A stretch of DNA of 64,000 nt, from IMG/VR virus record IMGVR_UViG_3300044796_000596; one strand, given 5' to 3'. This document shows, piece by piece, positions 1-64,000 of this stretch. The notes below the pieces were generated by a model. It was not told the origin of the DNA. It saw only the letters and a list, made by a program, of their open reading frames with translations, and searched no databases. The first letter of the stretch is position 1; the number at the start of each line of letters is the position of its first letter. Position numbers and translations under genes: made by a program. Source of the DNA: an uncultured virus (IMG/VR IMGVR_UViG_3300044796_000596) (taxonomy: Duplodnaviria; Heunggongvirae; Uroviricota; Caudoviricetes).

Positions 1-653
1 AGGCAGCATCCGTGCGGGCTTCCGTGGCTTGCGTGCGGGCCTCCCGTCGCCGCAGGCCGCGGCGCAAGCTGCTGCACGGAGAGGCGGGTCGCGTCCCGGA
101 TCCAGTGCTCCACGTACACGACGTCCTCCTTGATCACCGCCGTGTAGCTCCGCGGCCAGAACGCAGGATCGTCCGTGTCCACGATCGCCTTCGAGGTCTT
201 CGGAAACGCCTTCCAGTCGTTGCCGGCCCAGACCTTCCCCTCCGCGATCCGGAACGTCGTCGTGACCTCGATGACCGACCCATGGCCCCACTCGGGCGGC
301 CGCACGAGCTCGTAACGGTTGGAAGGCCCCCCGACCTGCTGCACGATGTACGGGCCCTGATCCGCCGGCGTGCCGCCGAGCCCGACCGCAAGCGTCACGG
401 GCAGGAACACGCGGTCGTTCACCTCGATGTCGACGTCGTCAGCGAGGAACGCCCCCGGAAACCGCCCCGTGATCTTGCCGGAGCCGCTCCCGTCGAAGGT
501 CCCCATCGACGTCAGGACCGCGCGGCAGGGCGGCGGCGACCAGCGGGCGATCGCCAGCGCGAGCCCGACCAGGTGGTTCCAGAGCGCCTGGTAGTAGTTC
601 ACCGTGTTGTTGGTCCGGAGGCTTGGCGGCGGAGGCGGGAGCGGGAGCGACAC
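1..653 (-). CDS. Partial gene (runs off window start; absent from ORF track); fibre/spike-like virion protein, paralog of the C-terminal domain of 718..1968
   Basis: Manual translation from GTG at 653 (GAGG RBS): VSLPLPPPPPSLRTNN...ALWNHL...CRAVLTSM...ADDVDIEVNDRVFLP...GPYIV...RPPEW...EGKVWAGNDWKAFP...DDPAFWPR...WIRD, open to the window edge. Aligns motif by motif with the neighbouring gene and resembles the DRVL..NGIY tail-fibre-associated domain. Confidence 0.7.
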   Translation of the reverse strand, partial: MSLPLPPPPPSLRTNNTVNYYQALWNHLVGLALAIARWSPPPCRAVLTSMGTFDGSGSGKITGRFPGAFLADDVDIEVNDRVFLPVTLAVGLGGTPADQGPYIVQQVGGPSNRYELVRPPEWGHGSVIEVTTTFRIAEGKVWAGNDWKAFPKTSKAIVDTDDPAFWPRSYTAVIKEDVVYVEHWIRDATRLSVQQLAPRPAATGGPHASHGSPHGCC

Positions 654-669
654 GAGGACCTCGACGAAG

Positions 670-724
670 TTGATCCGAAATTGATCCGAAATTGATCCGA
701 ACTTGATCAGAAATTGATCAGAAA
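670..724. repeat. 5 x 11-nt tandem repeat (TTGATCCGAAA / TTGATCAGAAA) spanning the stop codon of 718..1968
   Basis: Units at 670, 681, 692, 703, 714. Confidence 0.9.
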
Positions 725-1968
725 TTGACCGCGACGACGGTGAAGGCGCTTCCTGTCGTGCCCGTGATGCGGACGGAGCTGAAGCCAGGCACGCCGGGCA
801 CGACCTTGAGGACGAACGGATCGGCGTTGGTGCGAGCGGTCGCGCGTACGCGCGAGACGTCACGGATCCACCAGAGGGGCGCGGAGGCTGCGCCCTCGAT
901 CACCTCGCCCGAGGAGATGCGCGGGAAGAAGCACGGGTCGTCGCGACCGATGAGAGGAAGACCGTTCCGCCGCGCGATCACGGAGGCGAGCGAGTCGCTC
1001 GGGAAGGCGCGCCATTCGCTTCCACCCCAACGTCTCCCTTCCGTGCCGATCGTGAAGATCGTCTCGTGGGCCACGGCCCCGTCCGTCCACTCCGACGGCC
1101 GCTCGAGGAGCACCCGCTCGTTCGGGCTCCCCTGGTTTGTGATCGCAATGACGACGTAGGGCCCCGCGATCGTCGCGTCGAGCGCCCGGTGGGCTCCCTG
1201 GAGATCGAGCACGCATGCCGGAAGGAAGAGCCGATCCCCGATGCCGAACGGCACGTCATCGGCGACCACGCTCCCATTCACGGAGAGGACGCCGTGCGAC
1301 GACGTGCACGGCGCCATCCGCGTGATTACGGCCCGGCAGGACGGCGCATGGCGATGAAGCTCCTCGACGAGCTTCAGGAGGTAGTGCCAGAGCACCGCCG
1401 CGCGGTTGGGTGCGTTCTGGCGCAAGCTCGCCGGGGGCAACGGCAACGCGCACGCGGGTCGCGCAGGCGGAGGCGGCGGCGGCGGAGGCGGCGGCGGCGG
1501 AGGCGGCGGCGGCGGAGGCGGCGGCGGCGCGTGCTGCGCGTGCGGGCTTTGGTGACCATGGTGACCCGGCGGCGCCTGGTTCTGCGTGCGGCCCCGTCGC
1601 GTCGCGCCCGCCGTTTGGGCTTGGGGAGTACCCGCGCCTGCACCTGCACCCGCGCTCGCACCTGCGCTCGCACCTGCGCTCGCGCCTGCATCCGCACCGG
1701 CCGCGCGGAGTCGCTCTTCCGCGACGGCGAGCCGCTCGTAGAAATGGGTGAGCCATTCGACGGCCTTGGTGGCGTTTGCGTAAACGGCGATCTCCTCGTC
1801 GCCAGCGCCGGTGTCCGGATGCTTGAGCACGCCGGCGCCGATGAGCTTCCGGCGGGCTCTCCGGACGGCCTCGGCGTTTCGCGCCTCCTCGGGCTGCATC
1901 TGGAGGATGACGCGCGCCTGACGTTCGGTGTCGAGAAAAGAGGGCCGGGCGGGTCGCGGCGGCGGCAT
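718..1968 (-). CDS. Putative virion fibre/spike-like protein (N-terminal helical part, Ala/Gly and poly-Pro linker, C-terminal fibre-associated domain)
   Basis: 416-aa ORF; ADDVPFGIGDRLFLP...GPYVV...ERPSEW...EGRRWGGSEWRAFP; paralog directly downstream. Confidence 0.55.
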   Translation of the reverse strand: MPPPRPARPSFLDTERQARVILQMQPEEARNAEAVRRARRKLIGAGVLKHPDTGAGDEEIAVYANATKAVEWLTHFYERLAVAEERLRAAGADAGASAGASAGASAGAGAGAGTPQAQTAGATRRGRTQNQAPPGHHGHQSPHAQHAPPPPPPPPPPPPPPPPPPPPPARPACALPLPPASLRQNAPNRAAVLWHYLLKLVEELHRHAPSCRAVITRMAPCTSSHGVLSVNGSVVADDVPFGIGDRLFLPACVLDLQGAHRALDATIAGPYVVIAITNQGSPNERVLLERPSEWTDGAVAHETIFTIGTEGRRWGGSEWRAFPSDSLASVIARRNGLPLIGRDDPCFFPRISSGEVIEGAASAPLWWIRDVSRVRATARTNADPFVLKVVPGVPGFSSVRITGTTGSAFTVVAVNF

Positions 1969-2077
1969 CGGAGGAGAGGGAGCCTAGCACGGGGGCCCGA
2001 CCGGCCGCGCGATCCTAAATCGATCCTAAATCGATCGAAATCGTCTCCGCGGTGTGTTCGTGATAGGGGAGTTCGCG

Positions 2078-2461
2078 ATGAACCTCGCCTACCGCTCCGG
2101 GGCCATGCCCGACGATCTCGCGATCGACGAGTGCACGATCCGCCATGCGCGCGACACCACGACGGGCGTCACCTGGTGGCTCCTTTGGTTCTACGTCCGT
2201 CGGGACACGGATGGCGAGCCCGAGGTGTTCGCGGTGCCCGTGAATCCTGGGGGAGGCTTCGCCGAAAGCGGCCTGCCCGGGGGACGGACGTGGGGGCTCA
2301 CGCGGAGCCTGCCTGGCGTGTGGCAGGTGTCCCCGTCGATCAACGTGCTCGACGTGGACGACCGGCAGGTCCACATGGGCGTGCAGCCGGGGAAGTCGTC
2401 GCTTTGGCACCAGACGCCGACGCTCCTGAACGTTCCTGCGGGGGAACCGTGGATGGTCTGA
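2078..2461 (+). CDS. Hypothetical protein (weak resemblance to DUF6527-type proteins)
   Basis: ATG after GGGGAG RBS; W.LT...SPSINV...WH motif. Confidence 0.55.
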   Translation: MNLAYRSGAMPDDLAIDECTIRHARDTTTGVTWWLLWFYVRRDTDGEPEVFAVPVNPGGGFAESGLPGGRTWGLTRSLPGVWQVSPSINVLDVDDRQVHMGVQPGKSSLWHQTPTLLNVPAGEPWMV

Positions 2462-3045
2462 GCGCGGTCGGCGCCGTCGCGGTTAGCGCGGTTGGCGCGG
2501 CGAAGGCGGCCGTGGTGTTCGTCCTGAGCGGCTGGCGCGCGGCGTTCTTTGCGCGTGTGCTCGCGACGATGAACGCGCTCTCCCCCTGCGGAGCGGCGGA
2601 CGTCGCATGCGTCGAGCAGCACGAGCACGCGGCCTCGGTCATCGCATCCGTGGCGCTCAAGGATCCGAACCCCGAGGACGCAGCCGCGCGGCTCCTCGGC
2701 GCCGGCGCGCACGAGACGGGGTTCCGGACAAAGCTCCAGAAAAACGGCCCGGCCGTGTCGTGGTTTCAGCTCGAGGTGCCGAACCGCCCGTTCTATCTCG
2801 CGAACGACGTGGACGCGGCGCGTCGCGCGCTCGGGATCGCGCGCATGTGCCGCGGGTCGATGATCGGCTACGCCTCGGGCAACTGCGGATCGAAGGATTG
2901 GCGTGTGCTCGACACCGCGCGGCAACTCCGCGGGTGCATCGAGAGCGCGCGGCGGGGAGGCACATGGAAGTGCAGCAACCTCGTCCCGAAGCCCCCGCCG
3001 AAGCCCAAAAAGGGCAAGGCGAGGAAGGGAAAGCGGACATCGTGA
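2449..3045 (+). CDS. Putative lysozyme/lytic-transglycosylase-fold protein with hydrophobic N-terminus
   Basis: 3' part of ORF 1066..3045; GTG overlapping the previous gene; LLGAGAHETGF...GPAVSWFQL resembles the SLT ES...GxxQ signature. Confidence 0.4.
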   Translation: MDGLSAVGAVAVSAVGAAKAAVVFVLSGWRAAFFARVLATMNALSPCGAADVACVEQHEHAASVIASVALKDPNPEDAAARLLGAGAHETGFRTKLQKNGPAVSWFQLEVPNRPFYLANDVDAARRALGIARMCRGSMIGYASGNCGSKDWRVLDTARQLRGCIESARRGGTWKCSNLVPKPPPKPKKGKARKGKRTS

Positions 3046-3070
3046 CGCTCCGTACGTGTTTCGTTCGTGC

Positions 3071-3100
3071 TTGACCCCTCGCGGTCGTCGCGCGTATGAC
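3071..3100 (+). promoter_or_regulatory. Possible sigma70-type promoter, leaderless to GTG 3107
   Basis: TTGACC-N18-TATGAC-N6-GTG. Confidence 0.35.
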
Positions 3101-3106
3101 CGGCCG

Positions 3107-3883
3107 GTGACAAACGCACCCCTGAACGCAACCGATCGCGCGCGCAGGATGCCCCGAATCTTCGGGGTTTTCCTGGACGTTCTCCTCGTCTGCCTGCAAC
3201 TCGGCATCGTCCTGAGCGCATGTGACGCCGCGCCAGTCCGGCCGAATCTTGCCGGCGCGTCGGCCTCGTCGTCGACGGTGTCCATGCAGACGACCGCTCC
3301 GGACGATCAGGATCCGATGGCCCGGAAGCTTGCGCAGGAGGCGTCTGCACACCGCGCCGCGCCGCTCGTGCCCTCGGCCGTTTCTCCGGAGTCTCCGGAG
3401 GCCGCCCCGAGCGCGTCAGCAAGCACGTCGAGCGCGTCGAGCGCGTCAGCGAGCGCGTCGGCGAGCGCGTCCGTACCCATGTTCGTCGCCGGTCCGTCGT
3501 CCGACGCGCCGCCGCCTGCGCCGCCGTCCCGTCCCGCGTCCGAGGCCGGAAACCTCGTCCTTGCCCTGCTCGAGAGCGAGGACCAGGCGACCACCACGGC
3601 GAGCGCGCTGCGCTGGGAGATCACGCACCGTGGATCCGGTGGATCCGGAGGTGGCGCCTGGACGAATCACGTCCAGGCGGTCCACATCTACGAGAAGATT
3701 TGGGCCGTGCGCGTCGGGCCCGTGACGCAGACCGAGGCGTCGGCCCTCTGCTTCTGGCTCCTCCGACCGAGCACCACGGAGGTTTCGTGGATGGCGAAGG
3801 ATCCGCGCCGGCGGTGCCGCTACACGGACAAGCCGATGCTCACGAGCAAGACGCCGTACACGTTCCTGTTCGACAGCAAGTAA
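3107..3883 (+). CDS. Putative lipoprotein with Ser/Ala/Pro linker and C-terminal SPOR-like domain
   Basis: Hydrophobic stretch ending LSAC (lipobox-like); WAVRVGPVTQTEASALC resembles SPOR; start could also be ATG 3149. Confidence 0.45.
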   Translation: MTNAPLNATDRARRMPRIFGVFLDVLLVCLQLGIVLSACDAAPVRPNLAGASASSSTVSMQTTAPDDQDPMARKLAQEASAHRAAPLVPSAVSPESPEAAPSASASTSSASSASASASASASVPMFVAGPSSDAPPPAPPSRPASEAGNLVLALLESEDQATTTASALRWEITHRGSGGSGGGAWTNHVQAVHIYEKIWAVRVGPVTQTEASALCFWLLRPSTTEVSWMAKDPRRRCRYTDKPMLTSKTPYTFLFDSK

Positions 3884-3924
3884 CGAACACGCCGCGAGCG
3901 TGGGGCGGGGGAAGGGGAAAGAGC

Positions 3925-4698
3925 ATGGGGGAGCGCATGCGCGACACGGATCCCGAAATCGAGATCGACGTCCTCGACGACACGCAGGACTCGGAGCGCG
4001 CGAGGGTCCTGCTCGCGGACGAGCACGAGCACGAGCACGAGCACGAGCGCGAGCGCGAGATCACGCCCTCGCAGCGCGCGGCGCTCGACGCGGAGGGTCG
4101 AAGGATCCGCGAGCGCGACGCGTACGAGGCGGGCTGGAGGGAGACCCTCGCCAAGGTCGACGAGGCCGCGGGGATGCTCACGCCCAAAGAGCGCGTGCGG
4201 CTCGGGCTCGAGAACGCGAAGCGTGGACTCGTCGAAGGTCGAGCGCTTCACGAGCGCCTCACGTTCGAGCTCGACCGCGTCCGGACGGATCTCGCGGATG
4301 GCGAGGCGCAGCTCCGGGTGCTCTCGACGCAGGCGCGGTCGGCGCGCATCCCGCGCGTACGCAACCCGCATCAGGAGAGCGGGCCGAGGCGCCTCCCCGC
4401 GGACGTGCGACAGTCGGTGACGGAGAGGGTCCCCGTGGACGACCGCACGCGCGCGTCGCTCCGGACCATGGGTCTCGCGCCCGTGCGTCATCTGCCCCTC
4501 GTGCCTCAGCGCGGGGCGCCCTCCGCGCCCGAGGTCGCGCCGGAGCCGCCGCCGGAGGTGCCGAGGACGTTCCTCGACCGGATCGTGCACAAGATCCTTT
4601 ACCGCACGCCCGAGCCCTCGCGCGGCGCCAGGCTCACGGGAGCGACGAAAGCGACCGGAGCGACCGGAGCGACCGAAGCGCAGGAGGATCTCGGTTGA
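3925..4698 (+). CDS. Hypothetical coiled-coil protein
   Basis: ATG with purine-rich RBS; HE repeat; coupled to the next gene. Confidence 0.6.
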   Translation: MGERMRDTDPEIEIDVLDDTQDSERARVLLADEHEHEHEHEREREITPSQRAALDAEGRRIRERDAYEAGWRETLAKVDEAAGMLTPKERVRLGLENAKRGLVEGRALHERLTFELDRVRTDLADGEAQLRVLSTQARSARIPRVRNPHQESGPRRLPADVRQSVTERVPVDDRTRASLRTMGLAPVRHLPLVPQRGAPSAPEVAPEPPPEVPRTFLDRIVHKILYRTPEPSRGARLTGATKATGATGATEAQEDLG

Positions 4699-4928
4699 GC
4701 GCGGCGCTCATCGCGGACATCGCCGACTGCGAGGGGACGAGGCACCGCGTGTCCTCGGGAGGCAAGCACCCGTGCCCGATCTGCGAGCGCGTCGTGGCTG
4801 CGTATTTCTGGAGGGGGGCGTTCGTCCTCTCGATGCACCCGCCGCGCGAGCCGACCGATCCGACCGATCCGACCGATCCAGCGCTTGATCCTGATCCAGC
4901 ACCCGAGGATCCTGAGCCCGCTCCGTGA
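4695..4928 (+). CDS. Small Zn-finger-like hypothetical protein
   Basis: TTG overlapping upstream stop, AGGAGG RBS; C...CPIC...H. Confidence 0.45.
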   Translation: MSAALIADIADCEGTRHRVSSGGKHPCPICERVVAAYFWRGAFVLSMHPPREPTDPTDPTDPALDPDPAPEDPEPAP

Positions 4929-4956
4929 TAGGCTGAACGACCGAGGGAAGCGAAAA

Positions 4957-5091
4957 ATGACCACGGAGCCTCGCCCGAGCGGTCTCTCTAGGCTTGAGCG
5001 CGTTGCGTGGTTCGTCGCGCGTCACGATGCCGGCCTCGCCATCCTGATCGTGGTCGCCGTCGCGGCCGTCGCGTTCGTTCTGCTCCGTTGA
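4957..5091 (+). CDS. Small single-TM protein
   Basis: MTTEPR...LAILIVVAVAAVAFVLLR; TGATG coupling to the next gene. Confidence 0.45.
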   Translation: MTTEPRPSGLSRLERVAWFVARHDAGLAILIVVAVAAVAFVLLR

Positions 5092-5609
5092 TGGCGATGG
5101 AGCAGAACGAGCAGGACGAGCGGGACGAGCAGGACGAGCGGGACGACAAGGACTGCCCGCTCGACCCGGCCGAAAGAGAGCGGTGGATCGCGGCCCGCAG
5201 CGCGGCTCGCCTCGCCCGCGACCAGGAGGCGTACGCCGCCGGGATGCGCCGACAGGCGGCAGCGGTCGACGCTCGGGTCGTGCGCACCGGCGAGACGGTC
5301 GAGCAGGCCACGGAGGCGCTCTCGCGTGCCGTGTGCGACCTCCAGAACACGGCGATGCGGAAGCACTACCAGGAGCACGAAAAGTACGATGTTGTGGACG
5401 CTTGGTACGCCGAGGAACTCCGGAAGGTGTTCGGCGAGCCGCCCGCGCCGCCCGCGCCGCCGCCGGTCCAGGCGGGACGGCCGGCCACGCCAAGGCGGCC
5501 GCGCCTCACGCTCCCCGCTTGGCAGCAGGCTTGGCAGGCGGCACTGAGGCGTGGTACGGTCGGTCTTCCACGGGGGCGAACTGGCTTCGACGTGGGAAGG
5601 AAGGTCTGA
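5091..5609 (+). CDS. Hypothetical protein (3' end overlaps tmRNA 5' end)
   Basis: ATG coupled to upstream stop; helical sequence. Confidence 0.55.
   Translation: MAMEQNEQDERDEQDERDDKDCPLDPAERERWIAARSAARLARDQEAYAAGMRRQAAAVDARVVRTGETVEQATEALSRAVCDLQNTAMRKHYQEHEKYDVVDAWYAEELRKVFGEPPAPPAPPPVQAGRPATPRRPRLTLPAWQQAWQAALRRGTVGLPRGRTGFDVGRKV
5531..5560 (+). promoter_or_regulatory. Probable tmRNA promoter
   Basis: TTGGCA-N18-TACGGT with extended TG, 11 nt upstream of the tmRNA 5' end. Confidence 0.4.
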
Positions 5610-5949
5610 TCTGCGTGCTGGCGGCTCCTGCTCCGCCTACCAAGCTGGACGTCCAAATGCGAACGACAACGCAATCGCCGACAAGCTCGTCGTGACCCCG
5701 GTCCCGATGCGCTTCGCCGCCTAAAAAGCGGCACGGCTGTCTGAGGGGGAGATCGTCCTGGTACCCCGAAGGCATCGACCACGAGGGCTGGGTTGCGCGA
5801 GGACGCCCTCGATAGCGTGACCGAGATTCGCGAGGGATAGGTCGCGGCCGAATCCGCGAACCCAGCCGCCGGGGATACGGCGGCTACGCACGTGAATGAG
5901 GGTTGGGCTGGGCGTCTCGCGGACCCGAACTCGATATTCGGCGCCTCCA
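5572..5949 (+). ncRNA. ssrA: tmRNA (transfer-messenger RNA), one-piece
   Basis: 5' GGGGGCGAACTGGCTTCGACG; 3' T-arm CCGAA-CTCGATA-TTCGG then CGCCTCC-A; acceptor stem with G3:U Ala identity pair; helix-2 pairings GTGGGA/TCTCGC, GGTCTGATCT/GGGTTGGGCT, GCGTGC/GCACGT; tag frame 5659-5724 ANDNAIADKLVVTPVPMRFAA*; 378 nt; CCA not encoded. Confidence 0.93.
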
Positions 5950-6006
5950 CTACACGCACACGCACGTTGGCATCATCGAAGAAAACGGCGCAGCGGCCCG
6001 GTGAAT

Positions 6007-6119
6007 CCGGGGAACACGACGCAAAGGGCCATCCGGGCAGCCTCCTTTCGCGAATGGGAGGTCCGGTGGCGCGAACGAGAGGCTCGACGGGAAACCGCCG
6101 GGCCTTTCGTGTTTCACGG
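6007..6119. ncRNA. Candidate structured non-coding RNA, unidentified
   Basis: 6007-6030 pairs with 6100-6119; inner CCATCCGG/CCGGTGG, CCTCC/GGAGG and a CGG-GAAA-CCG tetraloop hairpin; no credible CDS. Confidence 0.3.
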
Positions 6120-6169
6120 CCTCAGTTTCGACGGCTCGCCGGCCAGATGGGTGGGAGCCCGATCGAGTA

Positions 6170-6313
6170 GGGCGCCGGCACGATCGGCGGTGGCGGCGGA
6201 GCGGGCGGGTCCCATGGTCGGAGCGGCCACGTGGGTAGCGTCCACGGTGCGTCCAGCGTCGGGGAACAGCTCGCCCAAAGAGCGACACGCTTGCCGCCGC
6301 AGTTCCGGCACCC
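6170..6313. ncRNA. Candidate long irregular hairpin RNA, unidentified
   Basis: GGGCGCCGG/CCGGCACCC closing stem with nested GGCGGTGGCGGCG/CGCTTGCCGCC and GGGCGGGTCCC/GGGGA..CTCGCCC. Confidence 0.25.
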
Positions 6314-6357
6314 AGGCTTTCCGCAGCCGAGGGAAATCATGCTAAATCTCCGGTAGC

Positions 6358-6413
6358 ATGAACTCGCGTCTGCAAACGCAAGCGTTCGCGGTGGGTCTGC
6401 TTTTCGTCGAGGG
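6358..6413 (+). pseudogene. 5' fragment of a membrane-protein gene interrupted by IS607
   Basis: MNSRLQTQAFAVGLLFVE-GG joins in frame to 8522..8864. Confidence 0.7.
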
Positions 6414-6467
6414 TCACGAACTGGTTCCGCTTGACTACCCACCTATGCCCGGTCATGGTCACCCGAC

Positions 6468-7067
6468 ATGAAACTCGCCGCTTGGGCCAAGGAGCAGGGG
6501 ATCGCCTACAAGACGGCGCATCGCTGGTTCCAGGCGGGGACATTGCCGGTGCGGTCGACGCAGCTACCGACCGGCACGATCCTCGTGCATCCCGAAACGC
6601 CCGCCGCTGCTGCGACGGGCGTGGCGCTCTACGCGCGGGTGTCGTCGGCCGATCAGAAGTCGGACCTCGACCGGCAGACGGCGCGTCTTGTGGAGTACGC
6701 GTCGGCGAACAAGATGCTCGTGATGAGGCACGTGTCGGAAGTCGGCAGTGGTCTGAACGGCCATCGGACGAAGCTGATCGCACTGCTCAAGGACGCGACC
6801 GTGCAGACGATCGTCGTGGAGCATCGCGATCGTCTGGCGCGCTTCGGGGTCGAGTACCTGGAGGCCGCGCTCGCCGCGCAAGGTCGCAAGCTGGTGGTCG
6901 TGGATCCGAAAGAGACGACGGACGACCTCGTGCAGGACATGATCGACGTGCTGACGAGCATGTGCGCGCGGCTTTACGGTCGGCGCTCGGCGAAGAACCG
7001 CGTGAAGAAGGCGGTCGCGGTGATCCAGGCACCGGAGCCGGCGGAGCCGGAGCCGAGGTCCGCGTGA
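6468..7067 (+). CDS. tnpA: IS607 transposase (MerR-like HTH + serine recombinase)
   Basis: MKLAAWAKEQGIAYKTAHRW HTH; YARVSS catalytic motif; EHRDRLARFG; ARLYGRRS. Confidence 0.95.
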   Translation: MKLAAWAKEQGIAYKTAHRWFQAGTLPVRSTQLPTGTILVHPETPAAAATGVALYARVSSADQKSDLDRQTARLVEYASANKMLVMRHVSEVGSGLNGHRTKLIALLKDATVQTIVVEHRDRLARFGVEYLEAALAAQGRKLVVVDPKETTDDLVQDMIDVLTSMCARLYGRRSAKNRVKKAVAVIQAPEPAEPEPRSA

Positions 7068-8500
7068 AGTCAAAGAAGTACAAGGGCCCGGTCCACGCGT
7101 TTCGGTACGAGCTGGATCCGAACGGCGGGCAGAAGGTGCTTTTCGCGAAGGGGTGCGGCATCCGTCGATCGGCGTGGAATTGGGGTCTCGGCAAACGCAT
7201 CGCGCTTCTGCGGACGTATCCGCCCGGCGATCCGCGTCGGTACACGAGCGCAGAAGAGCAGCACAAGGCGTGGAACGCGACCAAGGCGACGGAGCGGCCA
7301 TGGTGCTACGAGGTGTCGAAGTGCGCCGGGCAAGAGGCGCTCCGCGACCTTGAGCGGGCGTTTAAGCGGTACTACGACGGCCGATCCGGCAAGGGCCCGA
7401 CGACGGGCTTCCCGAGGTTCAAGCCCAAGTACCAACGCGAGCGGTTTCGGATCCCGAGAGCAGGAGCGTCGTCGCAGAGCCTCCGCCTTGAGGGTCGATC
7501 GATCGTGCTGCCCATGGTCGGCGCGGTGCGGCTCAAGGAGCAGCCGGACACGGAGTCGAAGCGGACTCGGAACCAGCACTTTCAAGGCCGGATCCTGTCG
7601 GCCACGGTGCGCAAGGTCGCCGATCGCTGGTACGTCTCGGTCAGCGTCGCGCTCGACAAGTCGGTGCCTGCACGGCCAGTCGAGAAGGTCGCTGGCGTGG
7701 ACCTCGGGCTCAAGACGTTCGCGGTGGTCGGCGAGCTCGGTGGTGATGGGGGCGATGCGCTGCCGCCGCTATCGATCGCGGCCCCGAAGCCGCTCAAGGC
7801 GGCGCTCGGCAAGCTCCGTCGCGCGCAGCGGAAGGTCGCGCGACGCGACACGTGGGCGATGTCGGCGAGCAAGAAGAACCCTCGGAAGAAGCGGCGCGAC
7901 GGGACGCAGAACAGGATCAAGGCGGTGCGTGCGGTTGCGCGCCAGCACGCGCGCGTCGCGAACGTGCGCCGCGACTTCCTCCAGAAGACGACGACGAAGA
8001 TCGGGAAGAGCTACGACGCGATCTGCATCGAGGACCTCTCGGTCCGATGGATCCTGAAGAACGAGAGACTCGCGCTCGCCGCGAGTGACCTCGGGCTCTA
8101 CGAATACCGCCGGCAGCTCGACTACAAGCAGCGGCTCCTCGGCTTCCGGCTCATCGTCGCTCCGCGGACCTTTCCGAGCACGCAACGCTGCTCGCGCTGC
8201 GGCGCGATCAAATGCGGCGCGGACAAACTCACGCTCGCGGATCGTACCTACGTCTGCGCGCACTGCGGGTTCGTCATCGATCGCGATGACAACGCCTCGC
8301 TCAATCTCGCGTGGTACGGCGGCGAAGTGATCGCCGGCCGGATTGCGCCGTCCTCCTTGGAGTTGCCAAGGGACGAAAAACTTGCCTGCCTAGAGGAACT
8401 GCCTCTGCCGGACGAGCTTCGGCTCGACCGTGCAAGCCGACCTCCGAGACCCAGGATGCTACCCATGACTGGTCGGACCATCTCCCGGGAGATGTCCTAA
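7064..8500 (+). CDS. tnpB: RNA-guided endonuclease TnpB
   Basis: GTG overlapping tnpA stop; FPRFK; RuvC-I GVDLG, RuvC-II IEDL, Zn finger CSRC..CAHC, RuvC-III DRDDNASLNL all intact. Confidence 0.93.
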   Translation: MKSKKYKGPVHAFRYELDPNGGQKVLFAKGCGIRRSAWNWGLGKRIALLRTYPPGDPRRYTSAEEQHKAWNATKATERPWCYEVSKCAGQEALRDLERAFKRYYDGRSGKGPTTGFPRFKPKYQRERFRIPRAGASSQSLRLEGRSIVLPMVGAVRLKEQPDTESKRTRNQHFQGRILSATVRKVADRWYVSVSVALDKSVPARPVEKVAGVDLGLKTFAVVGELGGDGGDALPPLSIAAPKPLKAALGKLRRAQRKVARRDTWAMSASKKNPRKKRRDGTQNRIKAVRAVARQHARVANVRRDFLQKTTTKIGKSYDAICIEDLSVRWILKNERLALAASDLGLYEYRRQLDYKQRLLGFRLIVAPRTFPSTQRCSRCGAIKCGADKLTLADRTYVCAHCGFVIDRDDNASLNLAWYGGEVIAGRIAPSSLELPRDEKLACLEELPLPDELRLDRASRPPRPRMLPMTGRTISREMS

Positions 8501-8541
8501 ATGTCTACGGAAGCTCAACGGCCTCGTGTGCCTCGGGAGCG
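8340..8541 (+). ncRNA. Predicted TnpB omega/reRNA (scaffold overlaps tnpB 3' end; guide from the flank after 8521); boundaries approximate
   Basis: Position expected from known TnpB biology; hairpin-rich sequence under a non-conserved TnpB C-terminal tail. Confidence 0.5.
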
Positions 8542-8864
8542 TGATCGGCGGCTCCGGCGACAAGTTCCTCATTGTCGTCGCGATCGTCAGCCTCTCGGCC
8601 GGCGCGGCGGGGCTCGCCGATCTCGTCGCCCGCCGGATGGCCGAGCGTCGGAAGCGCGCCATCGCCTCGGGGCCGCTCCGCATCGCGCGCCTCTGCACGA
8701 CCAAGCTCCCCTGCCGCGTATGCGGAAACCCCATCGAAGACGGGGACTTCGTCGCCTGGCGCGAGGGCGAGGACTACGCCCACGTGACCTGTGTGCGCCG
8801 CCCGATCCCACCGAATCAGCCTCCCGAGAAGGTCGACGGGTTGCCAGCGCCCGATCGTCCGTAG
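8522..8864 (+). pseudogene. 3' fragment of the IS607-interrupted membrane protein with C-terminal Zn-finger-like motif
   Basis: LVCLGSVIGG...FLIVVAIVSL TM segment; CRVCGNPI...HVTC. Confidence 0.65.
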
Positions 8865-8878
8865 TTCCACGTGAAACG
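8863..8878. promoter_or_regulatory. parS-like palindrome
   Basis: AGTTCCACGTGAAACG; inner 14 nt match the parS consensus TGTTNCACGTGAAACA; at a gene boundary. Confidence 0.4.
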
Positions 8879-9156
8879 TCCCGAGGTTCAATTCTACGGT
8901 GCGGACCGAAAAAGGTCGCACCACGTCAGGTGACAGGCGACACGCTCGGCGCACGCGCGCGAACGCGCGAACCGTGCGGTGGTGGCACATCGCGTGCCGA
9001 TGGTTAGGGTCGGGCATCGGCTCCTTGTGGAAAAACAGGGGAGAGATCGTGCTGGAAACCGCTAAAAACACGTGCAAACCGAACGGTCAACATGACGACC
9101 AACAGCGGTTTTCGCAGGCTCTACGCGACGGACTTCGCGCAGACGTTGGGCGTGCG

Positions 9157-11130
9157 ATGACCCGTCCCACGGCAGCTTCTAGGAAGCAGCTCGCGCTGGC
9201 GCTTGCAGACGCGCCCCAGGCGGTGTCGAGTAACCTCACCGAGACGTTTCGGCGCCTCTACTACCACTTGTACACGAACAGCAATGCCACGCGGGCGGAG
9301 ACCCTCGTTGAAGACCTGTCGCTGATCCTTCTGCTCAAGCTCGCCTCGGAGCGTGCGAAGGCGGACCACCTGTTGACGGCGTACTGCGAACACGGGGGTT
9401 CTTCGGCTCCGATGCTCAAGGTGCTGCGCCAGGAGTTCCCGAACCTTGTCGCCGCCGATCGACGCTTCAAGATCGGTGATGAGGCGCTCCGGCATGCGTT
9501 GAACGACCTCCGCGCGGTGAACCTGTCGAGCGCGCCGGGGCATGCACTCGGCGAAGCATTCCAAGCCCTGATCGGACCTCGACTCCGTGGAGACAAGGGG
9601 CAGTTTTTCACGCCCCGCTCGCTCGTCGCCTCGATGGTTCAGATCGTGGCCCCAAAGCCGAACGAGTCCGTTCTCGACCCGGCATGCGGCACGGGTGGTT
9701 TCATCATCGAAGCGGCCGTGTTCCAGGCCGCCGGAGGCCATGCTCAGGGCGTTGTCGTCGGCGCCGAGAAGGATCACGACCTGAGTGGCCTTGCTGGGGC
9801 GCTTCTCCAAATCACCGCAGGCGCAAGGGGCCTCGTCCGCCAGGCCAACTCGCTGGACTTGGCCGAGTGGGGGGTCGGTGAAGACGGCGAACCGACGGAG
9901 CGATTCGACGTGATCCTCACGAACCCGCCGTTCGGTGCCAAGATTGGCGTGAAGGACCCCGCGATCCTGCGTCGTTTCGCTGTCGGACATCGGTGGGCGC
10001 AGTCGTTGTTGCCGGGCGGATGGGTGCGCACCAAGTCGTTGCTGCCGAGTCAAGATCCGCAGGTTCTGTTCTTGGAGCTGTGCGTGCGCCTGCTTCGCCC
10101 AGGCGGGCGCCTCGGGATCGTGCTGCCGGAGGGGATGTTCGGGAACAAGGGGGAGGGCTACGTCTGGCAGTGGCTTTCCGCGCAGGGGCGCATCCTCGCG
10201 CTGTTGGATTGCCCGAGGACCACGTTTCAGCCGAGCACCGACACGAAGACGAACGCGCTCTTCTTTGAGCGCGCGAAGCGCGTCTCCGTCGTCGCTCCGA
10301 CCGTGCCTACCGTTGTACGGGTGGGGGTCGCCTTGACCTGCGGGCACGATCGGCGCGGCCGTTCGCAGCTCGCCGATGGTTCGATGCACCCGGACGACTT
10401 CATCGACCTCGGCAAGTCCTACCACGCGAAGGATGGCTCCAAGGCTCTGTGGCGCGACGTGCAGCTCGCGCGCCTGGACTACCTCGTTCCGCGGTACTAC
10501 GCCGAGCGGCAACCGATCACCGCGCAGGAGAAGGATCTGACCCGCGGCGCCACGTGGTCTTCGTTGGCGGACTTGGTGGCATCGAAGATCCTGACGATCC
10601 GCAAGGGCCACGAAGTTGGCTCCGACGCGTACGGGACCGGCGATGTACCGTTCGTCCGCACGTCGGACATCTCCAACTTCGAGATTTCGGCCGACCCCAC
10701 CAAGGCCGTCAGCGCCGACGTCTACGCCAAGTTCTCGAAGCAACAGCGCGTGAAGGCGGGCGACGTGTTGATCGTGGTGGACGGCAGGTACCGGATCGGC
10801 GCGACGGCGATGCTGACGAAGCACAACTCCAAGTGCGTCGTGCAGAGCCACTTCCGCATCATCGGTACGCCCGAGCCCCAGCAGCTTGACCCGTACGAGG
10901 TGCTGTTCGCGCTGAATCTGCCATCGGTGCGGCTGCGCATCCGCGATCTGGTCTTCATCCAGTCTACACTCGGCACGCTCGGGAAGCGGCTCTACGAGTT
11001 GAAGATCCCGATCCTGCACGGTGACGGGCCGTGGCGCAGCCATGTCGACACGTTCCGGCGCCTCTTGCACGAGCGTGACCTTCTACTCGGTGAGCTTGCC
11101 ACACGGGCCGGCCCAGACTTCGAGCTTTAG
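9157..11130 (+). CDS. N6-adenine DNA methyltransferase (HsdM-like) fused to a C-terminal target-recognition domain
   Basis: GQFFTP, VLDPACGTGGF (motif I), ILTNPPFG (motif IV), GRLGIVLPEG; HsdS-like C-terminus (VPFVRTSDI...GDVLIV..G...IG). Confidence 0.9.
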   Translation: MTRPTAASRKQLALALADAPQAVSSNLTETFRRLYYHLYTNSNATRAETLVEDLSLILLLKLASERAKADHLLTAYCEHGGSSAPMLKVLRQEFPNLVAADRRFKIGDEALRHALNDLRAVNLSSAPGHALGEAFQALIGPRLRGDKGQFFTPRSLVASMVQIVAPKPNESVLDPACGTGGFIIEAAVFQAAGGHAQGVVVGAEKDHDLSGLAGALLQITAGARGLVRQANSLDLAEWGVGEDGEPTERFDVILTNPPFGAKIGVKDPAILRRFAVGHRWAQSLLPGGWVRTKSLLPSQDPQVLFLELCVRLLRPGGRLGIVLPEGMFGNKGEGYVWQWLSAQGRILALLDCPRTTFQPSTDTKTNALFFERAKRVSVVAPTVPTVVRVGVALTCGHDRRGRSQLADGSMHPDDFIDLGKSYHAKDGSKALWRDVQLARLDYLVPRYYAERQPITAQEKDLTRGATWSSLADLVASKILTIRKGHEVGSDAYGTGDVPFVRTSDISNFEISADPTKAVSADVYAKFSKQQRVKAGDVLIVVDGRYRIGATAMLTKHNSKCVVQSHFRIIGTPEPQQLDPYEVLFALNLPSVRLRIRDLVFIQSTLGTLGKRLYELKIPILHGDGPWRSHVDTFRRLLHERDLLLGELATRAGPDFEL

Positions 11131-11438
11131 GCTTTCGTTACAGTGTACCCGCTGCGCCCCATGACCTCGACCATCCATGTCTCGAACGTGGTGAGGGACC
11201 GATCCCCCTTCGTTGTGTTGCACAGATGATGAACGAAGGCGACGTTCCCAGGCGCGTGACGCCGAAGGATGCTCGGATCGAGGTGGTCCGAGTCGATCGC
11301 CGCCTTGCTCTGTTCTGCGAGGTCAAACTCATCAAAGTCGAGCGGAAGTTTGCAGATCGGACACCGGCCGACGTCTTTCCTCGGAACGGCAGGCAAGTAG
11401 CGCGCGATTGTCGCTGCGCACGCAGGCGCTCCACGCAT
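11127..11438 (-). CDS. HNH endonuclease, probably an N-terminally truncated restriction endonuclease
   Basis: CPIC...DSDHLDP...GNVAFVHHLCNTTKGDR; convergent with the MTase with overlapping stops; only 103 aa. Confidence 0.65.
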   Translation of the reverse strand: MRGAPACAATIARYLPAVPRKDVGRCPICKLPLDFDEFDLAEQSKAAIDSDHLDPSILRRHAPGNVAFVHHLCNTTKGDRSLTTFETWMVEVMGRSGYTVTKA

Positions 11439-11447
11439 CTCGTACGC

Positions 11448-11647
11448 TTGGGAAGGTCCGCACGTGGCTCCAGAAGGACCACGCGTCGGTGTTCGCAGAG
11501 CAGGCGCACACGCGGCAGGGCACGCCGGAGCGGGCCTACTGGCACCACGGCTACCTCATGGCGCTCACGGATCTCCTCTCCGCGCTCGGGAAGCTCGACG
11601 TGAAGCCGAAGGACGGCGCCGCACCCTACGGCGACGACGAGCGCTGA
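11448..11647 (+). CDS. Small phage-type hypothetical protein, possibly 5'-truncated
   Basis: EQAHTRQGTPERAYWHHGYLMALTDLL; typical codon usage resumes here. Confidence 0.45.
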
Positions 11648-11803
11648 GGCGACGTGGGCCGCCACGAGACAAGCGTAGCGAGGACGACGTGAAACGATCC
11701 CCATCCTGAGAATCCGCGAGAAACGTCCTGAGATTCCTACGGGCGAGATCGATGGGGAGGGGTGCCCTACCTATTTCGGGGTCTGCCTGATACGATCCCG
11801 AGC

Positions 11804-14800
11804 ATGCTCCGAGCCGAAGCCGACGGGCCCGACGCCGCTCCGACCGATCCGACCGATCCGACCGCCGTGCCTCGCTGGGCGTGGGGTGGCAAGCCAAGGG
11901 TCTTCGACGCGCTGGATCTCGACGGGGATGGGAAAGTATCCCGGGACGAGCTCGTGCACGCGATTGGACGGAACGTCCTCGAGGCGAGCCTCACCGACCT
12001 CACTCACCTGAGCCCCGAGGAGCACCTCGACGCCATCAACGCGGGCCGGCGCGAGGGCGCCAAGCTGCGGAGCGCCGTGGAGGGGCTCGGGAACGAGATC
12101 CTCAAGATGGGCGGCGGCAGGCCCCCCGCGTGGTGCACGGGTTTCGCGCCCCTTCTCGGGACGGGGGGAGATCCGACGATCCTCCGCGTGGGCTTCGCGC
12201 CGGGATCGAACCCGCCGCCGTTCCCCGCGCGGTACCGCGGCTTCCCGGTCCTGATGGTGGAGCGTCGGATCGACGGCGCCCTCGGCGAAGCGGGTGCGCC
12301 CGCCGCACCGCATGGGGAGGCGCCGCATGGGGAGGCGCCGCCTGCGGGTCCGCCGCACGCTGGTCCGCCGCCTGCGGGTCCGCCGCCTGCGGGTCCGTCG
12401 CCTGCCAAGACGAACATCGACGCTGTGCGTCCGCTCGCGCAGATGGGGACGGCGCCGACCCACCCGTTCACGCAGGCGCCGGGCGCCCCGTCGCCGAGGC
12501 CCGCGGGTGGCGGCAAGGTCGAGCCCTCGCCGTTCTTGAGCAGCCAGCCCGGAGCCGTGGGACAGAAGCCCGGAGCCCCGTCGCCGAGGCCCGCGGGTGG
12601 CGGCAAGGTCGAACCCTCGCCGTTTCTGAGCAGCCAGCCCGGAGCCGTGGGACAGAAGCCGGGCGCGCCGGGCGCTCCGTCGCCGAGGCCCGCGGGTGGC
12701 GGCAAGGTCGAGCCCTCGCCCGGAGCCCCGTCGCCGAGGCCCGCGGGTGGCGGCAGGGTCGAGCCCTCGCCCGGAGCCCCGTCGCCGAGGCCCGCGGGTG
12801 GCGGCAAGGTCGAACCCTCGCCGTTCCTGAGCAGCCAGCCCGGAGCCGTGGGACAGAAGCCGGGCGCGCCGGGCGCTCCGTCGCCGAGGCCCGCGGGTGG
12901 CGGCAAGGTCGAGCCCTCGCCCGGAGCCCCGTCGCCGAGGCCCGCGGGTGGCGGCAGGGTCGAGCCCTCGCCCGGAGCCCCGTCGCCGAGGCCCGCGGGT
13001 GGCGGCAAGGTCGAGCCCTCGGCACCGGCCCCTCGTCCTCGGCCGGGACAGCCTGCACCGCGCCCGGCCCCGCCGAACTCCCACGTCATTGGTCTCGGAG
13101 GTCGTGCCGGTCGTGTTCGGCAGCCGCCGCCGCCTCGGGAGCATGTCGCGGCTCCGTACGTGGTCGGTCTGCGTCCGGAGGTGCCGCGCGAGCGGGTCCT
13201 CATCGAGGGCGTGCAGCGCGATCCGTATCGCTACCGGACGGACGTCTTGCTCTACCGTCGCAACCCGCGCCGGTACGAGGAGCTCGAACGTCGAGGCTTC
13301 CTCCCCTCGCAGGTGTGGGAGCGGTACCGGACCCGTCCCGAGTACGTCTCGCTCGTCCGGGGCTGGGAGCCGGCGGAAGCAAACGAACTCCTCACGATGT
13401 TCGTGCGCCGACCTCGCGAGGCCCAGCGGCTCTATGGGCGCATGCGCCGCGAGCGCGCACAGCGTCTCGGCGAGCGGCGTCGCTCCCTGCTTCGCGGCCT
13501 TTTCACTCGCTGGACGGGGGCATGGTCGCCCGACTTCGCGCCGTACTTCGACGAGATGACGGCGGCGTACACGGTCGAGCAGAGGGCATCGCTCCGCCGT
13601 GCGATCGAGGCGCAGGACCAGGCGGGCGCCGAGGCGCTCCTCGCGCAGATCGAGGCCGAGACCGCCGCTGCCCAAGACGCGGAGGCGCAGGCCGCGCTTC
13701 AGGGGATGGTGCAGGAATCGACGACGGTGCAGGGCCAGAGCGGCGCGTACGCCGAGCTCGACCAGCCGGATCCTTCCGACCCGGACCCCTTCCCGGCCTT
13801 CGACGACAGCTCGCCTCCCGACGCGCCCCCGGATGCGCCGCCGCCGGATGCGCCGCCGCCGGATGCCGGTCCCCCGGATGCGCCCCCGGATGCGCCCCCG
13901 GATGGCGACGCGGGCGGGATCTACAACGGCCTCTACAACGGCCGCCGCCTGAACCTCGGTCGCGCCTCCAACGGAGCCTCCTCCAACGGAGCCTCCAACG
14001 GCGACGCGGGCTTTCCGTGGCTCGGTGCGGGGCTGCTCGGGCTCTTCGGCTACCTCGTGTACCAGACCTACAACACGGTCGATCGGGCGCGCGCCGCGGG
14101 CCAGCAGTTCCAGGCGGCGGTCGCGAAGGGCCTCACGGACGGGCAGATCGCGGAGTACGGGCCGAAGGTGTTCACGCGTCTCGGCGGCGAGGCGGGCCTT
14201 CAGCGGGTTCTCGCATCGCTCAACGCGTCCAGCGCGCCCAGCGCGTCCAGCGCGCCCGGCGCGTCCAGCGCGCCCAGCGCGTCCAACGCACCCGACGGGC
14301 GCGCGCCAGTGACGCTCACCGCCGAGCAGCAGATGCTCGCCGATGTCCTGAGCGGCAGGGTGCAGGCGGGCGAGCCGGGGAACCAGATCCGCGCGATGTT
14401 CAAGGACATGGGCGGCGTGCAGGGCTCGCGCAACCTCCTCGATGCGCTCTACGGTCGCGTCGCGACGGACGGCCTCACGCCCTTCGCGCAGCGCGTCGCG
14501 CGCGCGCTCAAGGGCAAGGTCGGGTCGGTCGCGCCGGCCCCGAAGGCCCCGGCGAAGCCGGGAGCCCCTGCCGCGAAGGTCGACGCGGGCGATCCCCCGG
14601 GACGGTTCGATCGGCTTACGGGCGTCCCCGCGGGCGCGCCGCGCATCGTTCGAGTCGAGTTCGTGCAGAGGCTCGACCCCTCGGGCAACGGCAACCGCTG
14701 GCGCATCTGGCTCGACAACGACGATGCGCGGACCGTCGATCGCTGGGGCGGCAAGCCGTGCGTCGGCGATTGCGAGCTCGTGGACGATGTGCCGATCACG

Positions 14801-17800
14801 GTCGGCGGAGAGACCGGCGATTTCGACGACATCGTCGAGTCGGAGCGGCGCAAGCTTCGAGGCACGTGGCTCGGGGATCGGATCGGGATCAAGCCCGTGG
14901 ACCCCACGATCCCGCTGCCCAAGCCGACGCCGCCGCCGACCGTGCTGAAGCCCGACACGGGCTTGCCGCTCGTCGGCGATCTGGGTGGCCTTCTCGGTGG
15001 CCGAGACCCGGCAGCGGTCTTCGAGTCGCTTTTTGGGGCTGCGACGCGCGCCCTGAGCGGTGTGCAGGGTGCGCAGGGTAGTGCGCCAAGTAGTGCACCG
15101 AGGCCCGGCTTGGTGCGGCTCCCGTCTGTGGCGAAGCCGCCTGTGGCGAAGCCGCCTGTGGCGAAGCCGCCTGTGGCGAAGCCGAAGCCGCCCGTCGCGA
15201 GGCCGCTCGTGGTGGCGAGGCCGCTCGTGGTGGCAAGGCCGTTTGTGGCGGTGGCGAAGCCTGTCGTGGCGAAGCCTGTCGTGGCGAAGCCTGTCGTGGC
15301 GAAACCCGACGAGCGATTCGTGCCGTCCGCGCCGGTGTTCGATAGCGACCAGCACGACACGTGGACGCAGTTGCCCTCGGGTGAGTGGAAGAGGGCGGGG
15401 GCCCCGGAGGAGCCCGAAACGGGTGACCTCGACGACCTCCGTGAGGTGCAGCGGCGCATTCTCCGAGACCTCACGATCCCGCCGCCGGCACCCCCGTTCA
15501 CCCCGCTGCTTCCGTTGCCCGCGCCTGCGCCTGCGCCGCTCGACAACGCCCGCGTGCTCGGGCTGGGCAAGGGCGGAGACGCGGGTGCGCCGACGACCTG
15601 GGCCTACGATCGGTACTACCTGGAGAGCAACGCGCCGGGCACGCCGTTCACCTTCGATCGCCGGGTCTTCGACGCCGTTCCCGAGGCTGAGGTCGCCGAG
15701 CGCGACCGACAGTTCCAGGAGGCCGAGAGTCAGAAGCGCCCGCGCCTGCGCGTGCTCGTGATGCGGACGCCGAGCGACAACGGGCTCGAGCACATCAACG
15801 TCTGGGACACGATGTTCGGCGACGGCATCCCCACGGCGAAGAACAGCGGTTCGTACGGGCGGCTCGACAAGCTGCTCGACAAGCCGTGGGATGAACGACT
15901 CGCTCTGCGCGATGCGGCTACGCGCGATGCGGCTACGCGCGATGCGGCTTCGCGTGACGCGGCTTCGCGCGAGGCAGGATCGGTCTCCGGGTCGGAGAGC
16001 GATCGGGCCGCCGCGATCGTCGAGGCGGCGAAGCCGTTCCTGGCCAAGCGCGGCATCTGGGTGTGCACCCCGGGGACAAGTTTCTTCGTGATGCCACGCT
16101 ACGCGGACCAGGCCACGGTGGTCCAAGCGTTCGCGGAGGCGTTCCCGAAGGAAGACGCCGTGGCGCTCGTGCGCTTCGTCGGGTTGGAGCAGGGCTGGAT
16201 CTTCGTTGCGACACAAGCGGTGGAGCGGGTGGAGCGGGTGGAGCGGCGCGAAACGCCGAACGTGGCGGCCTCTCCCGTGCTCGCAACGCTCGTGCGTACG
16301 CTGAACGATTGCGGTCGCCTCGCGATCCCGCGTGGAGGCATCGTTCCCGCGGACGTCTGCCTCGTCGGAGATGGCGCCGGCAAGAACCTCGACGAGAAGG
16401 TGGCCTCGGCGTTCGTGGACGTGTTCGGGCCGGAAATCGCGCTCGGCGCGTGGCAGCACGCGATCAACGCCGGGTGGCGCTTCGGGCAGAAGGTTCAGAG
16501 CGCCGGGGAGAGCGCAGGCGTCCTCGACGACACGGCGGACATCGCGATCCTGCTGCGTCTCCAGCCGTTTCTGAACCGCTACCCCGAGGGCGACGGAGTG
16601 AACGGAGTGACGAGGCGGGTGATCGGCGTGCCGCCCAACGGCGCGATGCCCGATCCGGAGAAGGTACTCGCGGTCATCGACACGGGCGCCGAGGCACCCG
16701 AGATCCGCTACGTCGCGGAGCGCGTGCTGCTTCGCGAGAGCCCGGACATGAAGGGGCGCGGCATCACCGAGCTCAGCCCGGGCAAGTCCGTGCGCGTGAT
16801 CGAGCACCGGACGAGCCCGGTGGGCGTGGACTGGCTGCGCGTCGACCCGAACATCGGCGGCGTGCAGGGATGGATCCAGGGCTTCTACACGAGCTTCATC
16901 GACGGCGCGCAGACCGACACCGGACGCGGCGGCGGCGGCGGCGGTGGTCACGGCGGCGGCGGCGGTGGTCACGGCGGCGGCGGTGGTCACGGCGGCGGCG
17001 GCGGCGGCTGGGGTGGGCGCGGGCGCGGGCGCGACGACTACTGGGGTGGCTGGGGCGGAGGCGGCGGCATCGGCTGGTTCGAGGAGGGTCCCCCGTACCC
17101 GCCGCCGTACCCGCTCGACGAGGACGAGGCAGGCGGTGTCGACACGGCACGCGGCGGGGGTCGCCGTGGCGGCGGCCGTGGCGGGCGCGGCTGGGGCTAC
17201 GGCGGTCGCGGCTACGGCTACGGCGGCGGCTACGGCGGCTACGGCTACGGCCCGTGGTGGTGGTACTCCAATCAGCCGCCCGTCTACGTGCTCGATCAGC
17301 GCGAGGAGAGCGACGAGGCAAACGACGAGGCAGGCGGGCCGGATCTCAAGGCCACGCTCCCGCCCGTGCTCCCGCCCGCGGCGGCGGACCACCAGGGCCC
17401 GGTGCTCCCGTGGCAGGGAACGGTCGCGGCCTTCAAGGCGCTCGACGTGAACGACGACGGGGTGGTGTCCCACCAGGAGCTGCACGAGGGGCTCGGCAAG
17501 ACCGGGGTCAAGCTCGCCCGCTACAACCTCCCCGCGCACCCGGAACCCCCGCAGGGGTCCGGTTACACGTGGTCGTCGGGCATGCGGTGGATCGTCTTCC
17601 CAGACCGCGAGGCGAAGGCCCGGTACATGGCGACCGCGGCCGTGCACGACTCGCACGACCCGCAGGTCCTCTCGTGGGCGAAGCAGTTCGAGGGCATCGA
17701 GGATCCGCTGGAGCGCGCGCAGGACATCCTGCGCTTCGCCCAACTCAACATCCGGTACGAGCACGATCCGGCCTGGTACGACGAGAACAATGAGCGGCAC

Positions 17801-18109
17801 GGCATCGAGCTGCTCGACTCCTCCGCGGTCGGCTTCGCCCGTGGCTACGGCGACTGCGACCTCAAGGCGAGGATCTTCGTCGCGCTCGCGCTGGCGTCGG
17901 GCCTCGAGGCAGAAATCTCTCCGGTGTTCACCGGCGAGAACGGCTTCCCCCACGTGCGCGCGCGGGTGAAGATCGGCGGACGCTGGCTCGTCGCCGACCC
18001 AACGATCGTCAACTCGGACATCGGTCGGCTCCCGATGCACCCGAAGGTGTACGTGAAAGACGATGGCGACGTGGGCCTCGCGCCCGGTGCGCCCGCGAAG
18101 GCAGCGTGA
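11804..18109 (+). CDS. Giant modular protein (about 2100 aa), putative virion polyprotein: EF-hand, Pro-rich repeats, TM helix, SH3b, Gly/Tyr/Trp-rich modules, second EF-hand, C-terminal transglutaminase-like (Cys-His-Asp) domain
   Basis: DLDGDGKVSRDE (11915-11950) and DVNDDGVVSHQE (17444-17479); FPWLGAGLLGLFGYLVY; LRESP...WLRV...GWI; GDCD (Cys 17855), FPHVRARV (His 17951), WLVADPT (Asp 17996). Confidence 0.85.
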   Translation: MLRAEADGPDAAPTDPTDPTAVPRWAWGGKPRVFDALDLDGDGKVSRDELVHAIGRNVLEASLTDLTHLSPEEHLDAINAGRREGAKLRSAVEGLGNEILKMGGGRPPAWCTGFAPLLGTGGDPTILRVGFAPGSNPPPFPARYRGFPVLMVERRIDGALGEAGAPAAPHGEAPHGEAPPAGPPHAGPPPAGPPPAGPSPAKTNIDAVRPLAQMGTAPTHPFTQAPGAPSPRPAGGGKVEPSPFLSSQPGAVGQKPGAPSPRPAGGGKVEPSPFLSSQPGAVGQKPGAPGAPSPRPAGGGKVEPSPGAPSPRPAGGGRVEPSPGAPSPRPAGGGKVEPSPFLSSQPGAVGQKPGAPGAPSPRPAGGGKVEPSPGAPSPRPAGGGRVEPSPGAPSPRPAGGGKVEPSAPAPRPRPGQPAPRPAPPNSHVIGLGGRAGRVRQPPPPREHVAAPYVVGLRPEVPRERVLIEGVQRDPYRYRTDVLLYRRNPRRYEELERRGFLPSQVWERYRTRPEYVSLVRGWEPAEANELLTMFVRRPREAQRLYGRMRRERAQRLGERRRSLLRGLFTRWTGAWSPDFAPYFDEMTAAYTVEQRASLRRAIEAQDQAGAEALLAQIEAETAAAQDAEAQAALQGMVQESTTVQGQSGAYAELDQPDPSDPDPFPAFDDSSPPDAPPDAPPPDAPPPDAGPPDAPPDAPPDGDAGGIYNGLYNGRRLNLGRASNGASSNGASNGDAGFPWLGAGLLGLFGYLVYQTYNTVDRARAAGQQFQAAVAKGLTDGQIAEYGPKVFTRLGGEAGLQRVLASLNASSAPSASSAPGASSAPSASNAPDGRAPVTLTAEQQMLADVLSGRVQAGEPGNQIRAMFKDMGGVQGSRNLLDALYGRVATDGLTPFAQRVARALKGKVGSVAPAPKAPAKPGAPAAKVDAGDPPGRFDRLTGVPAGAPRIVRVEFVQRLDPSGNGNRWRIWLDNDDARTVDRWGGKPCVGDCELVDDVPITVGGETGDFDDIVESERRKLRGTWLGDRIGIKPVDPTIPLPKPTPPPTVLKPDTGLPLVGDLGGLLGGRDPAAVFESLFGAATRALSGVQGAQGSAPSSAPRPGLVRLPSVAKPPVAKPPVAKPPVAKPKPPVARPLVVARPLVVARPFVAVAKPVVAKPVVAKPVVAKPDERFVPSAPVFDSDQHDTWTQLPSGEWKRAGAPEEPETGDLDDLREVQRRILRDLTIPPPAPPFTPLLPLPAPAPAPLDNARVLGLGKGGDAGAPTTWAYDRYYLESNAPGTPFTFDRRVFDAVPEAEVAERDRQFQEAESQKRPRLRVLVMRTPSDNGLEHINVWDTMFGDGIPTAKNSGSYGRLDKLLDKPWDERLALRDAATRDAATRDAASRDAASREAGSVSGSESDRAAAIVEAAKPFLAKRGIWVCTPGTSFFVMPRYADQATVVQAFAEAFPKEDAVALVRFVGLEQGWIFVATQAVERVERVERRETPNVAASPVLATLVRTLNDCGRLAIPRGGIVPADVCLVGDGAGKNLDEKVASAFVDVFGPEIALGAWQHAINAGWRFGQKVQSAGESAGVLDDTADIAILLRLQPFLNRYPEGDGVNGVTRRVIGVPPNGAMPDPEKVLAVIDTGAEAPEIRYVAERVLLRESPDMKGRGITELSPGKSVRVIEHRTSPVGVDWLRVDPNIGGVQGWIQGFYTSFIDGAQTDTGRGGGGGGGHGGGGGGHGGGGGHGGGGGGWGGRGRGRDDYWGGWGGGGGIGWFEEGPPYPPPYPLDEDEAGGVDTARGGGRRGGGRGGRGWGYGGRGYGYGGGYGGYGYGPWWWYSNQPPVYVLDQREESDEANDEAGGPDLKATLPPVLPPAAADHQGPVLPWQGTVAAFKALDVNDDGVVSHQELHEGLGKTGVKLARYNLPAHPEPPQGSGYTWSSGMRWIVFPDREAKARYMATAAVHDSHDPQVLSWAKQFEGIEDPLERAQDILRFAQLNIRYEHDPAWYDENNERHGIELLDSSAVGFARGYGDCDLKARIFVALALASGLEAEISPVFTGENGFPHVRARVKIGGRWLVADPTIVNSDIGRLPMHPKVYVKDDGDVGLAPGAPAKAA
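12479..13021 (+). repeat. Nested in-frame tandem repeats, 8 copies of APSPRPAGGG(K/R)VEPS
   Basis: Near-identical nucleotide copies, three followed by FLSSQPGAVGQKPG. Confidence 0.9.
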
Positions 18110-18110
18110 C

Positions 18111-20621
18111 ATGGCCTCCGTCGACGTCATCGTCTACGGGGTCGACCCGCAGGACGTTCCTGCCCTGATGGGCGGGGACGTCTTCGGGCGTCTTGTCGCG
18201 GATCGAGAGACGTGGGCGACGATGGCGCGGCAAACGCGCGAGGCGATCCTCTATCTCGGCCGCGTGCTGGGGAGAGGCACGGCCGGAGCGGCCGGCACGG
18301 CCGGCACGGCCGGTACGACGGCCGGCACGGTCACGTTCGTGGATCTCCGGAGCCCGGCGACGGTGCGGATCGCGCGCGCGCTCGCCGAGGGCCTCAAGCG
18401 CGATCTCACCGTTCAAGACGTGCCGATCCTCGCGATTGCCGGGCGCATCCTGCCAGGGTTTCATCCCGACGCGATCGATCAGGCGGTCGATCGAGCGATC
18501 GATCGAGCGATCGATCGAGCGGTCGACGGCGACACGGCACCGAATGCACCTTCGGAGTTCTTGTCACCCTTCGCACCCTTGAGGCCGATCGTACCGAACG
18601 TGCCGATGGTTCCGATGGCGCCGATCATGCCGATGGCTCCGATCATGCCGATCGTACCTGATGGTCACAGGCTCCGCGGTGAGGCTGGGGACGTGCTCGA
18701 CGACATCAAGGACTGGTTCGTTTCGCCCGAGGAGCGCCGACAAAACCGAGCGAAGCTCCGCAGGCTCTTCGAGGGCACCCCTCTCGAGAGACCCGTCGCG
18801 GATCTGTTCCCGCCGCCCGCCGCTCCCCCCGGGCCATCCGCGCCCTCGAGTCCGTCGTGGGTGACCGACGTGACCGACGTGACGACCTCGACGACCTCCA
18901 GGGGCCGGACGATGGCGAGCGTTCCGGCAAGCGTCCCGGCAAGCGTCCCGGCGAAGGCCCCGAGGACGAGGGCCCCGGCGTCGCTCGGCACCGGCGCGAA
19001 CATCCGTTCCTCCGACGATGACACGGGGAGCGACGAGGACGACGGGATGGAGGCGCGTGATGCGCAGCCACCGGATGCGCCGGATCCACCGGATGCGCCG
19101 GATGCGCCGGATGCGCCGGACGAGGAAGAGGAGAGGAACGAGGTCGCGACGATGGTGGGCACCTCGCTCCTCGGGCCTGCCGTTCTCGACAACGACATGC
19201 TCGGCGCGATCGTGAGCGCGATGGTGGCGCCGCGCATGACGGTCGCGCGCGCTGCGCTCAAGGAGCTCGGGGCCGACGTCGACGTGCGTGCCGTGAATCC
19301 GGCCGTGCTCGGGGTGATCCTCGTGCCTGCACAGCGCGAGGCGGCGAAGCTCGGGATGGAACTCCACAAGAGCCCGCGCGAGGTCGTGCGCGATGCTGGG
19401 ATTACGATCGGGCAGATCGTGCGCGCCGTGGGGGCGCTCCTCGCCGCACCGATCCAGGAAGCCTTCCACCTCGTGGCGCAGCGGATGGGCACCGATGCCC
19501 AGGGGAGGATCCAGGGGATCCTCGGCGATGCCTCGCGCGGGGACACGGGAGCCGCGGACGCGACGGACGCGACGGACGACAGGGGCGACGAGGGTACGGC
19601 GATTCCGTACATGGAGCAGCCCGAGATCCAGAAGCTCCTCGCGACCCTCCCGGCGGGTGAGCAACGTGACGGAGCCGTGAAGCTCCTCGTGGACGCCGAT
19701 TGGCCCGACGCGATGGTGCGGGACATCTTCGCGGCCGCGCCGCCCGAAGATCAAGCGGAAGCGGCCAAGGCCATGCTCGCGCTCTCGTTCGCGAAGCTCA
19801 TGAAGAACGCGCCTGGATGGCACCAGGTGCGCCGTCGTGCGTCGTCGCCTGCACCGCTCACGCCGCTCACGCCTACGCGACCTACGCGACCGCGATCCGC
19901 GAAGCCGGCACCGCCGCTCGCGCAGGCCCTCGTGCAGGCCGAGGACACGGGCGCCGCGACGGCGACGCCGATCGTCGAGGACACGCTCTACGTCGACGCG
20001 ACCGGCCGCCAGTGGGCAGGGTCGATGACGCCGGAAGGACGGTTTCAGTCGCGGGATTCGATCGACAAGCGAACGAGCAACGTGCAGATCGGGCACGCCT
20101 ACCGGATGGGTTCGATGGCCCCCGACGGATCGCCGACGGTGACGGTGGATCTCGGCGCCGTGCAGCCCGTCGCCGTGCTCCTCCCGAATGCCGGCGCCGT
20201 CCCGAACCTCACGGCTCCGAAGGCTCCCCCGTGGGGGCCGTACAAGCCCGGCGTCCACGTGTTCCTCGGCACCCGCTGGTACCAGGTGAGCGCCAACGGT
20301 CGACCGGAGGGCGCGCTCTCGCCGCAACCGCTGGCGCCCCCCGTGAACCAGCGCGCGGCCCTGATGAACGCCGCGAGGAGGGTGCCGCACGTGGCGGCGC
20401 ACAAGCTGCCGCCGCGACGGGTGCCCCCGAAGCATCCTCCGAAGCCTCCGAAGCACGCGCCCGCGCATGCCCGTGAGTCCGCGCCCCCCGCGAGCATGCT
20501 CCCGTCGCAGATCGCGAACACGGTCGAGACGGTCGGGACGGTGCTGAAGACGGGCATGGACATCGTGAAGACCGGCATGGACATCTTCTCCAACGCCAGC
20601 AGCATGTTCAGCGGGCTCTAG
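18111..20621 (+). CDS. Large modular hypothetical protein (putative virion polyprotein)
   Basis: ATG 1 nt after upstream stop; modules separated by low-complexity linkers ending EAG/DTG; C-terminal amphipathic helix. Confidence 0.75.
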   Translation: MASVDVIVYGVDPQDVPALMGGDVFGRLVADRETWATMARQTREAILYLGRVLGRGTAGAAGTAGTAGTTAGTVTFVDLRSPATVRIARALAEGLKRDLTVQDVPILAIAGRILPGFHPDAIDQAVDRAIDRAIDRAVDGDTAPNAPSEFLSPFAPLRPIVPNVPMVPMAPIMPMAPIMPIVPDGHRLRGEAGDVLDDIKDWFVSPEERRQNRAKLRRLFEGTPLERPVADLFPPPAAPPGPSAPSSPSWVTDVTDVTTSTTSRGRTMASVPASVPASVPAKAPRTRAPASLGTGANIRSSDDDTGSDEDDGMEARDAQPPDAPDPPDAPDAPDAPDEEEERNEVATMVGTSLLGPAVLDNDMLGAIVSAMVAPRMTVARAALKELGADVDVRAVNPAVLGVILVPAQREAAKLGMELHKSPREVVRDAGITIGQIVRAVGALLAAPIQEAFHLVAQRMGTDAQGRIQGILGDASRGDTGAADATDATDDRGDEGTAIPYMEQPEIQKLLATLPAGEQRDGAVKLLVDADWPDAMVRDIFAAAPPEDQAEAAKAMLALSFAKLMKNAPGWHQVRRRASSPAPLTPLTPTRPTRPRSAKPAPPLAQALVQAEDTGAATATPIVEDTLYVDATGRQWAGSMTPEGRFQSRDSIDKRTSNVQIGHAYRMGSMAPDGSPTVTVDLGAVQPVAVLLPNAGAVPNLTAPKAPPWGPYKPGVHVFLGTRWYQVSANGRPEGALSPQPLAPPVNQRAALMNAARRVPHVAAHKLPPRRVPPKHPPKPPKHAPAHARESAPPASMLPSQIANTVETVGTVLKTGMDIVKTGMDIFSNASSMFSGL

Positions 20622-20654
20622 GATTTTCGAGGATTTCGAGGAGATCGACGAGCC

Positions 20655-22394
20655 ATGGGTACCCTCATCGACGGCACGAGGCTCTTTCAGGGGTCGCGGG
20701 ACGCACGCGGCTTCAAGGATGGGGGGCCCGGCGTCCTGGACATTCCGTGGGTGAGCCAGATCCTAGCCGTCGTGGCGCTCGCGGCGACCGCCATCCAGAT
20801 CCTGTTCCAGCGGGGCTCGCTCGGTCATCTGTCGGCGCTCGATGCGGAGGAGTGGCTCGCGCTCTTCCGGATCGATCCAGGGATTCTCTTCAGTGGCCAG
20901 GGGAACCGGATCACGACCGAGCAAGCCGCGCGGTTCGTGCGGGCGCTCAAGATCGTCTCTGGCGAGCATCCGATGGACGACGCCTACCTCGCGAGCGTCG
21001 ACCCTCACGAGCCGCTCACCGACACGGCCTACCTCGCGGAGATCAGGAGCGCGGTGCAAGGTCCCGGTCCCGGTCCAGGTCCCGGTCCCGGTCCCGGTTC
21101 GCCGCAGAGCGCGCAGAGCGCGGGGGCAGGCGTTCCATCGGTCATCTCGCCGGAGACAGCGCAGCGGATCCTCGCGCTGCTCCGGCAAGGCGGCGTGCAG
21201 CGGATCGTGCAGGATCTGCTCCGTGAGTCCGACGAGCTCCGTCATAACCTCCCTGCCGTGCGGCGCGAGGTCGCCCGGCTGCGCGCGATCGCGGGGGAAA
21301 GCGACGACGCGACGGACGGCGGGACCGACGCGGGGAGCACGGGCGACGACGTCAAGAGGGGCGCGACGATCGTCACCGGCGCGGCAGGCGGCGCGGCGAC
21401 CATCGCCGCAGGCATCGCCGCTGCCGCCGTGAACGCGATCCCAGGGATCGGGCAGATCGCCTCCGGCGCGATCGCGGTCGGGATCGCCATCGCGAACGCG
21501 GTCATGTGGATCGTCGATGCGTCGAAGGACACGTTCCACGTGACGCCTTGGCAGGCCGTCATGCTGCTCGCGCTTTTCCGGATGGATCCGGGGCTCCTCT
21601 TCGCGGGCGTCAACAAGGCGACGACGCCGGAGCAGGCGGCGAGGCTCGTGCGGTGGCTCAAGATGATGTCGGGCGAGGTGAAGGTGAAGAAGGGCTGGGC
21701 CCTTCACAACCCGCGCGATCCAGGCGGCTACAGCCTTGAGTTCAACGCGTTCGGCAAGCACAACGTGCTGAACCCTTACGAGGCTCACGTCGATCCCAAC
21801 GATCCGCTCACGGACCCGAAGTTCATCCAGAAGATTCACGACGTCATCTGGGCGACGAAGAAGATCAAGAAGCACCACTGGTGGGGCGGCAACGACTACG
21901 TGGTCGACTACCAGAAGGCGCCGCCCGTCGTCACGACGCCCAAGAACGCGGAGAACATCCTCGGCGCGTTCCGGCTTGCGCTCAAGCACGCCCCCGACGT
22001 GCTCAAGTGGAGCGAGTTCAATAACCCCGGCGCGATGCACAGCTTGAACGTCGAGATCAAGCGCGTGCGTCGGCTCGCGGGCGAGCACGGCCCGGATCGC
22101 CTCCTGTCGCACTACTTCGGCGACGTGACGCTGCCTCCCGCGCCCGTGAAGCACGTGAGACACGGGGGACACGTGGGACACGGGGGACACGTGGGACACG
22201 GGGGACACGTGGGACACGGGGGACACGTGGGGCACTCGCCTCGCATGCCGCCCCCGCGACCTCTGCATGCACCGCAGGGACCGCAGGGACCAGGCAGGCT
22301 CGTTCCTGTGCCGCCGTCGGAGCCGCCCACGGAGCCGCCCACGACGGACCCAAACCCCGACGCCGATCCTCTCGAAATCGGCCTCGACACGTGA
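20655..22394 (+). CDS. Membrane-associated protein made of two paralogous domains
   Basis: LALFRIDPGILF...TTEQAARFVRALK..SGE...VDPHEPLTD repeated as LALFRMDPGLLF...TTPEQAARLVRWLK..SGE...VDPNDPLTD; a hydrophobic segment precedes each copy. Confidence 0.75.
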   Translation: MGTLIDGTRLFQGSRDARGFKDGGPGVLDIPWVSQILAVVALAATAIQILFQRGSLGHLSALDAEEWLALFRIDPGILFSGQGNRITTEQAARFVRALKIVSGEHPMDDAYLASVDPHEPLTDTAYLAEIRSAVQGPGPGPGPGPGPGSPQSAQSAGAGVPSVISPETAQRILALLRQGGVQRIVQDLLRESDELRHNLPAVRREVARLRAIAGESDDATDGGTDAGSTGDDVKRGATIVTGAAGGAATIAAGIAAAAVNAIPGIGQIASGAIAVGIAIANAVMWIVDASKDTFHVTPWQAVMLLALFRMDPGLLFAGVNKATTPEQAARLVRWLKMMSGEVKVKKGWALHNPRDPGGYSLEFNAFGKHNVLNPYEAHVDPNDPLTDPKFIQKIHDVIWATKKIKKHHWWGGNDYVVDYQKAPPVVTTPKNAENILGAFRLALKHAPDVLKWSEFNNPGAMHSLNVEIKRVRRLAGEHGPDRLLSHYFGDVTLPPAPVKHVRHGGHVGHGGHVGHGGHVGHGGHVGHSPRMPPPRPLHAPQGPQGPGRLVPVPPSEPPTEPPTTDPNPDADPLEIGLDT

Positions 22395-22403
22395 GAGGAC
22401 GCG

Positions 22404-22808
22404 ATGAAGGGCAACGGAGCGCCGAAAAAGGCATCGAAAAAGGCACCCAAGGCGGGCAAGAAGACGCCGAAGGGTACTCAAGGTACCAACGTAACGAACG
22501 CACCGAAGGTGGCGAACGCACCGAAGGTGGCGAACGCACCGAAGGTGGCGAACGCACCCAACGCACCCAAGAAGACCGGGTGGCAGAGGGCCCGTGCAGA
22601 ACAGCGGGCGGCCGACGAGAAGCAGGCTGACGTGCGCAAGGCCATCCGGGCGAAGGGGGGGCGGCCGCCCTCGCCTCCGAAGCTCTGCTCGAACTGCAAC
22701 GATCCGGGTCACACGCGGTCGACCTGCCCGAACCCAGGACCCGTGCGCACGTTCGACGACTACGATCGGATGGAGCGGACCGGGCGCCTCCCGAGATACG
22801 AGGACTGA
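22404..22808 (+). CDS. Basic Lys-rich protein with CCHC zinc knuckle (putative nucleic-acid-binding/core protein)
   Basis: GAGGA RBS; CSNCNDPGHTRSTC; NAPKVA repeats. Confidence 0.7.
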   Translation: MKGNGAPKKASKKAPKAGKKTPKGTQGTNVTNAPKVANAPKVANAPKVANAPNAPKKTGWQRARAEQRAADEKQADVRKAIRAKGGRPPSPPKLCSNCNDPGHTRSTCPNPGPVRTFDDYDRMERTGRLPRYED

Positions 22809-22838
22809 TCGATGGTCCCGATGGTGTACGATTCGCGC

Positions 22839-24986
22839 ATGTCCGACGACGCCCTTGCTCTCGTGGATGCGGATCCCGACGCGGAGGTGACGCGTGCCGA
22901 GCGCGTGCAGGATGCCTTTCTGGCGTACCTCGGGGACCGCGACCCGGATGTCCGTTCCTGGCTGAACGGCGTCGGGATCACGGTCGCCGGCTTCTCCGAC
23001 CTTTTGCGCCGAGGGCGCGTCACGGACGGCGAGATCGCGTGGCTTCGCCGGAACGCGCGGCCCGCGATCAAAATCGGCTACCTCCCAGGCAGGCTCCCCG
23101 CGGTGCTCGCGCCGTTCGCGCGCGGCCAGCGCTTCCTCGGACACGTGGTCGAGGTCGAGGAGTCGGCGCCCGCCGTGGCCCAGGGGGTTCGAGCAGACCG
23201 TTCCGATCGCTCCGATCGCTCCGATCCCTCCGATCCTTCCGATCCTGTCGCAGCGGTGCTCCAGCGGCTTGGGATGGGCGGCCCCGGCACGGCCGGGTTC
23301 ACGGGCCTCGTCGGTCTCATGCCGGGGCAGCGCTACCCCGAGGGAACCGCTGGAACCGCTGGAACGATCGAAAATTGCAGCGGCGACCCCGAGGTCGCGC
23401 GGCGCTTCGTCCGCGCGTTCGGTCGCGACGCGGGGATCGATCTCCTGAACCTTGCCCTCCGCCGCGGCTGGCGTTTTGTTCGCGTCCGCGCGCGCGCTGG
23501 CGCGGGTGCAGACGCGGGCGATGTCCTCGGAGACGGCAAGCAGTTCCTGAGGGACTACTTGAACGTGCTGACGTTCCGGCCGATCGCAGCCATGGAGAAG
23601 CAGGCGTTGCAGTACGTGCTCGCGGGCATCTGGCGTGCGGCCAATCCGCCGCCCAACGTGGTCGTCGAGTACAAGCGGCTCCTCGACGGTGGCTACCTGC
23701 CCGAGGGGCCGAGCGTCTACGCGTTCCAGCGGGCCTACAACGCTTCCCAGAACGCGAGCGTGCTCCCGGAGGACGGCATCGTCGGCCCGGCGACCGTCGC
23801 CGCGATGCGCGCCGTCGCGATGGGCACGATGGGCACGATGCCGGGTCGTACCGGCGAGACGGGAGCCCTCCTCGCCACGGTCGAGACCACCGATCCCTTC
23901 CGGCAGCTCCTCGATGTCATCCTCCGTCGGGTGCGCCCTGCGCAGCAGTACACGCGCATCGAGCCGCTTCGGGTGGGGAGCAAGGTCATCGACCTCGGCG
24001 ACGCCCCCTTGCACTTCGTGAACAGCTTCTCGGACTCGACCTTCCTCGGGATCAAGTTCGCCGGTCTCTGCGGCGGCATGGCGGCCACGACCCTCGACAA
24101 CTTCTACACGGGGACGCCGGCGCCGCTCATCGCGACGACCCCCTCCGTGCAGGACGACGCGCTCGGGAAGTACATCTACAGCCGGCAGGTGGACTCGCTC
24201 CTCGGCTGGCAGGGCGCCGAGTTCCTCGCGATGCTCCTCACGGCCGACGACGCGTCGCTCGCGCGCCAGACGGACGCCTCGTTCCGCGAGCTCGTGAGCG
24301 CGATCGACGAGGGCACGCCGGTGCCGATCGGGCTCATCCCTGCGCCGTACACGCTCGACATCACGAAGTTCACGAAGGCCCACCAGGTGGTCGCGCGGGG
24401 GTATGCCGTCGGCGAGGACGGGTCGAAGACGGTCTACCTGTGGGACTCGAACCGCCCGAACGATCTCGACACGGTGCTCGTCCAGGCCCCCGGCTCGACG
24501 CTCTGGATCGAGCCGGCCGCGCCCGGGAGCAGCGAGCACGCGTGGCGTGGGTGGTTCGTGGAGTCGGCGTACACGGCCAAGCAGCCGCCGGTGGCGAGCG
24601 GGAGCGCGAACGATGCGTTCTCGGTGCCGATCCTGAACGTGCCCGACCTAGCACCGGCGCGCGTTCCTGCGCGCGCTCCCGCTCCCGCTCCCGCGCCGGG
24701 TGCATCCCGTGCGATCAAGACGAGTGGGACGCTGGACAACGCTTTCGTGCTGGGGCTCGTCGATCCCTTGGGGCAGGCGGGTCCGGCGGTGAAAAACGCG
24801 GATGCGGGCGACGTGAGCGACGTCGGCGACGTCGGCTTCGTGCTGCGCAACGATCAGCGGCTCGCGGGCCTCGCCGGAACGCCCATGGGTCCTCCGTTCC
24901 GCTCTGCGCGTGGCCAGCGAGCGCTTCGGCGTAGGCCACGCGACAGCGATCCGTGGGGTCGGTCGTGGGTGGCGCCGGACCGTTGA
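22839..24986 (+). CDS. Modular protein with peptidoglycan-binding domain and papain-like (Cys-His-Asp) domain
   Basis: VYAFQRAY...EDGIVGPAT (PG-binding-1-like); GLCGGM (Cys 24069), HQVVARGY (His 24381), YLWDSN (Asp 24444). Confidence 0.75.
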   Translation: MSDDALALVDADPDAEVTRAERVQDAFLAYLGDRDPDVRSWLNGVGITVAGFSDLLRRGRVTDGEIAWLRRNARPAIKIGYLPGRLPAVLAPFARGQRFLGHVVEVEESAPAVAQGVRADRSDRSDRSDPSDPSDPVAAVLQRLGMGGPGTAGFTGLVGLMPGQRYPEGTAGTAGTIENCSGDPEVARRFVRAFGRDAGIDLLNLALRRGWRFVRVRARAGAGADAGDVLGDGKQFLRDYLNVLTFRPIAAMEKQALQYVLAGIWRAANPPPNVVVEYKRLLDGGYLPEGPSVYAFQRAYNASQNASVLPEDGIVGPATVAAMRAVAMGTMGTMPGRTGETGALLATVETTDPFRQLLDVILRRVRPAQQYTRIEPLRVGSKVIDLGDAPLHFVNSFSDSTFLGIKFAGLCGGMAATTLDNFYTGTPAPLIATTPSVQDDALGKYIYSRQVDSLLGWQGAEFLAMLLTADDASLARQTDASFRELVSAIDEGTPVPIGLIPAPYTLDITKFTKAHQVVARGYAVGEDGSKTVYLWDSNRPNDLDTVLVQAPGSTLWIEPAAPGSSEHAWRGWFVESAYTAKQPPVASGSANDAFSVPILNVPDLAPARVPARAPAPAPAPGASRAIKTSGTLDNAFVLGLVDPLGQAGPAVKNADAGDVSDVGDVGFVLRNDQRLAGLAGTPMGPPFRSARGQRALRRRPRDSDPWGRSWVAPDR

Positions 24987-25080
24987 GGCGGTCCAATTCA
25001 TCAAAATCGCAAAAAATCGCGGATCGCGTCGATCCCGAAAAATCGCCTGATTTGTCCTGAGGATGCTGTACGATCCTCGT

Positions 25081-26886
25081 ATGCTCGACAACAGCGCACG
25101 CCTGAACCCTGCACCAGAGACCAGCGTTTCGCGCGAGGTCGTGGACCTCGGAAGCGTCCGCGCGGGTCCGTGGTCGATCGCCGCAACGCTCGAGATCCCG
25201 AGCGATGGCGAGGAGGACAGCGACGCGAACGAGACGACCGGGGTCGATGGTGCGGTTGACAAGTCGTCGATCGAGAACGGGCTCGGAGAGATGCTGCGCC
25301 ACGTGGACGCGACGCACAGCGATCTCAACAAGATCCGGCACCAAGTGCACGAACTCGACGTACCGAGGTCGTCGCAGGCCGCCAAGACCAGCATCGAGGC
25401 GAGCCTCACGAACCTGCTCGCGGACGTCGACAAGACGCACAGCCAGATCAAGTCGGTCCAGAGCGCCTTCCACGCCCACACGGGCAAGGCGTCGGTCGAG
25501 AACGGGCTCGGAGAGATGCTGCGCCACGTGGACGCGACGCACAGCGATCTCAACAAGATCCGGCACCAAGTGCACGAACTCGACGTACCGAGGTCGTCGC
25601 AGGCCGCCAAGACCAGCATCGAGGCGAGCCTCACGAACCTGCTCGCGGACGTCGACAAGACGCACAGCCAGATCAAGTCGGTCCAGAGCGCCTTCCACGC
25701 GTTCGTGATGGGCGGCGGTGACGCGGGCTTCGCCGGCAACGTCGAGGACACGGACGCGGGCTGGATGGTGCTTCCGTTCTGGCACAACCGCTGGCGGGGT
25801 CGCTACGGCGAGCGCTACTGGGATCACCCGGAGTGGCGTCGTCGCTGGCACGCGATGGCGGACGTCATCGACACGGGCGGAGACACCGCCTACGGCGGCA
25901 TCGGCGGGAGCGGCTCGCGCTGGTCGGCCCCGCGCTACTTCCGCCGTGGGCCCTTGATGCGCGATCGCGCGCGCGGATGGAGCCGCGACTGGAGCTTCCG
26001 TCGTCCGCGCACCGAGTGGATCGAGTACGTCGAGGGCGGCGGGAGCCCGCTCCTCGCTGGCGTGTCGACGCGCGGCGGTGGCGCCGAAATCTGGGACGGC
26101 ATCCAGTGGGTCCCGAACGTCGAGGTGGAAGAGGTCGAGGTCGACAGCGGCGACACGGGCTGGATGGTGCTGCCTCACTGGCACGAGCGCTGGCGCGCGC
26201 GCTACGGCGATCGCTACTGGGATCACCCCGCGTGGCGCCGGCGCTGGTACGAGACGGCCGGGGTCGATGTCGCGACGGCCGACACCGGCTACGGCGGGAT
26301 CGGCGGCGGCGGCGGCGGCCGTGAGCGCTTCTTCCGGCACGACGGCCGAGGCATCGAGCACGCTGCTCTCCGTGGAGGCGTCGAGCACGCTGCGTTCGGT
26401 CGCGGGTTCGGGCGCGAGCGCGGTGGCGAACGCTTCGGCGGCGGTGAGCGCGAGCGGTTCGGGCGCGGCGGTGAGCGCGGGTACGTGAACGCCAACGTCC
26501 CGATCTTCCCCAACGGTCAATTCGATCCTGGCAGCGACGCGAACCATAGCCCGGCCACCCTGCAAGAGGGGGCGTCCGTCCGAATCGGCGCGCGCGCCTT
26601 GGCAAACGGACATCCGCTCACGCAGGTGACGATCCTGGCGGGTTCGACGGACGCCGGGCCGGCGAATGGGCAATCGTGGTGGGTACCCTCCGGCAACGTC
26701 CGGCGACAGCGGGGTGGCGATACCGGCGACGCAGCGCCCGCGCCTGCGCCCGCGCCCGCGCCTTCGCCGAAAGCCTCGGTGTGCCCCGTGCGAATCGGCA
26801 TCGGAGCCGTGGTCGGTGGCGTCGTCGGCGGGCCCATCGGAGCGGTCCTCGGCGGCGCGCTCGGAGCGGCTCTCGGCGCGGACTGA
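25081..26886 (+). CDS. Modular protein (putative polyprotein): duplicated coiled coil, duplicated Trp/Arg-rich modules, SH3-like domain, C-terminal glycine zipper
   Basis: 75-aa tandem duplication; WMVLPxWHxRW module twice; GAVVGGVVGGPIGAVLGGALGAALG. Confidence 0.75.
   Translation: MLDNSARLNPAPETSVSREVVDLGSVRAGPWSIAATLEIPSDGEEDSDANETTGVDGAVDKSSIENGLGEMLRHVDATHSDLNKIRHQVHELDVPRSSQAAKTSIEASLTNLLADVDKTHSQIKSVQSAFHAHTGKASVENGLGEMLRHVDATHSDLNKIRHQVHELDVPRSSQAAKTSIEASLTNLLADVDKTHSQIKSVQSAFHAFVMGGGDAGFAGNVEDTDAGWMVLPFWHNRWRGRYGERYWDHPEWRRRWHAMADVIDTGGDTAYGGIGGSGSRWSAPRYFRRGPLMRDRARGWSRDWSFRRPRTEWIEYVEGGGSPLLAGVSTRGGGAEIWDGIQWVPNVEVEEVEVDSGDTGWMVLPHWHERWRARYGDRYWDHPAWRRRWYETAGVDVATADTGYGGIGGGGGGRERFFRHDGRGIEHAALRGGVEHAAFGRGFGRERGGERFGGGERERFGRGGERGYVNANVPIFPNGQFDPGSDANHSPATLQEGASVRIGARALANGHPLTQVTILAGSTDAGPANGQSWWVPSGNVRRQRGGDTGDAAPAPAPAPAPSPKASVCPVRIGIGAVVGGVVGGPIGAVLGGALGAALGAD
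25271..25700 (+). repeat. Direct repeat, 2 x 205 nt, period 225 nt
   Basis: 25271-25475 matches 25496-25700. Confidence 0.9.
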
Positions 26887-27037
26887 CCCCGGGACAAGGC
26901 GAGCGTCCTCGACATGAAGCGATCCCCACGTCCCTCCACGTCCCTCCCACGTCCATCCCACGTCCATCCCACGGTTCATCCTCGTCCCCATCCTCGTTGA
27001 CGTTGGAGTGAGGTTCCGGGCTATTCTCCGCGGCGCC

Positions 27038-28318
27038 ATGGGATCAACCGAAAACGAAAGTCTCGGTACGGCGCTCGCGTCGAGCTCCAACCTCTTCGCC
27101 ATCGACTTCTTCGCCAAGGCGCGCGTCGACAATCCGGGGAACTTCGCGTTCTCGCCGTTCAGCATCCTCGCGGCCATCCTGCTCGCGGGCGCGGGCGCGA
27201 AGGGGGAGACGGCCCGGCAGATCCGGCGCGTGCTTCGGCTCGTCCCAGGAACTGACGACGCCCTCGCGGCGCTTCGTGCGATCGGCGTGAGCCTCGTGCG
27301 CGGCGCGACGGACGAGAACGGCCAGCCGACCGTGGTGTTCTCGATCGCGAACGGGATCTTCCCCGAGACGACGTACCCGATCGAGCCGTCGTACCTCCAG
27401 CGCGCGAGGACGATCGGATTGGTGGAGGCGCTCAACTTCCGTGGCTCCCCCGACGTTGCGCGGGTTCGCGTGAACGCGTGGATCGCCGATCAGACGCGGG
27501 ACCGCATCCGCGATCTCCTCCCGGCAGGCAGCGTCGACGCCGACACACGCCTCGTCCTCGCGAACGCGATCTACTTCCTCGGCGAATGGGCGATGCCCTT
27601 CAAGAAGGAAGCGACGAGGCAGGAGTTCTTCCGCACGCACGAAGGACTCCGGACGCGCGTCCCCACGATGCGCCAGACGAAGCGCTTCGGGTACGCCAAC
27701 GTGGGCGAGGCGAAGCTCCTTGAGATGCCCTACCGAGGCGGCGCGTTCGCGATGACGTTCCTCCTGCCGAACGACGACTCCTCGAACTCCTCGAACTCCT
27801 CGAACTCCTCGAACCTCGACGACCTCGAGGCGCGGCTCACGAGCGCGCAGATCGACACGTGGCTCGCGCAGATGGCGCCGACGTGGGTCGAGGTATCGCT
27901 GCCGAAGTTCAAGGTCGACCCGGCCTCCTCGCTCGCGCTCGGGGGCATCCTCGGCGCGCTCGGGATGCCGCTTGCGTTCGATCGTCGGGCGGACTTCACG
28001 GGGATCGCAAATCCGCCAGATCCCGCGGACGGACTCTGCATCGGCGGCGTCTTCCACAAGGCGTTCGTGAAGGTCGACGAGAAGGGCACGGAGGCGGCGG
28101 CCGCGACCGCGATGGAGATGCACACGCGCGGGATCTCGATGGCCCCGAAGGCCGAGGCTTTCAAGGCGGACCATCCCTTCCTGTTCCTGCTCCGGGATCT
28201 TCGCACGGGTCTCGTGCTCTTCATGGGTCGCGTGGCGGCTCCCGAAGCAGAGGAGAGCGGCGAGATGGGGGATGCGCGGCGCCTCACGGGCTTCGCGCGG
28301 GGCCGAACGCGAGGATGA
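27038..28318 (+). CDS. Serpin (serine/cysteine protease inhibitor)
   Basis: NFAFSPFSI, NAIYFLGEW, LPKFK, hinge EKGTEAAAAT, FKADHPFLF, LFMGRV. Confidence 0.95.
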   Translation: MGSTENESLGTALASSSNLFAIDFFAKARVDNPGNFAFSPFSILAAILLAGAGAKGETARQIRRVLRLVPGTDDALAALRAIGVSLVRGATDENGQPTVVFSIANGIFPETTYPIEPSYLQRARTIGLVEALNFRGSPDVARVRVNAWIADQTRDRIRDLLPAGSVDADTRLVLANAIYFLGEWAMPFKKEATRQEFFRTHEGLRTRVPTMRQTKRFGYANVGEAKLLEMPYRGGAFAMTFLLPNDDSSNSSNSSNSSNLDDLEARLTSAQIDTWLAQMAPTWVEVSLPKFKVDPASSLALGGILGALGMPLAFDRRADFTGIANPPDPADGLCIGGVFHKAFVKVDEKGTEAAAATAMEMHTRGISMAPKAEAFKADHPFLFLLRDLRTGLVLFMGRVAAPEAEESGEMGDARRLTGFARGRTRG

Positions 28319-28325
28319 CGCGAGG

Positions 28326-28931
28326 ATGAGTCTCCGCAACGACATGCGACGGGCGAAGAAGACGAGAGCGCACCTCGCGAAGGAGGAACTCGCGCAGAAG
28401 ACGCTCCAGACGATCCAGCGCGAGACGGCGCTCAAGTGGTCGTGGCGTGGCTGGGCGGCGCGACGGAAAGCCGAGAAAAGCCGCTCGGTGCGTCGGGCTG
28501 CGCGCTGGCTCGACGACGCTGGCGAGTACACGCACGAGGGCATCGAGCACGCGGGGCTCGCGCGCCTCGAGGGCGGCGGCGAGGGCGAGCGGTTCTTCGC
28601 CGAGATCCTCGCGATCGGCCGGGATCGCATCGAACCCATCGGACCCGGCAAGCTGAGCACGGACGCCGACGCCGCGCTTGCCGCGCTTGCCGAGCTCGAC
28701 GCGAAGGACCTGCTCCAGATCCAGAGCGAGACCGCGGTCACTTGGGCGTGGCGTGCGTGGGCCGCGTACGACAACGCTCGGTTGGCGACGACGCGCGCCG
28801 CACGGGACATCTGGATCAGCGACGGCAAGGCGTACGCGGAGGAGGCGGCGGAGCACGCTTCGCTCGCCGAGGAAAAGGGCGCCGAGGGGATCTTCATCGA
28901 GATTCTCGGGATCATCCGAGCGAGGGACTGA
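28326..28931 (+). CDS. Hypothetical protein with internal duplication
   Basis: LQTIQRETALKWSWRGWAA...EHAGLA repeated as LLQIQSETAVTWAWRAWAA...EHASLA. Confidence 0.65.
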   Translation: MSLRNDMRRAKKTRAHLAKEELAQKTLQTIQRETALKWSWRGWAARRKAEKSRSVRRAARWLDDAGEYTHEGIEHAGLARLEGGGEGERFFAEILAIGRDRIEPIGPGKLSTDADAALAALAELDAKDLLQIQSETAVTWAWRAWAAYDNARLATTRAARDIWISDGKAYAEEAAEHASLAEEKGAEGIFIEILGIIRARD

Positions 28932-28937
28932 GAAAAA

Positions 28938-29450
28938 ATGAGCGAGAGCGGTACGATCGACACGAAGAGCGGCACGATGAGCGGAACGAAGAGCGGGACG
29001 AAGAGCGGCAGGAGCACGAGCACGGCCATGGTTCGTTTCTCGGGCGACCCCTCGGAGACTCCGCTCGTCACGAGGATCCTTCGGGCGGCCTGCGAGGCGC
29101 GTCGCGAGATGGCGGCGCTGGAGTGCGAGGCGCACGAGTACCGCGACCCGGCCATCGCGGAGCAAGGAGCGCTTCGGCAGGGCACGCAGGAGGCTCTCGA
29201 AGCCCTTGCCGCGGGCAAGCTCTCGCTCGACGCGCTGAGCGCTGCGGCGAGGAAGAGTCTTCTTCGTCTGCTCGTGGTGCGGACGTGCGATGCCTGCAAC
29301 GAGCCGATGCCCAAGGATCACTGGTACAGCGTCAGCCGATGGAGCCATGGAGGCCATGGAGGCCATGGAGCGTTTTTGTGGTCGCGCTTCACGTGCTCGC
29401 CGGGCTGCGCCCGCGTGCTTCGTCGCGCGGTCGTCCTCGGGCCAAGCTAA
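28938..29450 (+). CDS. Hypothetical protein with Zn-ribbon-like Cys pairs
   Basis: CDAC...CSPGC. Confidence 0.55.
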   Translation: MSESGTIDTKSGTMSGTKSGTKSGRSTSTAMVRFSGDPSETPLVTRILRAACEARREMAALECEAHEYRDPAIAEQGALRQGTQEALEALAAGKLSLDALSAAARKSLLRLLVVRTCDACNEPMPKDHWYSVSRWSHGGHGGHGAFLWSRFTCSPGCARVLRRAVVLGPS

Positions 29451-29496
29451 GGCCAAGCTAAGGCCAAGCTAAGGCAACGCACGAGCGCACCGAGCA

Positions 29497-29886
29497 ATGC
29501 ACGAGCACCTGCACGTCGTCGTCGTGAGTGGGCACGAGGGGTCGCTCACCGAGGCGGCCGACAAGCTCAAGCGGCTGCCTGGCTACCACCGCGTGTCGAT
29601 CGGGACGGACGCGCCGACCCACACGCCGTCGCAGACGTGGCTCGTCGCCTGCCCGCAGACGGCCAAGGAGCTACGCGACCACCTGCGCGAGATCGAAGGC
29701 TTCCACGTGTTCGTGGCGGAACTTGGCGGGCAGTGGGCGACCCACCGGGGTGGCGCGACGGAGGCGTGGATCGACTTCGCGTTTCGGGGGCACGAGCGCG
29801 CCATCCCGTCCGAGGCGCTGCCCGCGGACGACGAGACGCCGCCGCTGCCTTGGTGGACGCGGCTCGCACGCTGGCTCCGGGCCTGA
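29497..29886 (+). CDS. Hypothetical protein, possibly ferredoxin-like fold
   Basis: QTWLV...AKELRDHL...VFVAEL pattern. Confidence 0.5.
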   Translation: MHEHLHVVVVSGHEGSLTEAADKLKRLPGYHRVSIGTDAPTHTPSQTWLVACPQTAKELRDHLREIEGFHVFVAELGGQWATHRGGATEAWIDFAFRGHERAIPSEALPADDETPPLPWWTRLARWLRA

Positions 29887-30549
29887 GTGACTGATACGCT
29901 CGACGTCATGTTCACGCCGGACGCCACCATCCTCGCGAAACACTTCACGCCCGGACGTCCCGAGCCCATCCGACTCGTCGTGATCCACACCACGGAGAAT
30001 GCTTGCGCGCTGCACGTCGCGCGCAACGTCGCGCTGTGGTTCGCGGGCGCGAGCGCGCCTCAGGCGAGCGCGCACTACGTCGTGGGCCCCGACGAGGTGA
30101 TCGCGTGCGTGCGCGAGGAGGACACCGCGTGGCAGGCGCCGCCCACCAACCCGTACGCGATCGGCGTCGAGCACGCGGCGCGCGCCGCCGACGAGATCGT
30201 GGACGGCAAGGTCGTCGCGAAAGCCTTCACGGCGGACGACTGGGCAGGCGACGCCGCGCAGGCGATGATCGCCAAGTCCGTCGAGCTCGTCGCGGATCTC
30301 TGCGTCCGGCACAACATTCCAGCCGTCTTCGTCGACAAGGACGGTCTCGTGCGCGGCGACGCGGGCATCACGACGCACATCACGATCTCCCACGCCTTCG
30401 GCAAGACGGACCACGTGGACCCGGGCCCGAACTTCCCGATCGACGACTACCTCGCGCGCGTCGCGGCGGCGGTCGCCGATCGGGCGGGGGGCGCGGCGAC
30501 GGATCCGGCGCCCGCTCCGACGGACCCGACCGATCCGACCGACGCCTGA
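29887..30549 (+). CDS. N-acetylmuramoyl-L-alanine amidase (Amidase_2), putative endolysin
   Basis: VVIHTTE, ASAHYVV, TAWQA, IGVE, ITTH, HVDPGPNFP. Confidence 0.9.
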   Translation: MTDTLDVMFTPDATILAKHFTPGRPEPIRLVVIHTTENACALHVARNVALWFAGASAPQASAHYVVGPDEVIACVREEDTAWQAPPTNPYAIGVEHAARAADEIVDGKVVAKAFTADDWAGDAAQAMIAKSVELVADLCVRHNIPAVFVDKDGLVRGDAGITTHITISHAFGKTDHVDPGPNFPIDDYLARVAAAVADRAGGAATDPAPAPTDPTDPTDA

Positions 30550-32048
30550 GCGTTCGGAGGCGTCGCGAGAGGCGTCGCGAGAGGCATCGCGATCTGGATC
30601 GGCTTGATCCACACGCGCCGGCGGAGCACGTCGTCGTACTGCGTCCAGAGCGTCGTGTCGGTTCCCATGTCGGAGCGCTTCGGGTACCGCTTGAACCGCA
30701 TGTAGAACACGCTCGCGACCGAGCCGGGGCTCCGGCCGTACGTGCGGGCGAGCCGCGCCCTCGACGCGTAGAACGCCGTGCGCTCGTCCTGCGCGCGGAC
30801 CTCGGGGGTCACCTCGACCATCGGGCCCTGCGCGGGCAACTCGACCGGCGGTCCGCCGCGGGGGAGCGTCGCTCCGCACGAGGGGCAGCGCTTCGGCCAG
30901 CCCTGGAGCTCTGCGGCGCAGAACGGGCAGTGGAAGCCGGGAGCCTCTTCGTCCGACTCGTGACCCAAGAGCGAGATCCGGTCCGGAGCGGTCAGCGACC
31001 CGAAGCGCTTGTCGCATCCGGCGTGATCCAGGATGAGGCAGTCGACCTTGCCGGTTGCGTGGTCGGGGCGGAGCGCGCGCCCGCACATCTGCCGCCAGAG
31101 CGACCGCGATCGGGTGGGCCGCGCGAGGATGATGCAGGAGCACCGGGGAAGGTCCCAGCCTTCCGTCAGGATGTTGCAGTTCACGACGACGTCGAGCCGG
31201 CCCTCCTTGAGGTCCTCGAGCACCGCGGCGCGAGCCTTGTCGCGCATCTCGCCGTCCACGTGTCCCGCTCGCACCCCGGCGCGGAGGAAGGCGTCGCGGA
31301 GGTGCAGGCTGTGCTCGATGCTCACCGCGAACGCGACCGTGGTCCGGCCGGCCGCGTCTTTCTTCCACGCCTGCACGGTGTCCTCGACGAACTCGATGCG
31401 GTTCATCACGCGGTCGAGGTCCCCGAGGTCGTAGTCGTTCGTGAGCTTGCTCTTCTTCACCCGCGAGAGATCCGGGACGTCCCGCTTGAAGAGCCGCGGG
31501 GGCACGAGGTAGCCGAGGTCGATGAGCTCCTGGATGGTGCTCACCACGACGAGGGCGTCGAACACCTCGCCGAGGGCCTTGCCGTCTGCGCGGTAGGGCG
31601 TTGCCGTGAGGCCGAGCACGGGCACGCCGGGAAACGCGGCGAGGACGTCCTGGTAGCCGTCTGCGGTCGCGTGGTGGGCCTCGTCGAAGATGATGAGGTC
31701 GAAGGGGCCGAGGCCATGATCCGGTCTCGCAAGGCGCCTCTGGAGCGTCTGGACGGAGGCAACGAGGATGGGGCGGTCGGTGTCGCGGGTGCGGGTCCCC
31801 TGGAGGATGCCGTGCTCGATCGCGACCTCGGTGAGCGTGTCGGAAATCTGCGTCACGAGCTCCTGGCGGTGGGTCACGAACAGGACGCGCTTCTCCTTGC
31901 CCGCGGCGCTCTTCACGATGCGGCAGGCAATGATCGTCTTGCCGGAGCCGGTCGGCGCGACGAGCAGGGGCCGGAGCTTCTTCGCGCGGAGCGCGTCGCG
32001 CGTCCTCTCGACGGCCTCGTCTTGGTAGGCCCGCTTGTCGTACGCCAT
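30447..32048 (-). CDS. SF2 DEAD/DEAH-box helicase (RadD/YejH-like phage type) with Zn finger
   Basis: RAYQ, APTGSGKT, DEAHH, GLTATP, LTEGWD, QMCGRALR, CPFC..CPSC. Confidence 0.93.
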   Translation of the reverse strand: MAYDKRAYQDEAVERTRDALRAKKLRPLLVAPTGSGKTIIACRIVKSAAGKEKRVLFVTHRQELVTQISDTLTEVAIEHGILQGTRTRDTDRPILVASVQTLQRRLARPDHGLGPFDLIIFDEAHHATADGYQDVLAAFPGVPVLGLTATPYRADGKALGEVFDALVVVSTIQELIDLGYLVPPRLFKRDVPDLSRVKKSKLTNDYDLGDLDRVMNRIEFVEDTVQAWKKDAAGRTTVAFAVSIEHSLHLRDAFLRAGVRAGHVDGEMRDKARAAVLEDLKEGRLDVVVNCNILTEGWDLPRCSCIILARPTRSRSLWRQMCGRALRPDHATGKVDCLILDHAGCDKRFGSLTAPDRISLLGHESDEEAPGFHCPFCAAELQGWPKRCPSCGATLPRGGPPVELPAQGPMVEVTPEVRAQDERTAFYASRARLARTYGRSPGSVASVFYMRFKRYPKRSDMGTDTTLWTQYDDVLRRRVWIKPIQIAMPLATPLATPPNAQASVGSVGSVGAGAGSVAAPPARSATAAATRAR

Positions 32049-32064
32049 CGGTCTGCGCTCCCGG

Positions 32065-32307
32065 CTAACGCCGTTGGCCTTTGGCCCTCCGGGCGCGTAG
32101 CTCCGCCGCACGCTCACGCTGTGCGTTGCGGACGTGCTCGTGGGCGATGGTGACGAACGTGTTGGAGATTGCGCGCAGACGCTTTGCTTCCTCGAGCGCG
32201 TAGGGTGCCGCGACGGGGTGCGTCTCGGCAATGGCGGCGCAGGCGCGCGCCTCGACGCGAAAGAGGTGAGAAAGCTCCTGAAGCATGGCGACGTTCACGG
32301 CTCGCAA
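32065..32307 (-). CDS. Small hypothetical protein
   Basis: Fills the gap between ASCH and helicase genes in the same orientation. Confidence 0.45.
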   Translation of the reverse strand: MRAVNVAMLQELSHLFRVEARACAAIAETHPVAAPYALEEAKRLRAISNTFVTIAHEHVRNAQRERAAELRARRAKGQRR

Positions 32308-32786
32308 GGCTCCCAGCGCGCGTCTGCGATCGTGCTCTCCGGCACGTCGAAGAATCCGAGCGATCCTTTCACGTGGATCGGCTTGTCGATGCGCTGGACC
32401 TCGCGCATCACGAGGGCGAAGCCGTCACACCACCAGGCATGTTGATCGTCGGCGCCGGGGACGGCGGCCGCGTAGGCCGCGAAGTCCTTCTCGTCGTAGA
32501 GGAGGCCGTCGAGGATGGCGCGCCCGACGATGCAGCCGCGCTGGTCCATCAACTGCCGAAGCGTGACCGGGCCGTTCTGAACGATGCGGTCCCAGGCATC
32601 GATCGTGGCCATGCTCTTGCCGATCAGGAACTCCTCGTAGACGGCGTACTTGCTCCACCACGAGCTCGCGTGGAGCAGGAAGGGGCCGCGCCACGTGGGA
32701 CCGAATTTCCACTCGCGGTTCTCGAGGCGCTTCCCCGCATTGAGGATCATCCAGGCCCACGGTTGGCGAATGGAAAGCGCCCTCAC
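32295..32786 (-). CDS. ASCH domain protein
   Basis: RALSIRQPWAW...GKRLENREW...RGPFLLHAS...KGSLGFF. Confidence 0.88.
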   Translation of the reverse strand: MRALSIRQPWAWMILNAGKRLENREWKFGPTWRGPFLLHASSWWSKYAVYEEFLIGKSMATIDAWDRIVQNGPVTLRQLMDQRGCIVGRAILDGLLYDEKDFAAYAAAVPGADDQHAWWCDGFALVMREVQRIDKPIHVKGSLGFFDVPESTIADARWEPCEP

Positions 32787-33610
32787 GGCCCAACCGGATG
32801 TTCGTCGCAGTCGTCGCAGCATCGATCGCACGTCACCCGATCGGCCTCGAAGGTGTAGCGTCGACCATCGGTGGCGAGGTGGACATCGGGCGGCAGCCGA
32901 ACGCGCTGGTTCGGCGTGATCGCCGTGATCGCCGTGATCGCCGTGATCGCCGTGATCGCCGTGGTCGCCGTGGTCGCCGTGGTCGCCGTGGTCGCCGTGG
33001 TCGCCGTGGTCGCCGTGGTCGCCGTGGTCGCCGTGGTCGCCGTGGTCGCCGTGGTCGCCGTGGTCGCGGGTTCGACGCGCGTCTGATCGCAGTGCACGAG
33101 GAGGCCCGGCGTCGGCGTCGAGAGAACGCGATGCACCGCGCGCGCACGCAACATCGCCACATCCGCTTCCGCTCGAACACGGTTGGCGATCGACTCGGCG
33201 ATGACGTCCTCGACGCTGGCCCGGTACTCGTCGCAGGCCGCCACCATAGCTTGGTTCCGGTCGTTCAAGCTCGTCTGGAGGGCGGTGTATCGATCGGCCA
33301 CATCGTCGTGCCTCGCGCGCGCCTCGTCGCGCTCGAGGATCACGATCGAGAGCTTGCTGGCAAGCTTGCTGTCGAGCCATGCCTGCACGCTCGCGCGGAG
33401 GTCGTCCTGTGTTCGGTTCGCGGGATGAAGGGGTGGTTCGTGGTCGTGGAGTGCGATCGAGATTTCGCCGATCCAGTCGCCCGTGTTGCCGAACGTGAAC
33501 GGCTCGACGCCGCTCGGGCTGCCGTCCCGGTTGCACGGGTAGCCGCACGCACGGAGGAGCCAGAGCAGGTTCGAACGTTGGTACTCGTCGAGCGTGATCG
33601 TGGTGGTCAT
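32783..33610 (-). CDS. Hypothetical coiled-coil protein with Thr/Ala tandem repeat
   Basis: 275-aa ORF coupled to the ASCH gene. Confidence 0.6.
   Translation of the reverse strand: MTTTITLDEYQRSNLLWLLRACGYPCNRDGSPSGVEPFTFGNTGDWIGEISIALHDHEPPLHPANRTQDDLRASVQAWLDSKLASKLSIVILERDEARARHDDVADRYTALQTSLNDRNQAMVAACDEYRASVEDVIAESIANRVRAEADVAMLRARAVHRVLSTPTPGLLVHCDQTRVEPATTATTATTATTATTATTATTATTATTATTATTATTAITAITAITAITAITPNQRVRLPPDVHLATDGRRYTFEADRVTCDRCCDDCDEHPVGP
32915..33067. repeat. 17 x 9-nt tandem repeat (5 x CGTGATCGC + 12 x CGTGGTCGC)
   Basis: Direct reading; encodes (ATT)12(AIT)5 in frame. Confidence 0.95.
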
Positions 33611-33620
33611 CGGACGAGCC

Positions 33621-34025
33621 TCAGAGCCAGTTCTCGAGCGCGAGACCGGGGACGCGTCCGAAGTGCCGCTCGTTGTTCGTGACCAGGGTCACGTCGAGCG
33701 CGAGCGCGTGCGCTGCAATCAGCGCGTCGTACTCCCCGATCGACGCTCCCGCTTCGGCCAGGGCCGAGATCGTTTTGCCGAAACGGACGGCGGCATCGGC
33801 GTCGAACGGCGCGACGGCGATGTCGTGGACGAACGCGTCGATCATGGTGTGGATCCGCTTGGACTTCTTCTTGTCCGCGCCGAACCGCAACTCCGCCAAC
33901 GTGATCGCGCTGATGCACACGTCCAACGCGCGCTGCTCCCGAAAGCGCTGAGCGGCGTTGCCCTGCCCCCGAAACACGTAGCTCACCGTATCCGTGTCGA
34001 GCATGTATTTCGCCATGTGCTTCAT
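33621..34025 (-). CDS. vapC: PIN-domain toxin
   Basis: [36 protein letters not shown]; overlaps the antitoxin stop. Confidence 0.92.
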
Positions 34026-34300
34026 CGCCGGCTCTTGGGCGGCAGCATCCGACGCGTCTTGAACTCGGCGATCGGCCTCTGCGGCGGGCGCTCGATCTGC
34101 TCGTCCAAGGTGCCGATGAGCGCCATGAGCTCCGGCGACCATCCGTTTGCGTTGGACGGCTCGATCGGCTCGAGGATGACGGCTCGGCCCTCACGCCGAA
34201 TGAGCACCTCGTCGCCCTCGAAGCGGAACGCCCGGGGAAGGCGGACGGCTTGGCTGGCACCGTTCGGGAAGAGCTTGGCGCGGGCGGGCGTGGACTGCAT
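34022..34300 (-). CDS. vapB: AbrB-type antitoxin
   Basis: [35 protein letters not shown]. Confidence 0.92.
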
Positions 34301-34303
34301 CGG

Positions 34304-34334
34304 GAAAGTATAGACCGTATCTACTTTCGATCAA
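34304..34334 (-). promoter_or_regulatory. Leaderless vapBC promoter with overlapping operator palindrome
   Basis: TTGATC-N16-TATACT-N6-ATG; inverted repeat GAAAGTA (34304-34310) / TACTTTC (34322-34328). Confidence 0.7.
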
Positions 34335-34344
34335 GCCCAAGCCC

Positions 34345-34926
34345 TCAAAAAGCTCCGGCCTTCAGGCCGGGGTAGTTTACAGGTCCGATGCCGGGCAGGA
34401 GCAGCGCCTGCTCGTGGAGAGGCGTCCAGGGTCGGCGGCCGCGCAGGGGCTTCGCGAGCATCGTCACGGCCCGCTCCACGTCCGCGTCGGAGAGGCCCCG
34501 ATACTCGTTCGTCTGGACGACGTAGGGCGCGATCGGTCCGAGCAACCGGACGTCGTCGAGCGCCACGAACGACGTGGGCTTCTGCTTCTGCGCGCGTAGC
34601 CAGGCGAGGATCTCGCCCCCGCGCACCCGCGCGATGTCCTCGGCGTAGGTGACGTCCTCGTGCATCGGCGTGATGTCGAAGACGGTGCCCGTGAAGCCGC
34701 GGGCCCGGAGCGCGGCCGTGAGCTGCGAGACCGTGAAGCCTTCCTTCGTCTGCGGATTCTGCCGCCAGGTGGACGAGACGACCACGCGGCAGTCCGTGCG
34801 CTCCACGAGCTTCGAGAGCCGCGCGATCCACTCCGGCACGAGGCGTTCGTGCGCGCTCGCGCCCGAGATGGCGCGCGCGACCACGCCATCGAAATCGAGG
34901 AAGCAGACTTTGTGCGAAACCGACAC
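34345..34926 (-). CDS. HAD-family phosphatase (Swiss Army Knife RNA-repair-like HAD)
   Basis: FLDFDGV, VVVSSTWR, RGGEILAWL, FVALDD. Confidence 0.85.
   Translation of the reverse strand: MSVSHKVCFLDFDGVVARAISGASAHERLVPEWIARLSKLVERTDCRVVVSSTWRQNPQTKEGFTVSQLTAALRARGFTGTVFDITPMHEDVTYAEDIARVRGGEILAWLRAQKQKPTSFVALDDVRLLGPIAPYVVQTNEYRGLSDADVERAVTMLAKPLRGRRPWTPLHEQALLLPGIGPVNYPGLKAGAF
34349..34380 (-). mobile_element. Solitary IS200/IS605-superfamily (IscB/TnpB-type) end hairpin
   Basis: Minus strand GTAAACTACCCCGGCCTGAAGGCCGGAGCTT resembles the GTCAACTACCCC..CTGAAG..GCTT terminal palindrome. Confidence 0.55.
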
Positions 34927-34966
34927 CCACGTAATTTACCACTTCTTCGGCGCGGAAGGCCCCACC

Positions 34967-35506
34967 TCAATCATCGGAGCCGCCGGCGTCGTGCACGACG
35001 ACCTGCGCGGAGTCCTGGGCGTGCGCGAGCGAGTCGCGGGCGTCGGACCACGCCTGCTCGAGAACCGCGAGGCGCGCCATTGCCCGTTCGTGGTCCGCCA
35101 CGCGCGCCAACGGAATGCGCCCGAGCAGCTCGCGCGCGGCAACCACGCGGCCTCCGAGCGAGGCGGCCTGGACGCTCAGGGCGCCCTCGGCGTGGCGCCG
35201 CAGCACCTGGAGCGACGCCGGGGTGAGGACATGCTGACGTCGGCGCCAGAGCGATCCGCCCTCGACCTCGCCCGTCGCGACGGACCAGAGCGCGTAGCAG
35301 CACTCGAAGATCGTGAGGGCGATGAAGCCGTCCGTGTAGATCAGCGCGTGGTACTCGGTCTCGCGCCGATTGTCCTCGGTCAGATCCGCGTCGGGGACCG
35401 GGGCGTCCCCCTTCACCCGATCATGCGGCTCGCCCTCGCGCAGGCGCGCTTCGAGGATGCACGCGAAGTGCGGATGGTCGTCGTGCTCGTGCTGCTTGTG
35501 GCTCAT
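34967..35506 (-). CDS. Hypothetical protein
   Basis: 179-aa ORF in the operon. Confidence 0.55.
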   Translation of the reverse strand: MSHKQHEHDDHPHFACILEARLREGEPHDRVKGDAPVPDADLTEDNRRETEYHALIYTDGFIALTIFECCYALWSVATGEVEGGSLWRRRQHVLTPASLQVLRRHAEGALSVQAASLGGRVVAARELLGRIPLARVADHERAMARLAVLEQAWSDARDSLAHAQDSAQVVVHDAGGSDD

Positions 35507-35516
35507 ACGCTCTTCT

Positions 35517-35969
35517 CTAGCTCCGCCGCCAAGGCGGCACCACGACCTTGCCTTCGGCCCTCCACCGGGCGTGCGTGATCTGCATCGCCTCGGACCGTGA
35601 GAACCACGGTGCGTACCGGGCGACCGTCGCCTTGTCGATCCCGAGCTCGCTCGCGATCGCGCGGAGGCTGAGTCCGGCCGTGCGCAGATCGACGATGCGC
35701 AGGATGGCCGCGGTGCCGAGGTAGTGTCCGGCGCCGCCGCGGCGGGCTCTCACCGCGTGCACGGCCTCGATGTTCGACACGACGGCCTCGATTCGGGCCC
35801 CCTCTTCCTTGGCCAACGCCGCTTGTGCCTCGCGCGCCGCACGCTCGGCTGCACGTGCGTCCGGCGGCGCGTGTTTCGGGTGGTAGCTCGTCTCGACACC
35901 GCCGACCGTGAAGGTCACCGGCGCGCCACGGATCGCCTTGCCGCACGCGGCACATTCGGCCCGCGGCAC
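35517..35969 (-). CDS. Zn-finger + HTH DNA-binding protein
   Basis: CAACGK...YH; GLSLRAIASELGIDKATVARY. Confidence 0.7.
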   Translation of the reverse strand: MPRAECAACGKAIRGAPVTFTVGGVETSYHPKHAPPDARAAERAAREAQAALAKEEGARIEAVVSNIEAVHAVRARRGGAGHYLGTAAILRIVDLRTAGLSLRAIASELGIDKATVARYAPWFSRSEAMQITHARWRAEGKVVVPPWRRS

Positions 35970-36275
35970 CTAAGGTTCCACCGACACGAGCTTGCCGTGG
36001 ATCTGCGCGCGTCCCGTGCGGCCGTTGGGGTGGCCGCTTGCGTTGCTGATCTGGTACCGCCCGTCCTTCACGGCCGAAACGAAGTGCAGGTACTGGTGGC
36101 CTTCGACCGTGCAGAGCACGACGTCGCCGCGCTCGATCACCGTATCCTCGGCGAGCGGCGCGACCGTCACGAGGTCCCCGGACTTGATCTTCGGGAGCAT
36201 GCTGTTGCCGCGCGGTCGAAACGAGATCGTCTCGCCTGCTTTCAGCTTCGCGATGTAGCTCGATGCCCAGCCCAT
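35970..36275 (-). CDS. S24/S26 peptidase-like small protein
   Basis: RGNSMLPKIKSGDLV...GDVVLC...YLH. Confidence 0.7.
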   Translation of the reverse strand: MGWASSYIAKLKAGETISFRPRGNSMLPKIKSGDLVTVAPLAEDTVIERGDVVLCTVEGHQYLHFVSAVKDGRYQISNASGHPNGRTGRAQIHGKLVSVEP

Positions 36276-36281
36276 GATCGA

Positions 36282-37022
36282 TCAGCCGCCTTTCGTCTTC
36301 TCTAGCACCTCGAACGTGCCGCCGAGCCATTGCTTCCTCGGCGCGTCGTCGCGCGACCGCTCCCACACGAACCAGCAGTAGTCGGCGCTGTCCGTGCCCT
36401 TCAGACGCGACCGGACCTCGACGATCGTCTCAATGCGCTCGACGGGGTTCGGGTTCTTCGTCGTCGCCTTCGGCATGAACGTGCGCGCGAGCGACGCGAG
36501 GTCGTCGTCCGTCATCCAACCGAGGGCCTCTGCGGTGAAGCTCGGGCGGCTCGCCAGCGGGAACATGCTGAACGGGTACCGCTTGCGGAAGGGTGCCCGC
36601 TTGGCTCCGGTGCACCACGCGAGGCGGAGGAGGGCGGCGCACCGACCGCCTGGCGCGAGCAGCGAGAGCGCGTGCTCGACGTGCTCCTGTGCCGCCGAGA
36701 ACGGCGGGTTCATCGTGATCACGTCGAACGTGCCGATCGGCACGCTGAGGAAGTCGCCGAGCACCACCTGCATCGCACCGGCCGGCGCGTCGTGCAGAAG
36801 CGCATCCGCTCGCGCTTCATCGCGCTCGACCCTGACGAGCTTGTGGTTGTCGGCGCCAGCTCGCAGAAGCTCCCGCACGATGGCGCCGCGCCCGGCGCTT
36901 GGCTCGAGGATGCGCCGGCCCTCAAGCGGGCCGAGGTGCGGAACAATCGCACGCGTCACCCAGCCTGGCGTTTCGTAGAAGTCGTCCGCAACGCGCTCAC
37001 TGCCCCTGCCGGTACTGCTCAT
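36282..37022 (-). CDS. SAM-dependent amino-DNA methyltransferase (phage type)
   Basis: DDFYETP, ILEPSAGRG, MNPPF, LLRL, YCWFVW. Confidence 0.85.
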   Translation of the reverse strand: MSSTGRGSERVADDFYETPGWVTRAIVPHLGPLEGRRILEPSAGRGAIVRELLRAGADNHKLVRVERDEARADALLHDAPAGAMQVVLGDFLSVPIGTFDVITMNPPFSAAQEHVEHALSLLAPGGRCAALLRLAWCTGAKRAPFRKRYPFSMFPLASRPSFTAEALGWMTDDDLASLARTFMPKATTKNPNPVERIETIVEVRSRLKGTDSADYCWFVWERSRDDAPRKQWLGGTFEVLEKTKGG

Positions 37023-37149
37023 TGCCCCCGTCCTCGCGTCTAGATCCTCACGATCCGCTTCGCGCGGATGTCGTCAATCACCTGAGCGAGATCCTTCCCG
37101 CCGCCCCGGTAGCTCTTCTCGGCAACCTTTCGTCAACATTGCTGAAACG

Positions 37150-37878
37150 TCAAGCTGCTCCTCGCGCAGCGAGCGCCGCCTCAAAACGGCTGAGATCCTC
37201 GGCGTTTGCGTCCTCGATCGCGGCGAGTACCATCTCCCGATCCGTGGGGTGCCCGAGCGCGCACGACCCGCACGGGAGCTTCGGCGGGAGCGTCTTCGTG
37301 AGCGGCCGCAGCACGGCGTGCCCGCACGAGAGGCCGACCGTCGTGCGGGAGAGGTAGGGCCGCGTCACGGGCTGCGATGGCATGTCCGGCAGGGCCGCCG
37401 TCGCCATCGCGGCCTCGCCCGCGGCCGTCTCGCGCGTGGCGGCGCGCAGGAGCGCGAGCATGATCCCGTGCGGGAGCTCGGCCGCGTTCCGCTCGGGGGC
37501 GGGGACCACCACGACGGGGTCGCCGGTGCCCACCTCGAGCAGGCCCCAGCCTTCGGGCACGCTGGAGCGGGCCTGGACGACGTGCTTCCACGGCGCTGGG
37601 ACCGCGAGGTACCAGGCCGTGCAGACCTCGCGGAAGGGCGCGCTCTTGCCGGGGTGGCGCATCTCGCGGGCGAAGTCGCCTCGGTCGATCTTGATCTCGA
37701 CGCCCTCGCGCTTCCCGCCCGCGGACGGCCAGAGCGCAACACCGAGCACGTCGGCGATGCGGAATCCGTCTGCGTGGGCGAAACCCGTCGAGGTCCGCAC
37801 CTCGGTCAGCATGGCCCACTCGGGCGCGGCGTAGCGGCGTCGGAGACCGGCGAGCACGGCGGATGTGGATGCGCTCAT
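37150..37878 (-). CDS. MmcB-like PD-(D/E)XK nuclease-fold protein
   Basis: EVR..TG...RIAD...LWPS...GVEIKIDRGDF..E...PGK...VPEGWGLL. Confidence 0.7.
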   Translation of the reverse strand: MSASTSAVLAGLRRRYAAPEWAMLTEVRTSTGFAHADGFRIADVLGVALWPSAGGKREGVEIKIDRGDFAREMRHPGKSAPFREVCTAWYLAVPAPWKHVVQARSSVPEGWGLLEVGTGDPVVVVPAPERNAAELPHGIMLALLRAATRETAAGEAAMATAALPDMPSQPVTRPYLSRTTVGLSCGHAVLRPLTKTLPPKLPCGSCALGHPTDREMVLAAIEDANAEDLSRFEAALAARGAA

Positions 37879-38852
37879 TGGGCGGCCTCCGGGAATCCAT
37901 GTTCCTCGACGAGCAGCACGTCGGCGCTCTGCGGCTTCACGTTGCGAAGACGACCCACCACCCAGCGCACGAGCGCCTTCGCCTCCGCCAGTTGGTCGTT
38001 CGCGAAATCGACCTTGTCGTGGGCGCGATCGCCGCGCTCCATCGTGGTCGACACCTCGTCCACCTTCACGTGGAACGTGACGAACCGGCTTGGCTGCATC
38101 CACGAATAGTGCTTGCCGTCAACCGTGAAGTGGAACGCGTAAAGCGCCTCCACGTGCGGCGGTCGCCACCATCCCGATCCGCCGCATCGATCGCACCGCA
38201 CGTCGTCGCCGTCGTCTACGAGATCGTCTCCGAAGCAATCGCCACCGCTGCATTCGAAGCAGACTTGTCCGGGTCGCGCCAGATCGAAGCGCACGACGCG
38301 ATCCGTGTACTCAAGCCGATAAAGCAGCGCGACGAACGAGGTCTTCAGTTCGAAGATGTCCTCCTTGTCCCACGGCGCGCACCTCGTGCTTCGCGTGAGG
38401 CGGTTGAGTTCGAACATGGCTTCCGCCGCCGGTCCGAGCGCCAGAGTCGGGTCCGCGTAACGTTGCGCGAACAGCGCCGACCACGCACCCGCAGAGCGCG
38501 TCGGTGCCGCCGGCGCCTTGGCCGCGCGTGGTCTTGCTCGTGTCGCCGGCTCGAACGGCGGGGGCGTCTCCGAGGGCGCCTTCGGGCGCGGTACGACGGG
38601 CGAGCGGCACGACGCGCGGCAGGCCACCACGGTCTTGCGTCGAGCGAGGTTCGCAACTTGACGTCGCGACCAGAGGTGCGCGGGTGGCCCCGATTGGTAG
38701 TGCGGGTTCGTGTAGGTGCCGGCCGGCGGGAGGTCGCTCGTGACGCGCCGGAACTGGCCGATGGAAATGCGAAGTTTCGCAGCGGCAGCCGCGGTGGACA
38801 TGAGGTCGTCGCGCTTCTTGGTTCCCTTGCTCGTCGCGCTCTTTTTTTGCAT
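37875..38852 (-). CDS. Hypothetical protein with Zn-finger
   Basis: NPHYQSGPPAHLW N-terminal motif; CFEC...CDRCGGSG. Confidence 0.65.
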   Translation of the reverse strand: MQKKSATSKGTKKRDDLMSTAAAAAKLRISIGQFRRVTSDLPPAGTYTNPHYQSGPPAHLWSRRQVANLARRKTVVACRASCRSPVVPRPKAPSETPPPFEPATRARPRAAKAPAAPTRSAGAWSALFAQRYADPTLALGPAAEAMFELNRLTRSTRCAPWDKEDIFELKTSFVALLYRLEYTDRVVRFDLARPGQVCFECSGGDCFGDDLVDDGDDVRCDRCGGSGWWRPPHVEALYAFHFTVDGKHYSWMQPSRFVTFHVKVDEVSTTMERGDRAHDKVDFANDQLAEAKALVRWVVGRLRNVKPQSADVLLVEEHGFPEAAQ

Positions 38853-38855
38853 GGG

Positions 38856-39119
38856 TCATCCTTTCACGACGCGCGCCAGCCGCGTGATTTCCTCAACCGA
38901 TCCCGTGTGCATGGCATCGAGTCGCGCGGTGGCGACGCGGAGCAGAGCCCGGATCTCGGCGCCGTGCCGATCCACGTCCGCGCGCTGCGCCTCGCGCGGC
39001 ACGATCGGCGCCGGACCCGTCGCGTCGCTGGCGACCCAAAGCAGATCGTCGAGCGCACGCTCGGCCTCCGCAAGATCGCGGCGGAGGCTCACGAGCGCTG
39101 GAGGCGCAGCGTGCGTCAC
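38856..39119 (-). CDS. Small helical hypothetical protein
   Basis: GTG overlapping the upstream stop; 3' part of ORF 38856..40016. Confidence 0.5.
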   Translation of the reverse strand: MTHAAPPALVSLRRDLAEAERALDDLLWVASDATGPAPIVPREAQRADVDRHGAEIRALLRVATARLDAMHTGSVEEITRLARVVKG

Positions 39120-39658
39120 GCGGACGCTCCTCGGGGTTGGCGAAGACTCGGCCGGCTCTGCCGATGCGTCGCGCGCGCCAGCGGTGGCCGGTCCGCGAGG
39201 GGCATCGGCGACACGACGTGGTAGCCGATTCTCTCTGCCGTGAGGCCCATTTCGCGAGCGTAGGCCGCAAGCGCGTCCAGGGCGAACGATGGCTCGCGCG
39301 CGCAGCAGGCCACGTCGCCGGGCGTCCACGTCGCCTCCCAGATCGGGATGCGCCCGACGTAGCGCTCGATGCCTACGCGGAAGCGGCCCGTGTGACGCTG
39401 GCGCCCGACGACCTCGGCGGCGCGCCCGAGCGACGGCTCCTCGCGGATCGCATCGCGCTCGGCGGCGAGGTAGGCGACCTCGGCGGCGACCTCGTCGAGG
39501 TCGAGCCTCATCCCGCTCACGTCGTAGGTGAGGAGGCTCGATCGCCGGATCCAGACGCCGTCCACGACCGTCCGCTCCCCGATCGAGAGCGCGCGAGCGC
39601 GGGCGTGGATCTTCTCGTTCGTGACCTGTGATAGAGACGCAGGGGCGCTCGGCGGCAT
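39116..39658 (-). CDS. Hypothetical protein
   Basis: ATG with GGAG RBS; first gene of the leftward block. Confidence 0.5.
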   Translation of the reverse strand: MPPSAPASLSQVTNEKIHARARALSIGERTVVDGVWIRRSSLLTYDVSGMRLDLDEVAAEVAYLAAERDAIREEPSLGRAAEVVGRQRHTGRFRVGIERYVGRIPIWEATWTPGDVACCAREPSFALDALAAYAREMGLTAERIGYHVVSPMPLADRPPLARATHRQSRPSLRQPRGASA

Positions 39659-39794
39659 GGGCTCGACTCCATGGCTTCGGGAAAGGGCCTCGCGCGGTGT
39701 TGGATGCACCGCCGAGGCCCGCGCTGTTCGTGGGTTCAGTTGTAGCGCCGCGTGGTGCGCCCGCAAGAAAATTCGTCTGCCCGATGACCATTGC

Positions 39795-39824
39795 TTGACG
39801 GGCATTGTCCCCCCGTGTCAGGGT
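39795..39824 (+). promoter_or_regulatory. Possible leaderless promoter at the divergent switch
   Basis: TTGACG-N18-CAGGGT-N6-GTG. Confidence 0.35.
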
Positions 39825-39830
39825 GCGCCC

Positions 39831-40046
39831 GTGGGGTCTACGAAGATTAGCTTCCGGCTCCCCGCGATGACGCGCGCACGTCTCGCGGCGCTGGCGAAGC
39901 ACCAGTCGTCCGATCGACCGAACGTGACCTCGGCCCTCATCCGAGCGGTCGAGGACGCCCACCGCGCCGCGGGGCTGCCCGAGCCCGATGTGCGTGCCCT
40001 TCAAAAGGTTGAACAACGGGCTCCGCCCTCCGAGGAGCCGCGATGA
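39831..40046 (+). CDS. Ribbon-helix-helix-type DNA-binding protein
   Basis: TKISFRLP..TRARLAALA...NVTSALIRAV; first gene of the rightward block. Confidence 0.6.
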   Translation: MGSTKISFRLPAMTRARLAALAKHQSSDRPNVTSALIRAVEDAHRAAGLPEPDVRALQKVEQRAPPSEEPR

Positions 40047-40324
40047 AGCAAGTAATCCAGTATCCGGTTGAGGTAAAGAACGGCGAGTTCACGATCGATC
40101 TGCCGGTCGGCGCACGCCTGCTCAACGTCCATGCGTTCGCCGGAAGAGGTTTCCTCTACGTGCTCGAGGACCCGGACCCTGAGGTCGAACGCGCGCCTCG
40201 ACGGTTCTGTTTCGCAGGCACCGGCAGCAAGATCATCGAGAACGCCGATGCCTTGTTCTACGTCGGCACGGTCCCCGTCAACGATGGCAGCTACGCGTAC
40301 CATCTGTTCACGGAGTTCGTGTAG
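40043..40324 (+). CDS. Conserved phage-type hypothetical protein
   Basis: IDLPVGARLL...RRFCFAGTG...YVGTV...YHLF. Confidence 0.7.
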   Translation: MKQVIQYPVEVKNGEFTIDLPVGARLLNVHAFAGRGFLYVLEDPDPEVERAPRRFCFAGTGSKIIENADALFYVGTVPVNDGSYAYHLFTEFV

Positions 40325-40779
40325 TGGAGTCCGTGCACGAGCCGGGGGTGGGGATCGCCGTACCTCGCGACGGCGCGCCTCGTCCCGACCGACGTCTTGA
40401 GGCGCTCAATTACCGCAGCTTCGTTCTCACTCAGTACCGATGCCAGGCGCTCGCCATCGCCTTCGCCAACGTGACCGACAAGACGGGCTGGGCCGCGTTG
40501 CGCGCGGCAGGCTCGCTCGCGAACGCGATGGCCCACGCGGCGCTCGCCGCCGAGACGTCCACGCCGACGCCGAGCGACACGACGGCCGGGACAAGCCCAG
40601 CCTCCGCTCCTGCCAAGCCGATCCCCATCCCCGAGCGGAACCCCGAGCGGAAGGATCTGCGTCAGAAGGCGGAGGACTTCATCGCGAAGCACCCCGGATA
40701 CTACGGAGGTTTCTCGATCAAGTGTTCGCTTGAGTCGACGACGACCGAGACCGAGGCGACGACGTGCATCCGAGGCTGA
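40324..40779 (+). CDS. Hypothetical protein
   Basis: Coupled ORF. Confidence 0.5.
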   Translation: MESVHEPGVGIAVPRDGAPRPDRRLEALNYRSFVLTQYRCQALAIAFANVTDKTGWAALRAAGSLANAMAHAALAAETSTPTPSDTTAGTSPASAPAKPIPIPERNPERKDLRQKAEDFIAKHPGYYGGFSIKCSLESTTTETEATTCIRG

Positions 40780-40820
40780 TCGAGTTCCTGAGCTTCCGAG
40801 CGACGAGGTACTAGAGCGTC

Positions 40821-42368
40821 ATGGCGGTGGAAAAGCACTCCGAGGACAGGGCGCGCGTCGCGATCCGCGACCTCCTCGAAGACTTGCGCGAGGAGCTCTC
40901 GGACCTCGACGCGCAGCGTGACGCCGTCCAGGCGAAGATCAGCGGCGCCGAGAAGGTGCTCGTGGCGATCGACGACATCGGCGCGCCTCAGGCACAGGCA
41001 CAGAGGGCACCGAAGAAGCGTTTCAAGGCGCCCGCGAAGGTCTCCAGGGGCTCCAGGAAGGTGTCCGCGTCCGAGCCGCCTCCGAAGCGCCAAGGGATGA
41101 AAGGGACGCGTGAGCCGGTCGCGGACAGCAACCTCGGCCGCGTGCTCGCTCACGTGCGCGCGGGCGGCGCCGCGGGTGTGCCTCGTGCGAGCGTCGGGAC
41201 GATTGCCAAGGTCGATCTCGCGAACCAGTGCGCCATCCTCCAGACGCTGCGGATGCGCGGCTTCGTCCGGGTCGACGGCGTGAGGGGCGCGCAGCGCGTC
41301 GTCGCGCTCGCGTTCACGGCTCCACGCTACCAAGGGGGGAACGAAGGGTTTCTGGGCGAGTTGGCCCCCCACGTCGCGACGAGCGCGACTGCGACGACGA
41401 GCGCGAAGAAGAGCGCGGAGCCCGCGCGCGGGACGCAGCTTGCTCGTGCTCTCGCGCGCATTCGTGCGGGTGGCCCCGCGGGCGTGACCCGAGCGACCAT
41501 GGGAAAGGCGGTGCAGGTCGTCGCGGCAAACCACCAAGGAGCCATCGTGAGGGCCCTTCGCCTCCGTGGTTTCGTCCGTGTCGAAGACGTGAAGGGGGAG
41601 CAGCGCGTGATCGCGGTGGAGGCTGTCGCCGCGCCGCCGCCCGCCGCGTCGCCCGCCGCGTCGCCCGCACCGCACGCCCACGTGCGCGTGGCCCCGGTGC
41701 CGCCGTCGGTGGAAGAACCCGTCGAGGAACCCGTCGAGGAACCCGTCGAGGAACCCGTCGAGGAAGCCGAGGAGACCGAAGAGCCGGAGGCCGATCGCCC
41801 GCGCATGCGTGTTGCTCTCCAAGCACCCGCTCCCGCCCGAGAGCCCGCCGTGGCGACGCCGTCGAGCGCGAGGTCGGCCGGAGCGTCGCTCCCCAGGCCG
41901 CCTTTGCCTCCGCGACCTCCTCTTCGGCGTCCGGATCGCGATGTCGAGGAGGACGAGTCCGTCGTCGCGCGGAACCCCGCGCCGCCCGCGCCGCCCGCGC
42001 CGCCCGCGCCGCCCGCGCCGCTCGCGCCGCCACCGGCGAAGGAACCGAAGGCGGAGAAGGCTGAGCCGATCGCGGAGCGGCGAGTCGTCAAGATCCCGAT
42101 GATCACGGATCGCGAGGATCGCTTCTTCTGCAAGCCGTTCTCCGTCACCATGAGGGCGGGGACGTGCGTCGACCGTCAGGAGATCGCGCACTCGGACCCG
42201 CAGGGCGTCAACGCCGTGGCGAACAAGGCGCGCCGGCTCAAGAACGACTACCAAAAGTGCGCACGATGCACGGAGGGCGGCCCTGAGGTGCGCAAGCAGC
42301 TCGGGATCGTGCCGAAGACGCCGCCGAAGACGCCGCCGAAGACGAAGACAAGGGGAACATCGACGTGA
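40821..42368 (+). CDS. Hypothetical protein with two winged-helix-like repeats and Pro/Glu-rich linker
   Basis: RVLAHVRAGGAAGVPRA...LRMRGFVRV repeated as RALARIRAGGPAGVTRA...LRLRGFVRV. Confidence 0.65.
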   Translation: MAVEKHSEDRARVAIRDLLEDLREELSDLDAQRDAVQAKISGAEKVLVAIDDIGAPQAQAQRAPKKRFKAPAKVSRGSRKVSASEPPPKRQGMKGTREPVADSNLGRVLAHVRAGGAAGVPRASVGTIAKVDLANQCAILQTLRMRGFVRVDGVRGAQRVVALAFTAPRYQGGNEGFLGELAPHVATSATATTSAKKSAEPARGTQLARALARIRAGGPAGVTRATMGKAVQVVAANHQGAIVRALRLRGFVRVEDVKGEQRVIAVEAVAAPPPAASPAASPAPHAHVRVAPVPPSVEEPVEEPVEEPVEEPVEEAEETEEPEADRPRMRVALQAPAPAREPAVATPSSARSAGASLPRPPLPPRPPLRRPDRDVEEDESVVARNPAPPAPPAPPAPPAPLAPPPAKEPKAEKAEPIAERRVVKIPMITDREDRFFCKPFSVTMRAGTCVDRQEIAHSDPQGVNAVANKARRLKNDYQKCARCTEGGPEVRKQLGIVPKTPPKTPPKTKTRGTST

Positions 42369-42721
42369 GTCCGGCACGGGGGAAGACGACAGACGGAGAC
42401 GGAGAGGGAGAGGCCGCTCGCCGGCTTGCCCTCGCGCTCGCGTACATCGAGCGGGAGCTTGCCGACCTCGAGCGCGAGGCGCCGAAGGAAGGCACGGAGG
42501 CTGCCGTCTTCACGCTGGTCGCGGTCCGTCACGTTCTCTGGGGGCACGAGGCTCCCATCGTGAAGGCGCACGAGCGGTTCGTGGACGAGATCAACGGCGA
42601 GCCGACGAAGGAGTCGCTCACGACGGTCCTGCGGCTGGAGGGCATCGGCCGGGATCTGCCGAGGATCCTCGGCGACTTCGCTCGGTGGGTCGCGGCCATG
42701 TGGCCGCCGCGCACGAACTAG
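42365..42721 (+). CDS. Hypothetical protein (paralogous to a domain of 46412..47599)
   Basis: LGDFARWVAAMWPP vs LCDYARWMAEQYPP. Confidence 0.6.
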   Translation: MSPARGKTTDGDGEGEAARRLALALAYIERELADLEREAPKEGTEAAVFTLVAVRHVLWGHEAPIVKAHERFVDEINGEPTKESLTTVLRLEGIGRDLPRILGDFARWVAAMWPPRTN

Positions 42722-42732
42722 GCTGAAAGATC

Positions 42733-43134
42733 ATGAAGCACGACACGTTTCTCGCCCGGGTGATCGCAGACGGGCTCGCGAGCATCGAGAAGGATGCGCG
42801 CATCACGCGCCATCCGGAGCGCCTCCAGGGCGCAAGGGACGGCTTCAACGCCTGCACGGGCCTCGACGCGGAGGCGCTCGGCAAGCTCCTCGCGACCGCC
42901 CAGCGCGCCGTGCACGAGTCCCGCACGGCCCGCGAGCCCATCGAGACGTACTGGCGCAAGAACTACTACGCGATCGAGATCGAGTGGGTCTGCAACACGC
43001 TGTCGGCGGCGCTCCACAACCAGGGCCTGCCGACCATCGTCCCGCCGACCGTGCGCGGATTTATCAACGCGACGCGCATCCTCGGCATCCTCGGCGTCGC
43101 GTCGGGCGTCCACGAGCGGTCCACGAACGGCTAG
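42733..43134 (+). CDS. Hypothetical protein
   Basis: 133 aa; GARDGFNAC...YW...EIEWVCN..SA. Confidence 0.65.
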   Translation: MKHDTFLARVIADGLASIEKDARITRHPERLQGARDGFNACTGLDAEALGKLLATAQRAVHESRTAREPIETYWRKNYYAIEIEWVCNTLSAALHNQGLPTIVPPTVRGFINATRILGILGVASGVHERSTNG

Positions 43135-43315
43135 CGGAAAGGCGGATGCATCCTATGCTGTCTATGCTGCGGGAGTTGCACGAGGCGTTTCGCACGTTCG
43201 GTGGGTTGAGCCTCGTGAGCATGGGCGCCATCGCGATCGGGGAGGCGATGGTCTTCGTCGAGAACTCGGCGCTCGATCTCCTGGAGAAGCGACGAGATCG
43301 AAAAGGGCCGAAGGC

Positions 43316-43738
43316 ATGAGCGAGGCGCGAATCGTGGAGACGTGCAACGAGGCTCCGCTCACGGTCGTTCTGCGGTTCACCGCGGGGCCGTGGTTTGAGA
43401 CGGAGAACGACGAGTACGGGCGCCTGATCCCTGCACCCGTCCGTGCGGAGAGCGCCTCGTGCATCGGCGTCGAGAACAACACGGCACGCGCATGGGACTG
43501 GGGACAGACATGCGACCTCGATGGCGACACGCCTGCGTTCAACGTGGCCGCGTTGACGCACCTGTGGCCCGAGGCCGCGCAGTTGGGCCGATACGGGTGG
43601 AGCATTGCCACGCCCAACGGCGTCGAATTGGATGACGACGGATACGGAGTCACGCGAGGACATTGCGCGACGCTCGCGGAGGCGCAGGCCATGGCGGACG
43701 CTGCGCTCCTCCGGTACTGCCGCACGAGGGCCACATGA
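43316..43738 (+). CDS. Hypothetical protein
   Basis: ATGA-coupled 3' part of ORF 42794..43738. Confidence 0.5.
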   Translation: MSEARIVETCNEAPLTVVLRFTAGPWFETENDEYGRLIPAPVRAESASCIGVENNTARAWDWGQTCDLDGDTPAFNVAALTHLWPEAAQLGRYGWSIATPNGVELDDDGYGVTRGHCATLAEAQAMADAALLRYCRTRAT

Positions 43739-44964
43739 ACGTCGAGATCCTCAAGAACGTCCGGAAGCTCATCGTCCACGGCCCGTGCGCGGACGGCCGC
43801 GCCAGCGCGTTGATCCTTCGCGACGCGCTGCCCGAGCGCGAGATCCTGCATGTTCAGTACAGCACGCCCGAGCACAAGGCCCTCGTGCCGGAGCCTGGCG
43901 TGCTGTTCTGCGATTTTTCCCCGTGGGTGGAGCGCGTCGAGGGTCAGATGACTGCGGCCGGTCGCGAGCTCGCCCAGCGGTGGGTGGACGCGGGCGCGAT
44001 CGTGCTCGACCACCACACTGGCACCGCAGACCTCGTGGCGATGTTCGGGGAACGGGGCGTGTTCGCGGACGTGAAGACCGGGCCGGGCGTCTCGGGGGCG
44101 ATGCTGGCGTTCCGCGAGGTGTGGCAGCCGTTGGAAGAGCGCGCGGGTGCCCCGACGTGCGATGGATCATACGGACCCGACGGAGCCGTCGAGGTGGGCG
44201 CACCGCGGTGCTCCCAGCCCATCGTGTACCGCTGCGTCTGCTCGCGGTGCGAGCGCGAGAGCGAAGGCGGTGACGAGTCCGAGGTGTTTCTCTCGTGCGC
44301 CGCGCATGTCCGTCGCGTCGCGAGCGGGCACGCGCAGATTCGTTTTCGGGACGTGATCTGGACCAAGTACGTGCCACGTCATCCGCCCCCCACGACCGCT
44401 GCCCGGCTCCTCGCGCACTTCGCGGCGGTCGCTGGCGTCCGCGACACCTGGCAGACGAAGGACTCCCGCTGGCAAGAGGCGTGCGCCCAAGCGGCCGCCC
44501 TGATGTTCTGGGAGTGGGACGACCTCGCCCGTTATGGCGTTCGCGCCCTGCTGTACGAGCCCGGCGTCGATCCGGTTCCCGAGGCCCTCCGCGTCGGGCC
44601 GGCCCTGCTCAAGAGCCAGCACGAGCACGATTCCCGCACGATCGAAGAAGCACACCGCTTTTCCGTGGGGGATTTGCGGGTCGTCTGTTTTCTTGGCCAC
44701 TCGCGGAATGCGAGTGACATCGCCGAGCGTTTGAACGATCAGGCGGATCTCGTCCTCGCGATCCACTACTTCGTAAGGGAAGGACAGCCGTTTGCACGAG
44801 TTTCGTGCCGTTCGCGCGGGATTTTCTCGGCAAAACGGCTCGCCATGGCCTATGGTGGGAACGGGCACGAACAGGCGGCGGCGTTCTCGGTCGAGGCGAC
44901 CGGCACGGCGTCACCCTACGCGCTGACGGAGTTTCTGGTGCGACGGCACGTGTCCAATCTCTGA
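43735..44964 (+). CDS. DHH/DHHA1-family phosphoesterase
   Basis: HGPCADG, CDFS, VLDHH, SGAMLA, RDTW, SCRS, GGNGHEQAAAF. Confidence 0.85.
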   Translation: MNVEILKNVRKLIVHGPCADGRASALILRDALPEREILHVQYSTPEHKALVPEPGVLFCDFSPWVERVEGQMTAAGRELAQRWVDAGAIVLDHHTGTADLVAMFGERGVFADVKTGPGVSGAMLAFREVWQPLEERAGAPTCDGSYGPDGAVEVGAPRCSQPIVYRCVCSRCERESEGGDESEVFLSCAAHVRRVASGHAQIRFRDVIWTKYVPRHPPPTTAARLLAHFAAVAGVRDTWQTKDSRWQEACAQAAALMFWEWDDLARYGVRALLYEPGVDPVPEALRVGPALLKSQHEHDSRTIEEAHRFSVGDLRVVCFLGHSRNASDIAERLNDQADLVLAIHYFVREGQPFARVSCRSRGIFSAKRLAMAYGGNGHEQAAAFSVEATGTASPYALTEFLVRRHVSNL

Positions 44965-45012
44965 CGGGGTGCTTCGGGGGAAGCTTGGCGGGGAAGAGGG
45001 AAAAGGGAAGTC

Positions 45013-46008
45013 ATGGAGCGGATCAAGCAGGGGATTCTGTCGCTGTTTTTTGTGGTCGTGCTCGTGCTCGGATGGGTCGATCTCGCGTGGGGGCAGTCGC
45101 CCGCGGCCGAGGCGCTCTTCGAGCAGGGGAAGGTCGCGATGGCGGCCGGGGACTTCGACACGGCGTGCGCCCGCTTCCGCGGGTCGGACGCGATCGACCC
45201 GCAGCCGGGGACCCGCCTGAACCTCGCGGCCTGCGAGGAGAAGCGGGGTCATCTCGCGAGCGCGTGGGAAGCGTTCTCCGCGGCGCTCCCGAAGCTCCCG
45301 AAGGACGACCCACGGGTCGCGAAGGTCCGCGAGCATCTGGCGGCCATCGAGCTGCGCCTGCCGCGCCTCGTGCTCGTGCTCGCCCCGGATGCGTCGCGCG
45401 GCACGACGGTACGTGAAGGGACCGTGGTGCTCGGAACGGCCGACACGTATGGCGTCCCCCTGCCGCTCGACCCGGGGGTCCATCACCTGACCGTGATCAT
45501 CCCGGACAGCGCCCCGAAGACCGTGGACGTGACGCTGGTCGAGGGCGACACGGCGAAGCTCACCGTCGGCGCCGTGCACCGTCGAGAGGAGGGCGGCGCG
45601 CCCCTCATGCTGCCGGCGTCGTCTCCCTTCGCAAGGAAGGCGCCGTGGATCCTCGGGGGGGTGGGGCTCGCGTCGTTCGCGATCGCGGGTGTCACGGGTG
45701 GGCTCCTGCTCCACGACAAGGCCGTCGCGAACGCGCACTGCACCACGAGTGGCCCGGTGCCAGCGTGCAAGGACCAGACGGGGATGGACGCAGCCGCGGG
45801 CGTGCGGACGCTCGGGCCGGCGACGACGGCGATGCTGATCCTCGGGAGCACGGGGGTCGCGTCGAGCGCGGTCTGGCTCGGGCTTCGCGCGGGCATGGGC
45901 ATGTCGGACGGGGAGGACAGGCGGGAGATCAAGGGGCTCAAGGGGCTCAAGGTCGGTGTCGTGCCGATGGGCGCGGGCGTCGCGTGGCGTGTGGAGGGCT
46001 CATGGTGA
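45013..46008 (+). CDS. Myxobacterial-type secreted TPR/PEGA-like protein
   Basis: Signal peptide; AEALFEQG...ACARFRGS..IDP..GT.LNLAACEE..G.LASAW; LPLDPG.H; C-terminal Gly-rich hydrophobic segments ending GSW. Confidence 0.8.
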   Translation: MERIKQGILSLFFVVVLVLGWVDLAWGQSPAAEALFEQGKVAMAAGDFDTACARFRGSDAIDPQPGTRLNLAACEEKRGHLASAWEAFSAALPKLPKDDPRVAKVREHLAAIELRLPRLVLVLAPDASRGTTVREGTVVLGTADTYGVPLPLDPGVHHLTVIIPDSAPKTVDVTLVEGDTAKLTVGAVHRREEGGAPLMLPASSPFARKAPWILGGVGLASFAIAGVTGGLLLHDKAVANAHCTTSGPVPACKDQTGMDAAAGVRTLGPATTAMLILGSTGVASSAVWLGLRAGMGMSDGEDRREIKGLKGLKVGVVPMGAGVAWRVEGSW

Positions 46009-46415
46009 GTCCCAAGATGCTAGGAAACCAAGCGAGTAAGCCGATCGCTGCGATCCTGCCTGCCGTCGAAGGATGGCGCGCGCTCTTCATCAAGTACGAC
46101 GCGGGGGGCAAGCCGGTTGACATGCCGGGCGACTCGGGTTCGGTCGTTGTGGCTCCGCCGGTCGTGATCGCGGCCTGGGGTCTCCTCGTACCAGACCCCG
46201 ACATTGGAGTCATGGGCGCCCTCGCGGCGATGGCCGGGGTGACGCCGCGCGAGGGTGCTGCGTTCGTCCCGCTGGCTGCCGCGGATGCGGGTGCGGAGCG
46301 GCTCGACGCTCGGCGCGGCTACATCGGCTTCGCTTATCCTGGGGAGAGCGCTCAGGAGGCCGTCGCTCGGATCGACCGGCCCGAGAGACCCCACCCACAC
46401 ATGGAGATCCCGTGA
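46005..46415 (+). CDS. Hypothetical protein
   Basis: GTGA coupling; ILPAVEGWRALF...IAAWGL. Confidence 0.5.
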   Translation: MSPKMLGNQASKPIAAILPAVEGWRALFIKYDAGGKPVDMPGDSGSVVVAPPVVIAAWGLLVPDPDIGVMGALAAMAGVTPREGAAFVPLAAADAGAERLDARRGYIGFAYPGESAQEAVARIDRPERPHPHMEIP

Positions 46416-47599
46416 GCAAGAATCGTCAGAAGAAGAGCGGGTCGCCCGCGAAGCGGCCCCCCATGTCACCACGTCCGGCGCCGCGCATGCCCATCGAAGA
46501 GATCGCCCGTGGAAATCTCTTCACGAAGCTCTACCGAGCGCAATGTCGCTGGAGCGCCGCGCGCCGAAGCGGGGACGTCGAGGCCGAGCGTCAGGCGGCG
46601 AAGGCGCTCCACCTGCTCTCGGATCAGTGCGAGGTCGTCTCGGGCAACATCCCCGATGGCGTCAGCGACGCAGCGTCTCTGAGCGATCAGGAGGTGCTGG
46701 AGCGGCTCCGATCGATGGATCGAGAGACGGTGGCCGCTGCTCTTCGTGCATGGCTCGGTGATGTGGAGGTGCCGGAGAACGCGTTCTCTGCGTTGTTCGA
46801 TCAGATGCCCCGAGGTACGCGGACGACGCTGCTCGCGTTCGCGGATCTCGGCGATGGCTTCGAGCCTGCGGAGACGGCGGCCTCTCGAGGCACGGATTCC
46901 GCGCGGCCGACGTACACGGAGGCGATGGCGGGGTTGCAGAACGCACGCGACGCTGCGCGTGCGATCCAAGAAGAACTCGACGTGCAGGAGGAGCTGCTCT
47001 CCCTCGGGACGCCGGGCCGGCTGACCGCGATCGGACAGGAGTCGCTCGTCGAAATCCTCGTCTGCCTCCGCCTCCAGATGAACGGGCACACGGGCGCGAC
47101 GGAGTCCTACGGCACCTTCCTCGCTGCGCTGAACGGCGGGCCGCTCGACCTGGGTCAGGGTCAGAGCCTCTATTCCATCCTGGAGGAGTGCGATCGGCTC
47201 CAGGATTTCGGCACGGTGCTCTGCGATTACGCGCGCTGGATGGCGGAGCAGTATCCGCCCCCGAACGCGGCCCACACGGTGAAGCGCCACGGCGCGATCC
47301 CCTGTCCTCCGCAGCCGGTAGGCCCGCAGCCGCCCGTCACGGTGTGGGCGCCGGACGAGGGGCCGTACGACGTCGGCTCGCAGGACCCGGCTCGGGTCAC
47401 GATCGCGTCCGATGCGCAGGGGCCGTACCGGATCGTGCACGGAGGCGGCGACAGCTACGCGGCCGACGGCGAGACGGTCGAGGTGCGGGGCCTCGTCCGG
47501 GTCGTGCGCGTCGCGGACGACGTCACCCACTGGACGGCGCACGGGGAGGTGGGTGGCGCGGGCGCGGAAGGCGCGGGCGCGGAAGGAGAGCCGTCTTGA
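46412..47599 (+). CDS. Hypothetical multi-domain protein
   Basis: 395-aa coupled ORF. Confidence 0.6.
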   Translation: MSKNRQKKSGSPAKRPPMSPRPAPRMPIEEIARGNLFTKLYRAQCRWSAARRSGDVEAERQAAKALHLLSDQCEVVSGNIPDGVSDAASLSDQEVLERLRSMDRETVAAALRAWLGDVEVPENAFSALFDQMPRGTRTTLLAFADLGDGFEPAETAASRGTDSARPTYTEAMAGLQNARDAARAIQEELDVQEELLSLGTPGRLTAIGQESLVEILVCLRLQMNGHTGATESYGTFLAALNGGPLDLGQGQSLYSILEECDRLQDFGTVLCDYARWMAEQYPPPNAAHTVKRHGAIPCPPQPVGPQPPVTVWAPDEGPYDVGSQDPARVTIASDAQGPYRIVHGGGDSYAADGETVEVRGLVRVVRVADDVTHWTAHGEVGGAGAEGAGAEGEPS

Positions 47600-48861
47600 C
47601 GACGACGCAAATGTCACCGGAGGCCAAGCAGGCTTCCGTCCTCCGTCTCCTGGCCGAAATCGGCGAGGATCCGGGGAACAAGGAGGTCTTTGCCCTCTGC
47701 GCGCGCGCGATCGAGCGGCTCGGCGTCGAGGCGTGCATGAGCCTCTGCGCCGAGGTCTGCGAGATCGAAGAGGCGGGCGGGCTCTGGCTCCTCGCGAGCC
47801 GCATCCGTCGCACGAAGGGCGGCGTGTTCATCCTCCTGCTCCGCGATCGGTACGGCTGGGCGAACCGCATCACGAAGCGGCCGAAGAGGCGGAAGACGGT
47901 GCCCTCGTGTCCCGAGGACGCAGCGGCCCGCGCGAAGCAGATCGAGGTCCATCGGCTCCAGAAGGCCGGGCTTCCGTGGAAGGCTGCGCAGGCGGAGCTT
48001 GTCGTCGCGCAGCGCGTTCTCGAGGCGGTCTGCGCGGCGCCAAGCCGACTCGTTCCGAAGGATTCCACGAAGGATCCCGCGAAGGATTCCGCGAAGGATC
48101 CCGCGAAGGGCCCGAAGGCCAAGGACGCAGCGCTCTCGTGGGAGGATCGCGTCGAGGCGGTCCATGCGAGTTTGATTCAGAAGGGAACGATCGACGTGAC
48201 GCCGACGACGAGACTGATGGGCCGGCCGCTGACCGTGGTGGACAAGGGCGACTACGTCGTCTTCTCGCTGGAGTTTTCGGGGCTCCCGTCGCTCCCGAAG
48301 GGCCTGCCGAAGCCGCCCATGTCGATCACGTACACGGTGTTCGTGGAGGAGAAGTCGTGGCGTGTCGCAGCGGCGGCACTCGCTGCGGATCCCTCTGATC
48401 AGGCGTTCGTCGAGGGCATCGCCTTCTGGGACGAGGAGCTCGAGACGCACGCGCTCCTCACGCAGACGGTCTCGACGCGGGAGACGAGGCGCAATGCGGA
48501 CAAGCCCGCGGACAAGCCCGCGGACTCGCGCAGCGCGGACTCGCGCAGCGCGGACTCGCGCAGCGCGGACTCGCGCAGCGCGGACTCGCGCAGCGCGGAC
48601 TCGCGCAGCGCGGACTCGCGCAGCGCGGACTCGCGCAGCGCGGACTCGCCGGGCGAGAAGAAGGCCGAGAGACAAGCACCGGCCACCGAGAAGCCGGTCC
48701 CCGCTCACGCGATCCACGCGCCCCCGGCGAAGGTCAAGTCCGCGCCGCAGCCTCCTCCTCCTCCTCCGCGGGTCGCGGAGCCTCCGCGCGTGCGCACCAT
48801 CCCGACGAAGTGGCGTCCCGTGGAGGTCGAGGTCATGCCGCCGCGTCGGAGGCCGTCGTGA
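47596..48861 (+). CDS. Protein with PHAX RNA-binding-like domain
   Basis: LGVEAC...EIEEAGGLW...RRTKGGVFILLLR; downstream LPKGLP domain; ADSRS repeat. Confidence 0.6.
   Translation: MTTTQMSPEAKQASVLRLLAEIGEDPGNKEVFALCARAIERLGVEACMSLCAEVCEIEEAGGLWLLASRIRRTKGGVFILLLRDRYGWANRITKRPKRRKTVPSCPEDAAARAKQIEVHRLQKAGLPWKAAQAELVVAQRVLEAVCAAPSRLVPKDSTKDPAKDSAKDPAKGPKAKDAALSWEDRVEAVHASLIQKGTIDVTPTTRLMGRPLTVVDKGDYVVFSLEFSGLPSLPKGLPKPPMSITYTVFVEEKSWRVAAAALAADPSDQAFVEGIAFWDEELETHALLTQTVSTRETRRNADKPADKPADSRSADSRSADSRSADSRSADSRSADSRSADSRSADSRSADSPGEKKAERQAPATEKPVPAHAIHAPPAKVKSAPQPPPPPPRVAEPPRVRTIPTKWRPVEVEVMPPRRRPS
48520..48649 (+). repeat. 8 x 15-nt tandem repeat GCGGACTCGCGCAGC plus a partial copy
   Basis: Direct reading; encodes (ADSRS)8. 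Confidence 0.95.
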
Positions 48862-49100
48862 AGGTGAACGTGAAGCTCGTTCGGTGGCTGCTGTTCGTGG
48901 CCACCGTGTGCATGTCGTTCGGCTGGATGTTCTGGTGCTGGCACGATCTGACGCACGGTGGCGATAGCGGAACCGGCTACGTGTTCTACCGCGAGCAGAC
49001 GCACGCCGATCACGCGGCGGCAATCTTGTTCGCGGCGGCGCGCGTTGTCGCGACATCGGCAGTCGGTGAGTTGGTCTGGCCGCTCTTCGCCAGGTGGTGA
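48858..49100 (+). CDS. Small membrane protein
   Basis: Two hydrophobic segments; GTGA coupling. Confidence 0.5.
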   Translation: MKVNVKLVRWLLFVATVCMSFGWMFWCWHDLTHGGDSGTGYVFYREQTHADHAAAILFAAARVVATSAVGELVWPLFARW

Positions 49101-49160
49101 CGCGGGGGTCGGTCATGGCAACGGTGCGAACGGTGCGAACGGTGCGAACGCGAGGACGAT

Positions 49161-49563
49161 CATGAGTGTCGAGGACGATCTTCCCCTCGCCGGCCCCACC
49201 GACGAACGAAACGGGGTCGGGCGCACGAACCACCTCTACCGGACGCCACGGCAGTCTCCCGGGCTCGACAAAGAGTACCGGACCAGCCTGCACTCGGCGA
49301 TGCCGGCGAAGGACGGCGCTCCGCGTGGTCTCAAGGATCTCCCGAACGCCGTCCGGCTCCCGACGAAGCCCCCCGGACGAGAGACGAAGGAAGACCGCTT
49401 GCGTGCCGTGCTCACGCGCCTGGCGCACGACTTCCCGGAGCACGTAGGGCCCGTTGCGCGGGGCACGGACGAACAAGGTCTCCAGCGCGTGCTCGCCGGG
49501 CTCGCGGAGGACGGGAAGAAGCCGGACGGGCTGCGCAAGCTCGCGCGCGAGGCTGCGTCGTGA
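49161..49563 (+). CDS. Hypothetical protein
   Basis: ATG with GAGGA RBS. Confidence 0.45.
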
Positions 49564-49590
49564 GGCCGTATCGCGAGAGCGCGCGCGAGC

Positions 49591-51565
49591 GCGTTCGCCG
49601 CCTACGAACGGACACGGAGGTTCTCATGATCACGAACGATTGTAGCGACGCGAAGACGGCAGATCCTTCAGAGCCTTCGGCTTGTCCCGCGGTCGATCTG
49701 GCCGAGCGCGGCGAGCAGCCCGAGCCAGCGGTCGGGCAGCTCTGGACGTGGGGAGGTTGGGCTCCGCGGCGTCTGGAGACCCTGGAGGGCCGTACGTGGG
49801 GCCCGGAAGCGATGTTCGCGGAGTCTACGATCGACGTGAGCACGCTGAGAGCGCGCGGGACATGCGTGGGCGTCGACACGCCGAACGGCCGGGTGATGAT
49901 CGGCGAGAAGCGCGAGCGCCATGATTATGTCGTGACGATCACGAGCGTCCTCGACGTGCGGGTGCGCTACCGGATCGACGATGCGCCCGAGAGCACCTTG
50001 GAGGGCTGCATCATGGATGCCGACCTCGTTGCGACGTGGCCGCTCGTGACCGAGGACCTGACGACCGTGAAGCCCGTGGCCGCCGTCGATCACATCTGGC
50101 GTCACGATCAGTGGAAGCCCAACGTCGTGGGTCGCGTGGTGCACGTGCGCGAGCGTGACGGCCTCGTCACGTTCGACGACGGTGCGTGCAGCTACCGCCA
50201 CCACCTGATGTCGAACGCCCGATGGTCTTGCGTCGGCGTCGAGACGCCGGGCGGCCGCGTGATGGTCGGCGAGAAGCGGAGCTCGCTCGACCGCCAACCG
50301 GAATTCTACGGCCGCACCGTGACGATCGAGAGGGTCGCGAAAATGGATTGGGGAGCGATCGTCTTCTCGGACGACAAGGGGGCCTCGTACGTAGCGGAAC
50401 CAGGCGTCGTCGCATCCTGGCCGCTCGTGAGCGTCGCCGATCTGGCCGAGCCACGGGCGGCCACCGACGCGGCCACCCGAGCGGCCACCCGAGCGGCCAC
50501 CTCGGCTGCGCGCGACGCCGCCTCGGGACAAGGTGAGCCGCCGACACCCGAAGCGATCCCCACCCGGCCCTCCGAATCCTCTGCTCCCACGCCAGCGCAT
50601 CTCGCGAAGCTGCGCGAAACGCTGATGTGGGTCACGAAGCATCCCGAGGGGCGGGAATTTCTCCGCGACATGCTCGTCGTGCTCAAGCGGCACCTCCGCA
50701 ACCGCAAGGACAAGCCGGATCCCACGCCCGGGACTCGTGGCCAGCCGGACCCGGCCCTCCACCAGGTGTGGCGCCTGGAGGACAAGGGTTCGTTCGTCAT
50801 CAACAAGATCACGACGTACGCCACCGTCGATGGCAGCGCCGGCTGGATGGACGTGGACCTCGGATGGCTCCGCGAGCACGGCGAGTGCGTCGGGATCGAC
50901 ACCCCCAACGGCCGCGTGCTGGTTGGCCAGAGCCGACGCGCGCCCTCGAACTGGCCCGGCAACCAACGCGCGACCCCGTACCGCGTGGTCGCGGTGTGCG
51001 CCCATGCCGCCGTGTTCCTCCAGTCGACCGAGGGGCCCGACTGGACGGCGGATGCGGCCATGGTCGCGACGTGGCCGCTCCTCGACTGCGCTTTGGATCC
51101 GGCGTCCACCGCGCACGCGAAGGACTCTCCGTCGCAGGCGGATCCGCCGTCCGAGGCGATCGTTCGCGAGCACGTTCGCGAGCACGTTCGCGAGCGCGAC
51201 CGGCGCGCGATTGACGCGGTGCTCGCCAAGGACGCGCACGAGCATCCCGTGTTCGCGGTGGCGCGCCGCGCGGCCGTGCTGGCGCTGATCGACGAGAGGA
51301 CGGGCACGCTCCCGGAGCGGGACAGGGGGCTTTTGAACACGCTGCTCGCGAGCCTGCACATCTACGAAGACAGGCGCGGCGGCATGAGCGGTCCGAGCGC
51401 GGAGGGCATCGCCTTCGCGAGGAAGACCCCGCTGTGGGAGCGCGCGTTCGCCGCCTACGAACGAGCCCGGAGGTTCTCATGATCACGAACGATTCTCGCG
51501 ACGCGAAGACGGCAGAGCCTTCGGCTTGTCCCGCGGTCGAGCTGGCCGAGCGCGGCGAGCAGCCC
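49591..51565 (+). repeat. Imperfect direct repeats (49591-49721 and 51444-51565) bracketing one gene
   Basis: Near-identical sequence covering a gene end, RBS and the first ~30 codons; differ by a 9-nt duplication and a few substitutions. Confidence 0.9.
49626..51482 (+). CDS. Hypothetical protein with three copies of a CVG(V/I)(D/E)TPxGRVxxG...VAxWPL domain
   Basis: GGAGG RBS; three internal repeats. Confidence 0.7.
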   Translation: MITNDCSDAKTADPSEPSACPAVDLAERGEQPEPAVGQLWTWGGWAPRRLETLEGRTWGPEAMFAESTIDVSTLRARGTCVGVDTPNGRVMIGEKRERHDYVVTITSVLDVRVRYRIDDAPESTLEGCIMDADLVATWPLVTEDLTTVKPVAAVDHIWRHDQWKPNVVGRVVHVRERDGLVTFDDGACSYRHHLMSNARWSCVGVETPGGRVMVGEKRSSLDRQPEFYGRTVTIERVAKMDWGAIVFSDDKGASYVAEPGVVASWPLVSVADLAEPRAATDAATRAATRAATSAARDAASGQGEPPTPEAIPTRPSESSAPTPAHLAKLRETLMWVTKHPEGREFLRDMLVVLKRHLRNRKDKPDPTPGTRGQPDPALHQVWRLEDKGSFVINKITTYATVDGSAGWMDVDLGWLREHGECVGIDTPNGRVLVGQSRRAPSNWPGNQRATPYRVVAVCAHAAVFLQSTEGPDWTADAAMVATWPLLDCALDPASTAHAKDSPSQADPPSEAIVREHVREHVRERDRRAIDAVLAKDAHEHPVFAVARRAAVLALIDERTGTLPERDRGLLNTLLASLHIYEDRRGGMSGPSAEGIAFARKTPLWERAFAAYERARRFS

Positions 51566-51955
51566 ATGCTCATGGGTATTGAGCGGGAGGTCGCCGATGT
51601 TCGGCTCGATGCCGGGGACCGCCTGATCATTCAGCCGGAGAGGTACGGGGCCTGGAAGATCGAGTCGATCGTCCGGGCACCGACGGTCGTTTCCTTCACT
51701 TCAGTCGTGTCGCGCGACGGCGTACGCGTCATCACGCTCCCCGAAGCCGGCGCCTACGCAGCCGCGCACGGACAGAGCGATCGTCTACGGATCGTGAGCG
51801 GCGGCGGCCCGACCATGGAGAGGCAGGCCATCCTGCGCGACTGCAACGGGGAGACCCTCGCCACGCTTGCGGCGGGCGCGGCGGTGGACATCTGGGTGGT
51901 CGAAGTCGACGGCTCGTTCGTCTGGATGATCGGGGATCGGGAGGTCCGCGCGTGA
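51479..51955 (+). CDS. Hypothetical protein (N-terminus shared with the preceding gene)
   Basis: MITNDSRDAKTAEPSACPAVELAERGEQP. Confidence 0.6.
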   Translation: MITNDSRDAKTAEPSACPAVELAERGEQPMLMGIEREVADVRLDAGDRLIIQPERYGAWKIESIVRAPTVVSFTSVVSRDGVRVITLPEAGAYAAAHGQSDRLRIVSGGGPTMERQAILRDCNGETLATLAAGAAVDIWVVEVDGSFVWMIGDREVRA

Positions 51956-52395
51956 GCAGCACCTTCGCCATCCTCAAGCCGGACGCGATGCGGAAGAAGC
52001 TCGCGGGCGTCGTGATCTCCCGGATCGAGGCCGAGGACTTCACGATCGGCGACATGCAGATCGTCCGCGTGTCCACGGGCTTCGTGCACGAACTCTACGC
52101 CGAGCACCGGGACAAGCCTTTCTTCGAGGGGCTCTGCGCGTTCATGCGCTCGGAGCCCGTCATCCTGATGGAGCTTCAGCGGGACGATGCCGTGGCGCAC
52201 TGGCGGAGGGTGCTCGGCGCGACCGATTCGCGGGTGGCACGGGCCGCGAACGCCGTGTTCGGCGCGCTCGCGTCTCCCTCGCTCCGCGGCCAGTACGGCA
52301 ACCAGGACGGCGTGATCTGGGAGAACGTCGCGCACGGAAGTGCGACCGACGAGGACGCGAAGCGTGAGCTTACGATCTGGAAGACGGCCCGCTAA
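51952..52395 (+). CDS. ndk: Nucleoside diphosphate kinase
   Basis: TFAILKPDA, LYAEHRDKPFF..L..FM.S.P, WRRVLGAT, ENVAHGS with catalytic His. Confidence 0.93.
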   Translation: MSSTFAILKPDAMRKKLAGVVISRIEAEDFTIGDMQIVRVSTGFVHELYAEHRDKPFFEGLCAFMRSEPVILMELQRDDAVAHWRRVLGATDSRVARAANAVFGALASPSLRGQYGNQDGVIWENVAHGSATDEDAKRELTIWKTAR

Positions 52396-52465
52396 ACGAA
52401 TCCCAGAAGATCCACGGAAGATCCACGGAAGATCCACGGAAGATCCACGGAAGGAACGTCTGATC

Positions 52466-52831
52466 ATGTCCACGTCTCAGGAGATGCGCGCCGAAGTTGC
52501 CGGGATCCGCGCGAACGCCGCGAAGGACAAGGACAAGGGGCGAGCGGCAAGCTGGCTCAGCTTCGCGGTGAAGCTCGAGGCGTGGGCGGTGGCCGTTGCG
52601 CGGGAGGAGCGTAGCGTCCCGCGTGAAGCGCGCCTCGTGCAGTACCGGGCTCGCGCGATCGGCGTCGCAGCGACGATGGTGGCCGACGTCTCCATGAACG
52701 ATCGCATCCGCAACATCGGCAAGATCGCGGATGAGATCGCGCAGGCGACGCTCGCCGCCGAGACGCCGCCCCCAGCGCCTGTCGACCGTGTCGAGACGCC
52801 GGCCGCCGCGCCAGACGGAGCACGATCGTGA
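52466..52831 (+). CDS. Hypothetical protein
   Basis: ATG after AAGGAA. Confidence 0.5.
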   Translation: MSTSQEMRAEVAGIRANAAKDKDKGRAASWLSFAVKLEAWAVAVAREERSVPREARLVQYRARAIGVAATMVADVSMNDRIRNIGKIADEIAQATLAAETPPPAPVDRVETPAAAPDGARS

Positions 52832-53397
52832 CGACGACGACCCTTCAGCCCGAAGACTTCTGCGAGATGCGCGGCTCCGACGGGCGCTGCGGGAAGGCGC
52901 ACACGCGCGCGATCACCGTCGGCGCGACGAAGGTGCATCTCTGCGAGACGTGCTCGCCGGCCGCGATTGCCAAGCGGGCGTTTCAGAGCCGCGCGCCCGA
53001 CGTTGAGGAGCCGCTCGTCGCGGACCCGGAAGCGCCGTGGACGGTCGACGAGGGCGACCGCGCGTGGAGCGCCCACTTCATGCGCGTGCCGGACGTGCGC
53101 GCCAGCGTTTATTGGTACGCACCGAAGCAAGCGGCGCTCTGGTCCGTCTCGGTCGGGATGCCAGGCGTTCGCGTGTTCGAGGTCCGTGGAGACAACGCGG
53201 ATCCAGAGGTCGCGAAGAGCGAGGCCGCTGCGGTCGCGCACGTGATCCTGCGCGACATCGCCGAGCGGGCCATGGCCGCGCTGCCCCAGCGCGTGGCGGC
53301 CAAGTTCGAGCCCAAGTGCGAGCACGAGCGCTACCTCAGGGTGTGGTGCACGGCCGGATGTCCTGGCACCGCGTCCCACGGGAGGCCGTCGACGTGA
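52828..53397 (+). CDS. Hypothetical protein
   Basis: Coupled ORF with Cys motifs. Confidence 0.55.
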   Translation: MTTTTLQPEDFCEMRGSDGRCGKAHTRAITVGATKVHLCETCSPAAIAKRAFQSRAPDVEEPLVADPEAPWTVDEGDRAWSAHFMRVPDVRASVYWYAPKQAALWSVSVGMPGVRVFEVRGDNADPEVAKSEAAAVAHVILRDIAERAMAALPQRVAAKFEPKCEHERYLRVWCTAGCPGTASHGRPST

Positions 53398-53957
53398 ACC
53401 CGATCCTCCCCGAGCTCGGTCTCGTCACGGTGGGCACGGAGGCCGCGTGGGCGGTCGTGTCTCCCGACGACCGCTACCGCTACCTGCTCGGGAGGTGCTG
53501 GGACAGCGTGCTCGGCGCCCCCTCGACGCGCCCCGTCTGGCTCTTCGGCATGGTGAACCCGAGCGACGCGCGCGAGGAGGACGATCCGACCGTGCGCAAG
53601 TGCATCGGCTTCGCGAAGCGCGGCGGCGCAGGCGGGCTCCTGGTCGTCAACCTGCTCGGCGTCTCGTCCCCGTACCCGAAGGACGTCGTCGAGGCCGTGA
53701 AGCGCGGCGAGGACGTCGTCGGGAAGCACAACGAGGCCGCCATCGCGTGGGCGCTCGCGCAGGCGTCCGTGGGCCGCCGCGTGGCCGCGTGGGGCCGGAT
53801 TCTGCCGAAGCTCGTCCCGCACGCGCAGGCCGGGATCCGCGCCTTCTTGGCAGAGCATCGGCACCCAGCGGAGTGCTTCGGCCTGAACGACGACAGGACC
53901 CCGCACCATCCGCTCATGCTCGGCTACGACACGCCGATCGTGGCCTTTGTGTCGTGA
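53394..53957 (+). CDS. DUF1643 family protein
   Basis: RYRYLLGRCW, MVNPSDA...DDPTVRKCIGFA, VVNL, AAWG, PHHPLML. Confidence 0.88.
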   Translation: MNPILPELGLVTVGTEAAWAVVSPDDRYRYLLGRCWDSVLGAPSTRPVWLFGMVNPSDAREEDDPTVRKCIGFAKRGGAGGLLVVNLLGVSSPYPKDVVEAVKRGEDVVGKHNEAAIAWALAQASVGRRVAAWGRILPKLVPHAQAGIRAFLAEHRHPAECFGLNDDRTPHHPLMLGYDTPIVAFVS

Positions 53958-54250
53958 ACCCCTACCGAGCCGCCACGGAGAGGGTGGAGAAGGAGATGTC
54001 GATGAGCTTCAAGATCATGCTGGTTGCGCTGGCTGCGTTCGCGGTGCTCTGCGCGACGATCGCCTACTGCGTCCACGACAGCTATGCGCACCCACCCCCG
54101 CCTCACGAGCGCAACATGACGGACGTCGAGCGCTGCGGCATGGCGTGCAAGGGGGGAGGCCGCGCGATGGAATCGTGGTCGCGCGCCGCGGGTGAGCAGG
54201 CGCCATTCGCGTGCACCTGCGCGAAGGCGAGCCCAACGAAGGAGCCGTGA
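53954..54250 (+). CDS. Small membrane-anchored Cys-rich protein
   Basis: TM segment then C...C...CTC. Confidence 0.5.
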   Translation: MNPYRAATERVEKEMSMSFKIMLVALAAFAVLCATIAYCVHDSYAHPPPPHERNMTDVERCGMACKGGGRAMESWSRAAGEQAPFACTCAKASPTKEP

Positions 54251-54260
54251 GCCGCCCCCC

Positions 54261-55028
54261 ATGAACAAGATCCTCGAGACGTTCAAGAAGCCGAAGGTGT
54301 TCCTTCCCGTCGTCCACTGCATCGATCGGAAGCAGGCGGACCAGAGCGTCGCCGTGGCGATCGATCACGGCGCGGATGGCGTGTTCCTGATCAACCAGGG
54401 CGGCCTCCCCGTCGCGGACGTGCTCCAGATCGCCGTGTCGTGCGCGCGCGCTGGGCTCCGCGTCGGCGTGAACGTCCTCGGCATTTGCGCCGAGTCGGCG
54501 GTCGAGGTCGTCGCGCCGGCAGCTACACTGGTCACGCTCGCGCTATGGGCCGACGAGGCCGGCATCAAGCTGAACGACCCCGGCATTCTCGTAGAGCGCG
54601 CGCTCCACGACCCCCTGGGCCTGATGATTCTCACCGCGACCGATCTGGCCGAGGGCGCCTTCGCCGCCGCGCGAGCGCAGCACGGGTGGTCCGGCCTCTA
54701 CTTCGGCGGCGTGGCCTTCAAGTACCCCACGGCGGTGCCAGACCATCTCCTCGGTGTCGCTGCGTCCCGAGCGAAGACGTGGGTCGACGTCATCACGACG
54801 TCGGGGCCGGCAACGGGCTCGCCGCCGTCCGTCGAAAAGGTGAAGCTGATGCGCGATGGGATCGGCGACCACGCGCTTGCCATCGCGAGCGGCATCACGC
54901 CCGACAACGTCTCCGCGTTCCTGCCGTACGTGGAAGCCTTCCTCGTCGCGACGGGGATCGAGTCGAGCTTCGGCGTCTTCGATCCGGCGCGTGTTCGAGC
55001 GCTCGCGGACGCGATCCATGGATCCTGA
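54261..55028 (+). CDS. BtpA/SgcQ-like TIM-barrel protein
   Basis: LPVVH, GADGVFLINQG, YFGGVAFKY, TTSGPATG, LAIASGITPDNV, FLVATGI. Confidence 0.75.
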   Translation: MNKILETFKKPKVFLPVVHCIDRKQADQSVAVAIDHGADGVFLINQGGLPVADVLQIAVSCARAGLRVGVNVLGICAESAVEVVAPAATLVTLALWADEAGIKLNDPGILVERALHDPLGLMILTATDLAEGAFAAARAQHGWSGLYFGGVAFKYPTAVPDHLLGVAASRAKTWVDVITTSGPATGSPPSVEKVKLMRDGIGDHALAIASGITPDNVSAFLPYVEAFLVATGIESSFGVFDPARVRALADAIHGS

Positions 55029-55770
55029 ACGGCAAGGGCGTCTTCTCCCGTTCTTCACGTACTACGGCGGGAAGTACCGGGCGGCGCCGCACTATCCGAA
55101 GCCCCGCCACCGCTCCATCGTGGAGCCCTTCGCGGGCTCCGCCGGCTACAGCCTCCGCTACCACGAGCACAACGTGATCCTCGTCGAGCGAGATCCGCTC
55201 CTCGCCGCGCTCTGGCGGTACCTCGTCCGCGCAACGCCACGTGACTTTGCGCGGCTCCCCGATGTCGGACCTTGGGAGTCCGTGGACGACCTCAAGATTC
55301 CCGAGGAGGCCCGCTGGCTCATCGGTTTCTGGCTGAACAAGGGCGCCGCGGGACCGCGGAAGACGCCCTCCGCGTGGATGCGGAGCAACCTCCGCCCGAA
55401 CAGCTACTGGGGCCCCGCGATCCGTCACAGGCTCGTCGCCCAAGCCGGCGCGATCAAGCACTGGATCATCGTCGAAGGCGAGTACACCGCCGCCGCGAGC
55501 ACGCTCAGGGCCGAGGGACACAGGCGCGCGACGTGGTTTGTCGACCCGCCCTACGAAGGCGCAGCCGGCAGGCTGTACCGCCACGATGTGATCGACTACG
55601 ACGCTCTCGGGCGCTGGTGTCGCTCGCGTCCAGGGCAGATGATCGTTTGCGAGAACGAGGGCGCCACGTGGCTCCCCTTTCGCCCGTTCCGGTCGATCAA
55701 GTCGACGCCCGGCGCGCGCGGCAAGGGACACAGCCGCGAGGTGATCTGGACGAAAGGAGAGGAGACGTGA
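55018..55770 (+). CDS. Dam-like DNA adenine methyltransferase
   Basis: FTYYGGKY, VEPFAGSA, FVDPPY. Confidence 0.88.
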   Translation: MDPERQGRLLPFFTYYGGKYRAAPHYPKPRHRSIVEPFAGSAGYSLRYHEHNVILVERDPLLAALWRYLVRATPRDFARLPDVGPWESVDDLKIPEEARWLIGFWLNKGAAGPRKTPSAWMRSNLRPNSYWGPAIRHRLVAQAGAIKHWIIVEGEYTAAASTLRAEGHRRATWFVDPPYEGAAGRLYRHDVIDYDALGRWCRSRPGQMIVCENEGATWLPFRPFRSIKSTPGARGKGHSREVIWTKGEET

Positions 55771-55930
55771 TCAAGCTCAAGCAGACGAAGCGTCCGACGT
55801 GCGGAGTCGGCGTCACTCCGGTGTACGGGTGCTCGTGCGGCCTCTGCACGCGCCTTCGCGAGCGACGTGGCGAGCGCGTGTGCGGTGGGCGAGGCGACGG
55901 CCGATGCGCGCCGGGCCCGAAGGCGCGAAC

Positions 55931-56446
55931 GTGACCGCCGAGCGCCCTCTCCGCGAGGTCATCGAAGCCCTCCGCCGCGAGACCGAGAGCAGCAGCACCA
56001 CGCCGTTGACGGGGCCGTGCCCCGAGTGCGGGCGGTCGTGGGCGCGCGTCGACGAGGAGGAGGTTCTCCGGCTTGAGGTCACGGTGCGCGACGGCGGGAA
56101 TATTCTCGCCGTGGAACAGTCCGAGATCGCTTCGGAAAGTTGCGAAAGTGCGCCTTCGAGACCACGAAAAGGCGCACGAATTATTCCAAAACGATTCCGC
56201 GCCGGCGACAAGATCCGCGCAGCGGAGGTGGCGGGTGAAGAGAACGAACAGATTCAGGGTGGCGGATCGTCTGTCGTCCCCGTGGCTTCCGAGGTCCCGA
56301 CCGTCGAGTACGCCCGGTGGGAGTGGATGGCGGAGTACCTCGATCGGCCGCTGATCGCGACGGGACACGGCAATGCGACCCTTCTCGTACGGGGCGACGA
56401 TGGTTACTACAGCGAGCTCTTCCTGATTTTCGGGGACCGCGCGTGA
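55931..56446 (+). CDS. Hypothetical protein, possibly mosaic
   Basis: Coupled to the next gene; central part has atypical composition. Confidence 0.35.
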   Translation: MTAERPLREVIEALRRETESSSTTPLTGPCPECGRSWARVDEEEVLRLEVTVRDGGNILAVEQSEIASESCESAPSRPRKGARIIPKRFRAGDKIRAAEVAGEENEQIQGGGSSVVPVASEVPTVEYARWEWMAEYLDRPLIATGHGNATLLVRGDDGYYSELFLIFGDRA

Positions 56447-57408
56447 ACCGCGTCTGGACTACCTGGGACTGGCGTGGGACGCCGGACGCGCGCCACACGC
56501 CCGAGCACGTCGTGCTGCTCGACGACGTGTTCGCCGAGACCGACGACGCGTCGGGGCACGCCTTCCTGGCGATGCGGTACGCCGCGCACAAGGGCGCCGT
56601 GGCCGTCTTTGCGGAGCCCCCGAGGACCCTTTCTCGCTTCTGCGAGACGCACCGGAGCCCGTGGCCCGATCGCAAGATCCCGGCGCTCCGCATCGAGCGG
56701 CATTGCGACATCTCGACCGGGCTCGCGCGCGTCCTCGGGTCCATCCCGGCGAAGCACCGTGCGCTCGTGATCTCGCCCCGCGAGCCGATCGATCTCTACC
56801 GGGTGGACTCGACGGGCCGGGACACGGATCGCAACTGGATCGAGTACACGGATGTCCTGAACGGCTTCCGCTACGAGGGCAGCGAGAGCGCCAGCGAGAG
56901 CGCCAGCGAGAGCGCCAGCGAGAGCGCCAAGGCGCACTTCCCGAGGGTCGACCTCGTGATCGTGCGCGGCCCTACGGGCCCCGACGCGTGGCCGATGCAC
57001 CCGGCGTGGGTGAAGCTCCTCCGCGACCAGTGCAAGAACGCAGGCGTGGCCTTCGCGTTTCTCGGCTGGGGGGACTTTCTCCCGGAGCAGGAGTATCCGC
57101 CTGAGATCAACGGCTTCTCGAAGCGCATCCGGGCCTGGATGGACAGCGACTGCAACGATCCGAAGCCCGAGCGCGAAGGCGTGGAGGGGATCTGGTGGGG
57201 GACGCCGGCGCCGGCAAGCTATCGGGAGGACCCGAGGAAGCGCGATGGCTGTCGGATCTCGGAGTGGGGGTCGCTCGCGCCGAACGGTGAGTACGCACAG
57301 GGCGCGTCGCCGTGGAAGCACGAGACCGGCGTGTGCCGCGTGGGCGCCGAGCTTGCGGGGCGGAAGCTCGATGGCGTGGAGCACCTCGCGCTCCCGGAGG
57401 GGCTCTGA
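56443..57408 (+). CDS. Divergent DUF5131 (phage Gp37/Gp68)-like protein
   Basis: VIVRGPTGPDAWPMHPAWVKLLRDQCKNAGVAFAFLGWG...RVGAELAGRKLDG. Confidence 0.65.
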   Translation: MNRVWTTWDWRGTPDARHTPEHVVLLDDVFAETDDASGHAFLAMRYAAHKGAVAVFAEPPRTLSRFCETHRSPWPDRKIPALRIERHCDISTGLARVLGSIPAKHRALVISPREPIDLYRVDSTGRDTDRNWIEYTDVLNGFRYEGSESASESASESASESAKAHFPRVDLVIVRGPTGPDAWPMHPAWVKLLRDQCKNAGVAFAFLGWGDFLPEQEYPPEINGFSKRIRAWMDSDCNDPKPEREGVEGIWWGTPAPASYREDPRKRDGCRISEWGSLAPNGEYAQGASPWKHETGVCRVGAELAGRKLDGVEHLALPEGL

Positions 57409-57680
57409 TGCCTGCCAAGGTGCGTAGCATCCACCTCACGGACCGCGGCGACACGGTCGAGATCGAGACGTCGCCGACGTCGAGTAGCTGCGGGCCGCGG
57501 CGCGGCGTCATGCTTGCGCACGTCGTGCTGAAGCACCACGGCGTACACTACGAGGACGGGCGGCTACGGATCGTGGTCCCCTGGGAACACGTCGCCGAAG
57601 TTGTCGGTGCGCTCGGCGTTGTCCTGCTTGCGCCCGATGGCCCAGATGGTCCTGATGGCGTGGAGGAGGCTCCGTCGTGA
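57408..57680 (+). CDS. Small hypothetical protein
   Basis: TGATG coupling, GGAGG RBS. Confidence 0.45.
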   Translation: MPAKVRSIHLTDRGDTVEIETSPTSSSCGPRRGVMLAHVVLKHHGVHYEDGRLRIVVPWEHVAEVVGALGVVLLAPDGPDGPDGVEEAPS

Positions 57681-57928
57681 GTGCGAAGCCCATCCGCGAA
57701 CCCGTGGCCGGCGCTCCCTTCCAACCGGGCGACCGCGTGATCGTGGTCGACGCGATCGACGAGGACGTGCACGACGTGAGCGCGCTCGTCGGCCGCTCGG
57801 GCGACGTGGACTATCTGGAGTATTCGTGCGGGTGCGGGCAGTCGTTCCCGGACGACCCGATGGTCGGCGTCGAGTTCGCGGACGGCGTGCACGAGGAGTT
57901 CTGGAGCCAGGAGATTCGGCGATGCTGA
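57677..57928 (+). CDS. CarS-like SH3-fold protein (putative antirepressor/DNA mimic)
   Basis: GAPFQPGDRVIVV...LVGRSGDV..L...QSFPDDPMVGVEF.DG..E.F...E resembles Myxococcus CarS as recalled. Confidence 0.6.
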   Translation: MSAKPIREPVAGAPFQPGDRVIVVDAIDEDVHDVSALVGRSGDVDYLEYSCGCGQSFPDDPMVGVEFADGVHEEFWSQEIRRC

Positions 57929-57986
57929 GCAGAGCCGCACCAAGAGCCGCACCAAGGCGCGCCATCCTCGCGCTTCCGGAGGATCG

Positions 57987-58394
57987 ATGCACCGGCTGAG
58001 CATCGTGCAGGCGCTCGACCTCTGGTCCGAGCTGGAAGACGCCAGGAACGGCAAGGCGGGATACGGCGGTGATGTGGCTGAGGTCTACGTGTACCGCTTC
58101 GCGCCGTGGTCGCCGTCCACCATCGCGTTCCTCAGCGGGCCTTCGTCTCCGGTGGGCTTCCTGAGCACGGAGGCGCGCGATGTGCTTCTTGACGCGAACG
58201 AGAGCTTCCGGAACCTCTGCCTCCACTACGCGAAGGAGCGCAACGCGATCGTCGAGATCCAGGGATTCAGGAGGACCGAGGAGAGCGACGGCTTCGTGCC
58301 GATCGACGAGGTTGTGAGGTTCCCCCACATGATGCAGGAAGGCCACCGCCACCACGTGCGCGTGCGCCCAAACCAGGAAAAGAGGCAACCATGA
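57987..58394 (+). CDS. Hypothetical protein
   Basis: GGAGG RBS; YGGDVAEVYVYR. Confidence 0.6.
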   Translation: MHRLSIVQALDLWSELEDARNGKAGYGGDVAEVYVYRFAPWSPSTIAFLSGPSSPVGFLSTEARDVLLDANESFRNLCLHYAKERNAIVEIQGFRRTEESDGFVPIDEVVRFPHMMQEGHRHHVRVRPNQEKRQP

Positions 58395-59296
58395 TCCACC
58401 GCACGTTCGTCGCCTGGAACGCCGAGAAGGAACCCGACGCGCCCCGCGAGTGGGATCCCGAGAAGCACGTCGTGCTCGTCCGGAGGACGGAAGCCTTTGG
58501 CAAGGCGTCCACCTCGACCGATCGCGTGGCCGACCGCGAGCTCGTCCGCTTCACGGAGAAGCGCGGCATCGTCGTCGCCGTCTACGACCTCAAGGATCTC
58601 CGCCAGCGCACGCGCGACGTCTTCCCGGATCGCGTGATCCCCGGCCTCTCCGTGGAACGGCAGGCCGACCTCACGGAGCAGGCGTTGCGCGTGCTCTGCT
58701 GCCTCCGGGCGTGTCACCGCGCCATCGTCGCGACGCCCCGCGAAGCGCTCGCCGTGGGGCTCCTCGGCACGCTGCCGCAGGCGTGGGGCATCGGGTGCAA
58801 GCAGCTCGAGGAGTTCGTCCAGATGGTCGTCGTGCGAGGTCCTCTCGGCCCGGGCGCGTGGCCGATGCACCCGCGCTGGGTCGAGAAGATTCGCGACGAA
58901 GCTCGGGAGGCCGGCGTCGCCTTCGCGTTCGTGGGCTGGGGGGAGTGGGGGCCCAGGACGCGCGAGGTCCGTCGGCTGGACGACGAGGGTCGATGGGGCG
59001 AAGCGAAGCGTCTCGGCGAGCACGGTCGCGACATGCTGGAGCCCGGGGCCGCCACGGACGACATGGGCGACGACTGCATCCTGCAGCGGATGGGATGGCG
59101 TCGCGCGGGGCGCTTGCTTGCGCGCGATTTCGCCACCATGTCCGAGGTCGGCGAGGAGCACGGCGCGGTGCCGGCGAGCCTCGATCCCGAGGCTCCCGAT
59201 CCGGACGACCCGGACGATCCGGACGACGAGACGATCGAAGCCCTTGCCGCCGACACGCTCGCCGACATCGAAGACGCATCAAAGGCCGCGTCGTGA
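58391..59296 (+). CDS. Second divergent DUF5131-like protein
   Basis: VVVRGPLGPGAWPMHPRWVEKIRDEAREAGVAFAFVGWGEW...RMGWRRAGRLL. Confidence 0.65.
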   Translation: MIHRTFVAWNAEKEPDAPREWDPEKHVVLVRRTEAFGKASTSTDRVADRELVRFTEKRGIVVAVYDLKDLRQRTRDVFPDRVIPGLSVERQADLTEQALRVLCCLRACHRAIVATPREALAVGLLGTLPQAWGIGCKQLEEFVQMVVVRGPLGPGAWPMHPRWVEKIRDEAREAGVAFAFVGWGEWGPRTREVRRLDDEGRWGEAKRLGEHGRDMLEPGAATDDMGDDCILQRMGWRRAGRLLARDFATMSEVGEEHGAVPASLDPEAPDPDDPDDPDDETIEALAADTLADIEDASKAAS

Positions 59297-60066
59297 GCCG
59301 CGGGAAGTTCATCGTCATCGATGGCCCGGACGGCGCCGGCAAGAGCACCCTGGCCGCTCGTCTCGTCCGTCGCATCACCGAGGAGCACCGCCCGGTCACG
59401 CTCACGGCCGAGCCGACGCACGGGCCGCTCGGGCGGATCATCCGGGACTACCTCCGCGGCGCCACGGATGTTGCGCACGATGCGATCCCGCTCCTCTTTT
59501 CGGCGGATCGCGCCGATCACTACCAGCGCGGCATCGCTCCGTTGCTCGCCAAGGCCCAGCACGTCGTCTGCGACCGCTACGTCTGGTCCAACGTCGCCTA
59601 CGGCGCCGCGCAGGTGGACGGACCGTTCTATCGCTGCCTCTGCTCCTGGTGGGGCGAGCCCTCCGGCGTGATCGTCGCACCGGATCCGGACAGCGACGGT
59701 ACGAATGGGCCGGAGTCCACCTACAACTGCCCGCGGTGCAGGACGTTCCTCAGCTTCTCGTCGCAGGTGCTCGACCGCATGGGGTGGATGCGTGGCCTCG
59801 ACAAGCACGCGGCGATCCCGGACCTCACGATCATCCTCTCGGTCCGGCCCGAGGTCGGACGCGAGAGGCTCAAGAGCCGCGGTGCGCCCGCGGAGCGATA
59901 CGAGAACGATCGGATGCAGGAACGCGTCTGCGCCGTGTACGACCGGGCCCGGGAGTATGCGCGGAGCGAGAGCCAGACGATGGTCGTGGTCGACGCGAAC
60001 GGCTCCGAAGACGAGACGTGGGAGCGCGTGTGGATCGCGGTCGTAGCCCGTCTTCTTTTGGGGTAG
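59293..60066 (+). CDS. tmk: Thymidylate kinase with Cys-containing insertion
   Basis: FIVIDGPDGAGKST, AEPT, LFSADR, VVCDRY, PDLTIIL, ERYE. Confidence 0.9.
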   Translation: MSRGKFIVIDGPDGAGKSTLAARLVRRITEEHRPVTLTAEPTHGPLGRIIRDYLRGATDVAHDAIPLLFSADRADHYQRGIAPLLAKAQHVVCDRYVWSNVAYGAAQVDGPFYRCLCSWWGEPSGVIVAPDPDSDGTNGPESTYNCPRCRTFLSFSSQVLDRMGWMRGLDKHAAIPDLTIILSVRPEVGRERLKSRGAPAERYENDRMQERVCAVYDRAREYARSESQTMVVVDANGSEDETWERVWIAVVARLLLG

Positions 60067-60110
60067 GAGGGATCCGGGGATCCGGGGATCCGGCATCGAG
60101 AAGGGACGCC

Positions 60111-61976
60111 ATGGGAATTCGGAAATACGTTCGGGAGCTCGTCGATCAGTTCGACGCCGCGAGGCGGCGGTTGGAGGTTGTGGAGTCGGCGCTCGATCGC
60201 GCCATGTACCTCGGTGAAAAGCTCCCGAGCGTCGACAGTCGGATCGACGCTCACGCGGAACGCTTCGAGCGGTGGGTGGAGGCCCGTCTGAGCGTCTTCG
60301 AGAAGAGGCTCGACGGCGAGGTCGGCCTGTTCGCGAGGCTCGCGGCCGTCGAGAAGGCGCTGACGACGGCGCAGATGCTTCCGGACGCATCGGCTGGCTC
60401 GGACGCTTCGAAGCGTGGTCCGTTCCGCGTCTGTTCGGTCGTCGAGCACGCGGAGATTCTCGCCGGCATCGAGAAGCTCGGCGGCAAGGGCATGCTTCAA
60501 CGTGTCCGGCTTCTCGGACGCGGTGCGAAGACGGCTGCGCCCAGGGACACCGCGACGATCGAGGCCGCGATCCTCGACGGCGTGACCCGAGAAGCCGAAG
60601 CCTTGCTCGCCGACGATGCCTCGACCATCGAGGCCGAGAACAGTTTTCTTCGTGCTGCGAGGGACCGCGCGCGCGCCCGACACGGCCTCGCCGCCGCGAG
60701 CGGCATCGCGAGGACGCCGCTCGTGAGGACACCGAACGGAGACGTGGTCACGGGACAAGCACAGCCATCGGGGGGCGACGCGATCCCCAGCCCTTCGTCC
60801 GAGGCGTCCGAGGCGTCCGAGGCGTCCGACGAGACGAGGGAAACTCGCGAAGCTCGGGAAGCTCAAGAAGCTCGCGAACGCGAGGCTCAAGAAGCCAAGG
60901 ACGCCGAGCACGACGCCTCACCTCACGTGGAGGCCGTGCACGCGATCCTTCGACGCGTCGAGCGCGCCTACGACGAGTCGTTTCGGAAGGGAGGCGAGGC
61001 GCCGACCCAGGAGGTCGTGAAGGACGCGATCCGGGACGGCTACGCGCGCTGGCGCGCCGTGCAGCGGAGCGCTCTCGGGAAGGCCAGGATCGTCGCACGG
61101 ACGGCGCAGCCGGTGGTCCTCGGCCAGTCCCGCGTGAACGAGCAGGGGGACGTCGTGCGGCTCTCCCACCTTGTCGTCGATCGGCCGCCCGGCTACGCGT
61201 TGATCCCCGTCGTCGGCGACGCGCCCGACCTCCCTCCCGAAGGCTACCTGTACGCAGAGACGGTCGAGGAGCGGTACCCGATCGTGCTCAAGGCCGACGT
61301 GGTGGACGCGTCCACCCTCCCGCCTGCGGATCGGCAGATCAGGACGAAGTCGGAGACGCCGGAGGAGGCTCCGCCGAAGCCCGTCGAGGCTGGCCAGTGC
61401 CGCGCGAACAAGTCTGGCGACGTCGTACGGGTCGAGAGGGTCGAGAGCGAGAGCATGCGTCAAGGCACCCGTGGCGCGGCGGTGACTCATCACCTCGTGG
61501 GTATCGTTGGCAGCGCGCCGCCGAATGACGCGAACGACGACTACGTGCTGCGGCATTACCCGATCGTGCTCCGAGAGCCCGTACTGCGGAAGTCGCTGCT
61601 CGATCCGAACCAGCGCCTCGGAGGTCTCGGTCTGCGCCCGCCGCCGTCCGAACCGTCGTCGGTCGAACCGTCGTCCGAGGTAGCGGAGGGCAAGGCCGAC
61701 GAACTGGCGACGGTGCAGGAGGGCGCGGTGGTGCGCGGCACGGCGTTTTCGGAGCTCGAACCCGAGATGGCGGCGGTGCTGGCGTGCATCGAGCGACACA
61801 ACCGAGAGAAGGACGAAGGACTCTCCCTTCGGGGCATCGCGCACGCGATGGGGAAGACGAACCACGGCTACTTCGCGCCCTTGGTGCGGATGCTTGAGTT
61901 CCGGCATTTGATCGTCTCGCGACGGGACGGGTGGTGGCTCGCTTCGCTCGCGCCAGGATGGCCGCGAGGATGCTGA
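60111..61976 (+). CDS. Large hypothetical protein (coiled coil; possible C-terminal winged helix)
   Basis: ATG with AAGGGA RBS; internal repeat GQxRxNxxGDVVR...YPIVL. Confidence 0.6.
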   Translation: MGIRKYVRELVDQFDAARRRLEVVESALDRAMYLGEKLPSVDSRIDAHAERFERWVEARLSVFEKRLDGEVGLFARLAAVEKALTTAQMLPDASAGSDASKRGPFRVCSVVEHAEILAGIEKLGGKGMLQRVRLLGRGAKTAAPRDTATIEAAILDGVTREAEALLADDASTIEAENSFLRAARDRARARHGLAAASGIARTPLVRTPNGDVVTGQAQPSGGDAIPSPSSEASEASEASDETRETREAREAQEAREREAQEAKDAEHDASPHVEAVHAILRRVERAYDESFRKGGEAPTQEVVKDAIRDGYARWRAVQRSALGKARIVARTAQPVVLGQSRVNEQGDVVRLSHLVVDRPPGYALIPVVGDAPDLPPEGYLYAETVEERYPIVLKADVVDASTLPPADRQIRTKSETPEEAPPKPVEAGQCRANKSGDVVRVERVESESMRQGTRGAAVTHHLVGIVGSAPPNDANDDYVLRHYPIVLREPVLRKSLLDPNQRLGGLGLRPPPSEPSSVEPSSEVAEGKADELATVQEGAVVRGTAFSELEPEMAAVLACIERHNREKDEGLSLRGIAHAMGKTNHGYFAPLVRMLEFRHLIVSRRDGWWLASLAPGWPRGC

Positions 61977-62007
61977 ACGGCGCGGAGCGGCGCAAAGGGA
62001 TCTGATC

Positions 62008-62460
62008 ATGGGCATGTACGACAGCGTGTTCTTCCGCGGCGCGGCCGCCGAGATGGTGAAGTGCGCCGCGGGGCACCCGCAGACGGGCGAGTTCCAGACG
62101 AAGGACCTCGAGTGCACCTGCGCGATCTACTACGTGCACGCGACGGACGGCGGGCAAGGGCTCGTGCTCTTCGAGGGCACGGCCCAGACGACGGAGTCGT
62201 TCGTCGACAAGTACGCGAGGCTTCAGGAGACCGTCCGTTCGACGTACGCGCCTCGTCTCGTCAACGCGAGCGTCGAGGTCTACACCTCGTGCGAGACATG
62301 CGACCCCGTGGTCTTCGAGCGCGAGGCGGCGCACTGGGGTGGCCGCGTGGTCCGCGCGCGGGTCCAGAAGAACGGCATCGTGACGGTGCTCCCGGACGAC
62401 GACCGCGTCGCGAAGCGTCACCTCGAGGTCGCGCGCAAGGCGCCTCGCTCGCCTCGCTAG
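62008..62460 (+). CDS. Phage-type hypothetical protein
   Basis: MGMYD...C..G....EFQTKDLEC motif. Confidence 0.6.
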   Translation: MGMYDSVFFRGAAAEMVKCAAGHPQTGEFQTKDLECTCAIYYVHATDGGQGLVLFEGTAQTTESFVDKYARLQETVRSTYAPRLVNASVEVYTSCETCDPVVFEREAAHWGGRVVRARVQKNGIVTVLPDDDRVAKRHLEVARKAPRSPR

Positions 62461-62948
62461 TCCCCGCGCACGAACCCTGGGATCTCCCGGACGCTCACGC
62501 TCGACGTGATCGAGACGCGGGCGCCATCCCTGCGCCAGCGGAACACGAAGGGGTTTCCGCGCAGCACCACGACGGCGGCCTTCGCCTGCTCGACGGTGGG
62601 GTAGTTCGTGATGCAGTCGTAGCGCAGCACATCGGTCGGGGGCGATGACCCGCCGAAATCCACGTCCGCTCTCGAGCGGGCGACGGGGATCGCCCTCCCG
62701 TTCGCGCCGAGGCGCCGGAGCTCGAAGCCCCCGACGTAGTCGATCGCGTCCGAGACGCCCGTGCGCGCGCCGGTGTCGAGCGCGATCGTCGACCGGAACG
62801 TGATCGTGGTCCCAGCGCGCTTTACGCCGCGGATCTCGGGACGCGTTCGGAGATTGTGTTCGGTCTCCGCGGCCGCGAGGAGGCGTTCCGAGGCGTCCCC
62901 AGGCATGGCGGCGGGCGTGAACCGGATCCTGTATTTCTGGCTCGGCAT
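62457..62948 (-). CDS. Hypothetical protein, leaderless
   Basis: CTG-TAGGAT-N6-ATG upstream. Confidence 0.55.
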   Translation of the reverse strand: MPSQKYRIRFTPAAMPGDASERLLAAAETEHNLRTRPEIRGVKRAGTTITFRSTIALDTGARTGVSDAIDYVGGFELRRLGANGRAIPVARSRADVDFGGSSPPTDVLRYDCITNYPTVEQAKAAVVVLRGNPFVFRWRRDGARVSITSSVSVREIPGFVRGD

Positions 62949-63037
62949 CCCGAGATCCTACAGGATTCCCGGGATCCTTGAGTCGTGTTTCGAGCCGCGA
63001 CCTACCGGATCGCTCCGGGTCGGTGTACGATCCCGGC

Positions 63038-63724
63038 GTGGCCGCACCGAACGTCCAGATCCTCCCCGTCCCCGATGTTGGCGTTGGCGCCGGACCATGG
63101 GCTTCGGGATGGATCCCGGCGACGGTGGCGAGCGTGGGCCGGCTGGGGCTCGCGGTCGCGACGAACCAGGCCGATCTCATCATCCTGCTCGGGAGCGCGA
63201 TCGGGACCGAGCCGATCGACGTCACGAACCCGCTCGAAATCCAGAACCAGCTCGGGACGTTCTACGGCGGCGCGGGCAGCCAAAACGCCGACGTCCAGAA
63301 CATCTCGGGGTGCGCCTACTACGCGTTCGTGCGGTTCGCGCCGCCCCAAGGCACGCAGGACCCGCAGGCCATTCCGCCGACCGTCGGCGCGACCTTCGAG
63401 ATCACGGAAGCCGGCGGTGGCGGTGGATCCGGTACGGATTGGAACGTCCGCGAGGTCACGGCGGGCACGTACACGGCGGTGGACGGAGACTTTTTCGTCT
63501 GCGACACGTCGGCCGGTAACGTCATCATCACGGGGCCCTCCACGAAGGGCGCGTCGTGGGGCGCGTCGAAGGTCAGCGCTCCCGACGTGAACGAGGTCGT
63601 GCTCTCGGTGGCGCTCGGGAACATCAACGGGCTCCCGGAGCAGACGATCGGCCTGCAGTGGGCGAGCTACACGATGCTCGGGTACGGCACCGGCGCGATC
63701 ATCAGCGACGAGAGCAGCCCTTGA
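63038..63724 (+). CDS. Putative virion spike/fibre-associated protein
   Basis: GTG-TACGAT-N6-GTG; beta-rich N-terminus, Gly linker, YTAVDGDFFVCDTSAGNVIIT...INGLPEQTI..QWASYTM domain like those of phage fibre proteins. Confidence 0.6.
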   Translation: MAAPNVQILPVPDVGVGAGPWASGWIPATVASVGRLGLAVATNQADLIILLGSAIGTEPIDVTNPLEIQNQLGTFYGGAGSQNADVQNISGCAYYAFVRFAPPQGTQDPQAIPPTVGATFEITEAGGGGGSGTDWNVREVTAGTYTAVDGDFFVCDTSAGNVIITGPSTKGASWGASKVSAPDVNEVVLSVALGNINGLPEQTIGLQWASYTMLGYGTGAIISDESSP

Positions 63725-63790
63725 GCAGCCCTTGAGCAGCCCTTGAGCGTCCGCTCCACACCGGAGAACGGAGAACCGGAGACTCGATCG

Positions 63791-64000
63791 ATGATTAAGC
63801 CTGCCCCGTCCACGTCTCGCGTTCCTCGCGTCCACTATTCGATCCTTGCCGCGCTCCTCCTGCTCGTGCAGGTGGTCGTCTACGGGTTCGCCTGCCGGCC
63901 CGGGACACCCGACACGGCGGGTGGCCTTGACGCGGGCGGGGTCGAAGCGAGCACGTCGAGCGAAGCGAGCGCGTCGAACACGGCGAGCACGTCGTCGCCT
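63791..64000 (+). CDS. Partial membrane/secreted protein (runs off window)
   Basis: MIKPAP...ILAALLLLVQVVVYGFAC..., open to the window end. Confidence 0.5.
   Translation, partial: MIKPAPSTSRVPRVHYSILAALLLLVQVVVYGFACRPGTPDTAGGLDAGGVEASTSSEASASNTASTSSP

Follow-up and report, generated by a model that had tools for sequence, protein, structure and literature searches.

Phage-borne tmRNAs

Phage tmRNAs have been on lists for twenty years. In the accessible text of one survey, they are present in 402 of 18,146 phage genomes (PMC9004378), and the accessible part of another describes huge phages that carry tmRNA together with SmpB (PMC7162821); as far as these texts go, both surveys relied on ARAGORN. 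A complete phage-borne ssrA gene of cellular origin is found in the marine phage Melnitz and its relatives, as in the locus analyzed here, but according to the available portions of that account (PMC9004378) the gene of these marine myophages is permuted, in two pieces, and accompanied by a glutamine riboswitch, whereas the present gene is one-piece. The roles proposed in the same portions are that the Melnitz tmRNA sustains the hijacked translation machinery or tags host proteins. In the mycobacteriophage Bxz1 (cluster C; NC_004687, 100059-100495), a one-piece tmRNA gene lies within a tRNA cluster, with nine tRNAs in a 3.4-kb locus. The form in the mycobacteriophage DS6A consists of the tRNA-like domain only (Hudson et al. 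2014; Nawrocki et al. 2025) and, in the accessible sections of these reports, represents a phage-borne non-standard tmRNA that sets a precedent for an inhibitory role.

Identity and architecture of the gene

The gene considered here is located in a 64,000-nucleotide stretch of DNA, the whole of which is referred to as the window; all of its features are on the plus strand. Positions 5572-5949, from G1 to the discriminator A, are confirmed as a real one-piece tmRNA gene on a phage-like mobile element, as identified by the Rfam model RF00023, by ARAGORN with lowered stringency and by end-to-end alignment with cellular ssrA. The Infernal match to RF00023 spans 5572-5952 (+) and all 374 model positions (1-374); its score of 70.3 bits (E 2.6e-25) exceeds the cut-off of 47, and it is the single gathering-level match in the whole 64 kb. 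A sequence-only reading of this DNA had described a full tmRNA architecture with a G3:U pair, and this is borne out by the full-model match, by seven of seven pairs in the acceptor stem and by the presence of all modules. The score of 70 bits is well under those of 11 cellular tmRNAs scored alike (128-200 bits).

Detection by ARAGORN, which had been suggested as a check, held only in part. With default settings, there is no tmRNA call in the window; with the -ps option, a "tmRNAp" is reported at 5572-5950, and its tag, ANDNAIADKLVVTPVPMRFAA followed by a stop, is identical to that of the sequence-only reading. Because a canonical T arm placed in silico into the gene restores the call at default settings, the T arm is the sole cause of the default miss. 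Despite this variant T arm, the gene is classed as a tmRNA, given that its score over the whole model, its homology and the structure test described below all agree. Since the default settings miss this gene and the surveys cited above used ARAGORN, their tmRNA counts may be underestimates. When 50,697 phage records were searched with the gene by blastn, none matched, and a 20-mer from its conserved body matched no viral contigs. Candidate loci carrying the T-arm 17-mer in viral contigs (L001 and L002) or the P2 22-mer in metagenome contigs (L070) were rejected, as all three lie within unrelated sequence.

A possible promoter (TTGGCA, an 18-nt spacer, and TACGGT with TGG ahead) can be read at 5531-5560; a promoter consensus scan over 5000-7200 returned no promoter-like sites. 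The 5' strand of the acceptor stem (GGGGGCG, 5572-5578) pairs with 5942-5948, and the 7-bp acceptor, G3:U70 and discriminator A5949 together make up the alanine-identity set. The D-loop analogue AACUGGCUUC (5579-5588) and the 5' strand of helix P2 (5589-5618) follow, and a 21-mer comprising the acceptor strand, the D-loop analogue and the start of P2 is identical at 65 cellular ssrA loci on genome contigs. Helix P2, which pairs with 5888-5892 and 5899-5923, is G-U rich and forms 23 of 30 standard pairs (8 of 12, 10 of 13 and 5 of 5 in its sections); Infernal flags two pairs as non-standard, and the pairing is backed by covariation within the cellular family. The first section of P2 has four non-standard pairs, two of which belong to the G.A/A.G tandem of the helix 2a base (G18.A and A19.G, opposite GGA); such a tandem has been described as conserved in tmRNA (PMC1168896).

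The pseudoknot PK1 occupies 5620-5649, with a first stem of five pairs out of five (5620-5624/5633-5637) and a second of six out of seven (5626-5632/5643-5649). The tag frame extends from the resume codon GCG (5659) to the stop codon UAA (5659-5724 in all), and the stop (5722-5724) lies in the loop of the helix 5 hairpin (5716-5732), which forms five of five pairs and is also placed by the Rfam alignment. Pseudoknots PK2-PK4 (5733-5887), placed by the Rfam alignment and by covariation, constitute the section closest to the cellular relatives. The T arm (5925-5941) reads CCGAA/CUCGAUA/UUCGG, and all five of its stem pairs (C-G, C-G, G-C, A-U and A-U) are formed. At 5950-5952, CTA stands in place of CCA, which is thus not encoded.

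Cellular relatives

The relatives of this tmRNA are 42 cellular ssrA genes (L103-L107, L109-L135 and L142-L151) from one family or order with genomes of 5-16 Mb, of which 37 could be parsed for the tag, T arm and 3' tail. This source lineage, reached through the class of genome G005, consists of high-GC bacteria with 5-16 Mb genomes, probably large-genome myxobacteria. The phage-like element itself stems from a bacterium of peat or soil. Homologues that align with positions 1-379 of the gene occur in 5 of 201 genomes sampled at the level of the class, 35 of 301 at the level of the order and 55 of 201 at the level of the family. Elsewhere, 401 genomes from the phylum of G004 and 301 from the phylum of G003 gave short partial matches only, a weak result in that two candidates were scored per genome. 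In the order of G858, a single genome out of 89 has such a gene, and the G858 tmRNA lies on a 1.8-kb contig that may be mis-binned.

With the tag insertion left out, the best cellular relatives are 82-84% identical to the window copy. Comparison with cellular ssrA had been proposed as a check on the viral nature of the gene, and the window copy is identical to none of those found, the best of the 42 reaching 84%. A FastTree tree, given here without support values, places it within the cellular clade, beside L109, and its PK1 is letter-for-letter identical to that of L103, the copy from G858. The tags of the cellular relatives begin with ANDNAIA or ANDNALA and end in AA, as does that of the window copy. 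The absence of an encoded CCA, singled out in the sequence-only reading, is real but ordinary in this lineage: 26 of the 37 parsed relatives also lack it, and three have the same CTA tail.

Constraint on the RNA structure

Pairing in the window copy was compared with a consensus structure of 85 pairs defined from 26 cellular sequences only. In the window copy, 66 of these pairs are unchanged, 5 are kept with a change on one side, 10 are kept with changes on both sides and 4 are broken; the cellular genes themselves have a median of 2 broken or gapped pairs (range 0-17), and so the window copy is inside their range. A version of the test based on six sequences agrees, with 59, 10, 11 and 2 of 82 pairs in the same categories. 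Because 81 of the 85 cellular-defined pairs are kept, ten of them via changes on both sides, and the number broken is within the cellular range, the pattern of substitutions indicates that the tmRNA is not decaying and that its base pairing is under maintained constraint. A nested minimum-free-energy fold, which ignores pseudoknots, was set aside as uninformative evidence for structure, since 20 of 100 shuffles fold equally well (z = -0.94).

The tag and the T arm

Two features set the window copy apart from all 37 parsed relatives, namely a tag insertion and a re-made T arm. The tag is 21 residues long, starting at GCG and ending in FAA ahead of the UAA inside the 5-bp hairpin. Cellular tags are 10 residues long in 31 genes and 11 in 6, and none of the 37 has 21; the long tag noted from sequence is therefore both real and derived. 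The difference is due to a 33-nt in-frame insertion (5679-5711; pairwise gaps of 33-34 nt against the five best relatives) that is missing from all cellular relatives and converts a tag ending in AIA-L-AA to one ending in AIA-DKLVVTPVPMRF-AA. The insertion is a multiple of three and free of stops, and the frame still ends with AA-UAA in the helix 5 loop. It folds as an imperfect hairpin, the 51-nt segment 5672-5722 having a predicted energy of -16.1 kcal/mol. By our own rough estimate, an insertion would be in frame by chance about one time in four, which weighs against the working-gene reading presented below. The tags ANDNALALAA, ANDNANAVAA, ANDNAIADKL and ANEPMFAQQLAAA do not occur in the accessible part of the PMC11915505 supplement, and ANDNALALAA was not found in the literature searched; Table S1 of PMC9004378, in its available form, is without tag sequences.

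The T-loop sequence CTCGATA had likewise been flagged as non-canonical, and it too proves to be real and derived, occurring in none of the 37 parsed relatives. These have a T loop of the form TTC(G/A)A(T/C)T closed by G53-C61 in every case. U54 and G53-C61, described as highly conserved (PMC1168896), are the most conserved part of the molecule, present in all 37 relatives and in all 60 other parsed cellular tmRNAs, none of which has the T-arm features of the window copy. The window copy keeps the standard geometry of 5 bp and 7 nt, as well as U55, C56, G57 and A58, but position 54 is C and the closing pair 53-61 is A-U, and thus the conserved combination of G53-C61 and U54 is absent. Stem pairs 49-65, 50-64 and 51-63 are as in the commonest cellular stem (CCGGG/CCCGG), while pairs 52-62 and 53-61 are both G-C to A-U double changes. 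Loss of U54 and G53-C61 could impair elbow folding, processing or ribosome entry. The string CUCGAUA occurs at least seven times in the tmRNA seed alignments of the accessible PMC11915505 supplement, and none of these occurrences is in a T loop.

Genomic context

ORFans flank the tmRNA gene on both sides. The downstream side encodes an endolysin (E 1.6e-27) together with a member of a phage helicase family (E 5.4e-108) and other families known only from PHROG; of 59 ORFs across the window, 13 match PHROG families at E<=1e-5 and 38 lack any Pfam match. The six upstream ORFs (1-5609) have no Pfam or PHROG match, and no capsid, portal or terminase gene was detected in the 64-kb window. The viral character of the element is drawn from the endolysin, the phage-type helicase and the PHROG-only families; as the window yielded no virion hallmark gene, the designation of the element as a phage is not proven. 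Two upstream ORFs have no relatives in IMG/VR, the ESM Atlas gave no usable match for upstream ORFs, and three large ORFs had no match in the PDB. For a 416-aa ORF, 33 of the 301 host-order genomes searched have matches that are no more than partial and weak (<=45.5 bits). In the phage collection searched, the closest relative of the helicase has 36% protein identity. With the tmRNA masked, positions 1-12000 of the window share no flank with 16 cellular ssrA loci.

There are no tRNA genes in the window, and neither SmpB (PF01668) nor a tyrosine integrase is encoded among 67 ORFs scanned with Pfam. The observation that smpB is not nearby is thus upheld; the same observation for integrases is accurate for the tyrosine type but overlooked a small serine recombinase (PF00239, E 2.8e-19) at 6468-7067, accompanied by TnpB and located 0.5 kb downstream of the tmRNA. 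This pair represents IS607-like insertion-sequence genes (TnpA type), not a phage integrase. A 20-mer from the 3' end of the gene has no second copy within three mismatches. A 16-mer of the 3' end recurs at 9248-9263 (15 of 16 positions; 0 of 100 shuffles had a second match) and was considered as an attachment scar, but was rejected with residual doubt: it is most likely a chance occurrence because it lies inside conserved N-terminal methyltransferase coding sequence, where homologues align from residue 21.

In an RNA library (run X2), contigs 100% identical to the flanks at 4533-5258 and 6219-7500 are present at a depth of 7-11. No contig from this run is identical over 5572-5952, where only a relative's contig is found, with 6 differences in 158 nt over 5746-5903; since contigs drop rare variants, this absence is uninformative with respect to expression. 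Runs X3-X24 contain small shares, and the comparison took in X3, X4 and X11 of these.

Origin and function

The sequence comparisons suggest that this is probably a working tmRNA gene, captured by a phage-like mobile element from the ssrA of its host lineage. If so, the RNA would be transcribed from its own promoter and processed, and host enzymes would add CCA, as in most of the relatives. G3:U and A73 would direct charging with alanine, and host SmpB would be expected to bind via the unchanged 5' part of the tRNA-like domain. Stalled ribosomes receiving this tmRNA would append a 21-residue tag ending in FAA, versus the 10-residue host tag ending in LAA, and the element might gain a rescue capacity of its own along with an altered fate for tagged proteins. 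The T-arm change would remove the m5U54 modification site and is predicted to alter the elbow. The roles put forward in the sequence-only reading, upkeep of ribosome rescue during host RNase-toxin defense or re-routing of tagged proteins by way of an adaptor, are speculative on the present results.

It may instead be that the gene is a passenger that has recently become non-functional, the T-loop changes and tag insertion being early damage rather than adaptation. The pseudogene-grade ARAGORN label "tmRNAp", the low Rfam score, the loss of conserved U54 and G53-C61 and the adjoining insertion sequence are all compatible with such a relic, as is the failure to see an identical transcript contig, although this absence has no evidential weight. 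The number of broken pairs (4 of 85), however, is inside the range of working cellular genes, 15 of the 19 changed pairs still pair, and the tag frame and stop placement are intact. Both T-stem changes, moreover, are compensated double changes, which would be very rare under neutral decay, and we consider a relic unlikely. Somewhat less likely still is a decoy or inhibitor, a tmRNA look-alike that binds SmpB and perhaps AlaRS by way of the unaltered 5' tRNA-like section but, owing to the altered T arm, works poorly on the ribosome, titrating SmpB and damping host trans-translation during infection. Such a role is not without parallel: in the accessible parts of work by Williams and co-workers (PMC4131195, PMC11915505), DS6A holds little beyond a tRNA-like domain, and a molecule of similar kind is a strong inhibitor of tmRNA, with titration of SmpB as a possible mechanism. 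The changes in the window copy do fall on the conserved T loop and closing pair, leaving the SmpB-side 5' part unchanged. A decoy would have no need of a tag frame, PK1-PK4 or helix 5, yet all are kept with compensatory changes, and the tag frame has survived a 33-nt insertion in frame.

A more elaborate version of capture, which appears quite improbable, is that the element re-engineered the host tmRNA, with the 21-residue FAA tag and re-made T arm conferring a new protein fate and invisibility to readers of canonical T arms. The readers envisaged are T-loop-directed defense nucleases, m5U54/Psi55 enzymes, and rival-island integrases for which the ssrA T arm is the attachment site. In terms of sequence, this version involves a 12-for-1 codon swap that yields a hairpin-encoded tag, with the T-arm pairing and the EF-Tu-side stem pairs kept. 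If it were true, phage tmRNAs, like phage tRNAs, would count as "resistant spare parts", and ARAGORN-based surveys would systematically miss such variants. Very unlikely, finally, is the proposal that the window is bacterial chromosome and the gene the cell's own tmRNA, perhaps its only one, by or inside an island, with a 3' end contributed by an element integrated at the T arm. According to the accessible text of PMC11915505, ssrA is a frequent target of island integration; the GC content and codon bias of the window fit the large-genome host family, and both the downstream recombinase and the 16-mer copy of the 3' end could be viewed in this light. Integration at the 3' end would leave unexplained the tag insertion in the 5' half of the gene and the joint change of both T-stem strands. 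The recombinase, accompanied by TnpB, belongs to the IS607 TnpA type and the 16-mer is most likely fortuitous, and the matchless upstream ORFs and flanks unlike those of cellular ssrA loci also argue against a chromosomal setting. Among these explanations, capture of a working host gene is the one adopted here.

Comparison with known tmRNAs

The cellular ssrA genes of the source lineage have the same one-piece architecture as the window copy and align with it end to end at 82-84%, but they have tags of 10-11 aa, G53-C61 and unrelated flanks, where the window copy has 21 aa and A53-U61. This is a clean contrast between one mobile copy and 42 cellular relatives from the same lineage, in which structural selection has been kept and exactly the tag and the T arm have been remade. 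It turns the question of why phages carry tmRNA into two concrete experiments, a tag swap and a T-arm swap. The element apparently belongs to a host group of soil bacteria with large, high-GC genomes, and for this group the searched phage collection contains no relative closer than that of the helicase, at 36% protein identity.

Two viral contigs offer further points of comparison. On a 153-kb contig (L003, in G002), a tmRNA gene has the 5' 21-mer in common with the window copy and likewise has no encoded CCA. Its tag has been lengthened from within (ANEPMFAQQLAAA, versus the cellular ANEPMALAA), in the manner of the window insertion; unlike the window copy, it has a canonical T arm and scores 105 bits. 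The gene on a 29-kb contig (L069, in G001) has a 22-nt stretch of the 5' strand of P2, as well as the start of the tag, in common with the window copy. Located about 2 kb past phage replication genes, it encodes a tag of 10 aa (ANDNANAVAA) and is cut off by the contig end after about 123 nt. A tblastx comparison of the window with these two contigs gave short HSPs (<=41 bits) that were taken as noise, and there is no common protein-coding similarity.

Among described phages, DS6A, in the accessible reports, is without the tag frame and pseudoknots, both of which the window copy keeps. The Bxz1 tmRNA is also one-piece, its 73.9 bits are close to the 70.3 bits of the window copy, its tag is long (25 aa, ATDTDATVTDAEIEAFFAEEAAALV) and its CCA is not encoded. 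It differs in having a canonical T arm (GGGG-TTCGAGT-CCCC), in being found by ARAGORN at default settings, in a tag that does not end in AA, and in its tRNA-rich setting, the window being without tRNA. Phage tmRNAs, including long-tagged ones such as that of Bxz1, are thus already known, and the window copy is a variant of them with a doubled tag and an unusual T loop.

The tmRNA gene and its parts

The tmRNA described in the sequence-only reading is almost certainly a real gene. The Rfam model RF00023 matches 5572-5952 (+) over its full length (model positions 1-374/374) with 70.3 bits (cut-off 47; E 2.6e-25), so the covariance model does recognize it, and this is the sole gathering-level Rfam match in the 64-kb window. 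ARAGORN fared less simply: at default settings it calls neither tRNA nor tmRNA in the window, and at lowered stringency it calls a 'tmRNAp' at 5572-5950 with the tag ANDNAIADKLVVTPVPMRFAA*, as had been proposed. Because swapping in a canonical 17-nt T arm in silico restores default detection, the miss is due to the T arm alone.

Read directly from the plus strand, the acceptor stem has 7/7 pairs and includes G3:U, which together with the full-length match bears out the claimed architecture. The T stem has 5/5 pairs (C-G, C-G, G-C, A-U, A-U), the T loop is CUCGAUA, as claimed, and the discriminator is A5949, followed by CUA. PK1, the pseudoknot before the resume codon, forms 5/5 and 6/7 pairs. 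The resume codon GCG is at 5659, and the stop UAA (5722-5724) lies within the loop of the 5-bp helix 5. Helix 2, which joins the tRNA-like and mRNA-like parts, has 23/30 standard pairs, many of them G-U; two of its non-standard pairs form a G.A/A.G tandem, a conserved tmRNA feature according to an excerpt of PMC1168896. The upstream ORF 5007-5609 extends 38 nt into the tmRNA gene, and its end is either over-called or overlaps the tmRNA.

Cellular relatives and the source lineage

An exact match to the first 21 nt of the gene is present in 65 genome records, chiefly from Anaeromyxobacteraceae, Myxococcales, 'delta proteobacterium', Gemmatimonadota and Thermodesulfobacteriota, and the likeness of these genes to the window copy is confined to the first 49 nt at most. 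Relatives of the RNA body (5583-5638 and 5746-5903) are very abundant in soil and peat metatranscriptomes, where summed contig depths reach thousands; one public-run contig differs from the window RNA body at 6/158 positions. At their loose ends, such contigs encode ANDNAIALAA or ANDNALALAA as a short tag and have a canonical T arm (...GGACCCGGGTTCGATT). A cellular locus with the tag ANDNAVALAA (L051 in G005, a record named 'uncultured delta proteobacterium') was the starting point for a genome search. Full-length homologues were found in 5/201 genomes in the class of G005, 35/301 in the order of the cellular record G849 and 55/201 in the family of the cellular record G1135; the negative share of these tallies is weak, since large DNA searches of this kind assess just 2-3 first-look candidates in each genome and high-GC genomes may hide a real match. 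The genomes with full-length homologues measure 5-16 Mb, which, with the window's GC of 69%, suggests large-genome myxobacteria as the source lineage. A FastTree tree (27 family members and 7 outgroups; support values not shown) places the window copy within the cellular clade, adjoining the cellular locus L109. The five best relatives are 82-84% identical to it outside an insertion, and the comparison with cellular ssrA thus yields no identical copy among them.

ARAGORN finds a tmRNA in 42/42 cellular loci, of which 37 could be parsed; of the other five, two are truncated by the edge of a locus or contig yet are visibly canonical, and three are mis-called. The tag is 10 aa long in 31/37 and 11 aa in 6/37, and the long tag noticed in the window copy comes from a 33-nt insertion (5679-5711), in frame and stop-free, that changes ...AIA-L-AA to ...AIA-DKLVVTPVPMRF-AA and folds as an imperfect hairpin. 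The T arm reads CCGAA-CTCGATA-TTCGG against CCGGG-TTCGATT-CCCGG: pairs 52-62 and 53-61 have gone from G-C to A-U with both strands altered, and in the loop U54 has become C and U60 has become A. Cellular T loops are TTCGATT (32/37), TTCAATT (4/37) or TTCGACT (1/37), and pair 53-61 is G-C in 37/37. Both the tag insertion and the T arm change are therefore confined to the window copy in this comparison. Neither C54 nor a non-G-C pair 53-61 occurs in 60 further cellular tmRNAs sharing the 5' 21-mer (62/66 parsed, two parses being spurious), and the T loop does deserve to be called non-canonical. The absence of an encoded CCA is correct but ordinary, since CCA follows the discriminator in just 11/37 relatives; the window's own triplet, CTA, does so in 3/37.

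The carrier element

GC content is 65-75% along the whole window. Codon bias was used to pick 59 ORFs. Pfam matches at E<=1e-3 are absent from 38 of them, and PHROG matches at E<=1e-5 are present in 13; among the PHROG matches are an endolysin (29887-30549), a member of a phage helicase family (30447-32231; E 5.4e-108), DNA methyltransferases and several phage-only families of unknown function. Genes for capsid, portal, terminase, SmpB and tyrosine integrase all went undetected in the window. None of the six ORFs upstream of the tmRNA has any match, and two of them lack relatives in IMG/VR. Beginning 0.5 kb downstream is an IS607-type gene pair (6468-8500), consisting of a 199-aa serine recombinase (6468-7067; PF00239, E 2.8e-19, Resolvase domain at residues 52-181) and a TnpB (7094-8500) with OrfB_IS605, Cas12f1-like TNB and HTH domain matches. 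The statement that no smpB or integrase lies nearby thus holds for SmpB and tyrosine integrases but overlooks this recombinase.

A candidate attachment-site scar, TTCGGCGCCTCTACTA at 9248-9263, agrees in direct orientation with the tmRNA gene's final 16 nt at 15/16 positions, and 0/100 shuffles yield a second match to that 16-mer. It was rejected: the repeat is probably due to chance, because its position falls within coding sequence for the conserved N-terminal part of an N6 methyltransferase whose homologues align from residue 21.

Elsewhere, a run of giant ORFs (11762-26886; 2115, 852, 579, 724 and 607 aa, plus an intervening ORF of 134 aa) is almost devoid of family matches. The largest product, of 2115 aa, carries an EF-hand at its N terminus and a transglutaminase core at its C terminus. 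The proteins of this run may be virion or tail proteins; no PHROG structural match was found among them. Between these five ORFs and the lysis region lies an unusual passenger, a full-length serpin (27008-28318; PF00079, E 2.5e-92). The regions 33621-36275 and 51952-52395 encode a PIN-domain protein (phage family phrog_13721), an S24 LexA-like peptidase beside an HTH protein, possibly a repressor pair, and a nucleoside diphosphate kinase (E 7.1e-36).

Probable origin and activity of the tmRNA

Gene content and flanks, including the PHROG matches and the IS607-type pair, indicate that the tmRNA is very probably borne by a phage-like mobile element and is not the cell's own ssrA. This element may be a prophage or island in a large chromosome. 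That the gene is itself a chromosomal ssrA is highly improbable: with the tmRNA masked, window 1-12000 has nothing in common with the surroundings of 16 cellular ssrA loci, although these surroundings extend only 1.5 kb to each side and are shared among the loci in only 4/15 cases.

It is also unlikely that the tmRNA is a relic. Its RF00023 score is low beside the 128-200 bits of 11 cellular tmRNAs scored alike, helix 2 is rich in G-U pairs, and its plain minimum-free-energy fold is no better than shuffles (z -0.94). However, the characterized tmRNA of mycobacteriophage Bxz1 scores about as low in Rfam (73.9 bits). Relative to the majority of 26 distinct cellular sequences, from which alone the consensus was built, 66 of 85 pairs are unchanged, 5 are changed on one side and 10 on both sides while still pairing, and 4 are broken; the median cellular gene has 2 pairs broken or gapped (range 0-17). 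A 6-sequence test agrees (59, 10, 11 and 2 of 82 pairs), and the family structure has compensatory changes in 34/92 predicted pairs. With 15/19 altered pairs still pairing, the pattern is unlike neutral decay. A decoy is quite improbable; its precedent, in the excerpts consulted, is the DS6A tmRNA, which is a tRNA-like domain alone, a similar molecule being an inhibitor of tmRNA (PMC4131195, PMC11915505). Judged from its sequence, we lean towards a tmRNA active in trans-translation with an altered tag.

Relation to known phage tmRNAs

Phage tmRNAs are already established. In excerpts of published work, 402/18,146 phage genomes have a tmRNA (PMC9004378), huge phages carry tmRNA and SmpB, annotated via ARAGORN (PMC7162821), and the carriers listed include Bxz1-like mycobacteriophages and Bacillus phage G (PMC4131195). 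What the window copy adds is a variant with a compensated A53-U61/C54 T arm, of which no description was found in the literature extracts searched, the tmRNA database lying outside that search. Its interest is moderate, since it offers a clean, testable contrast between host and element tmRNAs and since surveys using default ARAGORN would overlook such variant-T-arm genes.

Two other viral contigs provide comparisons. L003, at 653-1021 (-) in G002 (153 kb), is a tmRNA of 105 bits with a canonical T arm, and its tag, ANEPMFAQQLAAA, resembles the cellular ANEPMALAA with an internal extension; the far end of G002 has a run of weak tRNA-like matches. L069, at 3001-3123 (+) in G001 (29 kb), is the 5' part of a tmRNA related to that of the window, sharing 22 nt of the P2 strand with it and encoding a 10-aa tag, ANDNANAVAA. 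The contig stops inside the gene after ~123 nt, and L069 lies ~2 kb beyond a phage DNA polymerase, nucleotide kinase and thymidylate synthase. Tags exceed the 9-11 aa of the cellular tags found here in 3/4 viral tmRNAs (window, L003 and Bxz1, whose host tag is outside the reference set). A long, divergent tag is not new, since that of Bxz1 has 25 aa, and Bxz1 likewise encodes no CCA. The Bxz1 tmRNA, however, is canonical in its T arm and belongs to a tRNA cluster, whereas the window copy has a variant T arm and default ARAGORN calls no tRNA in the window.

Follow-up and report, generated by a model that had tools for sequence, protein, structure and literature searches.

Five large, co-oriented genes in a 64,000-nucleotide stretch of DNA (the window) encode mosaic, largely disordered proteins, P0001 to P0005, in which the tripeptide [DE][AT]G occurs 32 times in 4877 aa. 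Within the window, the excess is found only in this five-gene block, and at three module junctions the tripeptide recurs in homologous proteins as different members of its residue classes. Judging from these sequence patterns, it is plausible, and we suggest tentatively, that [DE][AT]G marks points at which the five proteins are cut into pieces.

The block is most likely an operon, carried by what is most likely a large GC-rich phage-like element (a 174,839-bp contig), and the host group is probably Myxococcota. All five ORFs have a GC1/GC2/GC3 pattern of the coding type. Their cassettes, which appear shuffled, include EF-hands, an SH3-like domain, PG_binding_1, Gly-zipper/transmembrane segments, a tape-measure-like tail, RGG, AKP and Pro-rich repeats, and two Cys-His-Asp peptidase folds. 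A gene for a basic, 134-aa zinc-knuckle protein with AKP/ANAPKV repeats and a CX2CX4HX4C pattern lies inside the block (22404..22808, + strand). Directly 3′ of the block is a gene for an inhibitory-type serpin (27008..28318, + strand; Pfam Serpin, E 2.5e-92; hinge read from the translation). The inferred P1 residue of this serpin is Arg, and it offers no [DE][AT]G bait.

Frequency of [DE][AT]G in the five proteins

P0001 (2115 aa; ORF 11762..18109, + strand, likely ATG at 11804), most of which is of low complexity, has 15 sites, with codons starting at 12287, 13862, 13907, 14003, 14189, 14582, 14810, 14954, 15416, 15578, 15971, 16679, 16916, 17126 and 17327. The other four genes are also on the + strand: P0002 (852 aa; 18063..20621, with an alternative ATG at 18111, one base past the P0001 stop) has 5 sites, P0003 (579 aa; 20655..22394) has 1, P0004 (724 aa; 22812..24986) has 4, and P0005 (607 aa; 25063..26886) has 7. 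These counts reproduce those of a preliminary description of this DNA, and all 12 codon coordinates quoted there are in our site list. The related segments said to follow the motif are likewise present: WMVLPFWHNRW after DAG and WMVLPHWHERW after DTG; DFDD and DLDD after ETG and DVLDD after EAG; and RGGG and YGGIGG, each after both DTG and DTA. The single P0003 site (DAG at 21327, residue 225) does lie between two paralogous halves (residues 64-212 and 286-494; 20844-21290 and 21510-22136), each of which consists of a Gly-zipper-like hydrophobic segment and a domain. In P0005, two Trp/Arg-rich modules (25762 and 26161) each begin directly after D[AT]G; its gene also contains a tandem duplication of 225 bp (25260-25700) and encodes a Gly-zipper at the C terminus (26821-26883), and one search, among proteins 333-1063 aa long, found no homologue of the protein.

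Whole-protein shuffles gave a mean of 10.96 sites (sd 3.2), and 32 was reached in none of 2000. Local shuffles in blocks of 10-50 aa (n = 1000) gave means of 9.5-9.8 and a maximum of 22, and the first-order Markov expectation for the five proteins is 16.4 (Poisson P 4e-4). The five permuted orders of the same three residue classes have 6-19 sites each. The remaining 52 called genes of the window showed no excess (20 sites in 13365 aa versus 23.6 expected), and neither did a sample of Minicystis rosea proteins (248 ORFs, 107 kaa; 181 versus 211 expected) or the disorder-like parts of that sample (84 versus 105 expected). Hence, [DE][AT]G is not a generic linker of myxobacterial proteins, the possibility that the preliminary description had set against its own proposal.

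In an all-motif scan, we scored every tripeptide of one- or two-residue classes on real and shuffled sequences. The best z for shuffled sequences was 6.2 +/- 0.5, and that of [DE][AT]G, unmasked, was ~6.4, so that a motif chosen by eye could score this highly by chance. We concluded that the window alone is not decisive for the motif; relatives give independent support.

Module junctions in homologous proteins

Eight multi-module homologues, a set independent of the window, have 26 sites versus 10.9 expected (Poisson P 7e-5). Across relatives, one junction reads LLAG-EAG, LLAG-DTG or LLAD-ETG, and a second reads GGQ-DAG, GGQ-EAG, GGG-EAG or RER-ETG. The third is the joint between P0002 and P0003, which is fused in P0007, P0016 and P0009 and carries EAG, EAG and ETG, respectively. 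Its counterpart in the window is a gene boundary (20619..20657, + strand), consisting of the P0002 TAG stop, 11 in-frame codons with a GGAG ribosome-binding site, and the P0003 ATG; gene fusion or fission has thus occurred at this joint. The C-terminal third of P0002 (19944-20618) starts directly after DTG (residues 628-630). Within it, residues 718-851 (20215-20615) match P0014 and P0016 by BLASTP, and the MLPSQ tail (20490-20618) matches P0007 by tblastn. The class-preserving swaps at the three junctions suggest that the tripeptide itself is under selection.

In P0001, 4 of the 15 sites are no more than 8 aa away from one of the 8 edges of homology blocks common with P0006 (random P 0.009), and 10 others are in regions without a homologue. 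One module found by BLASTP in both proteins (P0001 residues 33-179) holds the N-terminal EF-hand (residues 46-68; 11897..11965, + strand; Pfam EF-hand_5, E 1.3e-10) and ends at EAG (176-178). The SH3-like module (residues 1643-1721; 16688..16924, + strand) has DTG on either side in P0001, and its P0006 counterpart (665-740) has EAG on either side, with differing flanking modules.

Use of the motif across homologues is nevertheless partial. P0021 lacks it at its two shared junctions, and in P0009 the motif is absent where its P0003-like and P0004-like parts meet. No excess was seen in P0004 homologues (2, 1 and 1 sites versus 1.2-1.3 expected) or in the wider transglutaminase family (149 proteins; 69 sites versus 84 expected). 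The alignment of homologues that the preliminary description called for bears it out at three junctions, where the residue classes are conserved, and goes against it at the two in P0021.

Two cysteine-peptidase folds

P0001 ends in a unit composed of an EF-hand and a transglutaminase fold (residues 1877-2115; 17390..18106, + strand), as judged by Pfam, alignments, AF2 and Foldseek. The Pfam Transglut_core score is 27.3 bits (cutoff, 23), and the AF2 model has a pLDDT of 87.8. The triad consists of Cys2032 (17855-17857), His2064 (17951-17953) and Asp2079 (17996-17998); Cys and His are invariant in 93 aligned sequences, and Asp is kept in close relatives. Alignments, model and Foldseek matches agree with the earlier claim that the C-terminal domain has an intact Cys/His/Asp. 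The Foldseek matches are to transglutaminase-fold proteins and are generic (TM 0.3-0.44), which counts against cleavage. Family members are mostly stand-alone proteins of 150-260 aa; in short relatives, the unit has the motif on both flanks.

A second built-in Cys-peptidase fold, new here, lies in P0004: a papain/C39-like domain (23964-24590, + strand) that follows a PG_binding_1-like stretch (23646-23852, + strand). Its Cys420 (24069-24071), His524 (24381-24383) and Asp545 (24444-24446) are invariant in 6 aligned sequences. VIA-align matches the domain best (Z 9.5) to the C-terminal domain of a type VI secretion effector, which counts against cleavage of a polyprotein; papain-like cysteine peptidases make up the remaining top rows (Z ~6-7.5). 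Also counting against cleavage are several sites inside modules (e.g., residue 206 of P0004, and a conserved AID[AE]G within the papain-like domain) and predicted products that would include pieces of 11-32 aa. Of the built-in Cys protease proposed in the preliminary description, the intact triad stood; since both peptidase folds occur with peptidoglycan-binding modules, however, their target may be the host wall and not a polyprotein.

Linkers, repeats and possible processing sites

It is possible, if somewhat doubtful, that [DE][AT]G is a preferred flexible linker, that the proteins remain intact as tail, tape-measure or ejection proteins, and that both folds are virion-associated wall peptidases that breach the envelope. 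The residues D/E, A/T and G are common in linkers, and the partial use of the motif by homologues fits a linker. Phage tape-measure and tail proteins with embedded lytic domains are known, as are phage pseudomurein endoisopeptidases of the transglutaminase fold, two of which (PeiP and PeiR) are among the fold matches; the block resembles such long proteins in its putative wall-degrading domains, in its virus-encoded transglutaminase-fold enzyme and, in the case of its M. rosea homologue, in a position before the baseplate hub gene. The PG_binding_1-like stretch of P0004, the SH3-like modules of P0001 and P0006, the LysM-like modules (two in P0006, by eye), the effector-domain match of P0004, the absence of signal peptides from the five translations as read by eye, and the position of an Amidase_2 endolysin gene (29887..30549, + strand) after the block are all consistent with this. 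P0007, the fused homologue from M. rosea, is encoded immediately 5′ of a Phage_GPD baseplate hub gene; enzymes with LysM, SH3-like and PG_binding_1 modules, and a conserved core beside that gene, could be envelope-breaching tail or ejection proteins. However, matches to PHROG tape-measure families are weak (E 0.006-0.009; 0.0056 for P0007 and 0.0086 for P0005), the proteins consist mainly of low-complexity sequence rich in Pro and Gly and not of long helices, and neither a hub nor a tail gene was seen among those of the window. Moreover, a plain linker needs no fixed class order, yet the permuted orders are not enriched, and disorder-like M. rosea segments have no excess. The class-preserving substitutions suggest selection on the tripeptide, and the fact that one genome splits such a joint between two genes speaks for the parts on either side functioning as separate chains.

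It is unlikely that the excess is a by-product of repeat-driven evolution, with slippage-prone GC-rich codon repeats (GAC-GCG/ACG-GGC), recent duplications and post hoc selection of the motif by its reader. The 15-kb block does contain 76 tandem-repeat rows, including 99%-identical 201-bp and 225-bp duplications (the former within Pro/Gly/Lys/Gln-rich repeats of P0001, GGGKVEPSP..., at 12478..13021, + strand), and D[AT]-rich microsatellite-like peptides (PDAP, RDAA, DATD and DVTD). Harsh masking of repeated 5-mers leaves 22 sites (z 4.6, rank 397), and the all-motif null reaches z ~6.2. In contrast, local-block shuffles that keep local composition yield only ~9.6 sites, DTG (10 versus 1.8-3.1 expected) is in no tandem array, third codon positions differ among sites, and the motif recurs at homologous junctions of independent homologues.

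That the transglutaminase-fold domain is a true Ca2+-dependent cross-linker that joins Gln/Lys-rich Pro and Gly repeats covalently into a matrix or shell, with the motif unrelated to catalysis, is very unlikely: an EF-hand adjoins the intact core, the P0001 repeats are K/Q/P/G-rich (GGGKVEPSPFLSSQPGAVGQKPG, AKP repeats and Gly loops), and true transglutaminases (4xz7, 1g0d and factor XIII) are among the fold matches, but these match no better than proteases, PNGase and Rad4, bacterial Transglut_core proteins are mostly regarded as peptidases, and the junction motif, the second peptidase fold and the gene fission are left unexplained.

Processing at [DE][AT]G would have parallels elsewhere. ASFV pS273R (GG/X), poxvirus I7 (AG/X) and the adenovirus protease cut virion precursors after Gly at short motifs, and 19 of the 32 sites here have A-G at P2-P1. 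Those enzymes are of a different protease clan (adenain/Ulp1-like), to which no match was seen among the Pfam or fold matches of the block proteins, and their hosts are eukaryotes. MARTX toxins cleave after Leu, triggered by InsP6. They are giant modular proteins whose own cysteine protease cuts inter-module linkers upon a small-molecule cue, an analogy in function for a built-in protease gated by Ca2+; they differ in being secreted bacterial toxins acting in eukaryotic cells, and Pfam found neither Peptidase_C80 nor RTX repeats in the block. LapG is a transglutaminase-like, Ca-dependent Cys protease whose substrate, a giant repeat protein, is cleaved at two small residues (di-alanine), and it is periplasmic with one site in one adhesin (PMC10990149). 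In the block, Ca would be bound by a separate EF-hand, and there would be many cleavage sites; LapG ranks 23 among the fold matches (TM 0.36), and the BTLCP model has no sequence match in the block proteins. In giant-phage prohead processing (SPN3US gp245 and phiKZ gp175), a short motif recurs at the trimming sites of many head and ejection proteins, and a single propeptide is cut at several points; a dedicated prohead protease removes mostly N-terminal propeptides, and the quoted sites end in Glu (e.g., E-124, ARE-12) (PMC10052503). Another parallel is with the multidomain "polyvalent proteins" of phages and conjugative elements (Iyer et al. 2017, PMC5512222), which are very large, extensively mosaic (2-15 domains), and predicted to be packaged or injected and autoprocessed by an embedded peptidase. 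They center on zincin-like metallopeptidases and anti-restriction or nucleic-acid enzymes, and neither "transglutaminase" nor "papain-like" occurs in that text (PMC5512222). In contrast, the cassettes here are EF-hands, wall-binding modules, membrane segments and low-complexity repeats, and the candidate peptidases are Cys-His-Asp folds, with a concrete, readable junction tripeptide.

The polyprotein-maturation reading of the preliminary description thus retains a motif that is enriched, orientation specific and present at homologue junctions as different class members, one of them a gene boundary; against virion precursors, none of the window's genes was recognised as one for a capsid, portal, terminase or prohead protease. 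We infer, as a tentative explanation taken as a whole, that [DE][AT]G at cassette joints would be a processing site, probably cut after Gly, and that one of the built-in cysteine peptidases would do the cutting, with the EF-hand-linked transglutaminase-fold unit as the leading candidate. Ca2+ might activate this unit through the adjoining EF-hand, i.e., outside the low-Ca cytoplasm, and the block proteins would start out as precursors of virion or ejected proteins whose target is the host envelope.

Gene block and its surroundings

The five mosaic proteins are encoded head to tail on the + strand at 11762-18109 (P0001, 2115 aa), 18063-20621 (P0002), 20655-22394 (P0003), 22812-24986 (P0004), and 25063-26886 (P0005), and their ORFs show a coding-type GC1/GC2/GC3 pattern in a window of ~69% G+C. 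Gaps within the block are short; an alternative ATG for P0002, at 18111, lies one base past the P0001 stop codon. Between P0003 and P0004, within the operon, is a basic zinc-knuckle gene (22404-22808). Its 134-aa product is Lys/Ala/Pro-rich, with ANAPKV repeats and a C-terminal CX2CX4HX4C zinc knuckle, and from its sequence looks like a protein of the nucleic-acid-binding type. P0004 (22821-22856) and P0005 (25063-25098) share the N-terminal peptide M[VL]YD[SP]RM[SL]D, which has no further match in six frames of the window and could be a common targeting or regulatory signal.

Directly downstream of the five genes is a full-length serpin gene (27008-28318; Pfam E 2.5e-92). The serpin has a canonical inhibitory hinge (GTEAAAATA), an inferred P1 Arg (MHTR/GIS), and no visible signal peptide; it is unusual within a phage-like element and may shield the disordered block proteins from trypsin-like host proteases. 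An Amidase_2 endolysin gene (29887-30549) lies nearby, and other phage-like genes around the block encode a phrog_16 helicase, DNA methyltransferases, DUF5131, DUF1643, a DHH phosphoesterase, NDK, and a CarS-type SH3 protein. Immediately upstream, at 6431-11438, lie genes for TnpB/IS605 OrfB and for an N6 DNA methylase (8899-11130), and a DraIII/HNH-like fragment on the minus strand; together they may be an insertion parting the block from its original neighbors. Among 51 window proteins scanned with Pfam or PHROGs, none was recognized as a member of a capsid, portal, terminase, tail, or prohead-protease family, and no tRNA was found in the window. P0004 sits on a contig of 174,839 bp. Megablast of window positions 1-25000 and tblastn of the transglutaminase unit (the EF-hand and Transglut_core C terminus of P0001) found no similar phage record; viral_contigs queried with P0003, P0004, and alignment A1, and metagenome_contigs queried with alignment A1, gave no match, and metagenome_contigs queried with the multi-module relative P0021 gave two short contigs and one weak locus only.

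The genome seems prone to repeat expansion. There are in-frame tandem duplications of 99% identity (201 bp at 12568-13021 and 225 bp at 25260-25700), 76 tandem-repeat rows in 15 kb, and codon-level microsatellites in other window genes too (poly-Pro, GAS, EH, and KSGT runs). The A-rich spacer before P0005 (24987-25062) contains three copies of AAAATCGC, and the spacer before the serpin gene (26887-27007) contains four to five tandem copies of CCACGTCC[CA]T; both are possible regulatory sites.

Distribution of the [DE][AT]G motif

The preliminary description proposed that the block encodes five polyproteins cut after Gly at [DE][AT]G by a built-in Cys protease, and counted 15, 5, 1, 4, and 7 motif copies in P0001 to P0005. 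These counts are exact (32 in 4877 aa), as are the codon positions it quoted. The motif is enriched, as that proposal implied: composition shuffles gave a mean of 11.0 (sd 3.2), with 32 reached in 0 of 2000, and shuffling inside blocks of 10 to 50 aa gave means of 9.5 to 9.8 and a maximum of 22 in 1000 shuffles. The first-order Markov expectation is 16.4 (Poisson P 4e-4), and the five alternative orders of the same three residue classes occur 6 to 19 times. By comparison, the other 52 called genes of the window have 20 sites in 13365 aa, versus 23.6 expected. A sample of the Minicystis rosea chromosome (248 ORFs, 106,722 aa) has 181, versus 211 expected, and its disorder-like parts have 84, versus 105 expected. 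Since neither control shows an excess, the motif is not the generic myxobacterial linker that had been raised as an alternative. When every tripeptide composed of one- or two-residue classes was scanned, the motif had an unmasked z of ~6.4, and the best z in shuffled sequence was 6.2 +/- 0.5. The after-the-fact choice of motif is the main caveat on the window statistics.

Several other readings of the motif were set aside. A DNA-level signal is unlikely because third codon positions vary across the 32 sites. For 2A-like skipping, Pro occupies the +1 position in 2 of 32 sites only. A role for the serpin in baiting the protease of the motif was rejected, its inferred P1 being Arg. The sortase consensus is LPxTG and the RTX repeat consensus is GGxGxD; neither these nor EF-hand loop registers fit the motif contexts, and GG[DE][AT]GD is out of step with GGxGxD. 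At one site in P0001 (residues 751-770; 14012-14071), F and then a ~20-residue hydrophobic stretch (FPWLGAGLLGLFGYLVYQTY) come after DAG; in sequence, this single case faintly resembles a prepilin-type G/F processing site.

Candidate peptidase domains and joints in relatives

Pfam PF01841 (Transglut_core) matched P0001 residues 1972-2080 at E 4.7e-6, its 27.3 bits exceeding the cutoff of 23, and also matched the relatives P0006 and P0007 (the latter from M. rosea). The intact Cys/His/Asp triad reported in the preliminary description corresponds to C2032, H2064, and D2079, identical in a three-sequence alignment; across 93 sequences, Cys and His do not vary, and the wider alignment has the consensus GWxxAE at the third position. 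The AF2 model of the unit was confident (pLDDT 87.8), and its top Foldseek matches were transglutaminase-fold proteins (3isr, 3kd4, Rad4, PNGase, TgpA, CPR-C4, LapG, and PeiP; E 2e-4 to 1e-2, TM 0.3-0.44). LapG is described as a transglutaminase-fold, Ca-dependent protease that cuts between small residues (PMC10990149). The BTLCP/LapG sequence model was unmatched, Transglut_core being the sole non-EF-hand Pfam match of P0001 at E <= 0.01; by sequence, the domain is not BTLCP. Moreover, LapG/BTLCP proteins are periplasmic with an export signal, whereas here the domain is the C terminus of a 2115-aa protein, in whose translation no N-terminal hydrophobic signal is visible by eye.

A papain/C39-like domain in P0004 is a new find of this analysis. 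A conserved domain, in which C420, H524, and D545 are invariant in six sequences, comes after a PG_binding_1-like stretch (residues 279-347). PF13529 (C39_2) scored 19 bits, under the cutoff of 24 (E 0.0022), and the P0004 homologue P0010 carries a precomputed PF13529 match. The AF2 model (pLDDT 62) has papain-like topology, in which Cys66 precedes helix 67-79, His170 lies at strand 170-179, and strand 185-191 ends with Asp191. Its best VIA-align match was the BtaeB C-terminal domain (Z 9.5); other top rows (Z ~6-7.5) were papain-like cysteine peptidases, including streptopain (7.5) and the C39-like peptidase 3erv (6.5), and the double-glycine protease 6mpz was further down (5.8). C39 peptidases are paired with an ABC transporter or with leader peptides ending in GG; a scan of 51 window proteins showed no ABC transporter domain.

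The block proteins have few homologues. One, P0006 (1286 aa), has in common with P0001 the N-terminal EF-hand module, the modules at 1266-1367 and 1643-1721 (the latter SH3-like), Gly-rich segments, and the C-terminal EF-hand and transglutaminase unit (67% identity). Between these modules it has different cassettes, including two LysM-like stretches recognized by eye, and it has 8 motif sites, versus 3.3 expected (P 0.017). The SH3-like module is flanked on both sides by DTG in P0001 and by EAG in P0006. Searching 1.84 billion representatives with a profile yielded 571 matches for the transglutaminase family, mostly free-standing proteins of 150 to 260 aa; 24 stand-alone members had no match in PHROGs. 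Among the matches listed, 149 proteins together showed no excess (69 sites versus 84 expected), and the 30 closest of these had 22 sites versus 13 expected. Eight multi-module relatives pooled had 26 sites versus 10.9 expected (P 7e-5). In the P0004 homologues P0009 to P0011, counts were at chance level. No P0005 homologue was found among proteins of 333 to 1063 aa, and the ESM Atlas gave no usable match for the P0003 domain.

In P0007, P0014, P0016, P0022, and P0009, three joints have different members of the motif class at the same position. In short relatives, the joint between two EF-hand modules (a) reads LLAG-EAG, LLAG-DTG, and LLAD-ETG; that past the transglutaminase unit (b) reads DAG, EAG, EAG, and ETG; and that past the MLPSQ tail, the C-terminal stretch of P0002, and ahead of the Gly-zipper (c) reads EAG, EAG, and ETG. 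The motif is absent from joints (b) and (c) of P0021. P0007 and P0016 join the transglutaminase unit, the C-terminal part of P0002, and the P0003 domain in one chain, in the order of the window; of the P0002 part in P0007, only the MLPSQ tail is supported by BLAST or tblastn. P0021 fuses the transglutaminase unit and P0003 domain only; in P0009, the tail of P0002 and the P0003 domain are fused to the papain-like domain of P0004. Joint (c) falls at a true gene boundary in the window, where the TAG is separated from the ATG by 11 in-frame codons that include GGAG. Read-through from P0002 to P0003 was set aside, as TAG is an ordinary stop that terminates 15 of 57 called genes (including those of the helicase and a methylase) and the GGAG ribosome-binding site precedes the P0003 ATG. 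We conclude that the motif pattern is real, replicated in relatives, and unexplained.

The M. rosea locus (L001 3842-13831) is a small six-gene island, possibly what is left of a prophage or tailocin, with ordinary chromosomal genes on either side. Its products are a 565-aa unknown protein, a 442-aa P-loop ATPase, the low-complexity P0008 (669 aa), P0007 (the fused homologue), a Phage_GPD hub of 317 aa, and the product of a 128-aa ORF. P0004 and P0005 were not found in M. rosea.

Possible functions of the block proteins

There is weak evidence that the block encodes virion tail or ejection proteins acting on the host envelope. By eye, no obvious signal peptide is seen in any of the five; wall-binding modules, hydrophobic Gly-zipper segments, and basic RGG, AKP, and Arg-rich stretches are present; and the five genes precede the serpin and endolysin genes. 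P0007 is encoded directly upstream of the Phage_GPD baseplate hub gene (E 2e-57), and its MLPSQ segment (residues 517-564) weakly matches tape-measure phrog_58 (E 0.0056). Of 401 Myxococcota genomes sampled, that of M. rosea alone had the transglutaminase unit, which fits a mobile origin. P0005 has a weak tape-measure match too, to phrog_1535 (E 0.0086), and tblastn with the M. rosea Phage_GPD protein found no hub gene in the window.

A processing site is the simplest reading of the motif, because it is fold-independent, orientation-specific, class-conserved, located between cassettes, and once replaced by a gene boundary; we consider this reading quite possible, if short of an even chance. 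The motif-bearing proteins bring their own cysteine-peptidase folds, and proteolysis is plausible; the scissile bond, the responsible enzyme, and Ca gating are what we infer. The main rival, in which the proteins stay intact, both enzymes are wall peptidases, and the motif is a linker, is a serious possibility that we nevertheless hold somewhat doubtful. Rather unlikely in its entirety is the fuller scheme, in which the phage makes true polyproteins and an EF-hand (Ca2+)-gated, self-excising transglutaminase-fold Cys protease, perhaps with a papain/C39-like helper, cuts the five precursors at as many as 32 [DE][AT]G joints, on the C-terminal side of Gly. The pieces released would be small DNA-binding, membrane-active, or wall-binding virion or ejection proteins, and insertion between two motif copies would suffice for the gain of a cassette. 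Two further alternatives are minor. The transglutaminase domain might cross-link K/Q-rich repeats; its Foldseek matches are generic, taking in putative proteases, Rad4, PNGase, TgpA, CPR-C4, LapG, PeiP, and true transglutaminases alike. The motif excess might instead be a by-product of repeat evolution; masking repeated 5-mers harshly leaves the motif with a z of 4.6 (rank 397 of 187,930), although 10 genuine motif sites are lost with them. DTG alone, part of no tandem array, occurs 10 times versus 1.8 to 3.1 expected.

Among known systems, the block would work most like phage polyvalent proteins or MARTX-type autoprocessing. Polyvalent proteins, predicted to be autoprocessed (PMC5512222, Iyer et al. 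2017), combine many unrelated domains in one phage or plasmid polypeptide. The block proteins match this, with modules shuffled between P0001, P0006, P0007, P0009, P0016, and P0021 and with phage-like gene content in the window. However, polyvalent proteins carry a zincin-like metallopeptidase and anti-restriction or nucleic-acid enzymes, and MARTX toxins carry a C80 cysteine protease domain and RTX repeats. P0001 to P0005 have no Pfam or PHROG match to the former and no Pfam match to the latter, and the block therefore fails the defining features of both. Multiple cuts at a short motif are reported for giant-phage head proteins (PMC10052503). In the titles and abstract openings of the myxophage papers listed we found no such description for a myxobacterial virus, in agreement with the preliminary description, nor was such a system found in those of papers that link transglutaminase-like cysteine proteases to bacteriophage virions. 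A 2026 preprint contains no mention of jumbo, transglutaminase, polyprotein, or protease.

If the joints are uncut, these are still unusual envelope-targeting mosaic proteins from poorly known large GC-rich phages. If they are cut, the joints would amount to a legible cleavage code for multidomain precursors of phages, whose autoprocessing has until now been a prediction only, and ~30 mapped sites and two candidate enzymes would be available for testing in vitro. Cleavage would also mean a new role for the transglutaminase fold in a virus and a route by which a phage could evolve new virion or ejected proteins via cassette insertion.
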